Assembly (NCBI GenBank): GCA_030753015.1
Contig: JASMDC010000055.1
Coordinates: 1 to 16,847, forward strand
Length of the DNA stretch: 16,847 nucleotides
Reading direction: 5' to 3'
Origin: Candidatus Undinarchaeales archaeon
Lineage (GTDB): Archaea; SpSt-1190; JASMDC01
Part shown: in pieces, positions 1 to 16,847 of the stretch
Position numbering within the stretch: position 1 is the stretch's first letter
Layout of the letters: each line of letters starts with the position of its first letter
The notes under the pieces: generated by a model
Databases searched by the model: none
Seen by the model: the letters and a program-made list of their open reading frames with translations, nothing else
What the model was told of the DNA's origin: nothing
Program-made: the position numbers and the translations under genes

Positions 1-79
1 TGCGCCGGACGATATTTAACTGATTCCATACAGTTCTTCAAGAACATGACACGGGCGTTCGTATTCAAGGGGACGTTGG

Positions 80-409
80 TCACACCGAGGGCTCTACCTT
101 GGGCACGGACACGCCGCACGCCTTCATCTTCTCCTTGATGTCCCTTCGAAGGATCGGTACGTCGTAGTCATAGATGTCAGGAAGCTCCAGGTTCACGACC
201 TTGGAATAGAAGGCCGGGAATCTTTCGCGTATCCAGCTAGCTTGTTCTTTCTCGAACACGCAGATACGGTCCGCCCACCGCAACAATTCCTTGGTGACAG
301 GACGCTCGTCAGAACGGATACCGGCATACATCCCACCGTACATCTCCGCTGCCGTTCTGCTCCGGTTCTCGGCGGCGTTGCAGACGAACAGGAGGTTTGA
401 ACCAGACAT
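80..409 (-). CDS. Low-molecular-weight protein-tyrosine-phosphatase-like protein (COG4551-like), 109 aa
   Basis: Starts MSGSNLLFVCNAAENRSRTA, a C-x5-R-S P-loop after a hydrophobic beta strand. Later WADRICVFE and LELPDIYDY match the small LMW-PTP/arsenate-reductase fold. ATG at 409 lies 5 nt after the upstream stop (415-417). Confidence 0.8.
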   Translation of the reverse strand: MSGSNLLFVCNAAENRSRTAAEMYGGMYAGIRSDERPVTKELLRWADRICVFEKEQASWIRERFPAFYSKVVNLELPDIYDYDVPILRRDIKEKMKACGVSVPKVEPSV

Positions 410-414
410 GGCCC

Positions 415-1152
415 CTATCCTGTGTACACCCTCGCCACACCTCTTCCTGCAGGCGTCAAGGAGACGCTGGCCTCTTTTCCCTTCTTCTCCTTCGTGATCG
501 CGCCCCACTCGCCCAGCCCTTCGAGGGTCCGCTGCATCTCCGTACGGGCGGCCTTGTACTTGTTGTCGTTGGGCGGGAAGTGCTTGTTCTCGACGATCTC
601 AACGAGTTCCCTGATGGAGGGGACTGTGCCGCCGCTCTTGTAGACGGCGTTGACGACCTCGAGCTCGCGCTTCACCAGTCGACGCAGGGGCATGACAGGG
701 ACCGAGCCGAAATCGTCGCCACCGATCTTCTTGAAGAAACCGTCGGGCGTCTTCATGGTCTTGTCCTTTGCTGTGTGGATGACCCGTGTCCGCTCGTTAC
801 CCACCATGCTGGCGGCGAACACGGCGGGGATGATGGCCTCCCGCGGCCCGTTGGAGATGTTCACGAACACGTCGCAGTCCTCATCCTTCTTCTCGCGCAC
901 GATTCGCCCTACCGCGCCGAACACGTGCTCGAACGACCACTTGTCGATGGTGACCTCGTGGTATGTGTGGGTTCCGCCGATGAACTCCTTGACGTGGGCG
1001 GCGCAGGCCTGCTCCTTCTCGTCGTGCTCGTGCGAGACGAGCATGTGAATCTCGTTGGGTAAAAGCGACTTAATCTGACGTTCGATGTACTCGGTGTAGT
1101 AGCCGCAGATGACGATGAGACATCGCTTTGTCGGGACGATAGCGGTAGGCAT
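415..1152 (-). CDS. CARF-like Rossmann domain plus C-terminal winged-helix transcriptional regulator (Csa3/DUF6293-like), 245 aa
   Basis: VFVNISNGPREAIIPAVFAASM resembles CARF motif II (v-N-x-S/T-x-G-x-R/K). The C-terminus RELEVVNAVYKSGGTVPSIRELVE...MQRTLEGLGEWGAITKEKKGKEASVSLTPAGR is a MarR-type wHTH. ATG 1152 was chosen over 1176 because of the GGGGAAG RBS and the TATA position. Confidence 0.72.
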   Translation of the reverse strand: MPTAIVPTKRCLIVICGYYTEYIERQIKSLLPNEIHMLVSHEHDEKEQACAAHVKEFIGGTHTYHEVTIDKWSFEHVFGAVGRIVREKKDEDCDVFVNISNGPREAIIPAVFAASMVGNERTRVIHTAKDKTMKTPDGFFKKIGGDDFGSVPVMPLRRLVKRELEVVNAVYKSGGTVPSIRELVEIVENKHFPPNDNKYKAARTEMQRTLEGLGEWGAITKEKKGKEASVSLTPAGRGVARVYTG

Positions 1153-1182
1153 TGGTACTTCCCCGATGCGATGCATGCAGTC

Positions 1183-1262
1183 CGATAATAAAAACCTGAC
1201 GTGAACAACGTGCTAGAACGTGTAACTATTTTTCGTACGCGTTCGAAAAAAGGCTTTATAGC
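1183..1262. promoter_or_regulatory. Divergent archaeal promoter region with operator
   Basis: + strand: A-rich BRE (GAAAAAAGG) then TTTATA at 1255-1260, about 23 nt before GTG 1283. - strand: TTTTTATTAT at 1185-1194. Near-perfect 22-bp palindrome TTTTTCGTACGCGTTCGAAAAA at 1229-1250. ACGTG repeated at 1199, 1208 and 1218. Confidence 0.7.
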
Positions 1263-1282
1263 GCCGCGAGAAGATAGGCCCC

Positions 1283-1585
1283 GTGGTGAACGAACTGCAC
1301 TGGACCGATCCCCGGAGGGCCTTCGCGCGCTACAATGCGTACTTGCATGAGCTCGGGTTCCCCTTCAGAGGGCGGGACCTGTACATCTTCTACGGGCTCT
1401 CGGCTTGGGCTGGGATCAACATCGCCCTCCTCTTCGACGTTGTCGTGGGCCGCTCGCCCAGCGGCAGCGAGATGGCGGTGACGTCCCTGGCTGCGTACTC
1501 CCTCATCATGATGGTGACCCTTCCGTTCCTGAAGGCGGAGGGCTTCATCGGCGTGGGATCACAGGGCGAGAGCGTGGACGTGTAG
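1283..1585 (+). CDS. Small membrane protein with two predicted TM helices, 100 aa
   Basis: Hydrophobic stretches LYIFYGLSAWAGINIALLFDVVV and MAVTSLAAYSLIMMVTLPFL. The GTG start is positioned for leaderless translation from TATA 1255. Confidence 0.65.
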   Translation: MVNELHWTDPRRAFARYNAYLHELGFPFRGRDLYIFYGLSAWAGINIALLFDVVVGRSPSGSEMAVTSLAAYSLIMMVTLPFLKAEGFIGVGSQGESVDV

Positions 1586-1594
1586 GTGATCGAC

Positions 1595-1729
1595 ATGTTA
1601 GTAGTAACATCTACGAAGGCGGCGTGGTGGCCTCGGTCCGTCCCACCGCCACCGGTACCGAGTGGACCCCGTGAGCCGGACGAGCTGCCCGAGCGCTGGG
1701 AGGAAGAGGACGACGACGGAACGGAGTGA
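1595..1729 (+). CDS. Small Pro-rich/acidic protein, 44 aa (absent from ORF track)
   Basis: Archaeal SD AGGTGAT (1584-1590) before ATG 1595. Translates MLVVTSTKAAWWPRSVPPPPVPSGPREPDELPERWEEEDDDGTE and fills the gap between its neighbours. Confidence 0.5.
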   Translation: MLVVTSTKAAWWPRSVPPPPVPSGPREPDELPERWEEEDDDGTE

Positions 1730-1736
1730 TGTGACC

Positions 1737-1928
1737 ATGACGAGCATGAACGATATCAAGGGAGCGATCAAGGAGGCGGCCCGCAAGGTCGCAAAGGAGA
1801 ACGGCTGGACGTACCGCGAGTCGGCGGAGATGGTCAAGGACCTGACCCTCGGGATGATCGAGGGCACCGTAGAGATCCTCACCCAACCTGAAGTGCGGGA
1901 CGGTTGCTGCGGCCCCGACTGCGACTAG
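1737..1928 (+). CDS. Small helical protein with Cys-rich tail, 63 aa
   Basis: SD GGAGTGA before ATG 1737. MTSMNDIKGAIKEAARKVAKENGWTYRESAEMVKDL...DGCCGPDCD, with GC3-biased codons. Confidence 0.6.
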   Translation: MTSMNDIKGAIKEAARKVAKENGWTYRESAEMVKDLTLGMIEGTVEILTQPEVRDGCCGPDCD

Positions 1929-1950
1929 CGACGAAGGGGGACGATCCGTA

Positions 1951-2337
1951 ATGAGCAAAGATGTTGACGAGAAGGGGATGCTAGAGTTGCTCGGTGACCT
2001 GGTCGATGCCTCCTTAGGGATAGTCTGGGCGTCCCTCGAGCTGGCTTACGCGTTCGTCGTGGTCTTTGCGAACGTGACCGGCCTCCTCCCCGGGACCGCG
2101 GATACGACCGAGACATTCTCCCTCGGAAAGAAGGCCACTGTCCACGTCAACGACTTCAGCCCGGACAGGGTCGCGGACATGGCCCCCGTGCTCTGCGAGG
2201 TCGAGGACCAGCTCAAACGCCTCTGCAGCAGCGGCCCTGTCGACGTCACGGTCAGCATAGAGGTCGACGGCGGAGACGTCCCCGTCTGCATCGAGGACTC
2301 TGTCCCAAGCGATTCTTGGTCCCTGTCGCACACGTGA
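1951..2337 (+). CDS. Hypothetical protein, 128 aa, possible N-terminal hydrophobic helix
   Basis: GAAGGGGG RBS and coding-like codon bias. No family recognised. Confidence 0.55.
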   Translation: MSKDVDEKGMLELLGDLVDASLGIVWASLELAYAFVVVFANVTGLLPGTADTTETFSLGKKATVHVNDFSPDRVADMAPVLCEVEDQLKRLCSSGPVDVTVSIEVDGGDVPVCIEDSVPSDSWSLSHT

Positions 2338-2416
2338 TGCTCCCCTGGGGGGAAGGAAACCCGGGGGCCGATGACGGCCGTGGGGACGCCACCGCCCCCC
2401 GGCCCGAGGCCCCCGA

Positions 2417-2475
2417 TGTTCACGTCCCGGCACGTGAAACGAACCGTGTTTCACGTGCTGATAATGCTTTTATTG
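2417..2475 (+). promoter_or_regulatory. Operator inverted repeat and TATA box of the Ubl operon
   Basis: Perfect 11-bp inverted repeat GCACGTGAAAC (2430-2440)-N7-GTTTCACGTGC (2448-2458). Extra half-site TGTTCACGTC (2417-2426). TATA-like TTTTATT at 2468-2474. Confidence 0.7.
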
Positions 2476-2549
2476 CGGCCGAGGCCAACTCCTCATTGAG
2501 CGACGAGGGAGACCCCGTCGCCCCAGATAAAGTGACTCTGGTGAACACT

Positions 2550-2873
2550 ATGGTACAGAACGACGAAAAGACCGTGAAGAAACCGGTCACCGAGCAGAAG
2601 ATGGAAGACGCGCCCACCGCTCCCACGCCGACGGCGACGGATGGCGGCGTCACCCTGCGCGTTGGCGTAGGGCTCTTCCACAAGCCCCGTAACGTGAGCC
2701 TCTCCGGCTCCGAGACCGTGAACGACGTGCGCCATCTCTTAGGTGTGCCCGTCGAGTACGTGGCCGTGGTCCCCGGCAGGGGAGTCGCCGAGGGCGGCTG
2801 CGCTGTGTGCGAGGCAGTCGACGAGGGCGAGGAACTCCTCTTCGTGCCCCTGACCGCCGGCGGATCCCGGTAG
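2550..2873 (+). CDS. Ubiquitin-like (beta-grasp) modifier precursor ending ...LTAGG-SR, 107 aa
   Basis: SD GGTGA at 2540-2544. VTLRVGVG..RNVSLSGSETVNDVRHLLGVP...EELLFVPLTAGG aligns by eye with ubiquitin (TLEVEPSDTIENVK..GIP...TLHLVLRLRGG). Di-Gly at 2859-2864 is followed by Ser-Arg-stop. Sits next to E2 and JAMM genes, with E1 in the same operon. Confidence 0.82.
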   Translation: MVQNDEKTVKKPVTEQKMEDAPTAPTPTATDGGVTLRVGVGLFHKPRNVSLSGSETVNDVRHLLGVPVEYVAVVPGRGVAEGGCAVCEAVDEGEELLFVPLTAGGSR

Positions 2874-2882
2874 GCGGTTGCC

Positions 2883-3803
2883 GTGTCGTCCGTCGCCGAG
2901 GTGAACCTGCGCGAGCGCGTAGCGTCCGCGGTGGAGGCTGCGCTCTCGGCGTTCGCACGGTTGCACGACCGGCCGCTCACCCTGCTCCCCCTCTCGAACG
3001 GGGAGCTGGCGGCACTTGACGCGGAGATCGACGGCGACGCGCAGGTCGGTCCACGTCAGCAGGTGCGGACGCTGGTGCGCAAGGCGGCCGGGAGACCGAT
3101 CATGCTGGTGGCTGGCGCAGGTCCGGTCAAGACCTATACAATGGCCAGGATGGCCCGCGATGCCTACGACCTCTCGCTGTGCATGGCGACGTTCATCGTG
3201 CGCGAGCTCGAGCACCTTCCAGAGGTGCTGGAGGCCGCCCGTCTTGAGAAGCGGTTGGTCGCAGCCAACAACCTGGGCAGGCTGGGATTCCGTGTACAGG
3301 ACGAGCGCGGGTCTCGATTCTCGGGAAAGGTGGAGGTGCGCAAGGGGCCGATCAAGGGGAGCTATAGGATGGATGTGCTCCTCCCGCCCCGGTTCCCCGA
3401 CACCCAGCCGTTCTTCCGGCTGGTCGACGTGCCGCGCCACCCCAACGTCTACGACAGCGGCGACGTGTGCCTGGGCCACTTCGTGTGGAACCCGGCGCTG
3501 GACATCACCGTCCTGGTGGAGCAGGTGCGTCACGTGCTGGAGAACCCGAATTACGAGGACGGATTGCACCGGGAGGGCGACGAAGAACAGGAGGAGCTCT
3601 CGGAGAACAGCGTACGTCTGCTGTCCCTGGTCGCTGAGCTTGTCAGTGAGCGGAAGCCCAGTGTGACCTACGCCGAGATACGGCAGGTGGCCTCGGAGCG
3701 CGGAGGGATGAGCCACGACGAGATCGATGGCGCGATACAAGAGCTCATCACCAGGGGCGAGATCTTCGAGCCCCAAGCTGGAAGGTACCAGCCGCTCATC
3801 TGA
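2883..3803 (+). CDS. Ubiquitin-conjugating enzyme E2 (UBC fold) with N-terminal extension and C-terminal winged-helix domain, 306 aa
   Basis: YRMDVLLPPRFPDTQP...HPNVYDSGDVCLGHFVWNPALDITVLVEQVRHVLENPN matches eukaryotic UBC (FPTDYPFKPP..HPNINSNGSICLDIL..WSPALTI..LLCDPN). HPN at 3438-3446, Cys at 3468-3470. Tail EIDGAIQELITRGEIFEPQAGRYQ resembles the archaeal MCM C-terminal wH. Confidence 0.9.
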   Translation: MSSVAEVNLRERVASAVEAALSAFARLHDRPLTLLPLSNGELAALDAEIDGDAQVGPRQQVRTLVRKAAGRPIMLVAGAGPVKTYTMARMARDAYDLSLCMATFIVRELEHLPEVLEAARLEKRLVAANNLGRLGFRVQDERGSRFSGKVEVRKGPIKGSYRMDVLLPPRFPDTQPFFRLVDVPRHPNVYDSGDVCLGHFVWNPALDITVLVEQVRHVLENPNYEDGLHREGDEEQEELSENSVRLLSLVAELVSERKPSVTYAEIRQVASERGGMSHDEIDGAIQELITRGEIFEPQAGRYQPLI

Positions 3804-3819
3804 ACAGGTAGTGATCCAT

Positions 3820-4290
3820 ATGGGAGAGCTGAAAGAGGGAATTGGCGAGGATAAGGGAGTGGGGATCCCCCACGTCCTCATAGATAGGGACATCGAGCGC
3901 GATATGTATGCCGCTGCCATGGCGCAGTACATCATCAACGGCGGGGAGGCGTCGGGACTCTTGGTAGGCAGGGTTGAGGCGGACGTCGTTACCGTCACGT
4001 CAGCACCCCATATGCCCGGCGAGAGCGAGCACTCCTTCTGTCGCATCCCCCCCCTCACGGCCGCCGAGCTGGCGGCCTCGCTGCCCGACGACGTCGCCGT
4101 GGTCGGCTGGTGGCACTCCCACCCCAGGTTCGCGCGAACGCCGAGCGCCACGGACCTCGCCACCATCGACTCCATGGTGCGGTCGTCACCTCTCGTGGTG
4201 TCGGTAATCGTCGACCCACTGGTCTGCGCAATGGACGTCTACATCACCGACGACAGCGGGACATGGCACGTGGATGGAGGGTACGGGTGA
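3820..4290 (+). CDS. JAMM/MPN+ (JAB) metallo-isopeptidase, Rpn11-like, 156 aa
   Basis: EASGLLVG ... VVGWWHSHPRFARTPSATD ... VVSVIVDP is a complete E-xn-H-S-H-x7-S-x2-D JAMM motif. GGTAGTGA RBS before ATG 3820. Confidence 0.92.
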   Translation: MGELKEGIGEDKGVGIPHVLIDRDIERDMYAAAMAQYIINGGEASGLLVGRVEADVVTVTSAPHMPGESEHSFCRIPPLTAAELAASLPDDVAVVGWWHSHPRFARTPSATDLATIDSMVRSSPLVVSVIVDPLVCAMDVYITDDSGTWHVDGGYG

Positions 4291-6953
4291 TGCCGAGTCT
4301 CGCTAGGCTGGCGCTTGACCGGGAACGTTCGCGGGCGCGGTCCAATAACAGGGGCGGGACGGAGCCATCTCTTGGTAGTCTGCTCGCGTTAGTTAGCAAT
4401 GAAATGGAACAAATCCCGGAGATCGAGCTCGGGGGGGAGGAGGTTGCGGACACGTCGCGCGAGCTCGCAGAGGCGCTCGGCCGCAACGATTATCGAGAAG
4501 CTATCATATTCCTAGTGATCCTGGTAAGGATGACCCGATCGATCATCGAGAGAAGTGGAGCGCATGAGATGCAACCGATAAACGGCTCGGTGGTCCGCTC
4601 GCTCCTCCGGTCCACTGAAGAGCTCGAGTGGATCCACGGCGATGGTGACGATCTCCCAGGAAAGCTCGTGTTCCGCCTGGACGAGGGTCTAGTAACGGGA
4701 ACCGAGCGTGCATTGGAGAACGAGGACCCCCGCGTGGTGGAGTACTGGAGGGCCTCCGGCCGCTGGCTCGAAGAGAGCGCTAATCCCGACCACGGGGAGA
4801 GGCCGAGGTGGCCGGAGGGATCCGACCCGACCGTGCCGCGACCTGGGCTCCCGCTCTCCTTCCTGTGCACGGCCCACGCGTGGGCCTTGGCGGCCATCCT
4901 GCGCTCCTGCTCTACACTCCGACGGGGGCGGTACCTCGTCTACCTGCAACTGCTCCACCCTCTCGCTGTGTCGCTCGACCTGCTGCGCCAGCTCGATGAC
5001 GAGCACGACAGGTACCTGACAGTGAGGGATGGCGAGGATGAGGATGGCATCTTCTTCCACGAGGCGCTCGACGTGCTCGCCCGTGAACGGGCCTCTTTGG
5101 AGAGAGTTGTGGCAGACCACCTCTCCTCGCTCTACGGCCTCGAGAGGCTAGAGTTCATCCCGCCCCTCTGGCTTGAGGGGCAAGTGAACATCGAGAGGCC
5201 GCGCCCCGCTGGCAGGGAACGTAATGTCGGGCATCCGGTGACCGAATCGGCCAGCCGCATTACGGTCTTTCTGGCGAGCCGGGACCTTGCAGGCTCGGTG
5301 GAATCGCTTGCCCGGGCCTGCGCTGCTACGACGGACGCGCTCGACCCGGTCCACGGCGTCCCGTGGCACAGGAGGACCCACTTGGCGGACAGGTTGAGGT
5401 CGACCGCGTGCGACATCGCCTGGGGGATGAACCGCATCCAGAACAGCGGGGGAGTGGTCGCTGACATGGCGACGATAACCCGCTTCCTCAGGCACGTGGA
5501 GGGAAGGACGGACAACAGCTATGGATCGCCCATCGCGTGGACCCTCGACGCCTTCAGGATGCTGGCCGAAGAACACTTGCTGGCGATGGCCGACGCTCTC
5601 GATCCGCCTTCGGCCGGCGAGGTGGGAGTCCGACCCGACCATACCCAGTTCGGCGGCATCCCCTACCAGTTCTCGTCGGGTGTAGCACTCTCAAGAGCGC
5701 GCGAGCACCTCCGCCGGTATGACGGTCCACTTTCGTCGGAAGGTCTCGGCGGGGACTGGGGCGAGGAAGAGGGTGCTCGGCTTCTAGCCGCTCTCCGGGA
5801 GCTGGTCCGGTCGCGTGATGGGCTGGCCGCCGCCATCGACATGATGATCGCGCGGGAGAACGAGGACATGACACATCTCACCGACGGCCACGTGCTCTGG
5901 GGGGACGGGCTGGCGGCCGTGCCGCGCCTGGAGCCGGTGTCCGAGGAAACACACCGTGATGAGGGGGGGACGCTCGAACGGACCGTCCGGAACGCCGTCG
6001 CGCTCGAAGACGGCACGGGCATGCTCCACTATGTGTACCCACGCTTCATCGACCGGGCGCTGGACATCATCGAGGAGCGCGGGAACGATATCCGCCCCCT
6101 CGGGACGAGCGGCTCTGGTGAGCTGGTGATCGAGATCAACGGCCGGGTGGTGACCGCTCACCGCAACCTCGACTACTACACATGCTCGTGCGAGGACTCG
6201 CACTACCGTTCAGCAGAGGACCGACACTTGTGCAAGCACGTGGCGGTCGCGGCCATCCTGTTCGGTGACTTCGAGCTGCGAGAGGATCTGCACCTGCAGC
6301 GGGCAGAGGCCCTCTCCACACAGTTCTCTGACATCAGGGAGCGGGTGCTCGCCGAGCGCGGTGGCCGTGCCGATCATCTCAGGCAGACCGTACTGCGACA
6401 GCTGGTGGGGACGACGGACAGGAACGGAATTGAACTCCGTCAACGTCGGGCTGAGCTGCATGATCGCATCCGGAACCTTGAGGTACAGCGTATGGAGACG
6501 CCCCTCCACAACCAAGAACTACGCCGGGAGCTCCGGCAGGAGCTGGAGCGATACAACCTCGAGCTCGAGTCCATCAACAGACCGCTGGAAGGGGCGGGGC
6601 CGGCCAGGCGCAGGCCCGGCGAGGTGCCAAGGAGGGGGGGACCGGACGTTCTGGAGGGGCAGAGGGAGATTCTCAGGACCAGGATCATGGACATCCAAGC
6701 GAATATCGAAGAGATCAACGCGCGGATAAGGGGAGAGGAACCCGAGGTTCTCGAAGGTAACGAGCGCCGGGAACTCATTCGCCAGCAGGCGTCCCTTGAG
6801 CAAGAGCTAGCACGGTCAAGGCACCGGTTGGAAGACGTCCAGCACCAGCTCCAGCGGTCCGAGGCCCACGGTCGCTCCGGACCGGTCACGCGAGCAGTAG
6901 TGCGGGCGCCACCAGGGATGTGGGAGTGCGCGCCACCGGGGGAGGGGAGCTGA
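4290..6953 (+). CDS. Large protein: uncharacterised helical domain, SWIM zinc finger, coiled coil and WECxPP tail, 887 aa
   Basis: TGATG overlap with the JAMM stop. SWIM YTCSCEDSHYRSAEDRHLCKH (6183-6239). Heptad-rich C-terminus. Only 2 Lys. Confidence 0.8.
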   Translation: MPSLARLALDRERSRARSNNRGGTEPSLGSLLALVSNEMEQIPEIELGGEEVADTSRELAEALGRNDYREAIIFLVILVRMTRSIIERSGAHEMQPINGSVVRSLLRSTEELEWIHGDGDDLPGKLVFRLDEGLVTGTERALENEDPRVVEYWRASGRWLEESANPDHGERPRWPEGSDPTVPRPGLPLSFLCTAHAWALAAILRSCSTLRRGRYLVYLQLLHPLAVSLDLLRQLDDEHDRYLTVRDGEDEDGIFFHEALDVLARERASLERVVADHLSSLYGLERLEFIPPLWLEGQVNIERPRPAGRERNVGHPVTESASRITVFLASRDLAGSVESLARACAATTDALDPVHGVPWHRRTHLADRLRSTACDIAWGMNRIQNSGGVVADMATITRFLRHVEGRTDNSYGSPIAWTLDAFRMLAEEHLLAMADALDPPSAGEVGVRPDHTQFGGIPYQFSSGVALSRAREHLRRYDGPLSSEGLGGDWGEEEGARLLAALRELVRSRDGLAAAIDMMIARENEDMTHLTDGHVLWGDGLAAVPRLEPVSEETHRDEGGTLERTVRNAVALEDGTGMLHYVYPRFIDRALDIIEERGNDIRPLGTSGSGELVIEINGRVVTAHRNLDYYTCSCEDSHYRSAEDRHLCKHVAVAAILFGDFELREDLHLQRAEALSTQFSDIRERVLAERGGRADHLRQTVLRQLVGTTDRNGIELRQRRAELHDRIRNLEVQRMETPLHNQELRRELRQELERYNLELESINRPLEGAGPARRRPGEVPRRGGPDVLEGQREILRTRIMDIQANIEEINARIRGEEPEVLEGNERRELIRQQASLEQELARSRHRLEDVQHQLQRSEAHGRSGPVTRAVVRAPPGMWECAPPGEGS

Positions 6954-9613
6954 TGCCCGATATATTCGACCGAGCAGTCCAGGAGCTCGAGAGCACCAGG
7001 AATGATGGACATGACTCCAACGAGCGCGCGCTGCAGCTCGCCAACATCGTGCACCGGCACGCCGAGGCGGAGTTCGGTGTCGACGGGCTCGAGCGCTCTC
7101 TTGACCCGCTGGCGACGTGCCTGCACGGCCGCGCGCACGCGGGAGAAACGTACGCCTGTCTCGTGCTACTCGCCGCCGCGTGCGACATCGCTGCGGACGT
7201 TGTGAACAGTACACGAGATGGTGGAGGGAACGTCCGTCAGCAACACACCCGGCCTCTACTCCAGATCGCGGGCGATCTCCTCTTCAATGATGATAGCACC
7301 CTCATCAACCAGCGGGAGGTCGTGCCCGGCTCCTTGGGCGAGGTCGTCATGGTGCCTGCCCGTGCAGGGACGCTGACACGTCCGCACGATGAAGACCGAG
7401 AGGGCCGATCTCATGACGACCTGCTCGCCTGGTGCGCGGTCCACCTCTGGGCCATCGGGCGAATCCTCGACGAGTGCTCGGGCGACGGCTTGAGCGCTGC
7501 CGGTATCGCGCGATTTGCCACGGTCGTACGGGCGCTGCGCACATTGGACCACGCGCAGTTCATGCACGCCGAGATCGAGGAGTACCCATGGGAAAGGGAT
7601 GCCTATGTGGAAGCTGCGCTCGCAGCTCTATTCAACAAGCGCAGCCGCCTGACGGGTCGGCTCGCCCAGTCCCTGCGCGACCGGCTCGGGCTCGAGCCGC
7701 CGCTGTTCATACGGCCGGGCGCACAGTTCATTCCAGGGAGGTTGTCGGTGGAGGACTGGGACCGGACCACCGTTAGGGAGGCTCTGGAGGTGGCCCGCCA
7801 CCTGGATGCTGGTGAGCTCAACGACGCACTCCGGTCCCTGGCACGGGCCATCCACGCCGGACTTAACGCGGACGACATCGGTCAGGATGAGCGGAGCACG
7901 ACCGCCCGTCGACTGCGGGCGATCTCCTGCGGCATCGCTTGGGGGATGGCGGCCCCGGTGGCGTACGACGACATGAACCGCGCCATGGGTGAGCTGGTCA
8001 GCTTCACGCGGGAGTGCTTCCAGATCAACCTTCCTGAAACGCGCGAACCGGGCCTCCCGCGGGCCGTCCGGGCGCACGTCGAGGCGCATCTGGAGGCGCT
8101 GGCGGTCGCGATCGATCCACCTCACGCCATTACATCCCGGGACGCGCCGCGGGCGTCCATCTGGCGCGGGCAGTCCGATCTGTTCCGTGTACCGCGGGAC
8201 CTGAGCGCCGACCACATCATCTCAAGTGTCCACGACCGGCTCCGTGTGCACAATCCGAGTTCCGACAACGTCGACCGGGTGAGCGACGAGCGTCGGGACG
8301 CCGAGGAGGAGCTCGCGAGGGCCCGGGGTCAGCTGCTCTCCTTGCTGGAGGAGATGGAGGACCAGGCAGACATCATGCTCGAGGACGACGATGCCATCTG
8401 GCCATTGCGCGGGATCGTCATCCCCTTAATCCCGGGCGCCACCGGTGAACTGCAAGGGGAAGGGGTGCCGTTCTTCGAGATGGAGTACCGGCGAGACGGC
8501 ACTCCCCTGAACATAGACATAGATTCCGAAACCGGCCAGCTGATCCGCACCACGGGGACCGCTTCACGCGGGAACATAATCCCGGACATCGCCACCCGCT
8601 ACCTGGAGGCCGCCGAGGAGCACGGGAGGGCCAGGGACGAGGCCGCGCGGCATGGCCTGCGGCGGTCGCGGGAGGAGCGGTTCTCCCGACAGGAGGCGGT
8701 CCCCGGATGGGACCAGGGCAGGTTACGGCGGGCCGTGGTCGTGGTCGCCGGAGTGGGCGGCCTGGGCGCGGCGGTGGTGGACCAGCTGGCACGGATGGGC
8801 GTCGGGACGGTCCGCGTCGTCGACCACGACCGGGTGGAGGACTCCAACATCTCGCGCCAGTGCCTCTACATCGCCGACGACGTCGGGAGCCTCAAGGTGG
8901 ACGCTGCCGCGCGACGGGTGTCGGACCTCGACGGGCCCACCCGCGTGGTCCCGCGACCCGCGTACTTATGCGAACGCAACGCTCTCATGCTGGTGGCCGG
9001 CGCCGACGTGGTGTTCGACTGCCTGGACAGCGAGAAGAGCAAGCACCTGCTCAACCACGCGTGCGCGCGGGCGGGGGTACCGCTGGTCCACGGGGGATGC
9101 ACGGGATTCATCGGGCAGGCGATGGCCGTGGTGCCGGGACGGACGGCGTGCCTGGCGTGCCGGGAGCTTACCTTCTCGGTGGCGGACACGGCCAGCTGCA
9201 CCCGCGACGAGACCCTGCCCATCGTGGCCCCCACGGCCCAGCTGGTGGCGTCCCTGCAGGTGGATCTGGCCCTGCACGTGCTCATGGGGACGGGCGACGT
9301 GCCGTCGGGGCTGCTCCTGTACGATGGCCGCGGGCCGGGCGTGCGGTCCGTGCCGGTGGAGCGCAGGGACGACTGCCCTGTGTGCGGAGGTAACGGGACG
9401 ACGGACGACGATGTGCGGACGGCGCTCTCACTCCAGTCTCAAGATTCCCTGCTCCAGATCGCCGGGGCCGTGGGGATGGAGCACGCCGACGGGATGGACA
9501 CCAGCAACCTCGTCGAAGCGCTCGTCGACGTGTTCTCGGCCCTCCCTGACGGCAGGCACCGTGCGCTACGACTGGCGTCGGGCGTGCAGTTCATCGAGGA
9601 GGCGATGTCGTGA
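6953..9613 (+). CDS. Ubl-activating enzyme E1 (ThiF/MoeB/UBA domain) fused to a ~575-aa N-terminal helical domain, 886 aa
   Basis: TGATG coupling. RFSRQ (8678), GVGGLG (8750), VVDHDRVEDSNISRQ, DVGSLK, DCLDS, Zn pairs CLAC and CPVC, and a crossover-loop Cys in ASCTRD (9197). Confidence 0.9.
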   Translation: MPDIFDRAVQELESTRNDGHDSNERALQLANIVHRHAEAEFGVDGLERSLDPLATCLHGRAHAGETYACLVLLAAACDIAADVVNSTRDGGGNVRQQHTRPLLQIAGDLLFNDDSTLINQREVVPGSLGEVVMVPARAGTLTRPHDEDREGRSHDDLLAWCAVHLWAIGRILDECSGDGLSAAGIARFATVVRALRTLDHAQFMHAEIEEYPWERDAYVEAALAALFNKRSRLTGRLAQSLRDRLGLEPPLFIRPGAQFIPGRLSVEDWDRTTVREALEVARHLDAGELNDALRSLARAIHAGLNADDIGQDERSTTARRLRAISCGIAWGMAAPVAYDDMNRAMGELVSFTRECFQINLPETREPGLPRAVRAHVEAHLEALAVAIDPPHAITSRDAPRASIWRGQSDLFRVPRDLSADHIISSVHDRLRVHNPSSDNVDRVSDERRDAEEELARARGQLLSLLEEMEDQADIMLEDDDAIWPLRGIVIPLIPGATGELQGEGVPFFEMEYRRDGTPLNIDIDSETGQLIRTTGTASRGNIIPDIATRYLEAAEEHGRARDEAARHGLRRSREERFSRQEAVPGWDQGRLRRAVVVVAGVGGLGAAVVDQLARMGVGTVRVVDHDRVEDSNISRQCLYIADDVGSLKVDAAARRVSDLDGPTRVVPRPAYLCERNALMLVAGADVVFDCLDSEKSKHLLNHACARAGVPLVHGGCTGFIGQAMAVVPGRTACLACRELTFSVADTASCTRDETLPIVAPTAQLVASLQVDLALHVLMGTGDVPSGLLLYDGRGPGVRSVPVERRDDCPVCGGNGTTDDDVRTALSLQSQDSLLQIAGAVGMEHADGMDTSNLVEALVDVFSALPDGRHRALRLASGVQFIEEAMS

Positions 9614-10479
9614 GCACCGGATTCCCTGGAGCAGCGCCCCGTGTGTACGGGCGACGAATGGGTCGGGGGCCGACGGTCGAGGTCTACGAGGAGGGATTCG
9701 TCGTCGAGCGCTGCCCGACTTGTGGCAGGCACCTCAAGGATATGACCGACTGGCCGAATGTAAGGGTTACCGGGATCGAGGACGCGGTGGACGACGTGCG
9801 CCGCGAGTCCCTTTCGCGGCTGGTGCGGCGCGGGCCCTTCCTGCTCCAGTGGGGGACCGTGCCGGGATGCGCGAGCGGAGCGATGCAGCGGTGCCTGGTC
9901 GACGAGCTGGGCCTGAACTGGGCGGCCGGGGCCGAGGTGCACCCGGTCGGCGACAGGTCGGTCCTCGTCATTAGAGGTCGGCGGTGGTGCATGGTCACCC
10001 TCGATCAGGACGAGCTCGTCGCGCACCTCGAGGTGGATGATGGGAGGAGGCTCGAGCTGGGCGTCGCTCGACTCGGCGACCGTGTCGACCTCCATATCCC
10101 TCTCGACGACGACGATGTCGATGATAGGACCGCTCCTTACCTCTGGGCCCGGAACCCCGCTGCGGTGCACTCCGCGAGGGCTGCTGTAGCCCATCTCAAG
10201 GGATTCGTCGGCACGGACGCGGATCCGGACCGGATAGCTGAGCTGTGGCGCGCCGAGGGATTCAGCGGACCATGGGCCCGTTACCACGAGTTCAGGGGTG
10301 TCCGGATCGTGCAGGTCGGCGGTTACGCGCTCTACCTCGACGACAACGTCCTTACGCTTGTCGACGCGGACAGGATCGGCGGTGGGCTCGACGGTCCTCC
10401 GCCGGTGACGTTCCGTCTGGCGCGGGTGCTGTACGAGGGGATGCTGCACGAAGAGCGGAGCGGTGGCGGCAGTGGCTGA
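9610..10479 (+). CDS. Hypothetical protein with CxxC knuckle and central beta-rich domain, 289 aa
   Basis: GTGA overlap with the E1 stop and GGAGG RBS. ERCPTCGRH. Coding-like codon bias. Only 2 Lys. Confidence 0.7.
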   Translation: MSTGFPGAAPRVYGRRMGRGPTVEVYEEGFVVERCPTCGRHLKDMTDWPNVRVTGIEDAVDDVRRESLSRLVRRGPFLLQWGTVPGCASGAMQRCLVDELGLNWAAGAEVHPVGDRSVLVIRGRRWCMVTLDQDELVAHLEVDDGRRLELGVARLGDRVDLHIPLDDDDVDDRTAPYLWARNPAAVHSARAAVAHLKGFVGTDADPDRIAELWRAEGFSGPWARYHEFRGVRIVQVGGYALYLDDNVLTLVDADRIGGGLDGPPPVTFRLARVLYEGMLHEERSGGGSG

Positions 10480-12286
10480 GGACGGAACGATCCTTCTCGC
10501 GTGCGAACGCGCGCACCACCAGGCCGTCGCCGGGAAGAGGGATGACATGATGGAGTGCCTCCGGTTCGCCGGTGATAGTATCTCTAACATCATGCGCACC
10601 CGGTCTTTCTCGCGACGACCGCGTGCCCGTTCCATGGATTCATTGCAGTTGGACGAGCGAATTGCGTCCTTGTCAGCCCACCTCATCACTGGTGGCACAG
10701 GTCCCGCCCCGGGCCCACGAGTGATCGCAGTACCCCTTGACACGGGGCGGACGTGCCCTGACCTCAGGGACGGACCATTAGACACACAACTACATCTGTG
10801 CTGCCCCCCGCGCACGTTGTGCGCGGCGGAATTATGGACGCTCTCCCGCGTCTTTCACTTGGCCATCTGCGGCGCAGGTGACGTGCATGAGCGCATAGTC
10901 ATGTCCGACCTCGTACGCATAGGGAGAGCGCTCACAAGCCTGACCGATCCCCTGTTCCCTTTTGGGGGGGTCGCCTCCGGGTTGGGAGACGACCTCTTTA
11001 TGTACCCTCTTGATATGCTCTCCTTTAACCGGACTTCATCGGATGACGGTGCGGATGCAAGGCACGCAGTCGTTCGGGAAAGGCTCGACGATGTCGCGCA
11101 GGTCGAGCGCCACCATATCGTCGACGTTGCCCTGGACGCGGCCCTCGGCCTCCAGTGCGGCAGGACCGAGGACATGGCGCGCGGCCTCACCTCCCTAGAG
11201 GAAATGTGCCGGATAACCGCGTCGGTCCTGGAGGGCGGGACGGAAGAACCCGGTGAGAGGGACGTCACGCTCCTCCGGTTCATATCAGCCACCCTTGCAC
11301 TGGAGGACGTCATCGCGGCGACTGAGACGGATATCTTCTTCGATACCATGGAGCTCGGAAGGTCCGTGCTCACGTCAAGTTATATCGGGGCGTACTACGG
11401 CGGGATGCCGGACCCCGTACAGTTCAGGCTGGCGTGCGAGCACCATATCGAGGCATGCGCGAGCGCGCTCGACACCAGAGCGGACCTATCGGGGGCAGTC
11501 TGGCAGGGCGTGGGTCAGTGGTATCAGCTCGGTCCCGACGAGGGGGTGGTCCTTCCGCTCCTGAACGCCCGGGAGCGACTCATGCGGTACAGGTCAGACT
11601 TCAGACCCCCGGAGGACGCTGTGGATCACGAGGTCACGTCAGCGTCCAGAGCCCTGTCGCGGCAGCGCGACCAGCTCCTTGACGTGCTGGACGCACGGAT
11701 CGCTGCTCTGACGGAGGGCGCTATGAGAACTGCAGGGCGTCGGTACGTATCGCTCTCGTATCCCGAAGGAATAGTCGCCGCCGCAGAGGGCGCAACGGTC
11801 GGGCCCGACGTACCGGGCGACCAGGTCTGCGCGACCGTTCGGAGCGGGGAACACCCTGAATGGGATGTGACCCGGTGGACGCTGGTACAGGCCCAGCACT
11901 TCATCAAGAAGCACGGGTATCTCATCGATCGCCTGGGTACCAGCCAAACGGGCGAGCCGGTGCTTGTCGTGGACTCGCACGTAGTGGCGCTGGGTCAGGA
12001 CAACCTGGATCGAGACCGCTACCGCCCCCTCTACGAGTGCTACTCATGCCGGGAGTTTCGTGAGCAGAACGGGACCCGACCCCGGCTCTGCAAGCACCTA
12101 ACGGCGGCGCTCATCATCATGGGCCGACTGGGTGAGCGCGAGGGTGTCGACCTCAGCCTGCTCGACCGGGCCCTCGCATTGATAAGGGAGGAGGTCGGGA
12201 TGACGGGCATCCGCGGGCGGTACCGCAGCAGCGCGTGCGCGGGCGACGGGGTATGGGAGTGTCGGGCGCCAAGGGAGGGGGTATGA
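10463..12286 (+). CDS. Paralog of 4290-6953: helical domain, SWIM-like zinc finger and WEC tail, ~607 aa (start may be GTG 10472)
   Basis: YECYSCREFREQNGTRPRLCKH (12038-12097). LGTSQTGEPV motif. Shared helical-domain motifs. Ends GVWECRAPREGV. Confidence 0.78.
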   Translation: MAAVAEDGTILLACERAHHQAVAGKRDDMMECLRFAGDSISNIMRTRSFSRRPRARSMDSLQLDERIASLSAHLITGGTGPAPGPRVIAVPLDTGRTCPDLRDGPLDTQLHLCCPPRTLCAAELWTLSRVFHLAICGAGDVHERIVMSDLVRIGRALTSLTDPLFPFGGVASGLGDDLFMYPLDMLSFNRTSSDDGADARHAVVRERLDDVAQVERHHIVDVALDAALGLQCGRTEDMARGLTSLEEMCRITASVLEGGTEEPGERDVTLLRFISATLALEDVIAATETDIFFDTMELGRSVLTSSYIGAYYGGMPDPVQFRLACEHHIEACASALDTRADLSGAVWQGVGQWYQLGPDEGVVLPLLNARERLMRYRSDFRPPEDAVDHEVTSASRALSRQRDQLLDVLDARIAALTEGAMRTAGRRYVSLSYPEGIVAAAEGATVGPDVPGDQVCATVRSGEHPEWDVTRWTLVQAQHFIKKHGYLIDRLGTSQTGEPVLVVDSHVVALGQDNLDRDRYRPLYECYSCREFREQNGTRPRLCKHLTAALIIMGRLGEREGVDLSLLDRALALIREEVGMTGIRGRYRSSACAGDGVWECRAPREGV

Positions 12287-13032
12287 TGCCTGGCGGGAGC
12301 GGGGAGGGCGCCAGCTCCTGGAGCGACCGGCAGAGGGAGCTCGCCGAGTACGCCGGTATAATCCTGATGGAGGAGGGTGAGACCTTCGAGCAGGCGGAGA
12401 GGCGCCAGGAGAGGGAGATGCGTGAGCGCGGGGCCAGGCGCACAGGAGTTACCGGCGAGCAGACCGGCCAGGCTCCTGGGCAGCGACCGCGCGAGGTGTC
12501 CGGGGCGTCTTCGGACAGCGCGTCCCGGGGCGGGGCGCCGGCGGCGGACCTCGAGGGCGCGAGGACCGGCGGGCGGGACCGACCGGCGTGGACCACGTGG
12601 CGGGATCCGGGAGGCGTCGAGTGGCGGATCACGCTGGACAAGCTCAACAGGGCCGCCAACATCCTCCTGACCGAGTTCGACCTCAGGCGCATGGGCACCA
12701 GCGCGGTCGGAGAGATCGTGCTCGAGATCGCGTCCCGCGTCGTCACGGTGAACCTGGAGCGCCGCTACTGCGTGTGCTCATGCGAGGACTACCGCTCAAG
12801 CAGCGAGGGGGACCACCACCTGTGCGAGCACGTAGTGGCCGCGCTCTTCATCATGGGGGAGCTGGGGGAGCGCGAGGGCATCGATCTCGGCCTCTTCTCC
12901 CCGCTCGTCCCCGCGATCAGGAACTGGCTCCTTTTCGATGGGAACCCTGATACCCTTGCGGAGGACGGGAAAGGGCGGAGCGAGGGTTGGGAATGTCGGC
13001 CACCGGGGGATGGGAGGGAGTGCGACGGGTGA
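12283..13032 (+). CDS. SWIM zinc-finger protein with low-complexity N-terminus and WEC tail, 249 aa
   Basis: ATGA overlap and GGAGGGGG RBS. MGTSAVGEIV...YCVCSCEDYRSSSEGDHHLCEHVVAAL. Ends EGWECRPPGDGRECDG. Confidence 0.78.
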   Translation: MMPGGSGEGASSWSDRQRELAEYAGIILMEEGETFEQAERRQEREMRERGARRTGVTGEQTGQAPGQRPREVSGASSDSASRGGAPAADLEGARTGGRDRPAWTTWRDPGGVEWRITLDKLNRAANILLTEFDLRRMGTSAVGEIVLEIASRVVTVNLERRYCVCSCEDYRSSSEGDHHLCEHVVAALFIMGELGEREGIDLGLFSPLVPAIRNWLLFDGNPDTLAEDGKGRSEGWECRPPGDGRECDG

Positions 13033-13130
13033 GGGTGACAGCGGGGCCGACAAGCTGGTGGACCCATGGCGGTCGCTGGCATGCTCGTGCTGCGGCACGG
13101 GTGATGATGAAGGAGGTGTTCCGATCATGA
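13029..13130 (+). CDS. Possible 33-aa coupling peptide
   Basis: GTGA overlap with the upstream stop and ATGA overlap with the downstream start. MRVTAGPTSWWTHGGRWHARAAARVMMKEVFRS. Confidence 0.35.
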   Translation: MRVTAGPTSWWTHGGRWHARAAARVMMKEVFRS

Positions 13131-13351
13131 CGATGTACACGGTGAAACGGATGAAGGGAGGATGGTCTGTCCACGACCACGTCGAGGACGAGGACTTCGA
13201 GATACCGGACGGCGCGGTCATCACCTACGAGGTGCGGACGCGGCTCACCGGTCCGGAAGAGATGATGGAGGTCGTCGGATCCAAGACTGGCAAGCTGGCA
13301 CTGGTGGCGGCGGTGTGCATGATGCCGTGCCCGGAGGAGGTGGCGGGATGA
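13127..13351 (+). CDS. Small beta-rich hypothetical protein, 74 aa
   Basis: Strong SD AGGAGGTG before ATG 13127. MTMYTVKRMKGGWSVHDHVEDEDFEIPDG...CMMPCPEEVAG. Confidence 0.65.
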   Translation: MTMYTVKRMKGGWSVHDHVEDEDFEIPDGAVITYEVRTRLTGPEEMMEVVGSKTGKLALVAAVCMMPCPEEVAG

Positions 13352-13476
13352 CGCTGTGCAGGATGCGCCAGGCCGGGATCGAGCCCGTCTCGTATCATGT
13401 CGGCCCGGTCCTGCTCGTCTACCATTTCATGCTGAAGCGAGCGCTGAGGGAGATGAGACGTGTGAAGGGGAGGTGA
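13348..13476 (+). CDS. Small hypothetical protein, 42 aa
   Basis: SD GGAGGAGGTGG and ATGA overlap. MTLCRMRQAGIEPVSYHVGPVLLVYHFMLKRALREMRRVKGR. Confidence 0.5.
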   Translation: MTLCRMRQAGIEPVSYHVGPVLLVYHFMLKRALREMRRVKGR

Positions 13477-13491
13477 TGGAGGAGAGATCGT

Positions 13492-13689
13492 GTGCTGAAC
13501 GCCTTCGTCAGGCTGGTGGTGGATATACTCCCGCTACCGCTCGGCCTGACGGCGGGGGTGCCGGGCATCTCGTCCGGCACGAGCCTCGAGGGTAAAGCGC
13601 ACCCGGCGGGCGGAGGGCTCGCGCGGGGCGGGGAGAGAGGCGGTGAGCCGTCCATGGCGGAAAGACGGAAAAAGGTGACACCCATATGA
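13492..13689 (+). CDS. Possible small hypothetical protein, 65 aa (alternative: 13476-13595, 39 aa)
   Basis: GGAGGAG RBS before GTG, and its stop overlaps the nuclease ATG. The reading frame is ambiguous and the sequence is low-complexity. Confidence 0.3.
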   Translation: MLNAFVRLVVDILPLPLGLTAGVPGISSGTSLEGKAHPAGGGLARGGERGGEPSMAERRKKVTPI

Positions 13690-14597
13690 CACCGACAGAA
13701 CAAGGGGAAAGATCCATGCCCGAACTCGAGGACTGGTTCCATAGGTACAACAAGTGGTCGTTCAGCAAGCACAGGCTCTGGAACGAGTGCAGGCGACAGT
13801 ACTGGTACCGGTACATCGGCACGGCACTGCGGACCTCTGATGAGGTGGACGTTGCGCGACTGAAGGCCTTGCGCGGGCTGACACCCCGCGCCGCCCTCGA
13901 GGGTATGCTGGTCCACGATGCGATCGAGAAGCAGATGGACCGCTTCGCCAGAGGGATGACCGTCAATGAGGAGCTGGCGGCCAAGCACCTCGTCAGCGAG
14001 ATGGCCAAGTTCACGGGAACACCCCGGGATAAGATCATCGAGTTCCACAACGGCGTCGAGCAGCCCGAGAACTACTTCGAGCGGGTGCAAGACGGGGGCA
14101 TCGGGAAGCTCGGGACGTTCTTCGCCAAGATATGGCCACGCATCGAGGGCTCGGAGCACCTGAGGCACGAGAAGTTCGACGAGGTCACGGTGGGCGACGT
14201 GGTCGCGACCGTGAAGGTCGATCTCGCATGCCGGATGGCCGACGACACGATCGTCGTCTACGACTGGAAGACAGGGCGCGAGGATCCCGCGTACGAGAGC
14301 GAACTCCAGCTCGGCGCCTACGTGCTGTGGGCGAGCCGGTATTACAGCGCAGCACCGGAGAAGGTGCGGAGCGAGCTTGTGTACCTGGCGACCGGGAACG
14401 TACGCAGGCACGAGTTCTCCGCCGAGCAGCTCGACAGGGTAGGGCTGCTGATCGTGTCGGACTTCAAGAGGAGGAACAGCTCGTACGAGATGGGCGCGTT
14501 CTCCCCCGACCCCGGTCCGTGGAAGTGCCAGGGGTGCCGGTTCGCGACTGTGTGCCCCCACTCGCTGCACGGGGAGGCGCCGGGAGGAGGTCCCTGA
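13686..14597 (+). CDS. PD-(D/E)XK nuclease, RecB/AddB/Cas4-like, with 4-Cys Fe-S staple, 303 aa
   Basis: WSFSKHRLWNECRRQYWY, GMLVHDAIE, KVDL...YDWKTG, QLGAY, and C-terminal CQGCRFATVCP. SD AGGTGA. Confidence 0.88.
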   Translation: MTPTEQGERSMPELEDWFHRYNKWSFSKHRLWNECRRQYWYRYIGTALRTSDEVDVARLKALRGLTPRAALEGMLVHDAIEKQMDRFARGMTVNEELAAKHLVSEMAKFTGTPRDKIIEFHNGVEQPENYFERVQDGGIGKLGTFFAKIWPRIEGSEHLRHEKFDEVTVGDVVATVKVDLACRMADDTIVVYDWKTGREDPAYESELQLGAYVLWASRYYSAAPEKVRSELVYLATGNVRRHEFSAEQLDRVGLLIVSDFKRRNSSYEMGAFSPDPGPWKCQGCRFATVCPHSLHGEAPGGGP

Positions 14598-14654
14598 TCC
14601 ACCTGCTGTCACGAATTAAAAGACTAGATGCATGGATCGATCCGAGGGAAGGAC

Positions 14655-14852
14655 ATGCGCACCAGGATCACCACCATAGGCCAGAGCGAGAACGCCATCA
14701 CCCGCCCCCCGTGGGCGACGTGCAAGCTCGACGGCTTCGTACCGGACCGAGCGGTGCTCATGGATCCTGGCAGCAGGGGCGTGGACCGGGATGCCCTTAA
14801 GGCCTCGGTAGCGCCCTCGTGCACGTGCGGAAGGATCCCAGCGCCAACGTGA
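14655..14852 (+). pseudogene. Short ORF or possible truncated CARF-like gene fragment, 65 aa
   Basis: GAGGGAAGG RBS. MRTRITTIGQSENAITRPPWA...FVPDRAVLM loosely resembles CARF motif I (iTTvGtSp.av...lwa...PD.v.Ll), then loses coding character. Confidence 0.3.
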
Positions 14853-14877
14853 ACGTCACCCTGTTACACGTACGCGG

Positions 14878-14892
14878 AATTCTTTTATATCG
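14878..14892 (+). promoter_or_regulatory. TATA box for the ABC exporter unit
   Basis: TTTTATAT at 14883-14890 in otherwise GC-rich DNA, about 22 nt before ATG 14912. Confidence 0.55.
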
Positions 14893-14911
14893 CCCCTGAC
14901 TCCTCTTTTCC

Positions 14912-15067
14912 ATGGACGCAGACGACACGGTAGGCGGCCACATCGAGCAGGCGATCATCGGCGACGACGCCGTGGGGATGGTGATGCCGCTGGCCGTCGC
15001 GGGCGACGAGCTGGAGCGGCTCGCCGGGCCCACCCGGGAAAAAAACACTCTAGAGCTGATAGCGTGA
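14912..15067 (+). CDS. Small acidic protein or leader ORF, 51 aa (absent from ORF track)
   Basis: Leaderless position relative to the TATA box. MDADDTVGGHIEQAIIGDDAVGMVMPLAVAGDELERLAGPTREKNTLELIA. Its stop overlaps the ABC GTG (GTGA). Confidence 0.45.
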   Translation: MDADDTVGGHIEQAIIGDDAVGMVMPLAVAGDELERLAGPTREKNTLELIA

Positions 15068-15942
15068 CATTGAGGATCGAGGGCCTGACGAAGAGCTTCG
15101 ACAGCAAGACAGTCCTCAACGACATCTCCTTCTCCGTGGACAGGGGGGAGGTGTTCGGCCTCCTCGGCCCCAATGGTGCGGGAAAGACCACCATGATCCT
15201 GATCATCCTTGACATCCTCGGACCCGACTCGGGTCGGATTTCCATCTTCGGAGACCGTCTCTCTGAAGCGATCAAGGACCGGATCGGATACCTGCCCGAG
15301 GAGAGCGACCTGTACCCGAACGTGACCGTCCGCGATTGCATCAGGTATTTCTCCCGGTTGAAAGGGTTCGATGCCACCGACGAACGGATCGATCACTGGC
15401 TTCAGAGGATGAAGCTCGGGGAGTACGGGGACAAGAGCGTGGAAGAACTGAGCAAGGGCATGCAGAGATTGCTGCACATCATCATCTCGTTCATACACGA
15501 GCCGGACTTCCTCGTCCTGGACGAACCGTTCTCCGGGCTGGATCCGGTGAACAAGGAGCTGGTCAAGGACATCGTACTCGATCTGAAATCCAGAGGCATG
15601 ACCATCATCATGAGCACCCATCAGATGGACGAGGTCGAGAAGATGTGTGACCGGATCCTCATGATCAACAAGGGCGACCAGGTACTCTACGGGAACCTGA
15701 ACGAGATCAAGGGCCGGCACGGATCATCCATCGTCGTTGCATACGAAGGGGAGCTCCCTCCCCTGGAAGACATCGAGCGGGTGAACGATTACGGTAACTT
15801 CGCGGAGTTGATCATCGGGAGGGGGGCGGACCCGCAGGCCATCCTGAGAGAACTGGTGGAGAGGGTGACTATACGCAAGTTCGAGGTCAAGACCCCTTCG
15901 CTGGACGAGATCTTTATCGAGGTGGTCGGGAATGAGGAATAA
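15064..15942 (+). CDS. ABC-2 type exporter ATP-binding subunit (NatA/YhaQ-like), 292 aa
   Basis: Walker A GPNGAGKTT, Q-loop GYLPEE, signature LSKGMQR, Walker B LVLDEPFSGLD, H-loop MSTH, and C-terminal PSLDEIFIEVVG. Confidence 0.95.
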   Translation: MTLRIEGLTKSFDSKTVLNDISFSVDRGEVFGLLGPNGAGKTTMILIILDILGPDSGRISIFGDRLSEAIKDRIGYLPEESDLYPNVTVRDCIRYFSRLKGFDATDERIDHWLQRMKLGEYGDKSVEELSKGMQRLLHIIISFIHEPDFLVLDEPFSGLDPVNKELVKDIVLDLKSRGMTIIMSTHQMDEVEKMCDRILMINKGDQVLYGNLNEIKGRHGSSIVVAYEGELPPLEDIERVNDYGNFAELIIGRGADPQAILRELVERVTIRKFEVKTPSLDEIFIEVVGNEE

Positions 15943-16847
15943 GACCCTGACCGTCGCGCTGTTCGAGTTCACGAGGACCGCCATGAGAAAGGGCTTCCTG
16001 GTATCCGCATTCGTGGTGCCCTTACTCATGATACTCCTGATGCTCGTCTCGATGTATCTCATACAGGACGAAACCCCGGGGCTCGGTCACAACGAGAACA
16101 TCGGGTTCGTGGACCGTTCGGACCTTTTCGGGCCACGCGATGGATTCGCCGAGTTCGCCGGCACGGGACCGGCCAGGGAGGCACTGATGCGTGATGAACT
16201 CTCCCTCTTATTCGTCATCCACGAGGATTACCTGGCAACCGGAAACATAACGATCTATTCGATGAACAGCTCTCTCCTCAACGGGCGTTCAAAAGGGGCT
16301 ATCCGATCGTTCATCATGAAGGGGCTGCTCAAGCAGGGGAACGTCGGCGAGGAGCTCTCGGAGAGGATAGAGGCCCCGATGTCGGCGGAAATGATCGAAC
16401 TGGACGAGTTGGGAGAGGTCAAGGAGGACGATGAGAACATGTTCGTTCTGGCCCTGCTCCTCTACTGGCTGATGATGATGGGCATCATCAACTCTTCCGG
16501 GGACCTGAGGCGGGGGATCCTGGAGGAGAAGGAGCGGCGTACGGGGGAGATCCTGCTCTCCTCCATTTCTGCCGAGCAATTGCTCTCGGGGAAGATACTA
16601 GGATACGGATGCACTGGCCTGCTCCATCTGCTCTTGCAGACTCTCGTCTGGACCCTTGTCGGGCTCGTGGCGATGTCGATGACCGACCTGGGGGGATTCC
16701 TTGCCGGGCTGGAGTACTCCTGGCTGATCGGTCTCGCCATCGTGTACTTCCTCCTGGGTTATTTCCTGTTCGCGACCTCCATCGCATGCGCTGCAGCCGT
16801 CTCCCCATCGGTGCAGGAAGCGGAACATACGTCGAGCATCTTCACCT
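15932..16847 (+). CDS. ABC-2 type exporter permease (NatB/YhaP-like), 3'-truncated by window end
   Basis: Open frame from ATG 15932: MRNKTLTVALFEFTRTAMRKGFLVSAFVVPLLM...ILEEKERRTGEILLSSISAEQLLSGKILG...YFLLGYFLFA, which contains the ABC-2 EEKE..LLSS..GK motif. Confidence 0.92.
   Translation, partial: MRNKTLTVALFEFTRTAMRKGFLVSAFVVPLLMILLMLVSMYLIQDETPGLGHNENIGFVDRSDLFGPRDGFAEFAGTGPAREALMRDELSLLFVIHEDYLATGNITIYSMNSSLLNGRSKGAIRSFIMKGLLKQGNVGEELSERIEAPMSAEMIELDELGEVKEDDENMFVLALLLYWLMMMGIINSSGDLRRGILEEKERRTGEILLSSISAEQLLSGKILGYGCTGLLHLLLQTLVWTLVGLVAMSMTDLGGFLAGLEYSWLIGLAIVYFLLGYFLFATSIACAAAVSPSVQEAEHTSSIFT

Follow-up and report, generated by a model that had tools for sequence, protein, structure and literature searches.

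Can a complete-looking ubiquitin-like (Ubl) tagging pathway operate with SWIM-type finger proteins in place of a RING E3, and for what purpose would an archaeon keep it? This question is raised by contig JASMDC010000055.1 of a Candidatus Undinarchaeales archaeon, analyzed here over its full 16,847 nucleotides (hereafter the window). In this window, eight tightly coupled plus-strand genes (2550-13032) encode a Ubl, an E2, a JAMM protease, an E1, three SWIM-like proteins and a CxxC protein. Judging from sequence comparisons, we consider with somewhat better than even confidence that these genes form a self-contained, lysine-directed Ubl conjugation cassette whose lineage-specific subunits serve in targeting or as a scaffold, possibly with a role in defence.

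Eight coupled genes form one operon

Neighbouring genes of the operon overlap by 1-17 nt or are separated by gaps of 9-16 nt, and the stop/start overlaps comprise three TGATG and one GTGA. All the elements named in an earlier note on this DNA lie on the plus strand where it had placed them, and its picture of one coherent E1-E2-JAMM-Ubl operon with SWIM-like paralogues, in which the E1 is fused to their domain, is borne out. Long ORFs are numerous in GC-rich DNA, the contig GC is 3.5 points above that of the genome, and the estimated genome contamination is 5%, all of which would suit spurious ORFs or a contig that is chimeric or mis-binned. However, the codon-position GC of the operon frames (GC3 of 0.75-0.87, exceeding GC1) favours the called frames over antisense ORFs, and orthologous proteins are known for Ubl, E2, E1, SWIM-A and SWIM-B. 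The whole window is covered by contigs from four other runs, one of which spans 10534-16847 without a difference, and runs from other studies gave identical assemblies of the locus and its flanks. Since the contig-to-genome tetranucleotide correlation is 0.964 and archaeal-type genes flank the operon as well, an artefactual origin is largely refuted and hardly credible.

A SAMP2-type modifier, an HPN-type E2 and a JAMM protease

The Ubl precursor (107 aa; 2550..2873, plus strand) has a SAMP2/ThiS-type beta-grasp core, preceded by some 33 residues of N-terminal extension that include Lys. Its C-terminal end, LTAGG-SR, contains Gly104-Gly105 followed by a Ser-Arg propeptide. Profile comparison with 19 archaeal SAMP2 sequences by hhalign gave 94% probability (E 1.5e-7) and placed GG opposite GG, and the ESM Atlas lead was also SAMP2/ThiS (score 0.85), while Pfam gave no match. 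AlphaFold gave a poor model (pLDDT 44.6), so that the beta-grasp fold is assigned from this profile-profile similarity. The modifier is thus predicted to be of the SAMP2/ThiS type, not of the ubiquitin family. The GG is invariant among 13 sequences, and the tails differ (SR, SA or LRMGG[TI]). Propeptides of the same pattern are removed by a JAB/Rpn11 enzyme in Bil, according to the portion of PMC10557695 used here, and in Caldiarchaeum, according to that of PMC5654768.

The E2 (306 aa; 2883..3803, plus strand) has a UBC fold (PF00179 UQ_con, E 5.8e-12), in which residues 186-188 are HPN (nt 3438-3446) and Cys196 (nt 3468-3470) is the putative catalytic residue. Its best PDB match is Ubc13 (1.2e-7), with HPN...C...W.P in register, and His186, Pro187, Asn188 and Cys196 are invariant among nine sequences. 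The UBC fold is preceded by a conserved extension of about 140 aa and followed by an acidic linker and a possible winged helix (MCM_WH_arc at just 0.021). The JAMM/MPN+ metalloprotease (3820..4290, plus strand; Prok-JAB, E 1.3e-10; JAB, 1e-6) carries the complete motif HxHx7Sx2D, formed by His99, His101, Ser109 and Asp112 (nt 4114-4155), and a Glu within GGEASG (nt 3940-3957). It matches Rpn11 (3.6e-5) and the Caldiarchaeum Rpn11-like protein 6fjv (4.1e-5) in the PDB and the NCBIfam Desampylase model under its cut-off (5.4e-6), and is predicted to process and deconjugate the Ubl.

An E1 with a helical N-terminal domain

The E1 (886 aa; 6953..9613, plus strand; ThiF, E 1.3e-52) contains an adenylation domain, in which GVGGLG spans nt 8750-8767. 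It also has a CLAC/CPVC pair of the Zn type (nt 9149-9160 and 9374-9385) and a crossover-loop Cys749 in TASCTRD (nt 9188-9208). This cysteine (C760 in the numbering of the ortholog P0002) is invariant among six sequences. The C-terminal region of about 70 aa matches no assigned domain. The E1 domain appears nearest to ThiF/MoeB/UbaA, with PDB matches to E. coli ThiF (1.2e-28) and MoeB (3.1e-26) and NCBIfam matches to ThiF (3.8e-43) and UbaA (5e-39). Eukaryote-like, a term applied earlier to the whole operon, therefore describes the E2 and the JAMM protease but not the modifier or the E1 domain.

This similarity, together with a SAMP2/ThiS-like modifier, raises the possibility that the operon encodes no protein-conjugation system but a ThiS/MoaD-ThiF-type pathway for sulfur carriage or metabolite activation, with the JAMM protease as its maturase, comparable to CysO/Mec. 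However, the E1 scores far under the equivalog cut-offs of ThiF, MoeB and UbaA, the operon includes a UBC E2 whose HPN and Cys are invariant, and no biosynthetic enzyme was found in the operon with Pfam and NCBIfam. Separate SAMP/ThiS genes, including two of the ThiS family, and a second, stand-alone E1 are already encoded elsewhere in the genome, and the congener has no detectable counterpart of the cassette. We regard a sulfur-carrier role as very improbable. The cassette is a dedicated system, given these separate SAMP/ThiS genes and the second E1.

The N-terminal domain of the E1 (about residues 1-560) is all-alpha and homologous to the N-terminal parts of SWIM-A (BLASTP E 3e-13, 442 columns) and SWIM-B (E 2e-4). 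Its AlphaFold model shows helices throughout (pLDDT 65.5, pTM 0.73), and a comparison with PDB folds gave no match at E<=1e-3. A domain common to the E1 and all SWIM proteins, as first proposed, is thus confirmed for SWIM-A and SWIM-B but not for SWIM-C, which has the SWIM module only.

Three SWIM-like paralogues and a CxxC protein

SWIM-A (887 aa, 2 Lys; 4290..6953, plus strand) starts with an ATG that forms a TGATG overlap with the JAMM stop. It consists of the helical N-domain, a SWIM-like finger CxC...CxH (nt 6183-6239), about 200 aa of charged helical sequence and the tail WECAPP (nt 6921-6938). SWIM-B (607 aa, 4 Lys; 10463..12286, plus strand) has a diverged helical N-domain, a finger variant CxxC...CxH (nt 12038-12097) and the tail WECRAP (nt 12254-12271); its start and tail are backed by the 603-aa ortholog P0028. 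SWIM-C (249 aa, 2 Lys; 12283..13032, plus strand) starts in an overlap with the SWIM-B stop and combines a low-complexity N-terminal half with a finger CxC...CxH (nt 12769-12831) and the tail WECRPP (nt 12988-13005). In BLASTP, SWIM-A matches SWIM-B at 8e-8 and SWIM-C at 2e-16, and SWIM-B matches SWIM-C at 3e-18.

The three proteins had been called SWIM zinc fingers. The motifs are present, but the Pfam SWIM scores of SWIM-C (0.004, 17.1 bits) and SWIM-A (0.03, 14.3 bits) are under the gathering cut-off of 19.6, and SWIM-B gave no score with this model. A profile-profile alignment (hhalign) of the fingers with 17 bona fide archaeal SWIM domains gave 84% probability (E 7.7e-6) over just 26 columns.

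A G-x-W-E-C-x-P-P tail is conserved at the C-termini of all three proteins, and these are the only carriers among 33,493 ORFs of the genome. The tail is kept in the ortholog P0024, in the SWIM-A ortholog P0025, and likewise in P0028, the full-length cluster mate of P0024. In two of the three cases, its nucleotides double as the Shine-Dalgarno sequence and start of the next gene, which partly explains their conservation.

The CxxC protein (289 aa, 2 Lys; 9610..10479, plus strand) begins in a GTGA overlap with the E1 stop, has a GC3 of 0.80 against a GC1 of 0.74, and contains a single CPTC (residues 35-38; nt 9712-9723). It gave no match in Pfam, NCBIfam or PDB and nothing at 0.80 or below in the ESM Atlas; PHROG 10268, of unknown function, matched over 34 residues (4e-4). 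A phmmer search with SWIM-C against 1.84e9 representatives returned three matches, namely itself, a SWIM-B-like cluster and a SWIM-A-like cluster, and a search of 5.8e9 proteins returned six, every one an E1 fusion. Since the accessory proteins are paralogous to one another and to the E1, and no relatives were detected outside, they belong to the system.

Lysine poverty of the E1 and accessory proteins

Of the 2,918 residues that make up the E1, SWIM-A, SWIM-B, SWIM-C and the CxxC protein, only 14 are Lys; the genome median is 4.1%, and the flanking genes have 4.9-8.3%. Among GC-matched genes, SWIM-A is the poorest in lysine of 591, and the E1 and the CxxC protein rank 12th of 130 and 18th of 155. 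Orthologs of the E1 down to 43% identity stay depleted (0.34-0.79% Lys). Lysine declines as GC rises across the genome (r = -0.47), which also has three further runs of three low-lysine genes; the depletion is in part compositional. Lysine deserts have been described for components of ubiquitin systems in the portions of PMC10665810 and PMC10169902 used here, and, in vitro, both the E1 and the E2 of Caldiarchaeum ubiquitylate themselves according to that of PMC5654768.

The SWIM proteins could alternatively be cargo or effectors that are modified or activated by the E1 and E2, perhaps via their conserved C-terminal tails. In type II CBASS, Cap2 conjugates the CD-NTase via its C-terminus and Cap3 reverses this reaction. 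The species conjugated there is the operon's own protein, as given in the cited part of PMC10557695. The shared C-terminal motif would fit such a role, and the best PADLOC matches of the E1 and the JAB protease are the CBASS E1-E2 and JAB models. On the other hand, the operon encodes a separate GG-ended modifier, the residues past WEC-x-PP are variable with no fixed terminal glycine, and no cyclase or other effector domain was detected in the SWIM proteins with Pfam and PADLOC. Their almost complete lack of lysine argues against their being lysine substrates. A cargo role seems quite unlikely, and we favour targeting or scaffold subunits.

Genomic neighbourhood and distribution

A putative regulator with CARF and winged-helix domains (Csa3-like; 415..1176, minus strand) lies upstream and divergent from the operon. 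It matches HFX_2341_N (1.6e-9) and DUF6293_C (3.6e-7) in Pfam, Csa3 in NCBIfam under the cut-off (9e-9) and CARF3 in PADLOC (6.5e-22), and its 8.3% lysine is unlike the operon. Located 650 nt downstream of the operon is a gene for a Cas4-like PD-(D/E)XK nuclease (13686..14597, plus strand; PDDEXK_1, 1.9e-19; PADLOC Cas4-like, 1e-9; PHROG exonuclease, 5.2e-12). The nuclease carries a cluster of Cys at its C-terminus, has a normal lysine content of 4.9% and is only a candidate member of the system. A split CARF+PIN gene is also on the contig. The conflict role suggested earlier is consistent with this CARF/Cas4-like neighbourhood. Searches with two models found no Cas10 in the genome, so that linking the CARF genes to cyclic oligoadenylates has no support. 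Within the operon, PADLOC, NCBIfam and PHROGs gave generic JAB and ThiF matches only.

The cassette has about ten close relatives among billions of proteins. Records of the Ubl, E2 and E1 homologues give contigs of the same two lengths (61,673 and 86,219 bases), and those of the Ubl and E2 homologues also give contigs of 6,967 and 3,264 bases. All known relatives are close (at least 77% identity for the E2), so conservation tells little about deep constraint.

The operon is stably kept and nearly identical across seawater metagenomes of several studies and years, and the Ubl core is almost invariant among relatives. Together with the missing Cas10, these features would suit a Ubl system with housekeeping or regulatory duties, such as proteasome targeting or stress response, with CARF and Cas4 as coincidental neighbours. 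However, no counterpart was found in the sole congener (99% complete) or the 59 other related genomes searched, and none in the other 15 genomes of the phylum, the operon is higher in GC and unlike its flanks in composition, and the neighbours match defence-associated models. We judge a housekeeping role unlikely. The cassette sits in a variable, defence-island-like genome stretch of a marine archaeon.

Relation to known systems

Archaeal sampylation is not known to need an E2 or E3. The cassette resembles the SAMP1-3/UbaA/HvJAMM1 system in its SAMP2-like GG-ended modifier, ThiF/UbaA-like E1 domain and desampylase-related JAMM, but it adds a UBC E2 and four accessory proteins, with other SAMP and E1 genes elsewhere in the genome.

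The Caldiarchaeum subterraneum/Asgard-type operon encodes ubiquitin, E1-like, E2-like, small RING finger and Rpn11-like JAMM proteins, according to the portion of PMC5654768 drawn on here. Both are archaeal operons with a UBC-type E2, a single ThiF-domain E1, an Rpn11-related JAMM and a modifier precursor bearing residues after GG. The sampled genome G028 has the Caldiarchaeum/Asgard type, with an E1 (341 aa) ending in a ubiquitin-family domain, an E2 of 134 aa, an 81-aa Ubl ending in GG plus four residues and an 81-aa Cys/His-rich protein; its E1 and E2 are 30% (2e-35) and 24% (6e-9) identical to the E1 domain and E2 of our operon. In contrast, our operon lacks a RING protein, has a SAMP2/ThiS-type modifier and interleaves three SWIM-like proteins and one CxxC protein. 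Its 886-aa E1 includes the helical N-domain of 560 residues, with no UBL domain detected at the C-terminus, and its 306-aa E2 has added N- and C-terminal regions.

Among bacterial systems, the antiviral, ubiquitination-like BilABCD shares the Ubl, E2, JAB and E1 core, a conserved Ubl glycine followed by a few variable residues (removed by JAB in Bil), a defence-island location and, in the cited part of PMC10557695, the lack of a known E3. The same source describes BilD as a multidomain E1 (IAD+AAD+CYS) and BilB as a diverged CEHH-type E2, and its cited part reports no SWIM partners. In our operon, the E1 combines one adenylation domain with an unrelated helical one, and the HPN-type E2 is caught by the eukaryotic UQ_con model. 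The E1, E2 and protease logic of conflict systems is shared with type II CBASS Cap2/Cap3 and Bub, and BubCD is among the PDB matches of the E1 (4.7e-11). Unlike in CBASS, neither a CD-NTase nor an E1-E2 fusion was detected with Pfam and PADLOC. Bub uses oxyester intermediates, an E1 without a catalytic cysteine and a serine protease, according to the part of PMC11601596 cited here, whereas our E1 and E2 cysteines are conserved and the protease is a JAMM. For the SWIM proteins, ZSWIM8, a SWIM finger protein that is the substrate receptor of a cullin-RING ubiquitin ligase (PMC11348293, in the part cited), offers a functional precedent by analogy only: homology is undetectable past the short finger, and cullin, RING and BC-box are absent here. 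Full-text searches found no paper joining SWIM proteins with E1/E2/JAB systems, which agrees with the view that the architecture is undescribed.

Proposed mechanism and significance

By homology, the JAMM protease would trim Ser-Arg from the modifier to expose Gly-Gly, and the ThiF-type domain of the E1 would adenylate the glycine and then form a thioester on its crossover-loop cysteine. The modifier would be handed to Cys196 of the E2 and placed on target lysines, and the JAMM protease could undo the modification. SWIM-A, SWIM-B, SWIM-C and the CxxC protein would not be substrates themselves but subunits that act as a scaffold for the enzymes and select the targets, in place of a RING E3. The E1 carries the helical domain of SWIM-A and SWIM-B but no SWIM module, and SWIM-C is this module in free form; by Rosetta-stone logic, SWIM-C may thus pair in trans with the N-domain of the E1. 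The common tail would dock all three SWIM proteins to one partner, and the near absence of lysine would shield these proteins and the CxxC protein from self-modification.

A complete-looking Ubl tagging machine with four unfamiliar partners, three of which carry SWIM-type fingers, is a rare combination for which we found no description. With the neighbourhood and patchy distribution as the sole basis (guilt by association), its most likely function would be defence against viruses or mobile elements.

A compact operon of eight genes

Eight plus-strand genes are packed as an operon: the ubiquitin-like modifier Ubl (2550-2873), E2 (2883-3803), a JAMM protease (3820-4290), SWIM-A (4290-6953), E1 (6953-9613), a CxxC protein (9610-10479), SWIM-B (10463-12286) and SWIM-C (12283-13032). 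TGATG stop/start overlaps join JAMM to SWIM-A, SWIM-A to E1 and SWIM-B to SWIM-C, the E1/CxxC junction is a GTGA overlap, and at the remaining junctions the genes are separated by 9 and 16 nt or overlap by 17 nt. GC3 (0.75-0.87) exceeds GC1 in all called operon frames, and the long antisense ORFs differ. The operon has a GC content of 64-70%, compared with 57-60% in the flanks, and the tetranucleotide profile of the contig correlates with that of the genome at r = 0.964 (median 0.981). The contig (C68) has 20,370 bases, the first 16,847 of which are covered by the window, and the genome (3.85 Mb, 117 contigs) is 98.9% complete with 5% contamination.

The AT-rich stretch gataatgcttttattgc (2459-2476) lies in GC-rich surroundings ~75-90 nt upstream of the Ubl start and could be an archaeal TATA-like promoter element of the operon. 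Small plus-strand ORFs flank the operon at 1951-2337 (128 aa, with a hydrophobic segment) and 13127-13351 (74 aa); both have coding-like GC3 values (0.82 and 0.84), an ordinary Lys content and no family match. A 142-aa ORF on the minus strand (80-508), which has no Pfam match, contains a C-x5-R-S motif that we take to recall low-molecular-weight phosphatases or ArsC.

Hybrid core enzymes: a SAMP2-like modifier, a ThiF-type E1 and a eukaryote-type E2

The earlier note called the operon a eukaryote-like ubiquitination system. This description holds for E2, which matches UQ_con, and for the Rpn11-like JAMM, but not for the modifier, which matches a SAMP2 profile, or for E1, which belongs with ThiF, MoeB and UbaA. 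Ubl has no match in Pfam, PF00240 included, and its AlphaFold model, built from 4 sequences, is poor (pLDDT 44.6). The Ubl profile aligns end-to-end with one built from 19 SAMP2 proteins of archaea (94%, E = 1.5e-7), placing GG on GG, and the ESM Atlas lead also points toward SAMP2. Across 13 sequences, the core of ~70 residues is nearly invariant and the GG is invariant, and the following residues are SR, SA or LRMGG[TI]. Since variable residues follow an invariant GG, Ubl carries the signature of a cleaved propeptide. The final basic residue ahead of the GG is Arg77, so trypsin would leave a remnant of 28 residues (Gly78-Gly105) instead of diGly. Elsewhere in the genome lie two further ThiS/SAMP genes and another E1 that stands alone, so the operon set comes on top of the housekeeping set.

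E2 matches the eukaryote-derived model PF00179 (UQ_con, 5.8e-12), and among solved structures it is closest to Ubc13, UBE2A and UBE2T (1.2e-7 downward), to which it aligns at HPN, Cys and then Trp-x-Pro. HPN (residues 186-188) and Cys196 are invariant in 9/9 sequences. In the same nine sequences, the N-terminal extension of ~140 residues is strongly conserved, and the C-terminus, composed of an acidic linker and a possible winged helix, is variable and duplicated once. The PADLOC E2 models match only weakly (0.024-0.04). JAMM, encoded inside the operon, has the Glu and the HxHx7Sx2D motif and is nearest to Rpn11 (3.6e-5), the Caldiarchaeum Rpn11-like protein 6fjv (4.1e-5) and the haloarchaeal desampylase.

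The C-terminal 330 residues of E1 form a single ThiF domain (1.3e-52), which is nearest to E. coli ThiF (1.2e-28), followed by MoeB and UbaA. All NCBIfam scores of E1 are far under the equivalog cut-offs, and since the UbaA equivalog gives 134 bits against a cut-off of 450, E1 is a relative, not an ortholog, of UbaA. The ThiF domain keeps two CxxC zinc pairs, and its crossover-loop Cys749 (ATG numbering), aligned with the ThiF cysteine, is invariant in 6/6 sequences. Only one ThiF stretch is present in the whole protein, and the model of its N-terminal 560 residues is all-helical. Judged from these family matches, the cassette appears to be a hybrid, in which the modifier is of SAMP type and E1 of ThiF type, whereas E2 is eukaryote-type and the protease resembles Rpn11.

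SWIM-like fingers, a helical domain shared with E1 and a common tail

SWIM-A, SWIM-B and SWIM-C have a module of ~85 residues in common (36-46% identity; GTS..GE.V...VV...Y..(C)xC..x13..CxH...G). The CxCxnCxH signature of the SWIM zinc finger (PF04434) is present as CSC..CKH in SWIM-A and CVCSC..CEH in SWIM-C, and SWIM-B has the variant CYSC..CKH, in which CxxC stands in for CxC. In 5/5 sequences, neither the second Cys nor the CxH varies. The earlier assignment of these fingers to SWIM is backed by the signature and by the alignment of their profile with 17 true archaeal SWIM domains (hhalign, 84%, E = 7.7e-6, across 26 columns), but not by the Pfam scores, since SWIM-C (17.1 bits) and SWIM-A (14.3 bits) stay below the gathering cut-off of 19.6, SWIM-B has no score, and two values from scanning the whole genome, 18.8 and 18.2 bits, are under it as well. 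We consider the module SWIM-like on the basis of its signature and profile. The SWIM module profile has zero matches in the PDB.

No RING or other treble-clef Pfam match was found in any ORF of the window or of the contig remainder, and the SWIM-like fingers are the only Cys/His modules found in these ORFs. As in the earlier note, SWIM-like proteins are encoded and a RING protein is not found; that they take the place of a RING E3 is a proposal. The claimed fusion of E1 to a domain of the SWIM proteins is upheld for SWIM-A and SWIM-B: over its first ~560 residues, E1 shows homology to the N-terminal part of SWIM-A (25% identity, 442 columns, E = 3e-13) and, more weakly, to that of SWIM-B (E = 2e-4). 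The E1/SWIM-A alignment extends to the GT[SA]..G strand just before the SWIM-A finger, past which E1 has no zinc ligands and runs on into ThiF. In the AlphaFold model, the E1 N-domain is all-helical (pLDDT 65.5, pTM 0.73); a Foldseek search of the PDB with this model returned 0 matches at E<=1e-3, and the best sub-threshold match was the SH domain of NOT1 (E = 0.014, TM 0.21-0.25).

Each of the three SWIM proteins has a C-terminal tail, G-x-W-E-C-x-[PA]-P plus 2-9 variable residues, that is also present in the orthologs from other samples. Within the genome it is confined to these 3 of the 33,493 six-frame ORFs. Twice, the codons past the motif also supply the following gene with its ribosome-binding site and start. 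We rejected the reading of the tail as a mere by-product of the downstream ribosome-binding site, since the WEC-x-PP tail is retained in SWIM-C, which is followed by no gene start, and in the SWIM-B orthologs P0024 and P0028 despite different following residues. The CxxC protein has no family or relatives in Pfam, NCBIfam or the PDB and nothing usable in ESM Atlas, and PHROGs gave nothing useful for the operon proteins.

Comparison with known conjugation systems

The locus fits the definition of none of the Caldiarchaeum/Asgard, Bil, type II CBASS, Bub and sampylation systems. The Caldiarchaeum/Asgard operon shares the HPN UBC E2 and the Rpn11-like JAMM with this cassette. However, it uses a small RING finger protein (srfp) as E3 and a ubiquitin-family modifier with GG and a propeptide, whereas this locus has no RING match, and Ubl, with its conserved GG and propeptide, matches the SAMP2 profile and not PF00240. 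With no RING match and no detected ubiquitin-family modifier, the locus is set apart from this type. Two of the other archaeal E2 loci are compact. The locus in G028 has the Caldiarchaeum layout and encodes an E1 whose C-terminal domain is of the ubiquitin family, an E2 of 134 aa, a Ubl of 81 aa with a GG+4 end and a Cys/His-rich protein of 81 aa, and that in G124 has a 286-aa E1 and a 199-aa E2.

Sampylation (SAMP/UbaA/JAMM1) uses a SAMP/ThiS-type GG modifier and a UbaA-type E1 and is not known to need an E2 for conjugation. The cassette, whose modifier matches a SAMP2 profile and whose E1 is a relative of UbaA, has a UBC E2 encoded between Ubl and JAMM, which separates it from sampylation. 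In type II CBASS (Cap2/Cap3), a CD-NTase accompanies an E1-E2 fusion in the operon, whereas E1 and E2 are separate genes here and neither Pfam nor PADLOC gave a cyclase match in the window, which sets the locus apart from this class. The Bil E1 is described as consisting of inactive and active adenylation domains with a CYS insertion (IAD+AAD+CYS) and the BilB E2 as a diverged CEHH-type, in contrast to the single ThiF stretch and the HPN-type, UQ_con-matching E2 of this locus; since its E1 is not an IAD+AAD+CYS protein, the locus is not Bil. For Bub, PMC11601596 reports an E1 without the catalytic Cys, oxyester intermediates and a serine-protease DUB. Since the cassette appears to keep the catalytic cysteines, in the conserved crossover loop and in E2, and its protease is a JAMM, it is distinct from Bub.

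In its predicted working, the locus is most like the Caldiarchaeum and Bil systems. The literature search found no paper linking SWIM to E1/E2/JAB systems, in line with the earlier suggestion of an undescribed architecture; the supplementary tables of two key papers, PMC5654768 (Cluster III, Table 2) and PMC10557695, lie outside the scope of this statement.

Lysine-poor composition of five operon proteins

Lysine is scarce in E1 (4 Lys in 886 residues), SWIM-A (2 in 887), SWIM-B (4 in 607), SWIM-C (2 in 249) and the CxxC protein (2 in 289). Ubl has five Lys, four of which are within its N-terminal extension, and E2 has seven. For the genome, 2,065 heuristically chosen genes give a median Lys content of 4.1% and a first percentile of 0.4%, and the flanking genes on the contig have 4.9-8.3%. 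Against GC-matched genes, Lys content ranks 1/591 for SWIM-A, 26/710 for SWIM-B, 12/130 for E1 and 18/155 for the CxxC protein. This set is the genome's longest run of genes with <1% Lys; three runs of three such genes occur elsewhere. E1 orthologs, down to 43% identity, have 0.34-0.79% Lys. Since Lys content correlates with GC across the genome (r = -0.47), part of the depletion is compositional.

We read the lysine-poor set as a putative lysine desert, which may shield the machine from its own product. Lysine deserts are reported for ubiquitin-system components in PMC10665810 and PMC10169902, and the idea fits with the auto-ubiquitylation of Caldiarchaeum E1 and E2 in vitro described in PMC5654768. 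On another contig of the genome (C69; 19.4 kb, 65.5% GC), three adjacent large proteins of 331, 737 and 813 aa (13643-19336) are also very Lys-poor (0.30-0.41%).

A rare and variable island of a marine archaeon

The E1 N-domain matched 6 proteins in 5.8 billion, every one an E1 fusion. E2 had 9 matches, all with at least 77% identity, Ubl matched 3 clusters, and SWIM-C matched itself and SWIM-A-like and SWIM-B-like clusters only (1.84 billion representatives). No source attaches a name to the homologues of the operon proteins, and the family behind the inference is very small and closely related. For Ubl, E2 and E1 alike, homologues are listed with contigs of identical length (61,673 bases for P0006/P0015/P0032 and 86,219 bases for P0007/P0018/P0035), and those of Ubl and E2 additionally with contigs of 6,967 and 3,264 bases, suggesting that the linkage of the three genes is conserved in relatives. 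The SWIM-B ortholog P0028 lies on a contig of 22,016 bases.

Of 61 related genomes, only the window's own contains the E1 N-domain. An ABC-transporter motif is the only DNA that the window has in common with the single congener (G001, 99% complete). UQ_con is present in 2/17 genomes of the phylum in the collection, both of this genus, and in 9/151 archaeal genomes (4/109 genera). A search of GTDB genome contigs for similar loci gave only an unrelated ThiF match in a bacterial MAG, and none was found among metagenome contigs, viral contigs or, by tblastn, plasmids. In public data, the operon 31-mers are present at 0.63-0.97 in eight seawater/marine metagenome runs from six studies, one of which is perhaps the source; no RNA run is among the runs holding them. 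All 30 window bins are covered by contigs of four runs, each from a different study; one contig spans 10534-16847 without differences, and one run has diverged variants. The locus is therefore real, and the marine archaeon carries it stably as a variable island.

Elsewhere in the genome (G000:C26:22097-24208, minus strand; L047:8097-10208), a 703-aa protein has three tandem E2-fold domains, with UQ_con matches in 3 stretches (6.8e-23) and UEV and RWD matches. It has a counterpart in the congener (a 754-aa frame, G001:C6). Its gene adjoins those of proteins of 959 and 691 aa with no assigned function, archaeal LonB is nearby, and neither E1 nor Ubl lies beside it.

Gene neighbourhood and a possible defence role

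The contig also carries a divergent CARF-winged-helix gene (PADLOC, 6.5e-22), a Cas4-like nuclease (PADLOC, 1e-9) and, at its end, an SMC/RecF-like ATPase fragment. Beyond the window, a CARF_m1 and PIN effector-like gene (C68:17330-18828; L010:1431-2929) appears split into adjacent ORFs of 160 and 339 aa (PADLOC, 1e-28 and 2.7e-38). The models TIGR02577 and TIGR02578 detected no Cas10 in the genome. The neighbourhood, the patchy distribution and the analogy with Bil and CBASS suggest a defence role, which is the weakest link of the interpretation; Bil is reported to give phage protection via modification of a virion protein.

Proposed mechanism and implications

The best-supported reading, by homology and by the behaviour of the Caldiarchaeum and Bil systems, is that JAMM would mature the modifier to its GG end, E1 would adenylate it and form a thioester, and the modifier would be handed to Cys196 of E2. 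Target lysines would then be modified, and JAMM may reverse the modification. Behaviour of this kind is shown experimentally for Caldiarchaeum (PMC5654768) and Bil (PMC10557695).

The accessory proteins are most simply read as a putative specificity or scaffold module, since they are private to the system, have one domain in common with E1 and another among themselves, end with the same kind of tail, through which they could dock on one partner, and avoid lysine. Since E1 lacks the finger but has the helical domain, and the reverse is true of SWIM-C, the two may pair in trans. An extended version, which we consider improbable, is a RING-independent 'holo-ligase': E1 would belong to a SWIM-type scaffold family, the helical domains of E1, SWIM-A and SWIM-B would form a particle or recognise different targets, SWIM-C would complete E1, the invariant tail Cys would be a mobile relay or docking site for E2~Ubl, and the whole would be a CARF-regulated antiviral system of marine archaea. 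If true, this E3 mechanism would form a class of its own, with a modifier of SAMP type and an E2 of eukaryote type as its building blocks.

Current readings of prokaryotic E1-E2-protease-Ubl cassettes treat them as immune systems and also as forerunners of ubiquitination in eukaryotes. The question at stake is how such cassettes choose targets without RING or HECT ligases, and the locus, judged from its predicted proteins, seems of real interest for target selection in E3-less prokaryotic Ubl systems. It is a natural experiment, in which an archaeon not of the Caldiarchaeum type has a hybrid cassette with private partners sharing a domain with E1. The lysine-poor make-up of exactly these proteins would carry the 'lysine desert' idea to archaeal Ubl systems, and if the partners prove to be a specificity module, they would represent a new coupling of activation to target choice.

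Follow-up and report, generated by a model that had tools for sequence, protein, structure and literature searches.

Prokaryotic operons encoding an E1, an E2 and a JAB protease are known, the choice of their targets is mostly obscure, and archaeal examples outside the Asgard archaea and Aigarchaeota are few. The window analysed here, by which we mean the whole stretch of 16,847 nucleotides from a marine Candidatus Undinarchaeales archaeon, encodes an E1, a UQ_con-type E2 and a JAMM protease together, according to Pfam. The eukaryote-like Ub–E1–E2–RING–Rpn11 operon of Candidatus Caldiarchaeum subterraneum, as far as the cited parts of its descriptions go, is similar in being archaeal and in comprising a UQ_con E2, a single-chain ThiF-type E1, a JAMM protease and a precursor modifier that needs C-terminal trimming (PMC3082918, PMC5654768, PMC6043591). 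The window differs from it in that no RING E3 was found with Pfam, three SWIM-like proteins being encoded instead, in that its modifier has no ubiquitin-family match and is more SAMP/ThiS-like, and in that its E1 carries a 580-aa extension. Furthermore, its E2 has an extra N-terminal domain and a winged helix (wH) and is without alpha3 and alpha4.

Two further groups of systems share parts of this composition. The haloarchaeal SAMP/UbaA/JAMM sampylation pathway is alike in its modifier, which the one of the window resembles by Atlas features, and in its enzymes, the window E1 matching the UbaA model at 5.1e-39 and the JAB the desampylase model at 8.2e-6, both below cut-off. To our knowledge, sampylation works without an E2, whereas a UBC-type E2 is encoded beside the modifier in the window. 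The bacterial Bil (BilABCD) and CBASS Cap2/Cap3 systems, in the portions of the reports cited, likewise combine a ubiquitin-like protein (Ubl), an E1, an E2 and a JAB within a single accessory operon (10.1101/2023.09.04.556158; 10.1101/2023.09.26.559546). In the window, PADLOC models match the JAB and, in the E1, the adenylation domain. In contrast to Bil and CBASS, the host is an archaeon, the E2 has no PADLOC match, E1 and E2 are separate proteins, there is no cyclic-nucleotide synthase, and the E2 bears what may be its own targeting domain.

That domain, the wH, has its closest described counterparts in archaeal RPA32/Rpa2 (9f27) and MCM (2ma3, 2m45), with which it shares the fold and a conserved C-terminal motif, and Rpa2 also has an acidic flexible linker ahead of its wH, according to the passages cited (PMC11686378; PMC4357721). 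Here, the module is part of a ubiquitin-conjugating enzyme, whereas in those proteins it is joined to an ssDNA binder with an OB fold and to a helicase, respectively. In eukaryotes, RFWD3 and RAD6–RAD18 are comparable in that ubiquitin machinery is brought to the fork via the RPA hub at RPA-coated DNA, as the cited part of the source describes it (PMC13728104); there, however, an E3 binds RPA, whereas in the window the E2 itself carries the RPA/MCM-type docking domain. A literature search for an E2–wH fusion or a SWIM-linked Ubl operon, which had most subscription journals outside its range and is thus no proof of absence, found nothing relevant.

Domain architecture of the E2

The E2 gene and its parts are as follows.

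2883..3803, + strand: E2 gene, 306 aa, GTG start; N-terminal domain, UBC core, acidic linker and wH; Pfam UQ_con E 5.8e-12
2883..3218, + strand: N-terminal domain, aa 1-112; family-specific, predicted alpha/beta, AF2 pLDDT 41-66
3219..3578, + strand: UBC core, aa 113-232; alpha1, four strands, HPN 186-188, Cys196, W202, alpha2, PN 222-223; without alpha3/alpha4
3468..3470, + strand: codon of the predicted catalytic Cys196; invariant in 79/79 E2 cores, aligned with the active-site Cys of UBE2N
3579..3611, + strand: acidic flexible linker, aa 233-243; 0 K+R, 6 D+E; length-variable in homologues; pLDDT <50 at aa 232-235
3612..3800, + strand: RPA32/MCM-type wH, aa 244-306, RPA32-like subtype; conserved GEIFEP..G motif; profile, fold and BLASTP matches

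An identical protein and eight close homologues, which have the same start, are present in public data; the eight are ENA proteins, known from protein sequences. The E2 matched Pfam UQ_con (PF00179) at 45.8 bits against a cut-off of 27, with aa 158-235 on positions 44-124 of the 140 in the profile, and UQ_con was the sole Pfam family matched by aa 113-235 even at E values up to 10. Eukaryotic E2s were the best matches in a PDB sequence search, UBE2N being first at 1.2e-7. In an E2-core alignment of 79 rows, P172, P176, H186, G193 and C196 were invariant and P187, N188, W202, P222 and N223 were conserved in at least 90%. A deep search yielded 71 taxon-unlabelled E2-core matches. The AF2 model displayed the UBC fold (alpha1, four-stranded sheet, alpha2) with pLDDT of about 90-96 for aa 120-230. 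Foldseek returned 320 PDB matches to the model at E <= 0.001, all of the matches listed being E2s; RAD6/UBE2A, Cdc34, UBE2G2 and Ubc9 were the best (E 7.5e-6 and up), and 1q34_A was superposed over 116 columns with an rmsd of 2.3.

The earlier note on this DNA had called the protein a canonical eukaryote-type E2 with HPN-x7-C and W-x-P motifs. Both motifs are present, H186-P187-N188 being followed after seven residues by C196 and then by W202-N203-P204. The E2 matched neither the Prok-E2 families of Pfam nor the Cap2/Bil models of PADLOC (E <= 0.01), and its sequence thus assigns it to the UQ_con (eukaryote/archaeal) type, as proposed. The domain is not complete, however. Alpha3 and alpha4 of the canonical UBC domain are absent from both the Pfam match and the AF2 model; the profile match stops at 124 of 140 and only one 5-residue helix lies between alpha2 (aa 208-220) and the linker, so that the enzyme is a truncated UBC core. 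Because alpha3 and alpha4 are absent and the first 43 profile positions are unmatched, activity of the E2 is not assured. The same note had pointed to an unexplained N-terminal domain of ~115 aa, and the N-terminal ~110 aa indeed had no relative in Pfam (E up to 10), PDB or Atlas. This domain is 83-96% identical among the eight homologues, and its AF2 confidence was low in both models, which is not evidence of a new fold. A PhoH/PIF1-like identity for it was considered and rejected, the Atlas features reaching just 0.80, which is chance level by the tool's figures.

The winged helix and its exchange among homologues

The likening of the C-terminal ~65 aa to the wH of MCM or RPA32, also made in the earlier note, was borne out. 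In the AF2 model the region folds as helix–helix–helix–strand–strand (H241-256, H263-274, H278-290, E294-298, E301-304; pLDDT 86-95). The first AF2 model of the E2, from a 9-row alignment, had a mean pLDDT of 46.5 and was used for the wH only. A profile made from E2 tails only found, in the PDB, the wH of P. abyssi RPA32 (9f27, 1.4e-8), the MCM C-terminus of M. thermautotrophicus (2ma3, 5.5e-7) and 8x7t (8.5e-4). The fold search placed 2ma3 first (Z 6.1, rmsd 2.4, 54 residues aligned), ahead of 2m45 (Z 5.9) and RPA32C (4mqv, Z 5.8), values near 6 lying in the range that the tool calls common. MCM or RPA wH accounted for four of the five Pfam families listed for the tail; MCM_WH_arc scored 18.6 bits (E 0.002), its cut-off being 26.1, and RPA_C reached an E value of 0.24. 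BLASTP aligned the E2 wH with the host RPA32-like protein at 43% identity over 60 aa (E 8e-11) and with the host MCM at 44% over 41 aa (E 2e-6), and by sequence it is nearer to RPA32 than to MCM. Furthermore, among 33,493 six-frame ORFs of the host genome, the wH profile matched the E2 (4.9e-26), MCM (7.5e-23) and the RPA32-like protein (2.9e-21), the next match being at 0.19; the module is thus rare in this genome and confined to these three ORFs.

Comparison with the eight homologues separates the E2 into two parts. The chassis (aa 1-230) is 83-98% identical to theirs. The wH is kept by seven of the eight; it is 95% identical in the nearest, P0003, and 32-62% identical in the other six. Close homologues carry either an RPA32-like wH, as the window E2 does (type A), or an MCM-like wH (type B): the type-A tail of P0005 matched RPA32 at 2e-14 versus MCM at 4e-4, and the type-B tail of P0009 matched MCM at 3e-9 versus RPA32 at 0.004. 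The chassis of the window E2 differs at 6 of 230 residues from each of the type-B proteins P0007 and P0008 and at 15 and 20 of 230 from the type-A proteins P0005 and P0006, respectively. P0007 has two wH copies in tandem. In an alignment, the wH of P0005 was 52% identical to the RPA32-like wH of genome G000, 50% to that of G001 and 34-39% to those of other class members. About 70 columns underlie the wH trees, and the tree of the chassis had no resolution. At the level of sequence, the wH is thus a cassette that is swapped between an RPA32-like and an MCM-like form, while the catalytic chassis hardly varies.

The E2 linker and wH have a pI of 4.1-4.9, and the chassis one of 6.9-7.4. In 16 aligned wH domains, the conserved part comprised both strands and the final stretch of helix 3, and the cited part of a study of P. 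abyssi describes this 'canonical' face as the one through which the Rpa2 wH, itself preceded by a Glu-rich linker, binds PriS (PMC11686378). The same source, in the portion cited, presents the RPA32 wH as a hub for replication and repair factors and RPA32C-type wH domains as gripping short peptide motifs (PMC11686378). The archaeal MCM wH regulates the MCM ATPase in cis, and the tails of RPA32 and MCM are protein-docking or regulatory modules, the MCM wH being 'truncated, lacking the wings', in the passages cited (PMC11686378; PMC4357721). When the four PriS-contact residues named there were mapped by hand from the alignment, E250 and E259 were identical in the E2 wH and Q replaced E261 and K266 (PMC11686378). 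The two shared contact positions speak for docking by this face, and the two that differ speak against it. In addition, the wH could bind an operon-encoded partner, for example the WEC..PPGEG tails described below, or regulate the E2 in cis.

Operon partners, neighbourhood and distribution

From its sequence, the E2 gene lies in a tightly packed operon with genes for a Ubl precursor, a JAB protease, a ThiF-type E1 and three SWIM-like proteins. The other genes of this part of the window and two of its neighbours are as follows.

415..1176, - strand: CARF + winged-helix regulator, Csa3/HFX_2341-like; PADLOC CARF3 6.5e-22
2550..2873, + strand: Ubl precursor of 107 aa; N-terminal tail variable, core of ~75 aa conserved and ending LTAGG, followed by SR
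3727..4290, + strand: JAB/JAMM metalloprotease; likely true start ATG at 3820; Prok-JAB 1.3e-10, JAB 1e-6; H-S-H-x7-S-x2-D motif
4110..6953, + strand: p947, large SWIM-like protein of 887 aa from its likely start at 4290; contains the shared 'X' domain, a SWIM-like module, a coiled coil and a WEC..PPGEG tail
6920..9613, + strand: E1; ThiF domain at aa 597-821 of an 897-aa ORF, with a ~580-aa 'X' extension ahead; ThiF 1.3e-52
9610..10479, + strand: p289, 289-aa protein without assigned family; start overlaps the E1 stop; weak phrog match (4e-4) alone
10463..12286, + strand: p607, 607 aa; 'X' domain, SWIM-like module (CxxC variant), WEC tail; paralogous to p947 and p265; no Pfam match
12235..13032, + strand: p265, 265-aa SWIM-like protein; WEC tail; paralogous to p947 and p607
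13686..14597, + strand: PD-(D/E)XK Cas4-like nuclease, neighbour; PDDEXK_1 1.9e-19; Cas4 and Argonaute-associated Cas4-like PADLOC models 1e-9

The Ubl had no Pfam match even at E values up to 10, and hence no ubiquitin-family match; its look-alikes by Atlas features were SAMP2/ThiS clusters (0.84-0.86), which is a lead only. Its homologues P0090 and P0091 start as it does and end in AGG+SR and AGG+LRMGGT. PDB sequence searches with p947 and the Ubl gave nothing meaningful. The true start of the E1 is at 6953 (886 aa), homologues being called at 886 aa, and the E1 matched the ThiF, UbaA and MoeB models of NCBIfam, all under cut-off. The JAB matched PADLOC JAB models down to 4.6e-10. Complex prediction for E1 and Ubl scored 0.54 (runs 0.54, 0.58 and 0.52) against 0.12 for the best of three controls, with at least 78% of contacts agreeing between runs and a partner pLDDT of at least 76. 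Among 157 solved complexes, 116 also attained the mark reached here, against 2 among 215 mismatches; scores of 0.60 or less account for only 18 of the 157 and for both mismatches. Because ThiF/MoeB–carrier complexes have already been solved, this pass may reflect likeness to them, and the model thus weakly suggests that E1 and Ubl may pair.

SWIM (PF04434; CxCxnCxH signature, cut-off 19.6) scored p265 at 0.0013 (18.6 bits) and p947 at 0.0027 (17.6 bits), both under the cut-off, and did not match p607, which has CxxC where CxC is expected. In addition to its two SWIM-like paralogues, p947 is paralogous to the E1 N-terminus (25% identity over 442 aa, 1.5e-12). The three SWIM-like proteins share the WEC..PPGEG-type C-terminal motif, kept in p947 across a coiled-coil insertion of ~200 aa. 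This motif coincides with a GGAGG-rich DNA repeat just before the next start codon and thus may be a ribosome-binding site. No RING or U-box was detected at E <= 0.01 among the 16 ORFs scanned with Pfam, a search that might miss a divergent E3.

Further neighbours are a second CARF protein and an AAA_23 ATPase, and an ABC transporter lies between the defence-like genes. The search for mobile-element borders found neither a tRNA nor long terminal repeats. Of the 17 class genomes compared, G000 alone yielded the catalytic E2; in the only further genome of its genus (99% complete), the queries used detected neither the E2 nor p947, nor the left flank or the CARF–wH gene. On this sequence evidence the locus is accessory. 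The E2 family forms one 50%-identity cluster among 1.84 billion representatives. Searches with the E2 alignment gave 17 pattern matches in genome contigs and 16 in viral contigs, no relative being among either, and one identical 1,954-bp contig only in metagenome contigs. Three marine metagenome runs, which come from three studies, contain near-identical contigs that cover every one of the 30 bins of the window. The RNA-library run X20, from the sample that is possibly the source of the window DNA, gave five small contigs, three of them at least 99% alike (1301-1553, 2507-2647 and 3224-3431), and this library may contain DNA. The contig, of 20 kb, was binned into a MAG that has 5% contamination; in tetranucleotide profile it agrees with the genome (r 0.964, 15th lowest of 70). 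The host also encodes a primase of a divergent fused PriS–PriL form and a second AEP.

Possible targets of the tag

We propose the following scenario. The operon would be a self-contained archaeal system for ubiquitin-like tagging, with the E2 as its conjugating enzyme; the JAB protease would trim the 107-aa Ubl precursor to its ...AGG end, the ThiF-type E1 would adenylate the trimmed Ubl, and the Ubl would be handed as a thioester to Cys196. The SWIM-like proteins might act as E3-like adaptors or as a scaffold with the E1. The aiming device would be the wH, a copy of the host RPA32-like/MCM C-terminal docking module on a flexible acidic linker; by mimicking it, the charged E2 would reach the proteins that normally receive the wH of RPA32 or MCM, which in Pyrococcus are the primase PriS and PolD, and would attach the Ubl to them or to their neighbours.

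The earlier note had suggested targeting to DNA or to replication proteins, and the two halves of this suggestion fared differently. Since the tail copies the docking domain of two replication proteins and relatives of the E2 swap copies, the replication machinery is the probable target of the tag, which is also the most economical reading of a module found only on MCM, the RPA32-like protein and the E2 and alternating between types. Placement of the E2 on chromatin or foreign DNA by a DNA-binding wH is very improbable; wH domains commonly bind DNA and several fold matches at Z 5-6 are DNA-binding wH proteins (SarX, SAMD1), but the acidic pI and the conserved part of the wH, corresponding to the face of Rpa2 for PriS, argue for protein docking over DNA binding, and the closest sequence relatives, some of them solved, dock proteins or are regulatory, as noted above. 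We see about even chances that the wH serves to dock the charged E2 onto proteins that are clients of RPA32 or MCM, as opposed to DNA. Because the host primase is of the divergent fused form, the Pyrococcus wH–PriS interface may not transfer. A partner inside the system, bound by the wH (the SWIM-like proteins with their WEC..PPGEG tails, or the E1 extension), or gating of the E2 active site in cis is unlikely. The motif shared by the three SWIM-like proteins, the grip of RPA32C-type domains on short peptides and the action of the MCM wH in cis, in the passages cited above, would suit it; however, such a partner would have to co-vary with wH domains that differ by about 65% on near-identical chassis, yet the E1s presumed to lie on the same contigs are 74-84% identical, and the WEC motif overlaps the GGAGG-rich repeat.

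If the wH leads to replication proteins, the purpose of the tag has to be weighed. In eukaryotes, RAD6–RAD18 modifies PCNA in DNA-damage tolerance, and by analogy the operon might modify replisome or repair factors of its own host, the wH competing with RPA32 and MCM for clients. The closeness of the wH to the RPA32-like wH of the lineage itself, its nearest match in the P0005 comparison, the first place of RAD6/UBE2A among fold matches, barely above other E2s, and the role of the RPA32 wH as a hub, in the portion of the source cited above, are consistent with such control. Neither the second genome of the genus nor the remaining 15 of the class yielded the E2 system, however, so that it is not a core function; the E2 family is, moreover, a single cluster, and we consider cellular control improbable. 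Alternatively, the operon may act against viruses or plasmids, the swappable wH latching onto replication proteins of the invader or hijacked parts of the host replisome and the Ubl tag blocking replication; bacterial Bil reportedly tags a phage tail protein in an analogous manner. We consider this less likely than not; the accessory distribution and the CARF and Cas4-like neighbours only hint that the targets belong to invading elements, as the earlier note had suggested. The accessory E2, the CARF, Cas4-like and AAA_23 neighbours and a mosaic, fast-changing aiming domain on a frozen chassis fit it, as do, in the parts of the reports cited, bacterial E1/E2/JAB/Ubl operons that are antiviral (10.1101/2023.09.04.556158; 10.1101/2023.09.26.559546). 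On the other hand, no PADLOC model matches the E2, the E1 and JAB match generic parts of CBASS models only, viral contigs gave no relative of the E2, an ABC transporter sits amid the defence-like genes, and guilt by association from a single 20-kb contig is weak. The fullest form of the proposal, in which an E3-independent, self-aiming E2 uses interchangeable copies of the RPA32/MCM docking domain to tag primase, polymerase or initiator as an archaeal immune system or replication veto against viruses and plasmids, is doubtful.

This E2 openly displays what may be its addressing device, a flexibly tethered replisome docking domain that occurs in two versions, whereas the catalytic body is almost unchanged. 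It thereby offers a testable hypothesis on the tagged proteins, namely that they are clients of the RPA32/MCM wH, for which type A and type B would be a natural experiment. Through it, the lineages with a UQ_con-type E2 gain one outside the Asgard archaea, which is relevant to the spread of the eukaryote-type E2 in archaea. If the operon is defensive, ubiquitin-like immunity would extend to archaea. Should the self-aiming immune or veto reading be true, the E2 would provide the first mimicry-based substrate targeting built into a ubiquitin-conjugating enzyme and the operon the first ubiquitin-like defence described in archaea.

Catalytic core and operon of the E2

The E2 ORF is a real gene, as an identical protein and eight homologues (77-97% overall identity) are recorded and the complete homologues start at the same position. 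It lies among plus-strand genes in which neighbours abut or overlap.

Genes of the E2 operon (p proteins named by ORF length in aa)
2550-2873, plus strand: ubiquitin-like modifier (Ubl) precursor, 107 aa; start common to homologues; conserved core of about 75 aa ending in LTAGG
2883-3803, plus strand: E2, GTG start, 306 aa
3727-4290, plus strand: ORF of a JAB protease, likely start 3820; Prok-JAB 1.3e-10; HSH-x7-S-x2-D motif
from 4290 (likely start), plus strand: p947, large SWIM-like protein
from 6953, plus strand: E1, 886 aa as called in homologues; ThiF 1.3e-52
9610-10479, plus strand: p289, ORF without assigned function
10463-12286, plus strand: p607, 'X' domain and SWIM-like module
12235-13032, plus strand: p265, SWIM-like protein

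The only Pfam family matched by the E2 was UQ_con (E 5.8e-12, 45.8 bits against a cut-off of 27; aa 158-235 on profile positions 44-124 of 140), which stayed the sole family for aa 113-235 even with E relaxed to 10; neither the Prok-E2 families of Pfam nor the PADLOC models (Cap2, Bil) matched. The closest solved structures by sequence were eukaryotic E2s, namely UBE2N (1.2e-7) followed by UBE2A, UBE2T and Ubc9. The HPN-x7-C and W-x-P motifs reported in the earlier note are present as H186-P187-N188, seven residues and C196, and then W202-N203-P204. In a 79-row alignment (the nine family members, 69 of 73 further deep-search hits and one archaeal E2 from the related genome G028; among the hits, P0039 and P0056 were dropped because of their length, and P0052 and P0067 as tail-only matches), P172, P176, H186, G193 and C196 were invariant, and P187, N188, W202, P222 and N223 were conserved in at least 90% of rows.

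The AF2 model built with the nine-row family alignment (mean pLDDT 46.5) was usable for the tail only. With the 79-row alignment, pLDDT was about 90-96 in the UBC core (aa ~113-232) and 86-95 in the tail (aa 240-300), and the N-terminal 110 residues remained at 41-66. All Foldseek matches listed from the PDB were E2s, led by RAD6/UBE2A, Cdc34, UBE2G2 and Ubc9 (E from 7.5e-6; for example 1q34_A, 116 columns, rmsd 2.3). The modelled core runs from alpha1 (113-133) through the strands, the active-site loop, alpha2 (208-220) and a 5-residue helix into the linker; the canonical alpha3 and alpha4 helices are absent, in agreement with the UQ_con match stopping at position 124 of 140. The description of this E2 as canonical thus applies to the catalytic centre and not to the whole domain. 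The UBC-type active site is intact and sits on a truncated core.

A dedicated Ubl/E1/JAB set accompanies the E2. The di-glycine of the Ubl is followed by SR in the window and in the homologue P0090 and by LRMGGT in the homologue P0091, a variable extension that looks like that of a processed modifier. The Ubl had no Pfam match, and its nearest Atlas feature clusters were SAMP2/ThiS (0.84-0.86), a likeness that is a lead only because it falls under the tool's 0.9 line. The ThiF domain of the E1 occupies aa 597-821 of the 897-aa ORF, and an 'X' domain of about 440 aa is common to the E1 N-terminus and p947 (25% identity, 1.5e-12) as well as to p947 and p607 (5.9e-7). Furthermore, p947, p607 and p265 have a SWIM-like module in common (E 1e-15 to 1e-17); Pfam SWIM scores were just under the cut-off of 19.6 for p265 (18.6 bits) and p947 (17.6 bits), with no match for p607. 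A Pfam search of the window ORFs found no RING or U-box.

Complex prediction with the E1 adenylation part (two copies) and the Ubl core gave a score of 0.54 (runs 0.54, 0.58 and 0.52) against 0.12 for the best of three controls, with at least 78% of contacts agreeing between runs and partner pLDDT of at least 76. Of 157 solved complexes, 116 passed the mark for this score, as did 2 of 215 mismatches; those passing at 0.60 or less were just 18 of the solved complexes and both mismatches. The prediction lends weak support to E1-Ubl pairing; the pass may reflect likeness, because ThiF/MoeB-carrier complexes are already solved.

All three SWIM-like proteins carry the C-terminal motif W-E-C-x-x-P-x-[ED]-G. 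At the DNA level, two of the copies make up a direct repeat of 29 nt (6921-6949 and 12988-13016, 83% identical), rich in GGGGGAGGGGAG and directly ahead of the next gene's start; the third copy is at the 3' end of the ORF that stops at 12286. The repeat may encode a functional C-terminal peptide, be retained as a ribosome-binding site that couples translation, or do both. An ORF of 128 aa that precedes the Ubl gene (1951-2337, plus strand) has a hydrophobic helix and had no family match.

A replisome-type winged helix exchanged on one chassis

The E2 tail was modelled by AF2 as three helices and a hairpin. A Foldseek-independent structure search placed the MCM C-terminal domain of Methanothermobacter thermautotrophicus first (2ma3, Z 6.1, rmsd 2.4, 54 aligned), followed by that of Sulfolobus solfataricus (2m45, Z 5.9) and human RPA32C (4mqv, Z 5.8); since Z values of about 6 are commonly reached with this tool, these matches alone show just a winged-helix (wH) fold. 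A profile made of seven E2 tails and no other proteins matched the Pyrococcus abyssi RPA32 wH (9f27, 1.4e-8), the M. thermautotrophicus MCM C-terminus (2ma3, 5.5e-7) and MCM 8x7t (8.5e-4). We regard this sequence evidence as decisive for a tail of the archaeal RPA32/MCM type, which bears out the MCM/RPA32-like wH suggested in the earlier note.

Across 41 related genomes, the E2 had matches in ten, full-length in its own genome alone; G028 matched in the UBC core and all others in aa ~213-305 only. Six tail-only matches scanned with Pfam were C-terminal in OB-fold ORFs of 250-340 aa (RPA_C and MCM_WH_arc matches in one), and a seventh was the end of an MCM. The tail was 43% identical over 60 aa to the host RPA32-like protein (E 8e-11) and 44% over 41 aa to the host MCM (E 2e-6), and in an alignment of 16 wH domains every one had the GEIFEP..G hairpin motif and a matching end to helix 3. 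When the complete set of 33,493 six-frame ORFs (60 aa or longer) of the window's genome was searched with the 16-domain profile, exactly three matched, namely the E2 (4.9e-26), the MCM (7.5e-23) and the RPA32-like protein (2.9e-21); the hit ranked after these was at 0.19. The C-terminal wH of the E2 is homologous to the RPA32/MCM tails. The MCM and RPA32-like OB-wH genes adjoin on the same strand (contig C35, 14141-17052) and both end in the GEIFEP..G motif, suggesting that their tails have a common client in this lineage.

Identity to the window's E2 across homologues, by segment
aa 1-112: 83-96%
aa 113-230: 90-98%
aa 244-306: 32-62% in six of seven tail-bearing homologues; 95% in the nearest, P0003

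Tails of type A (P0001 and P0003-P0006), the window's type, are RPA32-like, that of P0005 matching the host RPA32-like protein at 51% over 63 aa (E 2e-14) and the host MCM at E 4e-4. Type B tails (P0007-P0009) are MCM-like, that of P0009 matching the host MCM at 44% over 59 aa (E 3e-9) and the RPA32-like protein at E 0.004; a tree of the 16 wH domains joined type B with the host MCM tail (support 87/77) and was otherwise poorly resolved. The catalytic body does not track the tail type: aa 1-230 of the window's E2 differ by 6 residues from each of the type B P0007 and P0008 and by 15 and 20 from the type A P0005 and P0006, residue counts being used here because the tree of the body is unresolved. 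Such a mismatch between body and tail marks domain exchange as opposed to gradual divergence: the wH has been exchanged between two types on one chassis. P0007 has two tandem tails, and P0010 lacks a tail in a possibly cut sequence.

Among the deep-search hits, P0052 (452 aa) has an unrelated N-terminus followed by five tandem repeats of the E2-type wH, and P0067 (468 aa) looks like the C-terminal piece of an MCM, bearing the wH twice in tandem; together with the doubled tail of P0007, they show that the module is prone to tandem duplication.

Accessory distribution of the E2 locus

The locus is accessory in its distribution. A word-indexed search with the E2 scored 8,000 candidates and gave nine proteins at E <= 0.001, and an exhaustive profile search of 1.84 billion cluster representatives gave 74 at that threshold, namely the family's own cluster (2e-182), 71 matching the UBC core only (7.6e-7 to 1e-3) and 2 matching the wH only, with no second E2-wH fusion among them. 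The E1 with its extension had six relatives and the Ubl two. UQ_con matches occurred in 2 of the 17 genomes of the class in the collection, both of the window's genus, and in G001, the second genome of that genus (99% complete), it was only a long multi-UBC-like ORF that matched. Searches of G001 with the first 244 residues of the E2, p947, the left flank DNA and the CARF-wH protein gave no match, and its best match to the window's ABC ATPase was a 44% paralogue; the whole contig is thus accessory relative to the single congeneric genome, G001.

The contig (C68) is 20,370 bp long, and its first 16,847 bp make up the window. Its tetranucleotide profile correlates with the genome at r 0.964 (rank 15 from the bottom among 70 contigs of 8 kb or more); GC is 66% in the operon versus 60% in the genome. 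Near-identical contigs covered 30 of 30 window bins in three metagenome runs, marine or seawater, each from a different study. One RNA-library run, whose sample may be the source of the DNA, contained small identical pieces within the Ubl and E2 genes, which is not proof of transcription. Defence-flavoured genes surround the operon at window 1-1176 and 13686-14597 and at 17330-20370 of the contig. They encode a CARF-wH regulator of the Csa3/HFX_2341-like kind, a Cas4-like PD-(D/E)XK nuclease, another CARF protein, which is small, and an AAA_23 ATPase cut by the contig end. The flanking genes also include an ABC transporter, and the contig showed neither a CRISPR array nor a cas operon.

Elsewhere in the window's genome, an ORF of about 700 aa (contig C26, about 22096-24207; L014:697-2808, minus strand) has three UQ_con-like stretches, of which one, with 31.8 bits, exceeds the Pfam cut-off. 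It lacks an HPN-Cys active site and therefore looks like a multi-UEV/UBC-like repeat protein; unlike the catalytic E2, it is kept in both genomes of the genus (orthologue on G001 contig C6). Contig C54 holds two archaeo-eukaryotic primase-like ORFs (L027:850-2187, minus; L028:1171-2889, plus). The 445-aa ORF matches DNA_primase_S (3.8e-8). The 572-aa ORF resembles, at its C-terminus, the PriL C-terminal domain (9f26_B, 1.1e-4) and is therefore a fused PriS-PriL form. Candidatus Undinarchaeota is known for small genomes. The two genomes of the genus are 3.6-3.85 Mb at about 60% GC (contamination 5% in the window's), and the other 15 of the class in the collection are 0.6-1.2 Mb; the pair is either a branch with exceptionally large genomes or the product of a problem in binning or classification.

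Proposed docking surface and role

At origins, the wH of archaeal MCM contacts Orc1. One study (PMC4357721) describes the archaeal MCM wH as truncated and as modulating the ATPase. According to another (PMC11686378), the P. abyssi Rpa2 wH binds the primase subunit PriS through a 'canonical' face comprising the end of helix 3 and strands 2 and 3 (E250, E259, E261 and K266) and PolD DP2 through helix 2 and strand 1, and a Glu-rich linker ahead of the wH has a part in primase stimulation. When these contact positions were mapped by hand onto the E2, E250 and E259 were identical and E261 and K266 were both Q. The canonical face is conserved among E2 tails, helices 1-2 are variable, and the E2 likewise has an acidic linker before its wH (aa 233-243, 6 acidic and 0 basic residues).

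The earlier note raised DNA, besides replication proteins, as a possible target of the E2. The pI of linker and wH is 4.1-4.9 in seven of seven E2s (6.9 for the N-terminal domain and 7.4 for the UBC core), which argues for protein docking and against DNA binding; we consider DNA binding by the wH highly improbable. Binding to operon partners or regulation in cis would be another function of the wH, though one that we think unlikely.

With roughly even confidence, we propose that the wH directs the charged E2 to the partner proteins of the RPA32 or MCM tail. The wH would be the address label of the E2, and these partners would then be tagged with the Ubl, a step that may need no classical E3 or may use the SWIM-like proteins as adaptors. 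Within this proposal, defence against replicating invaders is a tentative reading that the accessory distribution, the neighbouring genes and the cassette behaviour of the wH favour over host replication control, to which we assign a low probability like that of binding within the operon. No report of an E2-wH fusion or a SWIM-linked Ubl operon was found in full-text literature whose coverage excludes most subscription journals, and earlier comparative-genomics surveys of E2 architectures may mention such a fusion. In gene logic the system is like the Caldiarchaeum-type cascade of archaea and the Bil/Cap2 modules of bacteria. It departs from them in having a Ubl outside the ubiquitin family, an operon in which no RING was found, and an E2 that matches none of the bacterial defence models and bears a replisome docking domain.

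Follow-up and report, generated by a model that had tools for sequence, protein, structure and literature searches.

Lysine-poor proteins in a putative ubiquitin-like conjugation operon of an archaeon

Why should five consecutive archaeal genes encode proteins almost without lysine? The genes occupy positions 4290-13032 of the window, which is the whole 16,847-nucleotide stretch of DNA analysed from a Candidatus Undinarchaeales archaeon. An earlier note on this DNA described their products as extreme lysine deserts and related the missing residues to the proteins' position beside ubiquitin-like conjugation enzymes. The answer depends on what the operon encodes, on whether base composition can explain the depletion, on the lysine content of homologues and on the explanations that compete with self-protection.

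Organization of the operon and its proteins

On sequence grounds, the cluster appears to be a rare archaeal ubiquitin-like conjugation operon comprising a putative ubiquitin-like protein (Ubl), an HPN-type E2, a JAB peptidase and a ThiF-type E1. The genes run on the forward strand in the order putative Ubl, E2, JAB and then the five Lys-poor proteins. The putative Ubl precursor (2316..2873, 185 aa) lies immediately before the E2 gene and is assigned on this location together with its size and a C-terminal GG. A long N-terminal extension precedes its C-terminal domain of ~75 aa, which closes with Gly-Gly plus two further residues; five of the protein's six Lys fall at residues 72-95 of the extension (5 within 24 residues). 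Pfam and PDB sequence searches gave no match for this protein, its AF2 model (pLDDT 34) is unusable, and the protein Atlas provides a weak ThiS lead (score 0.85).

The E2 (2883..3803, 306 aa; Pfam UQ_con, E 5.8e-12, 45.8 bits against a cut-off of 27) has a eukaryote-like UBC core with an HPN motif and a catalytic Cys, flanked by a conserved N-terminal domain of ~150 aa without assigned function and a variable C-terminal region. Its best solved relatives are UBE2N/Ubc13 (E 1e-7), with which the HPN and Cys motifs align. The protein contains 7 Lys and 30 Arg; K67, K123, K154 and K158 are invariant across eight homologues that are 77-97% identical. The JAB/JAMM peptidase (3727..4290, 187 aa as the longest ORF) matches Pfam Prok-JAB at residues 58-159 (E 1.3e-10, 41.6 bits, cut-off 25) and is also matched by PADLOC JAB models. 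The JAB domain itself is Lys-free. Two Lys, both N-terminal, had been counted in this protein previously, which is true from the Met at residue 32, while the longest ORF has four, all in the first 43 residues (5, 17, 36 and 43).

Four of the five Lys-poor proteins are mosaics of three building blocks: a helical domain, a putative SWIM module and a conserved tail, W-E-C-x-P-P. The ThiF E1 is part of one of these four. From N- to C-terminus, the 887-aa protein (4290..6953) comprises the helical domain, a SWIM module (C-x-C...C-K-H, residues 632-650), an Arg/Glu coiled coil of ~200 aa and the tail; its predicted model (pLDDT 47) is usable for secondary structure only. The E1 fusion (6920..9613) is 897 aa long, or 886 aa counted from the ATG at 6953, the same length as database entry P0008. 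It has a single ThiF/MoeB-type adenylation domain at residues 597-821 (Pfam ThiF, E 1.3e-52, 178.8 bits, cut-off 28.1; best PDB match ThiF/MoeB, E 5e-28), and the 887-aa protein has a paralogue of its N-terminal helical domain (BLASTP, 25% identity over 442 columns, E 2e-13). The 607-aa protein (10463..12286) combines a helical domain, a SWIM-like module and a W-E-C-x-A-P tail, and is related to the 887-aa family (profile match, E 1.8e-8; BLASTP, E 6e-8). The 265-aa protein (12235..13032; 249 aa from an internal Met) has a low-complexity N-terminus followed by a SWIM module and the W-E-C-x-P-P tail (profile match, E 5e-18; BLASTP to the 607-aa protein, 36% identity, E 3e-18). The 887-aa and 265-aa proteins show the SWIM signature C-x-C-x(n)-C-x-H, of which the 607-aa protein has a variant; the sole Pfam SWIM match, that of the 265-aa protein, reaches 17.1 bits and lies under the 19.6-bit cut-off. 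The fifth protein, a 289-aa orphan (9610..10479), has no family match in Pfam, NCBIfam or PADLOC and no usable lead in the Atlas. Built from shared modules, the E1 and the three accessory SWIM proteins probably form one assembly.

The surroundings look defence-related, with a Cas4-like nuclease, a CARF/Csa3-like protein and an AAA_23 ATPase. The congener genome lacks the operon region, which is therefore accessory. Elsewhere, the genome contains a second ThiF gene and, on C26, a triple UBC/UEV/RWD protein that is its second E2-like protein and has an ordinary 39 Lys in 703 aa. It also encodes 20S proteasome subunits, and tagging could therefore be costly.

Extent and specificity of the lysine depletion

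Translation reproduced the lysine counts of the earlier note. The 887-aa protein has 2 Lys and 111 Arg, the E1 fusion 4 and 91 (in 886 or 897 aa), the 289-aa protein 2 and 33, the 607-aa protein 4 and 62, and the 265-aa protein 3 and 32 (2 Lys in the 249-aa form). Depending on start codons, the five ORFs total about 2,920-3,005 aa, among which are 14-15 Lys and 344 Arg. The flanking genes, also as previously described, are normal in Lys: the HFX_2341/Csa3-like regulator (415..1176, reverse strand) has 21 in 253 aa and the Cas4-like PD-(D/E)XK nuclease (13686..14597, forward strand) has 15 in 303 aa, both serving as composition controls, and translation of the ABC ATPase gives 16 in 292 aa. Eight non-operon genes of the same contig contain 107 Lys in 2,214 aa (4.8%).

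In the available text of PMC13696103, lysine deserts are defined as Lys-free runs of at least 150 residues or of at least 50% of protein length. The longest runs here are 523 residues in the 887-aa protein (K125 to K649, earlier put at ~520), 418 in the E1, 153 in the 289-aa protein, 456 in the 607-aa protein and 122 in the 265-aa protein. Four of the five reach 150 residues; the 265-aa protein does not but is Lys-poor. Half of the length is exceeded in three (523/887, 59%; 456/607, 75%; 153/289, 53%) and narrowly missed by the E1 (418/897, 47%) and the 265-aa protein (46%).

We compared these values with 2,623 ORFs of at least 150 aa, predicted across the genome with a purpose-built codon-score gene caller. 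The cluster ranks first among 2,270 five-gene windows for both Lys (0.50%) and K/(K+R) (0.042), its Lys content is reached in 9 of 5,000 gene-order shuffles, and the 523-residue run is the longest among 1,524 soluble ORFs. The next-ranked five-gene windows are membrane-protein clusters with 28-40 TM-like segments, and 4290-13032 is the only such window of soluble proteins. The five proteins are not independent because four share paralogous modules; as these four are paralogous mosaics, the run of five partly reflects a single ancestral composition.

With membrane proteins included, Lys at or below 0.7% is not rare (103/2,623 overall; 49/512 at total GC 0.64-0.71). It is rare among soluble ORFs of at least 250 aa (11/1,024, three of the five included). 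Lys this low is also rare among soluble genes of the genome matched for GC3 or for total GC, so that the commonness at similar GC which the earlier note had named as contrary evidence was not observed for soluble genes. Ordinary enzymes without a ubiquitin link also reach 0.5-1% Lys in this genome (radical SAM, TPP enzyme, hydantoinase, ETF), and therefore low Lys alone is not diagnostic.

The depletion is specific to Lys. Relative to the median of 645 GC3-matched soluble ORFs, Lys stands at 0.11 (9-fold depleted) and each of the five proteins lies at or below the 2nd percentile, whereas Phe, Tyr, Ile and Asn stand at 0.56-0.78 (1.3-1.8-fold depleted) and Cys is not depleted. Arg reaches 1.65 times the GC3-matched median, at 11.5% of residues (92nd-100th percentile of controls). 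The sum of Lys and Arg is only slightly raised, at 11.9% in the five proteins against 10.4% genome-wide, a pattern of Arg substituting for Lys without a gain in basicity. Of the 344 Arg codons, 70 (20.3%) are AGG, which a single transition separates from the Lys codon AAG; the background is 11.5-14.4%.

A purely compositional and historical origin would require no selection against Lys: a donor lineage poor in Lys, rich in GC or adapted to salt would have supplied the genes, and module duplication would have spread its composition over four of them. Such an origin is consistent with the total GC, which is 64-70% in the five genes and 60% in the genome, the correlation between Lys and GC across the genome (r = -0.44), the modules common to four of the five genes, the accessory nature of a region absent from the congener and the similar, GC-rich-type composition of all homologues. 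However, GC3 is ordinary (genome percentiles 0.38-0.93) and the surplus GC is found at the first two codon positions (80th-99th percentiles); confined to these positions, it is a consequence of amino-acid choice. In addition, the 9-fold loss of Lys far exceeds that of the other residues with AT-rich codons, and Lys at or below 0.7% occurs in only 3 of 210 total-GC-matched soluble ORFs of at least 250 aa when the five are left out. The 4.8% Lys of the eight non-operon genes and the Lys cluster in the Ubl extension, which lies inside the operon, also speak against mutational bias. Mutational GC bias does not account for the depletion, which is independent of GC at the third codon position.

Lysine content of homologues

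The 887-aa family is tiny, with 7 homologues among 5.8 billion proteins, and all 7 (43-92% identity) hold 1-3 Lys. Five homologues of the E1 hold 2-7. Across homologues down to 43% identity, there are 1-7 Lys in 520-890 aa, and more distant SWIM/coiled-coil/tail proteins have Lys:Arg counts of 1:50 and 3:48. Relatives of the 887-aa protein and the E1 are hence as Lys-poor as the proteins themselves, and an ordinary Lys content, which the earlier note had named as the finding that would speak against it, was not encountered among them.

Lys is also kept out as the sequences diverge. At differing Arg sites, it is the replacement in 1/204 and 2/83 cases among operon homologues, against 124/500 in a background of 123 orthologue pairs from this genome and its congener (G000-G001) at 40% identity or more (Fisher p 1e-19 and 2e-7, for pairs that are not independent). 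The retained Lys occupy conserved motifs, as had been pointed out: in aligned sequences, the SWIM C-K-H is invariant in 8/8 and the E1 G-S-L-K in 6/6. A compositional and historical origin accords poorly with this pattern, since paralogous modules only 25-36% identical and homologues down to 43% have not drifted back to Lys (1/204 and 2/83 against 25%), and we regard it as very improbable. The organisms that carry the homologues may be Lys-poor genome-wide, and the homologues are all similar in overall composition. The depletion exceeds the expectation from GC and composition and is conserved in homologues, the latter as judged from the homologous proteins themselves.

Causes of lysine avoidance and comparison with known systems

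Selection against self-tagging by the operon's own Ubl machinery is the best reading of these data, and we give it a probability of about 55%. Self-protection from auto-conjugation is suggested by a depletion that is Lys-specific, does not stem from mutational bias and is maintained in relatives, with the surviving Lys at invariant motifs. Lysine-directed chemistry would be available in the operon because the E2 shares its HPN motif and catalytic Cys with eukaryotic E2s. If this E2 transfers the Ubl to lysines and the five proteins associate with the E1 and E2, exposed Lys near the Ubl-adenylate or the Ubl~Cys thioester would be modified, and the machinery would thereby lose its activity or be tagged for degradation. 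Auto-conjugation would then be the selective agent, with Lys swapped for Arg and kept out by purifying selection save at a few constrained sites. Counted against self-protection are the E2, which as the expected thioester carrier keeps 7 Lys (4 of them invariant), the Ubl, which keeps 6, and the ordinary Lys content of the second E2-like protein (C26). The earlier interpretation, in which the proteins would sit near a charged E2 in a system that would modify lysines promiscuously, is partly supported: the GC-matched and homologue comparisons, the invariant motif Lys and the canonical HPN E2 in the operon speak for it, and on the other side stand the Lys retained by the E2 and the putative status of the Ubl.

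The cause could also be unrelated to the operon's own Ubl chemistry, which we consider unlikely. Arg may be needed for Arg/Glu coiled coils, or for binding of nucleic acids or partners by guanidinium groups; the high Arg content and the ~200-aa Arg/Glu helical stretch of the 887-aa protein agree with this. However, every domain type is depleted (helical, SWIM, ThiF fold, coiled coil and the 289-aa orphan), and therefore one structural need would not explain the depletion; the only slightly raised sum of Lys and Arg likewise indicates exchange without a gain in basicity. Alternatively, the proteins may escape another lysine-directed process, such as host SAMP-type tagging (through the second ThiF and the proteasome), acylation or a viral counter-defence enzyme. 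The second ThiF gene, the proteasome subunits and the defence-like neighbours (Cas4-like nuclease, CARF/Csa3-like protein, AAA_23 ATPase) fit an escape of this kind, but the operon's own E2 is the only lysine-directed enzyme demonstrably co-inherited with the five proteins.

Self-protection by lysine avoidance has parallels in the available portions of the literature cited here. Deserts in the eukaryotic E3s San1, Slx5 and Hrd1 guard against autoubiquitylation, and UBQLN2 and BAG6 have Lys-free runs of 521 and 950 aa (PMC13696103). The operon shares with these proteins long Lys-free stretches beside ubiquitin-transfer enzymes, replacement of Lys by Arg and a comparable run length (523 aa). It differs in being archaeal, in affecting folded enzyme domains including a ThiF E1 instead of mainly disordered regions, in extending over a whole run of operon genes and in being known from sequence alone. 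In Actinobacteria, enrichment of lysine deserts is linked to the Pup-proteasome system (PMC10665810; PMC13696103). There too, Lys avoidance in a prokaryote is proposed to shield from a lysine-directed tag; as far as these texts describe it, that case is genome-wide, GC-confounded and based on Pup/PafA, whereas here one operon is affected, GC3 offers no explanation and no match to a Pup ligase was found in the genome (completeness 98.9%).

Among conjugation systems, the bacterial antiviral operons BilABCD (types I and II) resemble this one in parts and order, namely Ubl (putative here), E2, JAB peptidase and E1, in the residues beyond the Ubl C-terminal Gly, which a JAB peptidase would trim, and in a defence-island-like neighbourhood (PMC10557695, available text). 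The E2 of this operon is of the UQ_con/HPN type, unlike the CEHH type of Bil; one ThiF domain is fused to the helical domain shared with SWIM proteins, in contrast to the inactive and active adenylation domains of the Bil E1 (PMC10557695); and there are three extra SWIM proteins, an orphan and an archaeal host. Assignment to type II BilABCD was rejected on the single ThiF stretch, the N-terminal 590 aa of the E1 that match the SWIM-protein helical domain and the UQ_con/HPN E2. The operons of Caldiarchaeum subterraneum and Asgard archaea are likewise archaeal, with a eukaryote-like E2 and a JAB/Rpn11 peptidase, which in their case processes the pro-Ubl; in the reconstituted C. subterraneum cascade, the E1 and E2 ubiquitylate their own lysines in vitro (PMC5654768, available text). 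Membership of this type was also rejected: no RING family, and thus no small RING-finger E3, matched any operon protein (Pfam, E <= 0.01), putative SWIM modules are present instead, and the ThiF/MoeB-like E1 carries an N-terminal domain that is novel. A search of 185,579 GTDB species genomes found no sequence relatives.

The SWIM proteins might themselves be reactive intermediates, the missing Lys preventing a mobile, reactive tail from reacting with the protein that bears it, a reading that we hold to be distinctly doubtful. The tail Cys would take the Ubl thioester, as in Cys-relay E3s of the HECT/RBR type, or the tail would be trimmed and adenylated, as with the CD-NTase tail in type II CBASS. 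In favour, three operon proteins, and no others in the genome, have at their C-terminus W-E-C-x-P/A-P and then a Gly close to the end (a scan of all six frames gave 3 terminal matches and 1 internal); the tail is invariant in the 887-aa family and kept in distant members (P0014-P0017, P0019, P0020). The predicted model is unusable for this purpose. Against the reading, Lys is just as scarce in the E1 fusion and the 289-aa protein, which have no tail, and the operon already holds a conventional Ubl candidate with a C-terminal GG. With similarly low probability, the Lys-free SWIM proteins of this archaeal E1-E2 system would represent a novel class, either ligases that work by cysteine relay or carriers activated at the C-terminus, in which the W-E-C-x-P-P tail would hold the reactive bond and the desert would mark the tail's reach. 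If this were true, lysine deserts could serve as a possible sequence-only signature of prokaryotic proteins that handle activated Ubl.

Lysine depletion in five consecutive proteins

Five consecutive proteins of the operon are nearly devoid of lysine. The 887-aa protein (4290-6953) contains two lysines (K125 and K649, enclosing a lysine-free run of 523 residues on translation) and 111 arginines. The E1 fusion (6920-9613; 897 aa, or 886 aa, matching database entry P0008 in length, if translation starts at the ATG at 6953) has four lysines and 91 arginines, the 289-aa protein (9610-10479) two and 33, and the 607-aa protein (10463-12286) four and 62. The 265-aa protein (12235-13032) has three lysines and 32 arginines, or two lysines in 249 aa if read from an internal Met. 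These translations reproduce the counts of the earlier note, which had described the five proteins as lysine deserts. Its statement that flanking genes are ordinary also holds (regulator 21/253, Cas4-like nuclease 15/303, ABC ATPase 16/292), as does the N-terminal placement of lysines in the JAB peptidase, where all four in the longest ORF fall within residues 1-43, ahead of the JAB domain. Eight non-operon genes of the same 20,370-bp contig encode 107 lysines in 2,214 aa (4.8%).

The genome (3.85 Mb, 117 contigs, GC 0.603) was surveyed with our own codon-score method, which yielded 2,623 ORFs of 150 aa or longer, together spanning 86% of its length. Lysine stands at 4.0% and arginine at 6.4% genome-wide. 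Among 2,270 five-gene windows, that of the operon has the minimum lysine fraction (0.50%) and the minimum K/(K+R) (0.042); the next lysine-poorest encode groups of membrane proteins, with 28-40 hydrophobic segments. An equally lysine-poor five-gene window arose in 9 of 5,000 gene-order shuffles. Low lysine is not rare once membrane proteins are counted, given that 103 of the 2,623 ORFs, and 49 of the 512 at total GC 0.64-0.71, have at most 0.7%. Among ORFs of at least 250 aa lacking a hydrophobic segment, 11 of 1,024 reach this level, including three of the five. The earlier note had asked whether so little lysine (0.5% or less) is common among genes of similar GC; within this soluble class at total GC 0.64-0.71, the five excluded, even the 0.7% level is rare (3/210). 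Across 1,524 soluble ORFs, no lysine-free run is longer than that of 523 residues; the 607-aa protein follows with 456 residues. Several ordinary soluble enzymes of this genome have 0.5-1% lysine: a hydantoinase/oxoprolinase (1,224 aa, 10 lysines), two B12/radical SAM proteins, a TPP enzyme, and an ETF alpha subunit (C11:31763-35437; C26:4505-5920; C84:48022-49641; C58:18709-20346; C62:98310-99779).

GC bias is the competing compositional explanation. Total GC of the five genes is 64-70%, with an excess at codon positions 1 and 2 (80th-99th percentiles), and GC3 is ordinary for the genome (percentiles 0.38-0.93). The excess therefore follows from amino-acid choice and not from foreign mutational bias. 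Relative to the median of 645 GC3-matched soluble ORFs of at least 250 aa, the five have 0.11 of the lysine, each at or below the 2nd percentile, and 1.65 times the arginine. The shortfall is mild for other residues with AT-rich codons (Phe 0.60, Tyr 0.56, Ile 0.75, Asn 0.78) and absent for Cys. AGG accounts for 70 of the 344 arginine codons (20.3%) in the five genes (4290-13032), compared with 14.4% genome-wide (binomial p = 0.003) and 11.5% in total-GC-matched genes (p = 3e-6). AGG is one transition away from AAG, and its raised share fits a possible historical AAG-to-AGG (Lys-to-Arg) replacement. A regression of lysine on other residues explained little (R2 0.20) and is not a main argument.

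Conservation of lysine avoidance among homologues

The 887-aa protein has only seven homologues in 5.8 billion clustered proteins (43-92% identity), with 1-3 lysines apiece in 683-892 aa. A profile search of 1.84 billion representatives returned nine proteins in total, and the short proteins among them, comprising SWIM, coiled coil and tail, have 1, 3 and 1 lysines to 50, 48 and 54 arginines. The 607-aa protein has a partial relative with six lysines in 432 aa. Searching with the E1 N-terminal domain gave five homologues beyond the window's own protein, with 2-7 lysines in 524-890 aa. Ordinary lysine content in homologues, a possibility that the earlier note had raised, was found in neither family. 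As judged from the alignments, the surviving lysines occupy constrained sites: that of the SWIM motif, previously placed at a conserved position, is invariant in all eight aligned sequences of the 887-aa family, and two of those retained in E1, in the adenylation domain, are invariant among the aligned E1 family.

Where a homologue differs from an arginine of the window, the replacement is lysine in 1 of 204 cases for the 887-aa family and 2 of 83 for the E1 family. Arginine gives way to His, Gln, Gly and Leu instead. As a lineage control, proteins of the genome were aligned to 400 kb of a congener. Of the 500 arginine differences in the 123 pairs at 40% identity or above, 124 are to lysine; 99 pairs below 40% identity (176/1,391) were set aside as likely paralogues. 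The resulting Fisher p values (1e-19 for the 887-aa family, 2e-7 for E1) are overstated, since the homologue comparisons share a reference and phylogeny. The E2 family was dropped as an arginine/lysine exchange control because it is too conserved (77-97% identity). All homologues are similar in composition and the comparison covers the homologous proteins without their flanking genes, so a generally lysine-poor background in their organisms is a possible alternative explanation for the low counts.

The same-genome, same-contig and evolutionary controls set the lysine signature of the operon apart from GC bias. The compositional anomaly is real and robust, and it lies in a very rare archaeal variant of the Ubl-conjugation operon. 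Lysine avoidance in the non-E2 components is lysine-specific, protein-specific, and evolutionarily maintained.

Architecture and genomic setting of the operon

The product of the first gene (2316-2873; 185 aa) terminates in Gly-Gly and two further residues, making it a plausible candidate pro-Ubl. Five lysines fall within 24 residues of its N-terminal extension (2529-2600), the only lysine-rich patch in an otherwise lysine-poor operon, which could be an acceptor or regulatory segment. The E2 (2883-3803) matches UQ_con, and its HPN and catalytic-Cys motifs align to human UBE2N; its residues 1 to ~150 (2883-3350) are nearly invariant across eight homologues. The JAB peptidase (3727-4290) follows. 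The ThiF core of the E1 most resembles ThiF and MoeB of E. coli. Pfam searches at E <= 10 gave no match for the Ubl candidate, the N-terminal domain of the E2, or the 289- and 607-aa proteins. Atlas searches gave no usable match for the Ubl candidate and the 289-aa protein, and the latter also lacks a match in NCBIfam and PADLOC. AF2 gave models of too low quality for fold searching, both for the 887-aa protein (pLDDT 47 from an 8-row alignment) and for the Ubl candidate (pLDDT 34 from a single sequence). Complex prediction for the E1 core and the Ubl candidate scored 0.01 and 0.16, short of the 0.32 mark, which is evidence neither way.

Three further operon proteins match the 887-aa family profile: the E1, in its N-terminal region (E 9.5e-11), and the 607-aa (E 1.8e-8) and 265-aa (E 5e-18) proteins, in agreement with pairwise BLASTP. 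Four of the five proteins are thus mosaics of common modules. A helical domain of ~350-400 aa, belonging to no known family, recurs at 25-28% identity in the 887-aa protein (4850-5950), the E1 N-terminus (7430-8420), and the 607-aa protein (10800-11900); the E1 is therefore fused to the scaffold of the SWIM proteins. The 887-, 607- and 265-aa proteins all carry a SWIM module and a C-terminal W-E-C-x-P/A-P tail with a Gly near the terminus (6921-6950, 12254-12283, 12988-13029). In a six-frame search of the genome, this tail motif occurs at these three C-termini and at one internal site elsewhere, and it is conserved among distant family members.

The host is an archaeon: its genome encodes ribosomal protein S24e, a family that matched only the four archaeal control genomes. 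Two proteasome subunits and LonB are also encoded. A Csa3-like regulator, a Cas4-like nuclease and an ABC-2 transporter are encoded near the operon, together with an AAA_23 ATPase and a weak CARF/Csa3-like protein; this setting resembles a defence island, a likeness that proves nothing. In the remainder of the 20.4-kb contig (G000:C68:17330-20370; locus L040 2331-5371), two family-less proteins accompany the weak CARF/Csa3-like protein and the AAA_23/SMC-like ATPase, the latter cut by the contig end. A second E2-like locus is present at G000:C26:22096-28932 (locus L035 8096-14932, minus strand). Its 703-aa E2-like protein has three UQ_con/UEV/RWD-like stretches and an ordinary 39 lysines; directly upstream are proteins of 959 and 691 aa (9 and 7 lysines, no significant Pfam match) and an archaeal LonB protease.

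The 887-aa and E2 alignments found no match in GTDB genomes, a metagenome-contig scan returned no related locus, and searches of the 2 genomes of the order and the 17 of the phylum found the family in the window's own genome only. The whole window is without counterpart in the congener. There was no tblastn match for the E2 in plasmids or for the 887-aa protein in phages, and the E1 core, searched against plasmids as a route to Bil-type operons, returned ordinary ThiF/MoeB genes.

Proposed self-protection from auto-conjugation

Ubiquitin-system proteins of eukaryotes include known lysine deserts, similar in scale to the desert described here. In eukaryotic E3s, such deserts guard against autoubiquitylation (PMC13696103), and the E1 and E2 of Caldiarchaeum auto-ubiquitylate on lysines in vitro (PMC5654768). 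The best-supported reading of the present operon, and the simplest cause, is likewise self-protection from auto-conjugation, to which we assign a probability of about 0.55. The helical domain common to the E1 and the SWIM proteins makes joint assembly with the E1 plausible. This would bring the proteins within reach of activated Ubl, where the hazard of auto-conjugation would keep lysine out of the machinery. Self-protection supposes that the operon conjugates to lysine. Three observations speak against self-protection or limit it: the E2 retains seven lysines, four of them invariant; lysine content is normal in the triple-UBC protein encoded at the second E2-like locus; and unrelated enzymes also fall to 0.5-1% lysine. 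Lysine deserts have also been proposed in Actinobacteria that use pupylation, but are confounded there by GC; here, pupylation was rejected as the cause, as no Pup ligase match exists in the genome.

The operon shares its parts list and gene order with BilABCD (PMC10557695), but its E2 type and E1 architecture depart from the type II Bil definition. It has a eukaryote-like E2 and a JAB peptidase in common with the Caldiarchaeum and Asgard operons, but it encodes SWIM proteins where those have a RING protein, and its E1 is ThiF-like. A literature search, supplements not covered, found lysine deserts described in eukaryotes, toxins, and Actinobacteria and their phages; it found no paper on them in prokaryotic E1/E2 operons, nor on SWIM proteins in such operons.

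The eukaryote-type desert signature is now seen in a single operon of an archaeon with a eukaryote-like E2. If self-protection is correct, avoidance of auto-conjugation would be an old constraint on E1/E2 machines, predating or independent of eukaryotes, and the operon would probably conjugate to lysines with low selectivity for sequence. Lysine depletion, which marks four family-less proteins or domains at this operon, could then also mark unannotated partners of prokaryotic Ubl systems.

What the first reader, a model, noticed from the sequence alone, without database searches (positions are those of the whole stretch)
4854..11695. One unrecognised ~300-aa helical domain triplicated and fused to different effector ends (SWIM, E1, SWIM)
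Collinear motifs in 4290-6953 / 6953-9613 / 10463-12286: LCTAHAWALAAIL / WCAVHLWAIGRIL / LCAAELWTLSRVF; RLRSTACDIAWGM / RLRAISCGIAWGM / LLRFISATLAL; EEHLLAMADALD / EAHLEALAVAID / EHHIEACASALD; AREHLRRY / VHDRLRVH / ARERLMRY; LVRSRDGL / LARARGQL / LSRQRDQL. Inference: the paralogous scaffold may hetero-oligomerise and physically link E1 to the SWIM modules in one complex.
Basis: seen in the sequence. Interest (0 to 1): 0.78.

Follow-up and report, generated by a model that had tools for sequence, protein, structure and literature searches.

The report
Orphan helical domain shared by E1 and SWIM proteins
A rare ubiquitin-like tagging operon of a marine archaeon carries three copies of a helical domain found nowhere else, one joined to the activating enzyme (E1) and two to SWIM zinc-finger proteins, which hints at, but does not show, that these proteins work as one assembly.

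Summary
Three genes of one translationally coupled operon share a collinear all-alpha domain of about 320-390 residues. They are SWIM-A (4290-6953), E1 (6953-9613) and SWIM-B (10472-12286).

- **Homology statistics:** BLASTP gives 3e-13, 8e-8 and 2e-4. On the helical part alone, hhalign gives 6.1e-18, 4.6e-5 and 2e-4. A profile built without SWIM-B finds SWIM-B at 3.2e-12 among 33,493 ORFs of the same genome; the next best is 0.43.
- **Orphan status:** Pfam, NCBIfam and PADLOC give no hit. No specific PDB fold match was found. A profile search of 1.84 billion representative proteins returned three hits, one per paralogue family.
- **Context:** the gene order is TM protein, Ubl candidate (ends GG-SR), canonical HPN-Cys E2, JAMM peptidase, SWIM-A, ThiF-type E1, unknown, SWIM-B, SWIM-C. 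This is the Bil gene order (Ubl-E2-DUB-E1) with eukaryote-like E2 and JAB and with added SWIM proteins.
- **SWIM label:** it holds. The two best structural matches of 48,161 chains are ZSWIM8 and Shu2.
- **Hetero-oligomerisation:** this remains untested. The complex prediction gave no verdict. Overlapping start and stop codons and exclusive co-occurrence are only circumstantial.

Verdict: a real, new variant of a prokaryotic ubiquitin-like conjugation operon. The function of the shared domain is inferred, not shown.

The parts
1951..2337 (+). P0008, 128-aa protein with one hydrophobic helix; its stop overlaps the ATG of the next gene (TGATG)
   Evidence: Translation; junction; no Pfam, NCBIfam or PADLOC hit.
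2337..2873 (+). Ubl candidate. Long N-terminal extension, then a C-terminal globular part of about 75 aa ending ...FVPLTAGGSR (GG plus two residues).
   Evidence: Translation; start. The assignment is an inference from its position (first gene in the Ubl-E2-DUB-E1 order) and its GG tail. No sequence match to a beta-grasp family was found.
2883..3803 (+). E2: UBC core with HPNVYDSGDVC (Cys196), an N-terminal extension of about 150 aa of unknown kind, and a C-terminal winged-helix-like end
   Evidence: UQ_con 5.8e-12, 45.8 bits against a cut-off of 27. Nearest solved sequences are eukaryotic UBE2N and UBE2A. Motif. MCM_WH_arc 0.0022, below threshold.
3820..4290 (+). JAB/JAMM peptidase with the HSHPRFARTPSATD motif
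   Evidence: Prok-JAB 1.3e-10. Nearest solved sequences are Rpn11 and an Rpn11-like archaeal protein. Motif.
4290..6953 (+). SWIM-A, 887 aa: N-extension, shared helical domain, SWIM module, coiled coil of about 200 aa, conserved tail
4836..5969 (+). Copy 1 of the shared helical domain (SWIM-A residues about 183-560)
   Evidence: AF2 model is all-alpha, pLDDT 66, pTM 0.71.
6012..6284 (+). SWIM module of SWIM-A, with CSCEDSHYRSAEDRHLCKH at 6183-6239
   Evidence: Pfam SWIM 0.0033, 17.4 bits against a cut-off of 19.6. Pattern. Homologous to the modules of SWIM-B and SWIM-C.
6903..6941 (+). C-terminal tail APPG(M/L)WECAPP, nearly invariant in 7 orthologues
   Evidence: mean identity 0.88, against 0.54 in the coiled coil before it.
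6953..9613 (+). E1, 886 aa: N-extension, shared helical domain, ThiF/MoeB-type adenylation domain, short C-terminal helical end
7421..8608 (+). Copy 2 of the shared helical domain (E1 residues about 157-552). Its last 35 residues or so align with the pre-SWIM strands of SWIM-A (GQLIRTTGTASRGNII against GNDIRPLGTSGSGELV).
8708..9382 (+). ThiF adenylation domain: GxGGxG, two CxxC zinc pairs (CLAC, CPVC) and the invariant Cys749 in TASCTRDE
   Evidence: ThiF 1.3e-52. ThiF and MoeB are the best solved relatives at 4.8e-28. Invariant columns; motifs.
9610..10479 (+). P0004, 289 aa, unknown; its GTG start overlaps the E1 stop (GTGA)
   Evidence: No family found and no usable Atlas hit.
10472..12286 (+). 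SWIM-B, 604 aa: N-extension, shared helical domain, SWIM module, tail GVWECRAP
10784..11701 (+). Copy 3 of the shared helical domain (SWIM-B residues about 105-410); the most divergent copy
11867..12136 (+). SWIM module of SWIM-B, with the variant pattern CYSCREFREQNGTRPRLCKH at 12038-12097
   Evidence: No Pfam hit at E <= 5.
12283..13032 (+). SWIM-C: low-complexity N-terminus, SWIM module (12769-12831), tail GWECRPP; no helical domain
   Evidence: Pfam SWIM 0.0013, 18.7 bits. For the AF2 model, ZSWIM8 and Shu2 are the two best of 48,161 chains.
13127..13351 (+). Small ORF (74 aa) preceded by GGAGGTG; unknown; may end the operon
   Evidence: no Pfam hit.
13686..14597 (+). Cas4-like PD-(D/E)XK nuclease. 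It is a neighbour; membership of the system is not shown.
   Evidence: PDDEXK_1 1.9e-19; Cas4 and Aga_Cas4-like models.

Best explanation
The three regions are true paralogues of one orphan all-alpha domain. The domain lies inside a single operon that encodes a complete ubiquitin-like conjugation set: a Ubl candidate, a canonical E2, a JAMM peptidase and a ThiF-type E1, plus three SWIM zinc-finger proteins.

Most likely the domain is a family-specific protein-protein assembly module. Through it the E1 and the SWIM-A and SWIM-B proteins would sit in one complex. The Ubl, activated on E1 and passed to E2, would then be delivered where the SWIM modules bind, so the SWIM proteins would act as E3-like adaptors or as the first targets.

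Shown here:
- the homology of the three copies;
- the orphan status of the domain;
- the operon anatomy;
- intact catalytic motifs of E1, E2 and JAB;
- the SWIM nature of the C-terminal modules.

Inferred:
- that the first gene product is a Ubl;
- that the copies touch each other;
- the E3-like role of the SWIM proteins;
- any role in defence.
For: - **Homology:**
- **Exclusivity:** the three-paralogue profile hits only 3 of 1,835,955,588 representatives, one per family. Only these three ORFs match in the whole genome. Plasmids and phages give no match. A domain that always occurs as co-encoded paralogues, and never elsewhere, is what is expected of a heteromer that arose by duplication. This is an inference.
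- **Coupling:** TGATG, GTGA and ATGA overlaps lie at 4290, 6953, 9610-9613, 10463/10472-10479 and 12283-12286, and also at 2337.
- **Co-occurrence:** E1 and SWIM-A orthologues have the same longest-contig lengths, 61,673 and 86,219.
- **No catalytic signature:** the 16 columns invariant across 14 sequences are mostly Leu, Ala and Arg, and the only Glu and His among them sit two residues apart in one helix (R..E.H..A...A). There are no internal repeats and the model is all-alpha.
- **Evolutionary rate:** the domain changes faster than the catalytic parts, and at a like rate in both families. Mean identity is 0.60 in E1 and 0.64 in SWIM-A, against 0.88 for ThiF and 0.82 for the SWIM module.
- **Enzymes look active:**
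- **SWIM modules resemble ZSWIM8 and Shu2:** Z 4.9 and 4.5, with the next row at 2.8. In print ZSWIM8 is an adaptor of a cullin ubiquitin ligase; this comes from the PDB entry title and recalled knowledge.
Against: - No direct evidence of contact exists.
- SWIM-B orthologues were found in only 2 clusters, against 6 for E1 and 6 for SWIM-A. None of them has the 61,673 or 86,219 contig length. A three-way complex may therefore not be general, and the core may be SWIM-A plus E1.
- For the two contigs where pairing can be guessed, the identities to the window do not run in parallel. The E1 N-region is 84% and 74% identical, while SWIM-A is 60% and 78%.
- The Ubl assignment has no sequence support.
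- The AF2 models are of middling confidence (pLDDT 66 and 63), built from alignments of 14 and 10 rows.
Confidence: 0.4

Rival explanations
1. Common-partner docking. Each copy independently binds the same third component, for example the E2 (through its unusual N-terminal 150 residues or its winged-helix end), the Ubl or P0004. This would mirror the way eukaryotic E1 and E3 both bind E2. There would be no direct contact between the paralogues.
For: - ThiF/MoeB-type E1s lack the ubiquitin-fold domain that recruits E2 (recalled knowledge). The passages read from PMC10557695 say BilD also lacks it and binds E2 elsewhere.
- The E2 here has two extra regions of unknown role.
- Exclusivity and translational coupling fit this model as well as the heteromer model.
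Against: Nothing tested here speaks on it.
Confidence: 0.25
2. Sensor or target-recognition domain. The copies bind an invader-derived or cellular ligand and so direct or switch on conjugation. The paralogues would then give different specificities.
For: - The domain evolves faster than the catalytic parts.
- The contig has a defence-island flavour: two Csa3/CARF-like proteins, a Cas4-like nuclease and an AAA_23 ATPase.
- No match to the E1 shared-domain protein, and no DNA match to the operon, was found in the one other species of the genus held, which is 99% complete.
Against: - A general sensor domain would be expected in other architectures as well, and none was found.
- The columns invariant among paralogues are mostly hydrophobic or small core residues.
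Confidence: 0.15
3. Evolutionary leftover. The E1 gene arose when the 5' two-thirds of a SWIM-A-like gene was joined to a ThiF gene. In this case the N-terminal part of E1 has only a structural role, or none.
For: - E1 keeps a remnant of the pre-SWIM strands just before the ThiF domain, which marks a break point inside the SWIM module.
- The SWIM-A gene lies directly upstream of E1.
Against: The region is kept in all 5 full-length E1 orthologues, down to 43% identity. 31% of its columns are invariant and no frame disruption is seen. This argues for selection on the region.
Confidence: 0.1
4. Chance or compositional similarity of Ala/Arg/Leu/Asp/Glu-rich, high-G+C coding sequence.
For: The genome is G+C rich and the proteins are acidic. 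The E1 vs SWIM-B comparison alone is weak (2e-4 and 7.7e-4).
Against: - Among 33,493 ORFs of the same composition the next best score is E 0.43, against 3.2e-12 for SWIM-B.
- The N-extensions of the same proteins show nothing.
- The motif order is collinear in three independent aligners.
Confidence: 0.01

Closest known systems
BilABCD / 6C-type bacterial ubiquitination-like operons (Ubl-E2-DUB-E1); passages of PMC10557695 read
   Same: - The order of the four core genes is the same: Ubl, E2, JAB, E1.
- The Ubl has a conserved Gly followed by a few residues that a JAB could trim.
- The E1 carries a large N-terminal region ahead of the active adenylation domain.
- Distribution is sporadic, next to defence-type genes.
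   Different: - The N-terminal part of BilD is an inactive adenylation domain (Pfam PF14459). Here it is an all-alpha orphan domain, and no PF14459 hit was found.
- The E2 here is a canonical UQ_con with HPN-Cys, not a CEHH or Prok-E2 type.
- SWIM-A is inserted between the JAB and E1 genes, and P0004, SWIM-B and SWIM-C follow E1.
- The host is an archaeon.
Eukaryote-like archaeal Ub operon of 'Caldiarchaeum subterraneum' (Ub, E1, E2, small RING E3, Rpn11-like); PMC5654768, search listing and abstract only
   Same: An archaeal operon with a ThiF-like E1, a canonical UBC-type E2 and an Rpn11-like JAMM. The Rpn11-like protein of that system (6fjv) is among the best solved matches of the JAB here.
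   Different: No RING protein was found in the window. Three SWIM proteins and the shared helical domain are present instead. The E1 here is twice as long.
SWIM zinc-finger proteins (Pfam PF04434), e.g. ZSWIM8 and Shu2/Sws1
   Same: - A CxC-xn-CxH pattern preceded by beta strands.
- The best structural matches of the SWIM-C model are ZSWIM8 (Z 4.9, rmsd 3.5, 84 aligned) and Shu2 (Z 4.5, rmsd 4.7, 93 aligned).
- ZSWIM8 works with a ubiquitin ligase (entry title; its role is recalled).
   Different: - Pfam scores lie just under the gathering cut-off.
- SWIM-B has CxxC in place of CxC.
- No known SWIM protein was found carrying this helical domain.
- A conserved WEC-x-PP tail follows the module here.
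Haloarchaeal SAMP / UbaA / desampylase system
   Same: A ThiF-type E1 and a JAMM peptidase in an archaeon. The family models do hit: UbaA at 134 bits and the desampylase at 25.7 bits.
   Different: Both scores are far under the curated cut-offs of 450 and 130. SAMPylation needs no E2 (recalled), whereas here a canonical E2 is present.

Membership tests
BilABCD-type operon | Gene order Ubl-E2-JAB(DUB)-E1 | tested here: met
   The order is 2337-2873, 2883-3803, 3820-4290 and then E1 at 6953-9613, with SWIM-A inserted before E1. The reference order comes from passages of PMC10557695.
BilABCD-type operon | [quoted passage not shown] | tested here: not met
   No PF14459 hit at E <= 0.01. The model of the paralogous region is all-alpha.
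BilABCD-type operon | E2 of the CEHH / prokaryotic E2 type | tested here: not met
   The E2 matches eukaryote-type UQ_con (45.8 bits) and carries HPN...C. Its best solved relatives are eukaryotic E2s.
BilABCD-type operon | Protection against viruses by Ubl conjugation | not testable with these tools
   Context only: Csa3/CARF-like proteins, a Cas4-like nuclease and an AAA_23 protein lie on the contig.
ThiF/MoeB/E1 adenylating enzymes (PF00899) | Pfam gathering score, nucleotide-binding GxGxxG, zinc CxxC pairs and a loop cysteine | tested here: met
   178.8 bits against a cut-off of 28.1. GxGGxG at 600, CLAC at 733, CPVC at 808, and Cys749 invariant in 5 of 5 orthologues.
UBC-type E2 (PF00179) | Gathering score and the HPN-x(n)-Cys active site | tested here: met
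   45.8 bits against 27; HPNVYDSGDVC at residues 186-196. Only profile positions 44-124 of 140 are matched.
JAMM/MPN+ peptidase | The H-x-H-x7-S-x2-D motif and a Pfam score over the cut-off | tested here: met
   Prok-JAB 41.6 bits against 25; HSHPRFARTPSATD.
Ubiquitin-like beta-grasp modifier | Beta-grasp fold | tested here: inconclusive
   No Pfam hit at E <= 5 for the C-terminal 97 residues. No solved relative at E <= 10 other than a chance row.
Ubiquitin-like beta-grasp modifier | C-terminal Gly-Gly, exposed or followed by a short trimmed tail | tested here: met
   The protein ends ...TAGGSR.
SWIM zinc finger (PF04434) | CxC-xn-CxH pattern | tested here: met
   Present in SWIM-A, in 6 of 6 of its orthologues, and in SWIM-C. 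SWIM-B and its orthologue have CxxC-x13-CxH instead.
SWIM zinc finger (PF04434) | Pfam gathering score | tested here: not met
   17.4 bits for SWIM-A and 18.7 bits for SWIM-C, against a cut-off of 19.6. SWIM-B has no hit at E <= 5.
SWIM zinc finger (PF04434) | Fold like solved SWIM proteins | tested here: inconclusive
   ZSWIM8 (Z 4.9) and Shu2 (Z 4.5) are ranks 1 and 2 of 48,161 chains, with the next row at 2.8. The Z values are low in absolute terms, the model has pLDDT 63, and Foldseek found nothing at E <= 0.001.
Any described domain family, for the shared helical domain | A match in Pfam, NCBIfam, PADLOC, PDB sequences or PDB folds | tested here: not met
   - No family hit.
- The E1 search of PDB sequences matches only residues 536 onward.
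- Foldseek finds nothing at E <= 0.001.
- The best VIA rows are generic three-helix bundles over about 100 of 426 residues, Z 11.5 or less, under the tool's stated mark of about 13 for helical models.

The most novel reading that the evidence does not exclude
The operon encodes a so far undescribed form of ubiquitin-like machinery. In this reading the activating enzyme is built into one complex with SWIM-finger proteins by way of paralogous scaffold domains. The SWIM proteins would act as the E3-like, target-selecting parts, and their invariant WEC-x-PP tail cysteine could take part in transfer. That would make SWIM fingers, not RING fingers, the specificity factor of an archaeal E1-E2 cascade. 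It would also give a prokaryotic precedent for SWIM proteins working with ubiquitin ligases, as in ZSWIM8.
Probability: 0.12. Interest if true: 0.85.

Novelty: new variant of a known kind. Interest (0 to 1): 0.58.

Why it matters
Prokaryotic E1-E2-JAB-Ubl operons are under active study as relatives or forerunners of eukaryotic ubiquitination and as antiviral systems. How they choose targets without RING or HECT ligases is largely open.

This operon combines the most eukaryote-like E2 and JAB types with three SWIM proteins and with an E1 whose N-terminal half is a paralogue of two of them. If the shared domain assembles these proteins, it would show a new way to couple activation to target choice. 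It would also give SWIM fingers a role in an archaeal conjugation cascade.

The set is compact: nine genes in about 11 kb. All catalytic motifs are intact. Near-identical copies are present in marine metagenomes of several studies. The idea is therefore directly testable by reconstitution.

Tried and rejected
- **Complex prediction:** E1 residues 150-520 against SWIM-A residues 178-570, each with its family alignment, gave no verdict (score 0.00, mark 0.32, controls not run). This is neither for nor against binding.
- **Related loci:** Genome contigs gave 130 pattern matches, of which 1 was a relative, and that one is only a generic ThiF at 35% identity. Metagenome contigs gave 108 matches and none confirmed. 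No orthologous locus could therefore be read, and the gene content of the 61,673- and 86,219-base contigs is unknown.
- **Own phylum:** 17 genomes were searched and only the window's own genome matched.
- **Plasmid and phage collections:** no match.
- **ESM Atlas:** no usable hit for the domain. For P0004 only scores of 0.80 or less.
- **Fold searches of the helical model:** Foldseek's best E was 0.23. VIA wide and VIA second look returned only generic helical bundles. Parts beyond model residue about 230 were barely tested, so a known fold for the second half is not excluded.
- **Mixed alignment A5:** this alignment of domain-only and full-length rows was discarded before the big search. A local hmmbuild showed it would make a 751-position profile that included ThiF columns. 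The clean three-row alignment A6 was used instead.
- **Internal repeats in the domain:** none significant; the best off-diagonal E was 0.014.
- **RNA:** no RNA holder is listed among the sequencing runs.
- **Non-coding RNA:** no Rfam family and no tRNA in the window.
- **rRNA:** no SSU rRNA in the genome bin.
- **Literature:** no paper held the terms SWIM with E1-like, E2-like and archaea. SWIM with ThiF, JAB and ubiquitin-conjugating gave 2 papers, neither containing SWIM. Two further searches found nothing relevant. The 2006 survey PMC1779556 contains the word SWIM 0 times. Subscription-only papers are not covered. These include later surveys of prokaryotic RING and treble-clef domains, which are recalled but were not seen.

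Full report
**What is there.** The window is the first 16,847 bases of a 20,370-base contig (C68) of a 3.85-Mb metagenome-assembled genome. The genome is archaeal. It encodes RNA polymerase subunit N, a family that rings only in the four archaeal control genomes. Its phylum holds only 17 species genomes in the collection.

On the + strand lies a run of genes whose starts and stops overlap or nearly touch:
- P0008 (1951-2337), which has one hydrophobic helix.
- A Ubl candidate (2337-2873, ending ...TAGGSR).
- An E2 (2883-3803).
- A JAMM peptidase (3820-4290).
- SWIM-A (4290-6953).
- E1 (6953-9613).
- P0004 (9610-10479).
- SWIM-B (10472-12286).
- SWIM-C (12283-13032).
- A small ORF with a GGAGGTG site before it (13127-13351).

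Six junctions overlap by 1 to 17 bases, depending on which SWIM-B start is used (TGATG, GTGA or ATGA). A Cas4-like nuclease follows at 13686-14597.

All five motif triplets are in the translations and fall in common columns.
- BLASTP gives 3e-13 for SWIM-A vs E1 over 442 columns, 8e-8 for SWIM-A vs SWIM-B and 2e-4 for E1 vs SWIM-B.
- With family alignments of 5 E1, 7 SWIM-A and 2 SWIM-B sequences, hhalign gives 1.7e-15, 7.9e-14 and 7.7e-4.
- Cut to the helical part alone, the values are 6.1e-18 (E1/SWIM-A, 323 columns), 4.6e-5 (SWIM-A/SWIM-B, 176 columns) and 2e-4 (E1/SWIM-B, 276 columns).
- The N-terminal extensions of the same proteins give only E 0.06-0.12.
- The strongest control is genome-wide. 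A profile built from the helical part of SWIM-A and E1 only was run with all filters off over 33,493 six-frame ORFs of the same genome. It finds SWIM-B at 3.2e-12, and the next ORF scores 0.43.

Compositional bias is therefore excluded. The third copy is the most divergent. Its first motif region contributes little on its own (domain E 66).

**Extent and architecture.** The shared region is about 320-390 residues: SWIM-A 183-560, E1 157-552 and SWIM-B about 105-410.
- In E1 the alignment runs on into a remnant of the strands that precede the SWIM finger in SWIM-A (GQLIRTTGTASRGNII against GNDIRPLGTSGSGELV). The ThiF domain then replaces the zinc finger.
- SWIM-A continues with the SWIM module, about 200 residues of coiled coil and a tail.
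- SWIM-B continues with the SWIM module and a tail.
- SWIM-C has only the module and the tail. Against the SWIM-A and SWIM-B family profiles it scores 3.6e-21 and 2.6e-22.
- All three SWIM proteins end with G-x-W-E-C-x-(P/A)-P. In 7 SWIM-A orthologues this tail is nearly invariant (mean identity 0.88), while the coiled coil before it is at 0.54.
- The tail DNA also carries a GGAGG-like site for the next gene. The Glu and Cys codons nevertheless differ between copies (GAG/GAA, TGC/TGT), so the motif is kept at the protein level.

**The domain is an orphan.**
- Pfam, NCBIfam and PADLOC give no hit for it.
- Word-seeded searches of 5.8 billion proteins gave 6 E1-type, 6 SWIM-A-type and 2 SWIM-B-type clusters, and nothing else.
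- A profile of the three paralogous domains was read by HMMER against every one of 1,835,955,588 representatives. It returned 3 proteins at E <= 0.001, one for each family.
- Nothing was found in plasmids or phages.
- Nothing was found in 16 other genomes of the phylum, among them the one other species of the genus, which is 99% complete.
- An AF2 model of SWIM-A 175-600 with 14 aligned rows is all-alpha, with about 11 helices, pLDDT 66 and pTM 0.71.
- Foldseek finds nothing at E <= 0.001.
- VIA-align finds only generic three-helix bundles over about 100 residues, with best Z 11.5. This is under the tool's stated mark of about 13 for helical models.
- There are no internal repeats.
- The second half of the model was barely tested by these searches.

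**The surrounding enzymes.**
- *E1:* ThiF 1.3e-52. The closest solved sequences are ThiF and MoeB (4.8e-28). It has GxGGxG, two CxxC pairs and an invariant Cys749.
- *E2:* it passes UQ_con (45.8 bits against 27) and carries HPNVYDSGDVC. Its best solved relatives are eukaryotic UBE2N and UBE2A. It also has about 150 extra N-terminal residues and a winged-helix-like end, the latter below threshold.
- *JAB:* it has the full JAMM motif and is nearest to Rpn11.
- *Ubl:* the assignment rests on gene position and the GG-SR end only. No beta-grasp match was obtained.
- *SWIM label:* this is reasonable. CxC-x13/15-CxH is present in SWIM-A and SWIM-C. Their Pfam SWIM scores of 17.4 and 18.7 bits lie just under the 19.6 cut-off. 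The two best of 48,161 chains for the SWIM-C model are ZSWIM8 (Z 4.9) and Shu2 (Z 4.5), with the next row at 2.8. SWIM-B has CxxC in place of CxC.

**Comparison with known systems.** The order Ubl-E2-DUB-E1 is that of BilABCD operons (passages of PMC10557695). Two defining parts differ, however:
- BilD's N-terminal half is an inactive adenylation domain (PF14459), whereas here it is the orphan helical domain.
- The Bil E2 is of the CEHH or prokaryotic type, whereas here it is canonical.

The enzyme types are closer to the eukaryote-like archaeal operon with a RING E3 (PMC5654768, abstract only). No RING is present here, and SWIM proteins are present instead. The UbaA and desampylase models score far under their cut-offs. 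I found no paper that links SWIM proteins with E1/E2 operons, but subscription journals were not searched.

**How it may work.** The facts that bear on mechanism are these:
- the exclusive occurrence of the domain as co-encoded paralogues;
- the coupled translation;
- a conservation pattern dominated by Leu, Ala and Arg, with no catalytic signature;
- an evolutionary rate that is faster than the catalytic parts and alike in E1 (0.60) and SWIM-A (0.64).

I take the domain to be an assembly module that joins E1 to the SWIM proteins (confidence 0.4). The main rival is that each copy docks the same third partner, such as the E2 (0.25). The one complex prediction gave no verdict. It is listed only among the things tried.

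Against a general three-way complex, SWIM-B orthologues are fewer (2 clusters) and none shares the two long contigs. The core may therefore be SWIM-A plus E1.

**Reality of the locus.** Near-identical DNA is held by public marine and seawater metagenome runs. Eight runs hold half or more of the sampled words, and two of these may be the source. Laid on the contigs of four runs from four studies, all 30 bins of 1900-13400 are covered, many pieces with no differing letter. Contig C68 is not a compositional outlier in its bin. Its tetranucleotide correlation is 0.964, which places 12 of the 67 contigs of 10 kb or more below it. Its G+C is 63.8%, against 60.3% for the bin.

**Verdict.** The interpretation remains open. 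The system is a new variant of a known kind, a prokaryotic ubiquitin-like conjugation operon, with an orphan domain whose role is inferred.

Noticed in passing
6903-6941, 12248-12283, 12982-13011: All three SWIM proteins end in a conserved G-x-W-E-C-x-(P/A)-P tail. It is nearly invariant in 7 SWIM-A orthologues, although the coiled coil before it is the least conserved part. It overlaps a GGAGG-like site for the next gene, yet synonymous codon differences show selection at the protein level. In the AF2 model it is disordered (pLDDT under 40). Its role is unknown.
   Followed up: partly
G000 contig C26, locus L004:697-2808 (- strand): The same genome has a 703-aa ORF with at least three tandem E2/UEV-like domains (UQ_con 6.8e-23 in 3 stretches, plus UEV and RWD hits). 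The repeated (P)PxxPP motifs seem to lack the catalytic cysteine context. This may be a second ubiquitin-related locus.
   Followed up: partly
8500-8608: E1 keeps a remnant of the pre-SWIM beta strands (the G-x-x-I-R-x-x-G-T-[AS]-x-x-G motif) just before its ThiF domain. This marks where a SWIM-A-like gene and a ThiF gene were joined.
   Followed up: partly
415-1176 (-), L008:1431-1913 (contig 17330-17812), 13686-14597, L008:3698-4471: The contig carries two Csa3/CARF-like proteins (HFX_2341_N 1.6e-9; CARF_Card1/Csa3_N about 4e-4, below threshold), a Cas4-like nuclease and an AAA_23/SMC_N-type ATPase at its end. This gives it a defence-island-like setting.
   Followed up: partly
1951-2337: P0008, a small protein with a hydrophobic helix, has its stop overlapping the ATG of the Ubl candidate (TGATG). 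It is probably the first gene of the operon.
   Followed up: no
4290-4600 and orthologues P0016-P0021: The first 100 residues or so of SWIM-A come in two sequence types. P0018 has the N-terminus of one type and the rest close to the other, which suggests recombination between loci.
   Followed up: no
window 1900-13400 in runs X3, X4, X6, X8: The operon recurs at near identity in seawater and marine metagenomes of several independent studies. In contrast, the DNA search of the other species of the genus held here (G006) matched only three short stretches (about 50-95 bases, 76-86% identity) at window 15116-15207 and nothing in the operon.
   Followed up: partly
12038-12097: SWIM-B and its orthologue P0023 have CxxC-x13-CxH instead of the canonical CxC-xn-CxH of SWIM fingers.
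   Followed up: yes

Follow-up and report, generated by a model that had tools for sequence, protein, structure and literature searches.

The locus and its SWIM-like proteins

The window, i.e. the whole stretch of 16,847 nucleotides that was analysed, contains an operon in which the genes for a candidate Ubl, an E2, a JAMM protease and an E1 lie on one strand, adjacent to or overlapping the genes for three proteins with SWIM-like fingers, here called SWIM1, SWIM2 and SWIM3. The features are as follows:

2550-2873, plus strand: candidate Ubl ending in LTAGG-SR (start uncertain, open frame from 2316)
2883-3803, plus strand: E2 of the UBC fold with HPN...C196 (PF00179, 45.8 bits versus a cut-off of 27)
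3820-4290, plus strand: JAMM/JAB metalloprotease with HSHP..S..D (PF14464, 41.6 bits, above cut-off); its stop overlaps the ATG of SWIM1
4290-6953, plus strand: SWIM1, 887 aa; helical N-terminal region, finger, linker and tail
6183-6239, plus strand: SWIM-like finger of SWIM1, CSC..CKH
6953-9613, plus strand: E1 with a ThiF/MoeB-type adenylation domain at residues ~570-820 (PF00899, 178.8 bits, above cut-off)
9610-10479, plus strand: 289-aa protein with no family match, between E1 and SWIM2
10463-12286, plus strand: SWIM2, about 604-607 aa; helical N-terminal region, variant finger, short linker and tail
12038-12097, plus strand: variant finger of SWIM2, CYSC..CKH
12283-13032, plus strand: SWIM3, about 249 aa; low-complexity N-terminus, finger, short linker and tail
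12775-12831, plus strand: finger of SWIM3, CSC..CEH
13127-13351, plus strand: possible 74-aa gene of no family, with GGAGGTG ahead of its ATG

The conjugation components show several particular features. The Cys of the E2 is invariant, and the E2 core is flanked by a long N-terminal extension and a winged-helix-like C-terminal end. The JAMM motif H-x-H..S..D is complete, and the protease gene is translationally coupled to SWIM1 through a TGATG overlap. The helical N-terminal region of the E1 (~550 aa) is paralogous to that of SWIM1, and the PDB matches of the E1 include MccB and PaaA. The candidate Ubl found no sequence match in Pfam, NCBIfam or the PDB; its Atlas feature score of 0.85 to SAMP2/ThiS clusters is a lead only, and the Atlas comparison gave no useful match for the 289-aa protein. 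None of the RING, HECT and RBR families was matched among the 15 ORFs scanned, all of at least 60 aa (E ≤ 0.01), and of the operon's components the SWIM proteins alone are present in several, diversified copies. The PADLOC matches were at the domain level only (JAB models with E down to 4.6e-10, E1-E2 models on the ThiF part with E down to 9e-17), and no PADLOC model matched the E2, the Ubl or the SWIM proteins. Among the neighbours, a CARF-wHTH regulator and a Cas4-like nuclease lend the region a defence-island flavour.

SWIM1-3 are paralogs of one another, and three other distinct relatives, denoted P0004, P0005 and P0006, were found among 1.84 billion representative proteins. By Pfam, the "SWIM" label is borderline: the scores of SWIM1 (17.5 bits), SWIM3 (18.5) and P0004 (15.4) with PF04434 all fall below the gathering cut-off of 19.6, and SWIM2, P0005 and P0006 gave no match to this family at E ≤ 1. 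The zinc signature C-x-C...C-x-H is present in four of the proteins (CSC..CKH in SWIM1 and P0004, CSC..CEH in SWIM3, CTC..CEH in P0005), and SWIM2 and P0006 share the variant C-x-x-C..CKH, such that, by sequence, each of the six fingers already has four zinc ligands. The modelled SWIM3 module gave no Foldseek match in the PDB at E ≤ 0.001, and a fold comparison placed SWIM proteins in the top 2 of 45 rows, with low Z scores: ZSWIM8 (PDB 9rwz; Z 4.5, rmsd 3.2, 76 aligned residues) and Shu2 (PDB 6dex; Z 4.1, rmsd 4.6, 95 aligned residues). At the DNA level, SWIM2 and SWIM3 agree at 72% over 102 nt of their finger regions, and the finger module and the tail are the only parts common to the three paralogs and the distant P0005.

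A short linear motif at the C-terminus

All three paralogs end in G-x-W-E-C-[AR]-[PA]-P followed by a few residues:

6915-6953, plus strand: tail of SWIM1, GMWECAPPGEGS, Trp codon at 6921; the stop TGA overlaps the ATG of the E1 gene
12248-12286, plus strand: tail of SWIM2, GVWECRAPREGV, Trp codon at 12254; the stop overlaps the ATGATG start of SWIM3
12985-13032, plus strand: tail of SWIM3, (E)GWECRPPGDGRECDG, Trp codon at 12988; the next credible gene begins 95 nt downstream

The translated tails thus bear out the original prediction of a common motif on all three C-termini with Trp codons at 6921, 12254 and 12988. The predicted linker span of about 50 to over 200 aa also agrees with the distances from C-x-H to Trp, which are ~227 aa in SWIM1, where the linker is a charged, helical stretch of ~200 aa with a coiled-coil appearance, and ~52 aa in both SWIM2 and SWIM3. 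Across the six distinct proteins, the part after the finger is between 62 and 283 aa long and otherwise unrelated, WEC being the sole 3-mer that these regions have in common; the Trp is nevertheless found 10-14 residues before the C-terminus in every protein, and the Cys is invariant (6/6). A six-frame scan of the 3.85 Mb genome (33,493 stop-to-stop segments of at least 60 aa) for WEC.[PA]P gave four matches, namely the three tails and one internal site in contig C23, versus ~0.16 expected from composition in segment ends and ~1.1 anywhere. In 20,000 shuffles, a 3-mer common to the last 20 aa of four shuffled sequences turned up twice. Given the paralogy of SWIM1-3, shared ancestry accounts for the origin of the motif, and it is its retention that needs to be explained.

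This retention extends beyond the window. An absence of the motif from orthologs had been considered; on the contrary, it is kept in the orthologs as well as in one distant relative, that is, in all three of the other proteins. P0005 (377 aa) carries an unrelated post-finger region of 283 aa and has preserved the motif at its end. When SWIM1 is aligned with P0004, identity reaches 94% over the last 17 columns, compared with 67, 57 and 80% in the three 30-column blocks of linker just before them; between SWIM2 and P0006 (67.5% identical overall), W-E-C-R-x-P is kept, with the sequence downstream of it wholly diverged. With 4 clusters at 50% identity, or ~4 independent lineages, the family is very small, so that "invariant" rests on few data.

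For the E2, at least 8 further clusters were found, with identities of 77-97% and on mostly short contigs, compared with 2 for SWIM2 and 1 for SWIM3. Among 17 genomes of the phylum (one class, the source genome included), the A1 profile matched the source genome only, and the E2 query gave one weak partial match, in G001 (E 1.5e-6, residues 224-305); the conjugation system is absent from a genome of the same genus (G006). Searches of genome contigs with A1 and with P0005 revealed no relative loci, and a search of metagenome contigs with A1, using two peptide patterns that do not fit P0004 or P0005 and so may have passed over their contigs, yielded a single 5.1 kb contig that is 100% identical. 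Viral contigs searched with A1, P0005 and the E2 alignment gave 0 loci (one search counted 2 tblastn relatives), and tblastn of plasmids with SWIM2 and E2 gave none. In the sequencing runs X7, X14, X15 and X17, contig pieces are identical to the window over two of the tails where these are covered, with no variants there, and these runs are therefore uninformative on selection; two 36-nt pieces from X15 that are less than 90% alike are probably unrelated.

It had also been considered that the conservation might exist only at the level of DNA, reflecting the ribosome-binding site of the next gene. For W-E-C-x-P-P, this is not the case. The tails of the paralogs differ by GAG/GAA and TGC/TGT, changes that are silent in the SWIM frame and residue-changing in the +1 frame, and no credible gene overlaps the tail of SWIM3; hence W-E-C-x-P-P is conserved as protein. 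Furthermore, WEC lies 17-32 nt upstream of the next start, outside the range of a ribosome-binding site, and the junction between the JAMM gene and SWIM1 contains the same coupling signal, GGAGGG..TGATGCC, without any WEC. For the last residues, a DNA-level origin is quite plausible: in SWIM1 and SWIM2, G-[ED]-G-x overlies a Shine-Dalgarno-like GGAGGGG run and the TGATG stop/start overlap, so the trailing [ED]-G-x-stop may be a constraint of this kind. Alternative upstream starts of the next genes, GTG at 6920 and ATG at 12253, which are used by some database entries, overlap the WEC codons.

In the AlphaFold2 model of SWIM3, residues 122-150 of the tail have pLDDT of ~30-39 compared with 70-86 in the finger module, and the tail of the monomer is disordered and undocked from the finger (alignment depth only 6 sequences); the full-length model of SWIM2 (mean pLDDT 42.3) is uninformative on docking of the tail to the helical region. 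The only PDB sequence matches of a 27-aa tail, two de novo designed trefoils at E 0.3, were dismissed. Taken together, these results make W-E-C-x-[PA]-P a short linear motif that every known member of this very small family has kept as protein, at the tip of a tether that is disordered or resembles a coiled coil.

Candidate roles of the tail

The original prediction had offered three functions for the tail: a flexible Cys accepting the Ubl, a docking peptide, or an extra Zn ligand. What these have in common, a functional peptide on a flexible tether, is upheld by the retention of the motif, the silent codon changes and the predicted disorder; the extra Zn ligand is the weakest of the three, judging from the four ligands already present in the finger sequences and the undocked tail of the model.

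The explanation that we tentatively favour, while giving it somewhat less than an even chance, is that the SWIM proteins are the E3-like adaptors of the operon and that the tail Cys is a candidate tethered reactive thiol working with the operon's E2/E1. Such adaptors would combine a shared finger-plus-tail module with varied N-terminal parts. The tail Cys would reach the charged E2 (or E1) and take the Ubl as a thioester, and the Ubl would then be passed to a substrate bound by the rest of the SWIM protein, with the Trp and Pro-Pro supplying the grip and the adjacent Glu possibly assisting the chemistry, a role that would be functionally akin to that of the catalytic Cys in HECT, RBR or RCR ligases. 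The operon context favours this reading too, with its E2, E1 and JAMM protease, the lack of a RING, HECT or RBR match among the 15 ORFs scanned and the diversification of the SWIM proteins. In general, a Cys that is kept without exception in a disordered peptide of the cytosol tends to point to chemistry or to the binding of a metal, and less often to docking alone. To our knowledge, the known Cys-dependent E3s carry this residue within a folded, E2-binding domain, and a bare tail would be unusual; it also counts against a catalytic Cys that no second catalytic residue is conserved besides the adjacent Glu. Prediction of a complex from the last 45 aa of SWIM3 with the E2 (alignment), the JAMM protease and residues 560-886 of the E1 gave a score of 0.00 versus a mark of 0.32, the fold of the SWIM3 partner itself being uncertain, and speaks neither for nor against a contact. 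A bolder version, in our opinion rather unlikely, would make the SWIM proteins a previously unseen archaeal thioester-forming E3, a putative minimal "swinging-arm" counterpart of HECT/RBR, in which the SWIM finger would grip the machinery or the substrate, a long arm, either flexible or a coiled coil, would use its single invariant Cys to shuttle the Ubl from the E2 to the targets, and the three paralogs would represent three specificities within one, possibly defensive, operon.

The same data on conservation, position and disorder are equally consistent with a non-covalent docking peptide that would tether every SWIM protein to one common partner, be it a host factor or a product of the operon (E2, Ubl, the 289-aa protein, or the E1 as such or by way of its helical N-terminal region), with the Cys there only for fit; this possibility, which we consider serious although on the unlikely side, fits the fact that the finger module and the tail are all that the paralogs share with P0005. 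A Trp together with Pro-Pro is typical of peptide-groove contacts, and UBA5, with C-terminal peptides that bind Ubl and E2, offers the closest analogy. Against docking alone stands the invariant Cys, which is uncommon in purely non-covalent motifs.

It is improbable that the tail is a metal-mediated switch, in which the Cys, perhaps together with the Glu, would ligate the catalytic zinc of the JAMM protease in trans and keep it latent, or else ligate the SWIM zinc site. The model for such a switch is the cysteine switch in the pro-domains of matrix metalloproteinases, and the invariant Cys beside a carboxylate, the complete JAMM motif and the coupling of the protease gene to SWIM1 are all compatible with it; however, the SWIM sites have their four ligands in 6/6 proteins, the tail is undocked in the monomer model (depth of 6 sequences), and nothing in the data is specific to the JAMM protease.

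Could the tail be devoid of a function of its own, having merely persisted after tandem duplication because the DNA must also provide the next gene with a ribosome-binding site and an alternative start? The paralogy, the DNA identity of the fingers and of the tails (83% over 29 nt between SWIM1 and SWIM3), the GGAGGGG and TGATG under the last codons of SWIM1 and SWIM2 and the alternative starts over WEC all speak for this. We nevertheless consider this very improbable, in view of the frame-specific silent differences, the distance of WEC from the ribosome-binding site, the free-standing tail of SWIM3, the JAMM-to-SWIM1 junction and the survival of the motif in P0005, where the stretch between finger and tail has been replaced. 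Hardly credible, finally, is a modifier-like end that would be trimmed and whose C-terminal Gly the ThiF-type E1 would then adenylate, the Cys close by reacting in cis or acting as a relay: all six proteins do end in [ED]-G plus 0 or 1 residue (GEG-S, REG-V, CDG, EEG-S, HEG and EEG-I, SWIM3 being taken by its final D-G), the operon's Ubl likewise has GG plus two residues, and ThiF-family enzymes acting on peptide C-termini exist (MccB and PaaA, among the PDB matches of the E1), but an [ED]-G-x-stop ending is dictated wherever a GGAGGGG ribosome-binding site precedes an overlapping TGATG, DGGYG closes the unrelated JAMM protein at a similar junction, and the tails lack a beta-grasp fold.

Significance and comparison with known systems

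Prokaryotic operons for Ubl conjugation help to reconstruct how the eukaryotic system arose, and lately they have also been studied as antiviral defences. How they choose their substrates is mostly obscure, and in the operon described here the SWIM-like Cys-tail proteins are the only diversified components. If the tail Cys indeed joins the relay, this would be a new and very simple design of an archaeal ligase; should the tail serve for docking alone, it would still mark the proteins that plug into the machinery and could be used as a peptide bait for the partner. Since the SWIM family is extremely rare, the general importance would be limited unless the principle recurs elsewhere.

The Caldiarchaeum subterraneum operon is reported to consist of Ub, E1, E2, a small RING finger and Rpn11 (PMC5654768, PMC6043591). 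Common to the two operons are an E2 of the UBC fold with HPN, an E1 of the ThiF type and a JAMM protease, and the candidate Ubl described here, ending in GG plus two residues, would be the counterpart of a GG-type modifier that needs trimming. In contrast, the present operon has three SWIM-like Cys-tail proteins, with no RING match among the 15 ORFs scanned, the 550-aa helical N-terminal region of its E1 is shared with SWIM1, and its E2 core is extended on both sides.

Bacterial Bil, CBASS Cap2/Cap3 and Bub are conjugation systems as well, with Bub reported to employ oxyesters and serine proteases (PMC11601596; for the others also PMC10557695). The similarity comprises an E1, an E2, a deubiquitinase-type protease, a Ubl, defence-like neighbours and the absence of the system from the same-genus genome. 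The literature searched gave no link between SWIM and such Ubl operons.

Among SWIM proteins tied to ubiquitin ligases or complexes, ZSWIM8 and Shu2 share the C-x-C...C-x-H signature and are the best two of 45 fold matches of the SWIM3 module, although the Z scores are low and the Pfam SWIM scores of the present proteins fall below the gathering cut-off. We know of no comparable C-terminal W-E-C tail in either of them. With HECT, RBR and RCR (MYCBP2) ligases, the SWIM proteins would share the proposed role of a Cys near the C-terminus, as in HECT, to which the E2 hands over the modifier as a thioester. Unlike those ligases, where the Cys belongs to a folded lobe, it is found here on a predicted disordered tail, and neither the SWIM proteins nor the other operon ORFs matched a HECT, RING1-IBR-RING2 or tandem-Cys family.

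The mobile terminal arms of other proteins, such as the redox arm of thioredoxin reductase, the C-terminal peptides of UBA5 and the cysteine switch of matrix metalloproteinases, provide analogues of another kind: their sequences are unrelated to the tails described here and the parallel is one of analogy only, but in these arms, too, a short conserved motif brings a reactive Cys or a docking function.

Retention of the C-terminal motif in a small protein family

The original prediction, that the three SWIM-like zinc-finger proteins of the window (SWIM1, SWIM2 and SWIM3) end in a common C-terminal motif, is confirmed: the tails, each comprising the core W-E-C-x-[PA]-P and trailing residues, read as first stated, and the Trp codons at 6921, 12254 and 12988 were re-read exactly. 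When all six frames of the genome (33,493 segments) were scanned, WEC.[PA]P was matched four times, at the three SWIM tails and at one internal site on another contig, with about 0.16 matches expected at segment ends; this genome does not carry the pattern as a general element. Paralogy links the three proteins, which have in common a module of ~100 aa built from beta strands together with the finger and a helix; upstream of it, ~200 aa more are common to SWIM1 and SWIM2. Hence, the motif originated by common descent, and it is its retention that needs explaining.

The SWIM-like family has very few members: when 1.84 billion representative proteins were searched with a profile (E <=0.001), 4 hits were obtained, namely SWIM3 itself, an ortholog of SWIM1 (P0004, 85% identical), an ortholog of SWIM2 (P0002, with the full-length cluster mate P0006, 67.5% identical), and the distant 377-aa protein P0005 (E 3.2e-11). 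The motif is retained in all these relatives, the tails being GMWECAPPEEGS, GEWECRPPGRSGHEG and GGSWECAPPEEGI. Among the six distinct proteins (SWIM1-3 and P0004-P0006), WEC is the only 3-mer common to all the post-finger parts, and its Trp invariably lies 10-14 residues from the C-terminus, with the post-finger region ranging from 62 to 283 aa; when four sequences were shuffled, a common 3-mer in the last 20 residues arose in 2 of 20,000 shuffles. SWIM1 and P0004 agree in 94% of the tail columns, as against 67, 57 and 80% in the linker blocks before them. Between SWIM2 and P0006, W-E-C-R-x-P is kept and everything C-terminal of it is entirely different.

We call these proteins SWIM-like, as the Pfam SWIM scores (17.5, 18.5 and 15.4 bits) fall just below the cut-off of 19.6, and SWIM2, P0005 and P0006 gave no Pfam SWIM hit. 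SWIM2 (CYSC; window 12038-12097) and P0006 (CFSC) have C-x-x-C, unlike the C-x-C of the other family members, which may be the reason why Pfam SWIM misses these two. Modelled with AlphaFold2 on an alignment of 6 sequences, the SWIM3 module has a pLDDT of 70-86 in its finger part and of ~30-39 in the tail residues 122-150, so that the SWIM3 tail is predicted to be disordered and unpacked against the finger. Foldseek found no match to this model in the PDB at E <=0.001; in an independent fold search, the best 2 of 45 rows were SWIM proteins, ZSWIM8 and Shu2, albeit at low Z (4.5 and 4.1, respectively).

The operon and its enzymes

The SWIM-like genes lie in a tight operon on the + strand, from ~2.3 to 13.4 kb of the window.

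Table. Genes of the operon and its flanks
415-1176, - strand: CARF/Csa3-like regulator with a winged-helix (wHTH) end; operon flank
up to 2873, + strand: candidate ubiquitin-like modifier (Ubl), ending ..LTAGG-SR
2883-3803, + strand: conjugating enzyme (E2), UBC fold (PF00179, 45.8 bits; cut-off 27)
3820-4290, + strand: JAMM/JAB metalloprotease
4290-6953, + strand: SWIM1
6953-9613, + strand: activating enzyme (E1), ThiF/MoeB-type domain (178.8 bits)
9610-10479, + strand: 289-aa protein of no known family
10463-12286, + strand: SWIM2
12283-13032, + strand: SWIM3
13127-13351, + strand: possible 74-aa gene
13686-14597, + strand: Cas4-like PD-(D/E)XK nuclease with a C-terminal Cys cluster; operon flank

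The HPN motif and Cys196 of the E2 do not vary across 9 homologs, and by sequence this enzyme comes closest in the PDB to eukaryotic Ubc13-type E2s; the best PDB matches of the E1, with its ThiF/MoeB-type domain, are ThiF and MoeB. This domain is preceded by an N-terminal region of ~550 aa, mostly helical, with a paralogous counterpart at the N-terminus of SWIM1 (6953-8629 versus 4290-6160; 25% identity over 442 columns, E 2e-13), the motif C-x-I-A-W-G-M being visible in both. The E1 thus resembles a protein of the SWIM1 type with a ThiF domain in place of the finger and tail. In the candidate Ubl, GG is followed by S-R (2865-2873), and these two residues would need to be trimmed off, presumably by the neighbouring JAMM protease, before activation.

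Word-index searches gave two clusters for SWIM2 and one for SWIM3; for the E2, at least 8 further 90%-identity clusters were seen (77-97% identical), the contigs with E2 homologs including one of 61 kb and reaching 86 kb. Possibly the E2 has a wider distribution than the SWIM proteins; otherwise, faster divergence of the SWIM genes, or a location outside these contigs, most of which are short, may account for the difference. At the 3' side of SWIM3, a possible GTGA stop/start overlap leads into a 33-aa frame (13029-13130), which ends in an ATGA overlap with the 74-aa ORF (13127-13351), itself ending ..CMMPCPEEVAG. A contig of the sequencing run X7 carries the sequence from 13073 on, with 13 differences, attached to different upstream DNA; thus, this small gene occurs in another context too.

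Candidate roles of the tail

Every family member carries a conserved, terminal, disordered Cys-bearing peptide, and the SWIM-like members lie in an operon whose other enzymes act via Cys thioesters. Since the SWIM proteins are the sole multi-copy, diversified component of the operon, and a scan of 15 ORFs turned up no RING, HECT or RBR protein, we infer that they would be its substrate-selecting, E3-like parts. The leading idea, which we hold tentatively, is that the tail Cys could act as a tethered thiol engaging charged E2 or E1. Analogies for such a tail are offered by the HECT, RBR and RCR ligases, the UBA5 tails, the thioredoxin reductase arm and the MMP cysteine switch.

Only a little less probable is that the same peptide serves as a plain docking handle for one partner common to all the proteins. 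The chances are clearly poorer for a metal-mediated switch, in which the tail would act, for example, on the JAMM zinc or as an extra SWIM ligand; in the latter version, the additional ligand is not needed because each finger of the six proteins already has four zinc ligands.

The suspicion that the conservation reflects the ribosome-binding site of the next gene fails for the W-E-C-x-[PA]-P core and holds, possibly, for the last residues only. In SWIM1 and SWIM2, G-E-G-x-stop overlies GGAGGGG and then TGATGCC, a sequence in which the stop and the following start codon overlap. The TGATGCC overlap, preceded by GGAGGG, recurs as a translational-coupling signal at three junctions, JAMM to SWIM1 (4287-4292), SWIM1 to E1 (6950-6955) and SWIM2 to SWIM3 (12281-12288), after all of which the downstream protein begins with M-P. 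Given that the JAMM protease, with the like signal, ends in DGGYG* without WEC, the trailing [ED]-G of the tails may be a product of translational coupling. The core is located 17-32 nt upstream of the next start, beyond a ribosome-binding site, and those of its codons that differ from paralog to paralog (GAG/GAA, TGC/TGT) encode the same residue in the SWIM frame but different ones in the +1 frame. No credible gene overlaps the SWIM3 tail, the next plausible start, preceded by GGAGGTG, being 95 nt downstream. Judging from these codons and distances, the motif is retained at the protein level in its core, with last residues that may represent a coupling signal; that the tail is a duplication relic kept by DNA-level constraints appears improbable. 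Least credible is a modifier-like end with a terminal Gly activated by the E1, a reading confounded by the ribosome-binding site.

Genomic setting and known systems

The window covers positions 1-16847 of a contig of 20.4 kb, and the assembly totals 3.85 Mb in 117 contigs; the genome is archaeal, encoding ribosomal protein S28e, and a search of it for SSU rRNA found none. Fragments that match the window at 99% identity or above occur in three runs, from metagenomes labelled marine, seawater or unspecified. The GC content is 64-70% in the operon, 60% in the genome and 58-59% at the window ends, and the system was not found in G006, a 99% complete genome of the same genus. Taken together with the CARF and Cas4-like flanks, these data suggest that the operon is a variable, possibly defensive island.

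A full-text literature search, with subscription journals mostly outside it and an earlier description therefore possible, found no SWIM protein tied to a Ubl operon; SWIM, SWIM domain and SWIM zinc finger had 0 occurrences in the literature found on Ubl, E1, E2 and JAB systems. PADLOC models of bacterial conjugation defence systems match only the JAB and ThiF domains of the operon, and the Bub pathway is reported to employ oxyesters and serine proteases (PMC11601596). The enzyme set matches that of the Caldiarchaeum-type, eukaryote-like archaeal ubiquitin operons (PMC5654768, PMC6043591), but here SWIM-like proteins occur and the 15 scanned ORFs include no RING protein. This operon is a rare form of a familiar type, absent from G006 and with defence-like neighbours.
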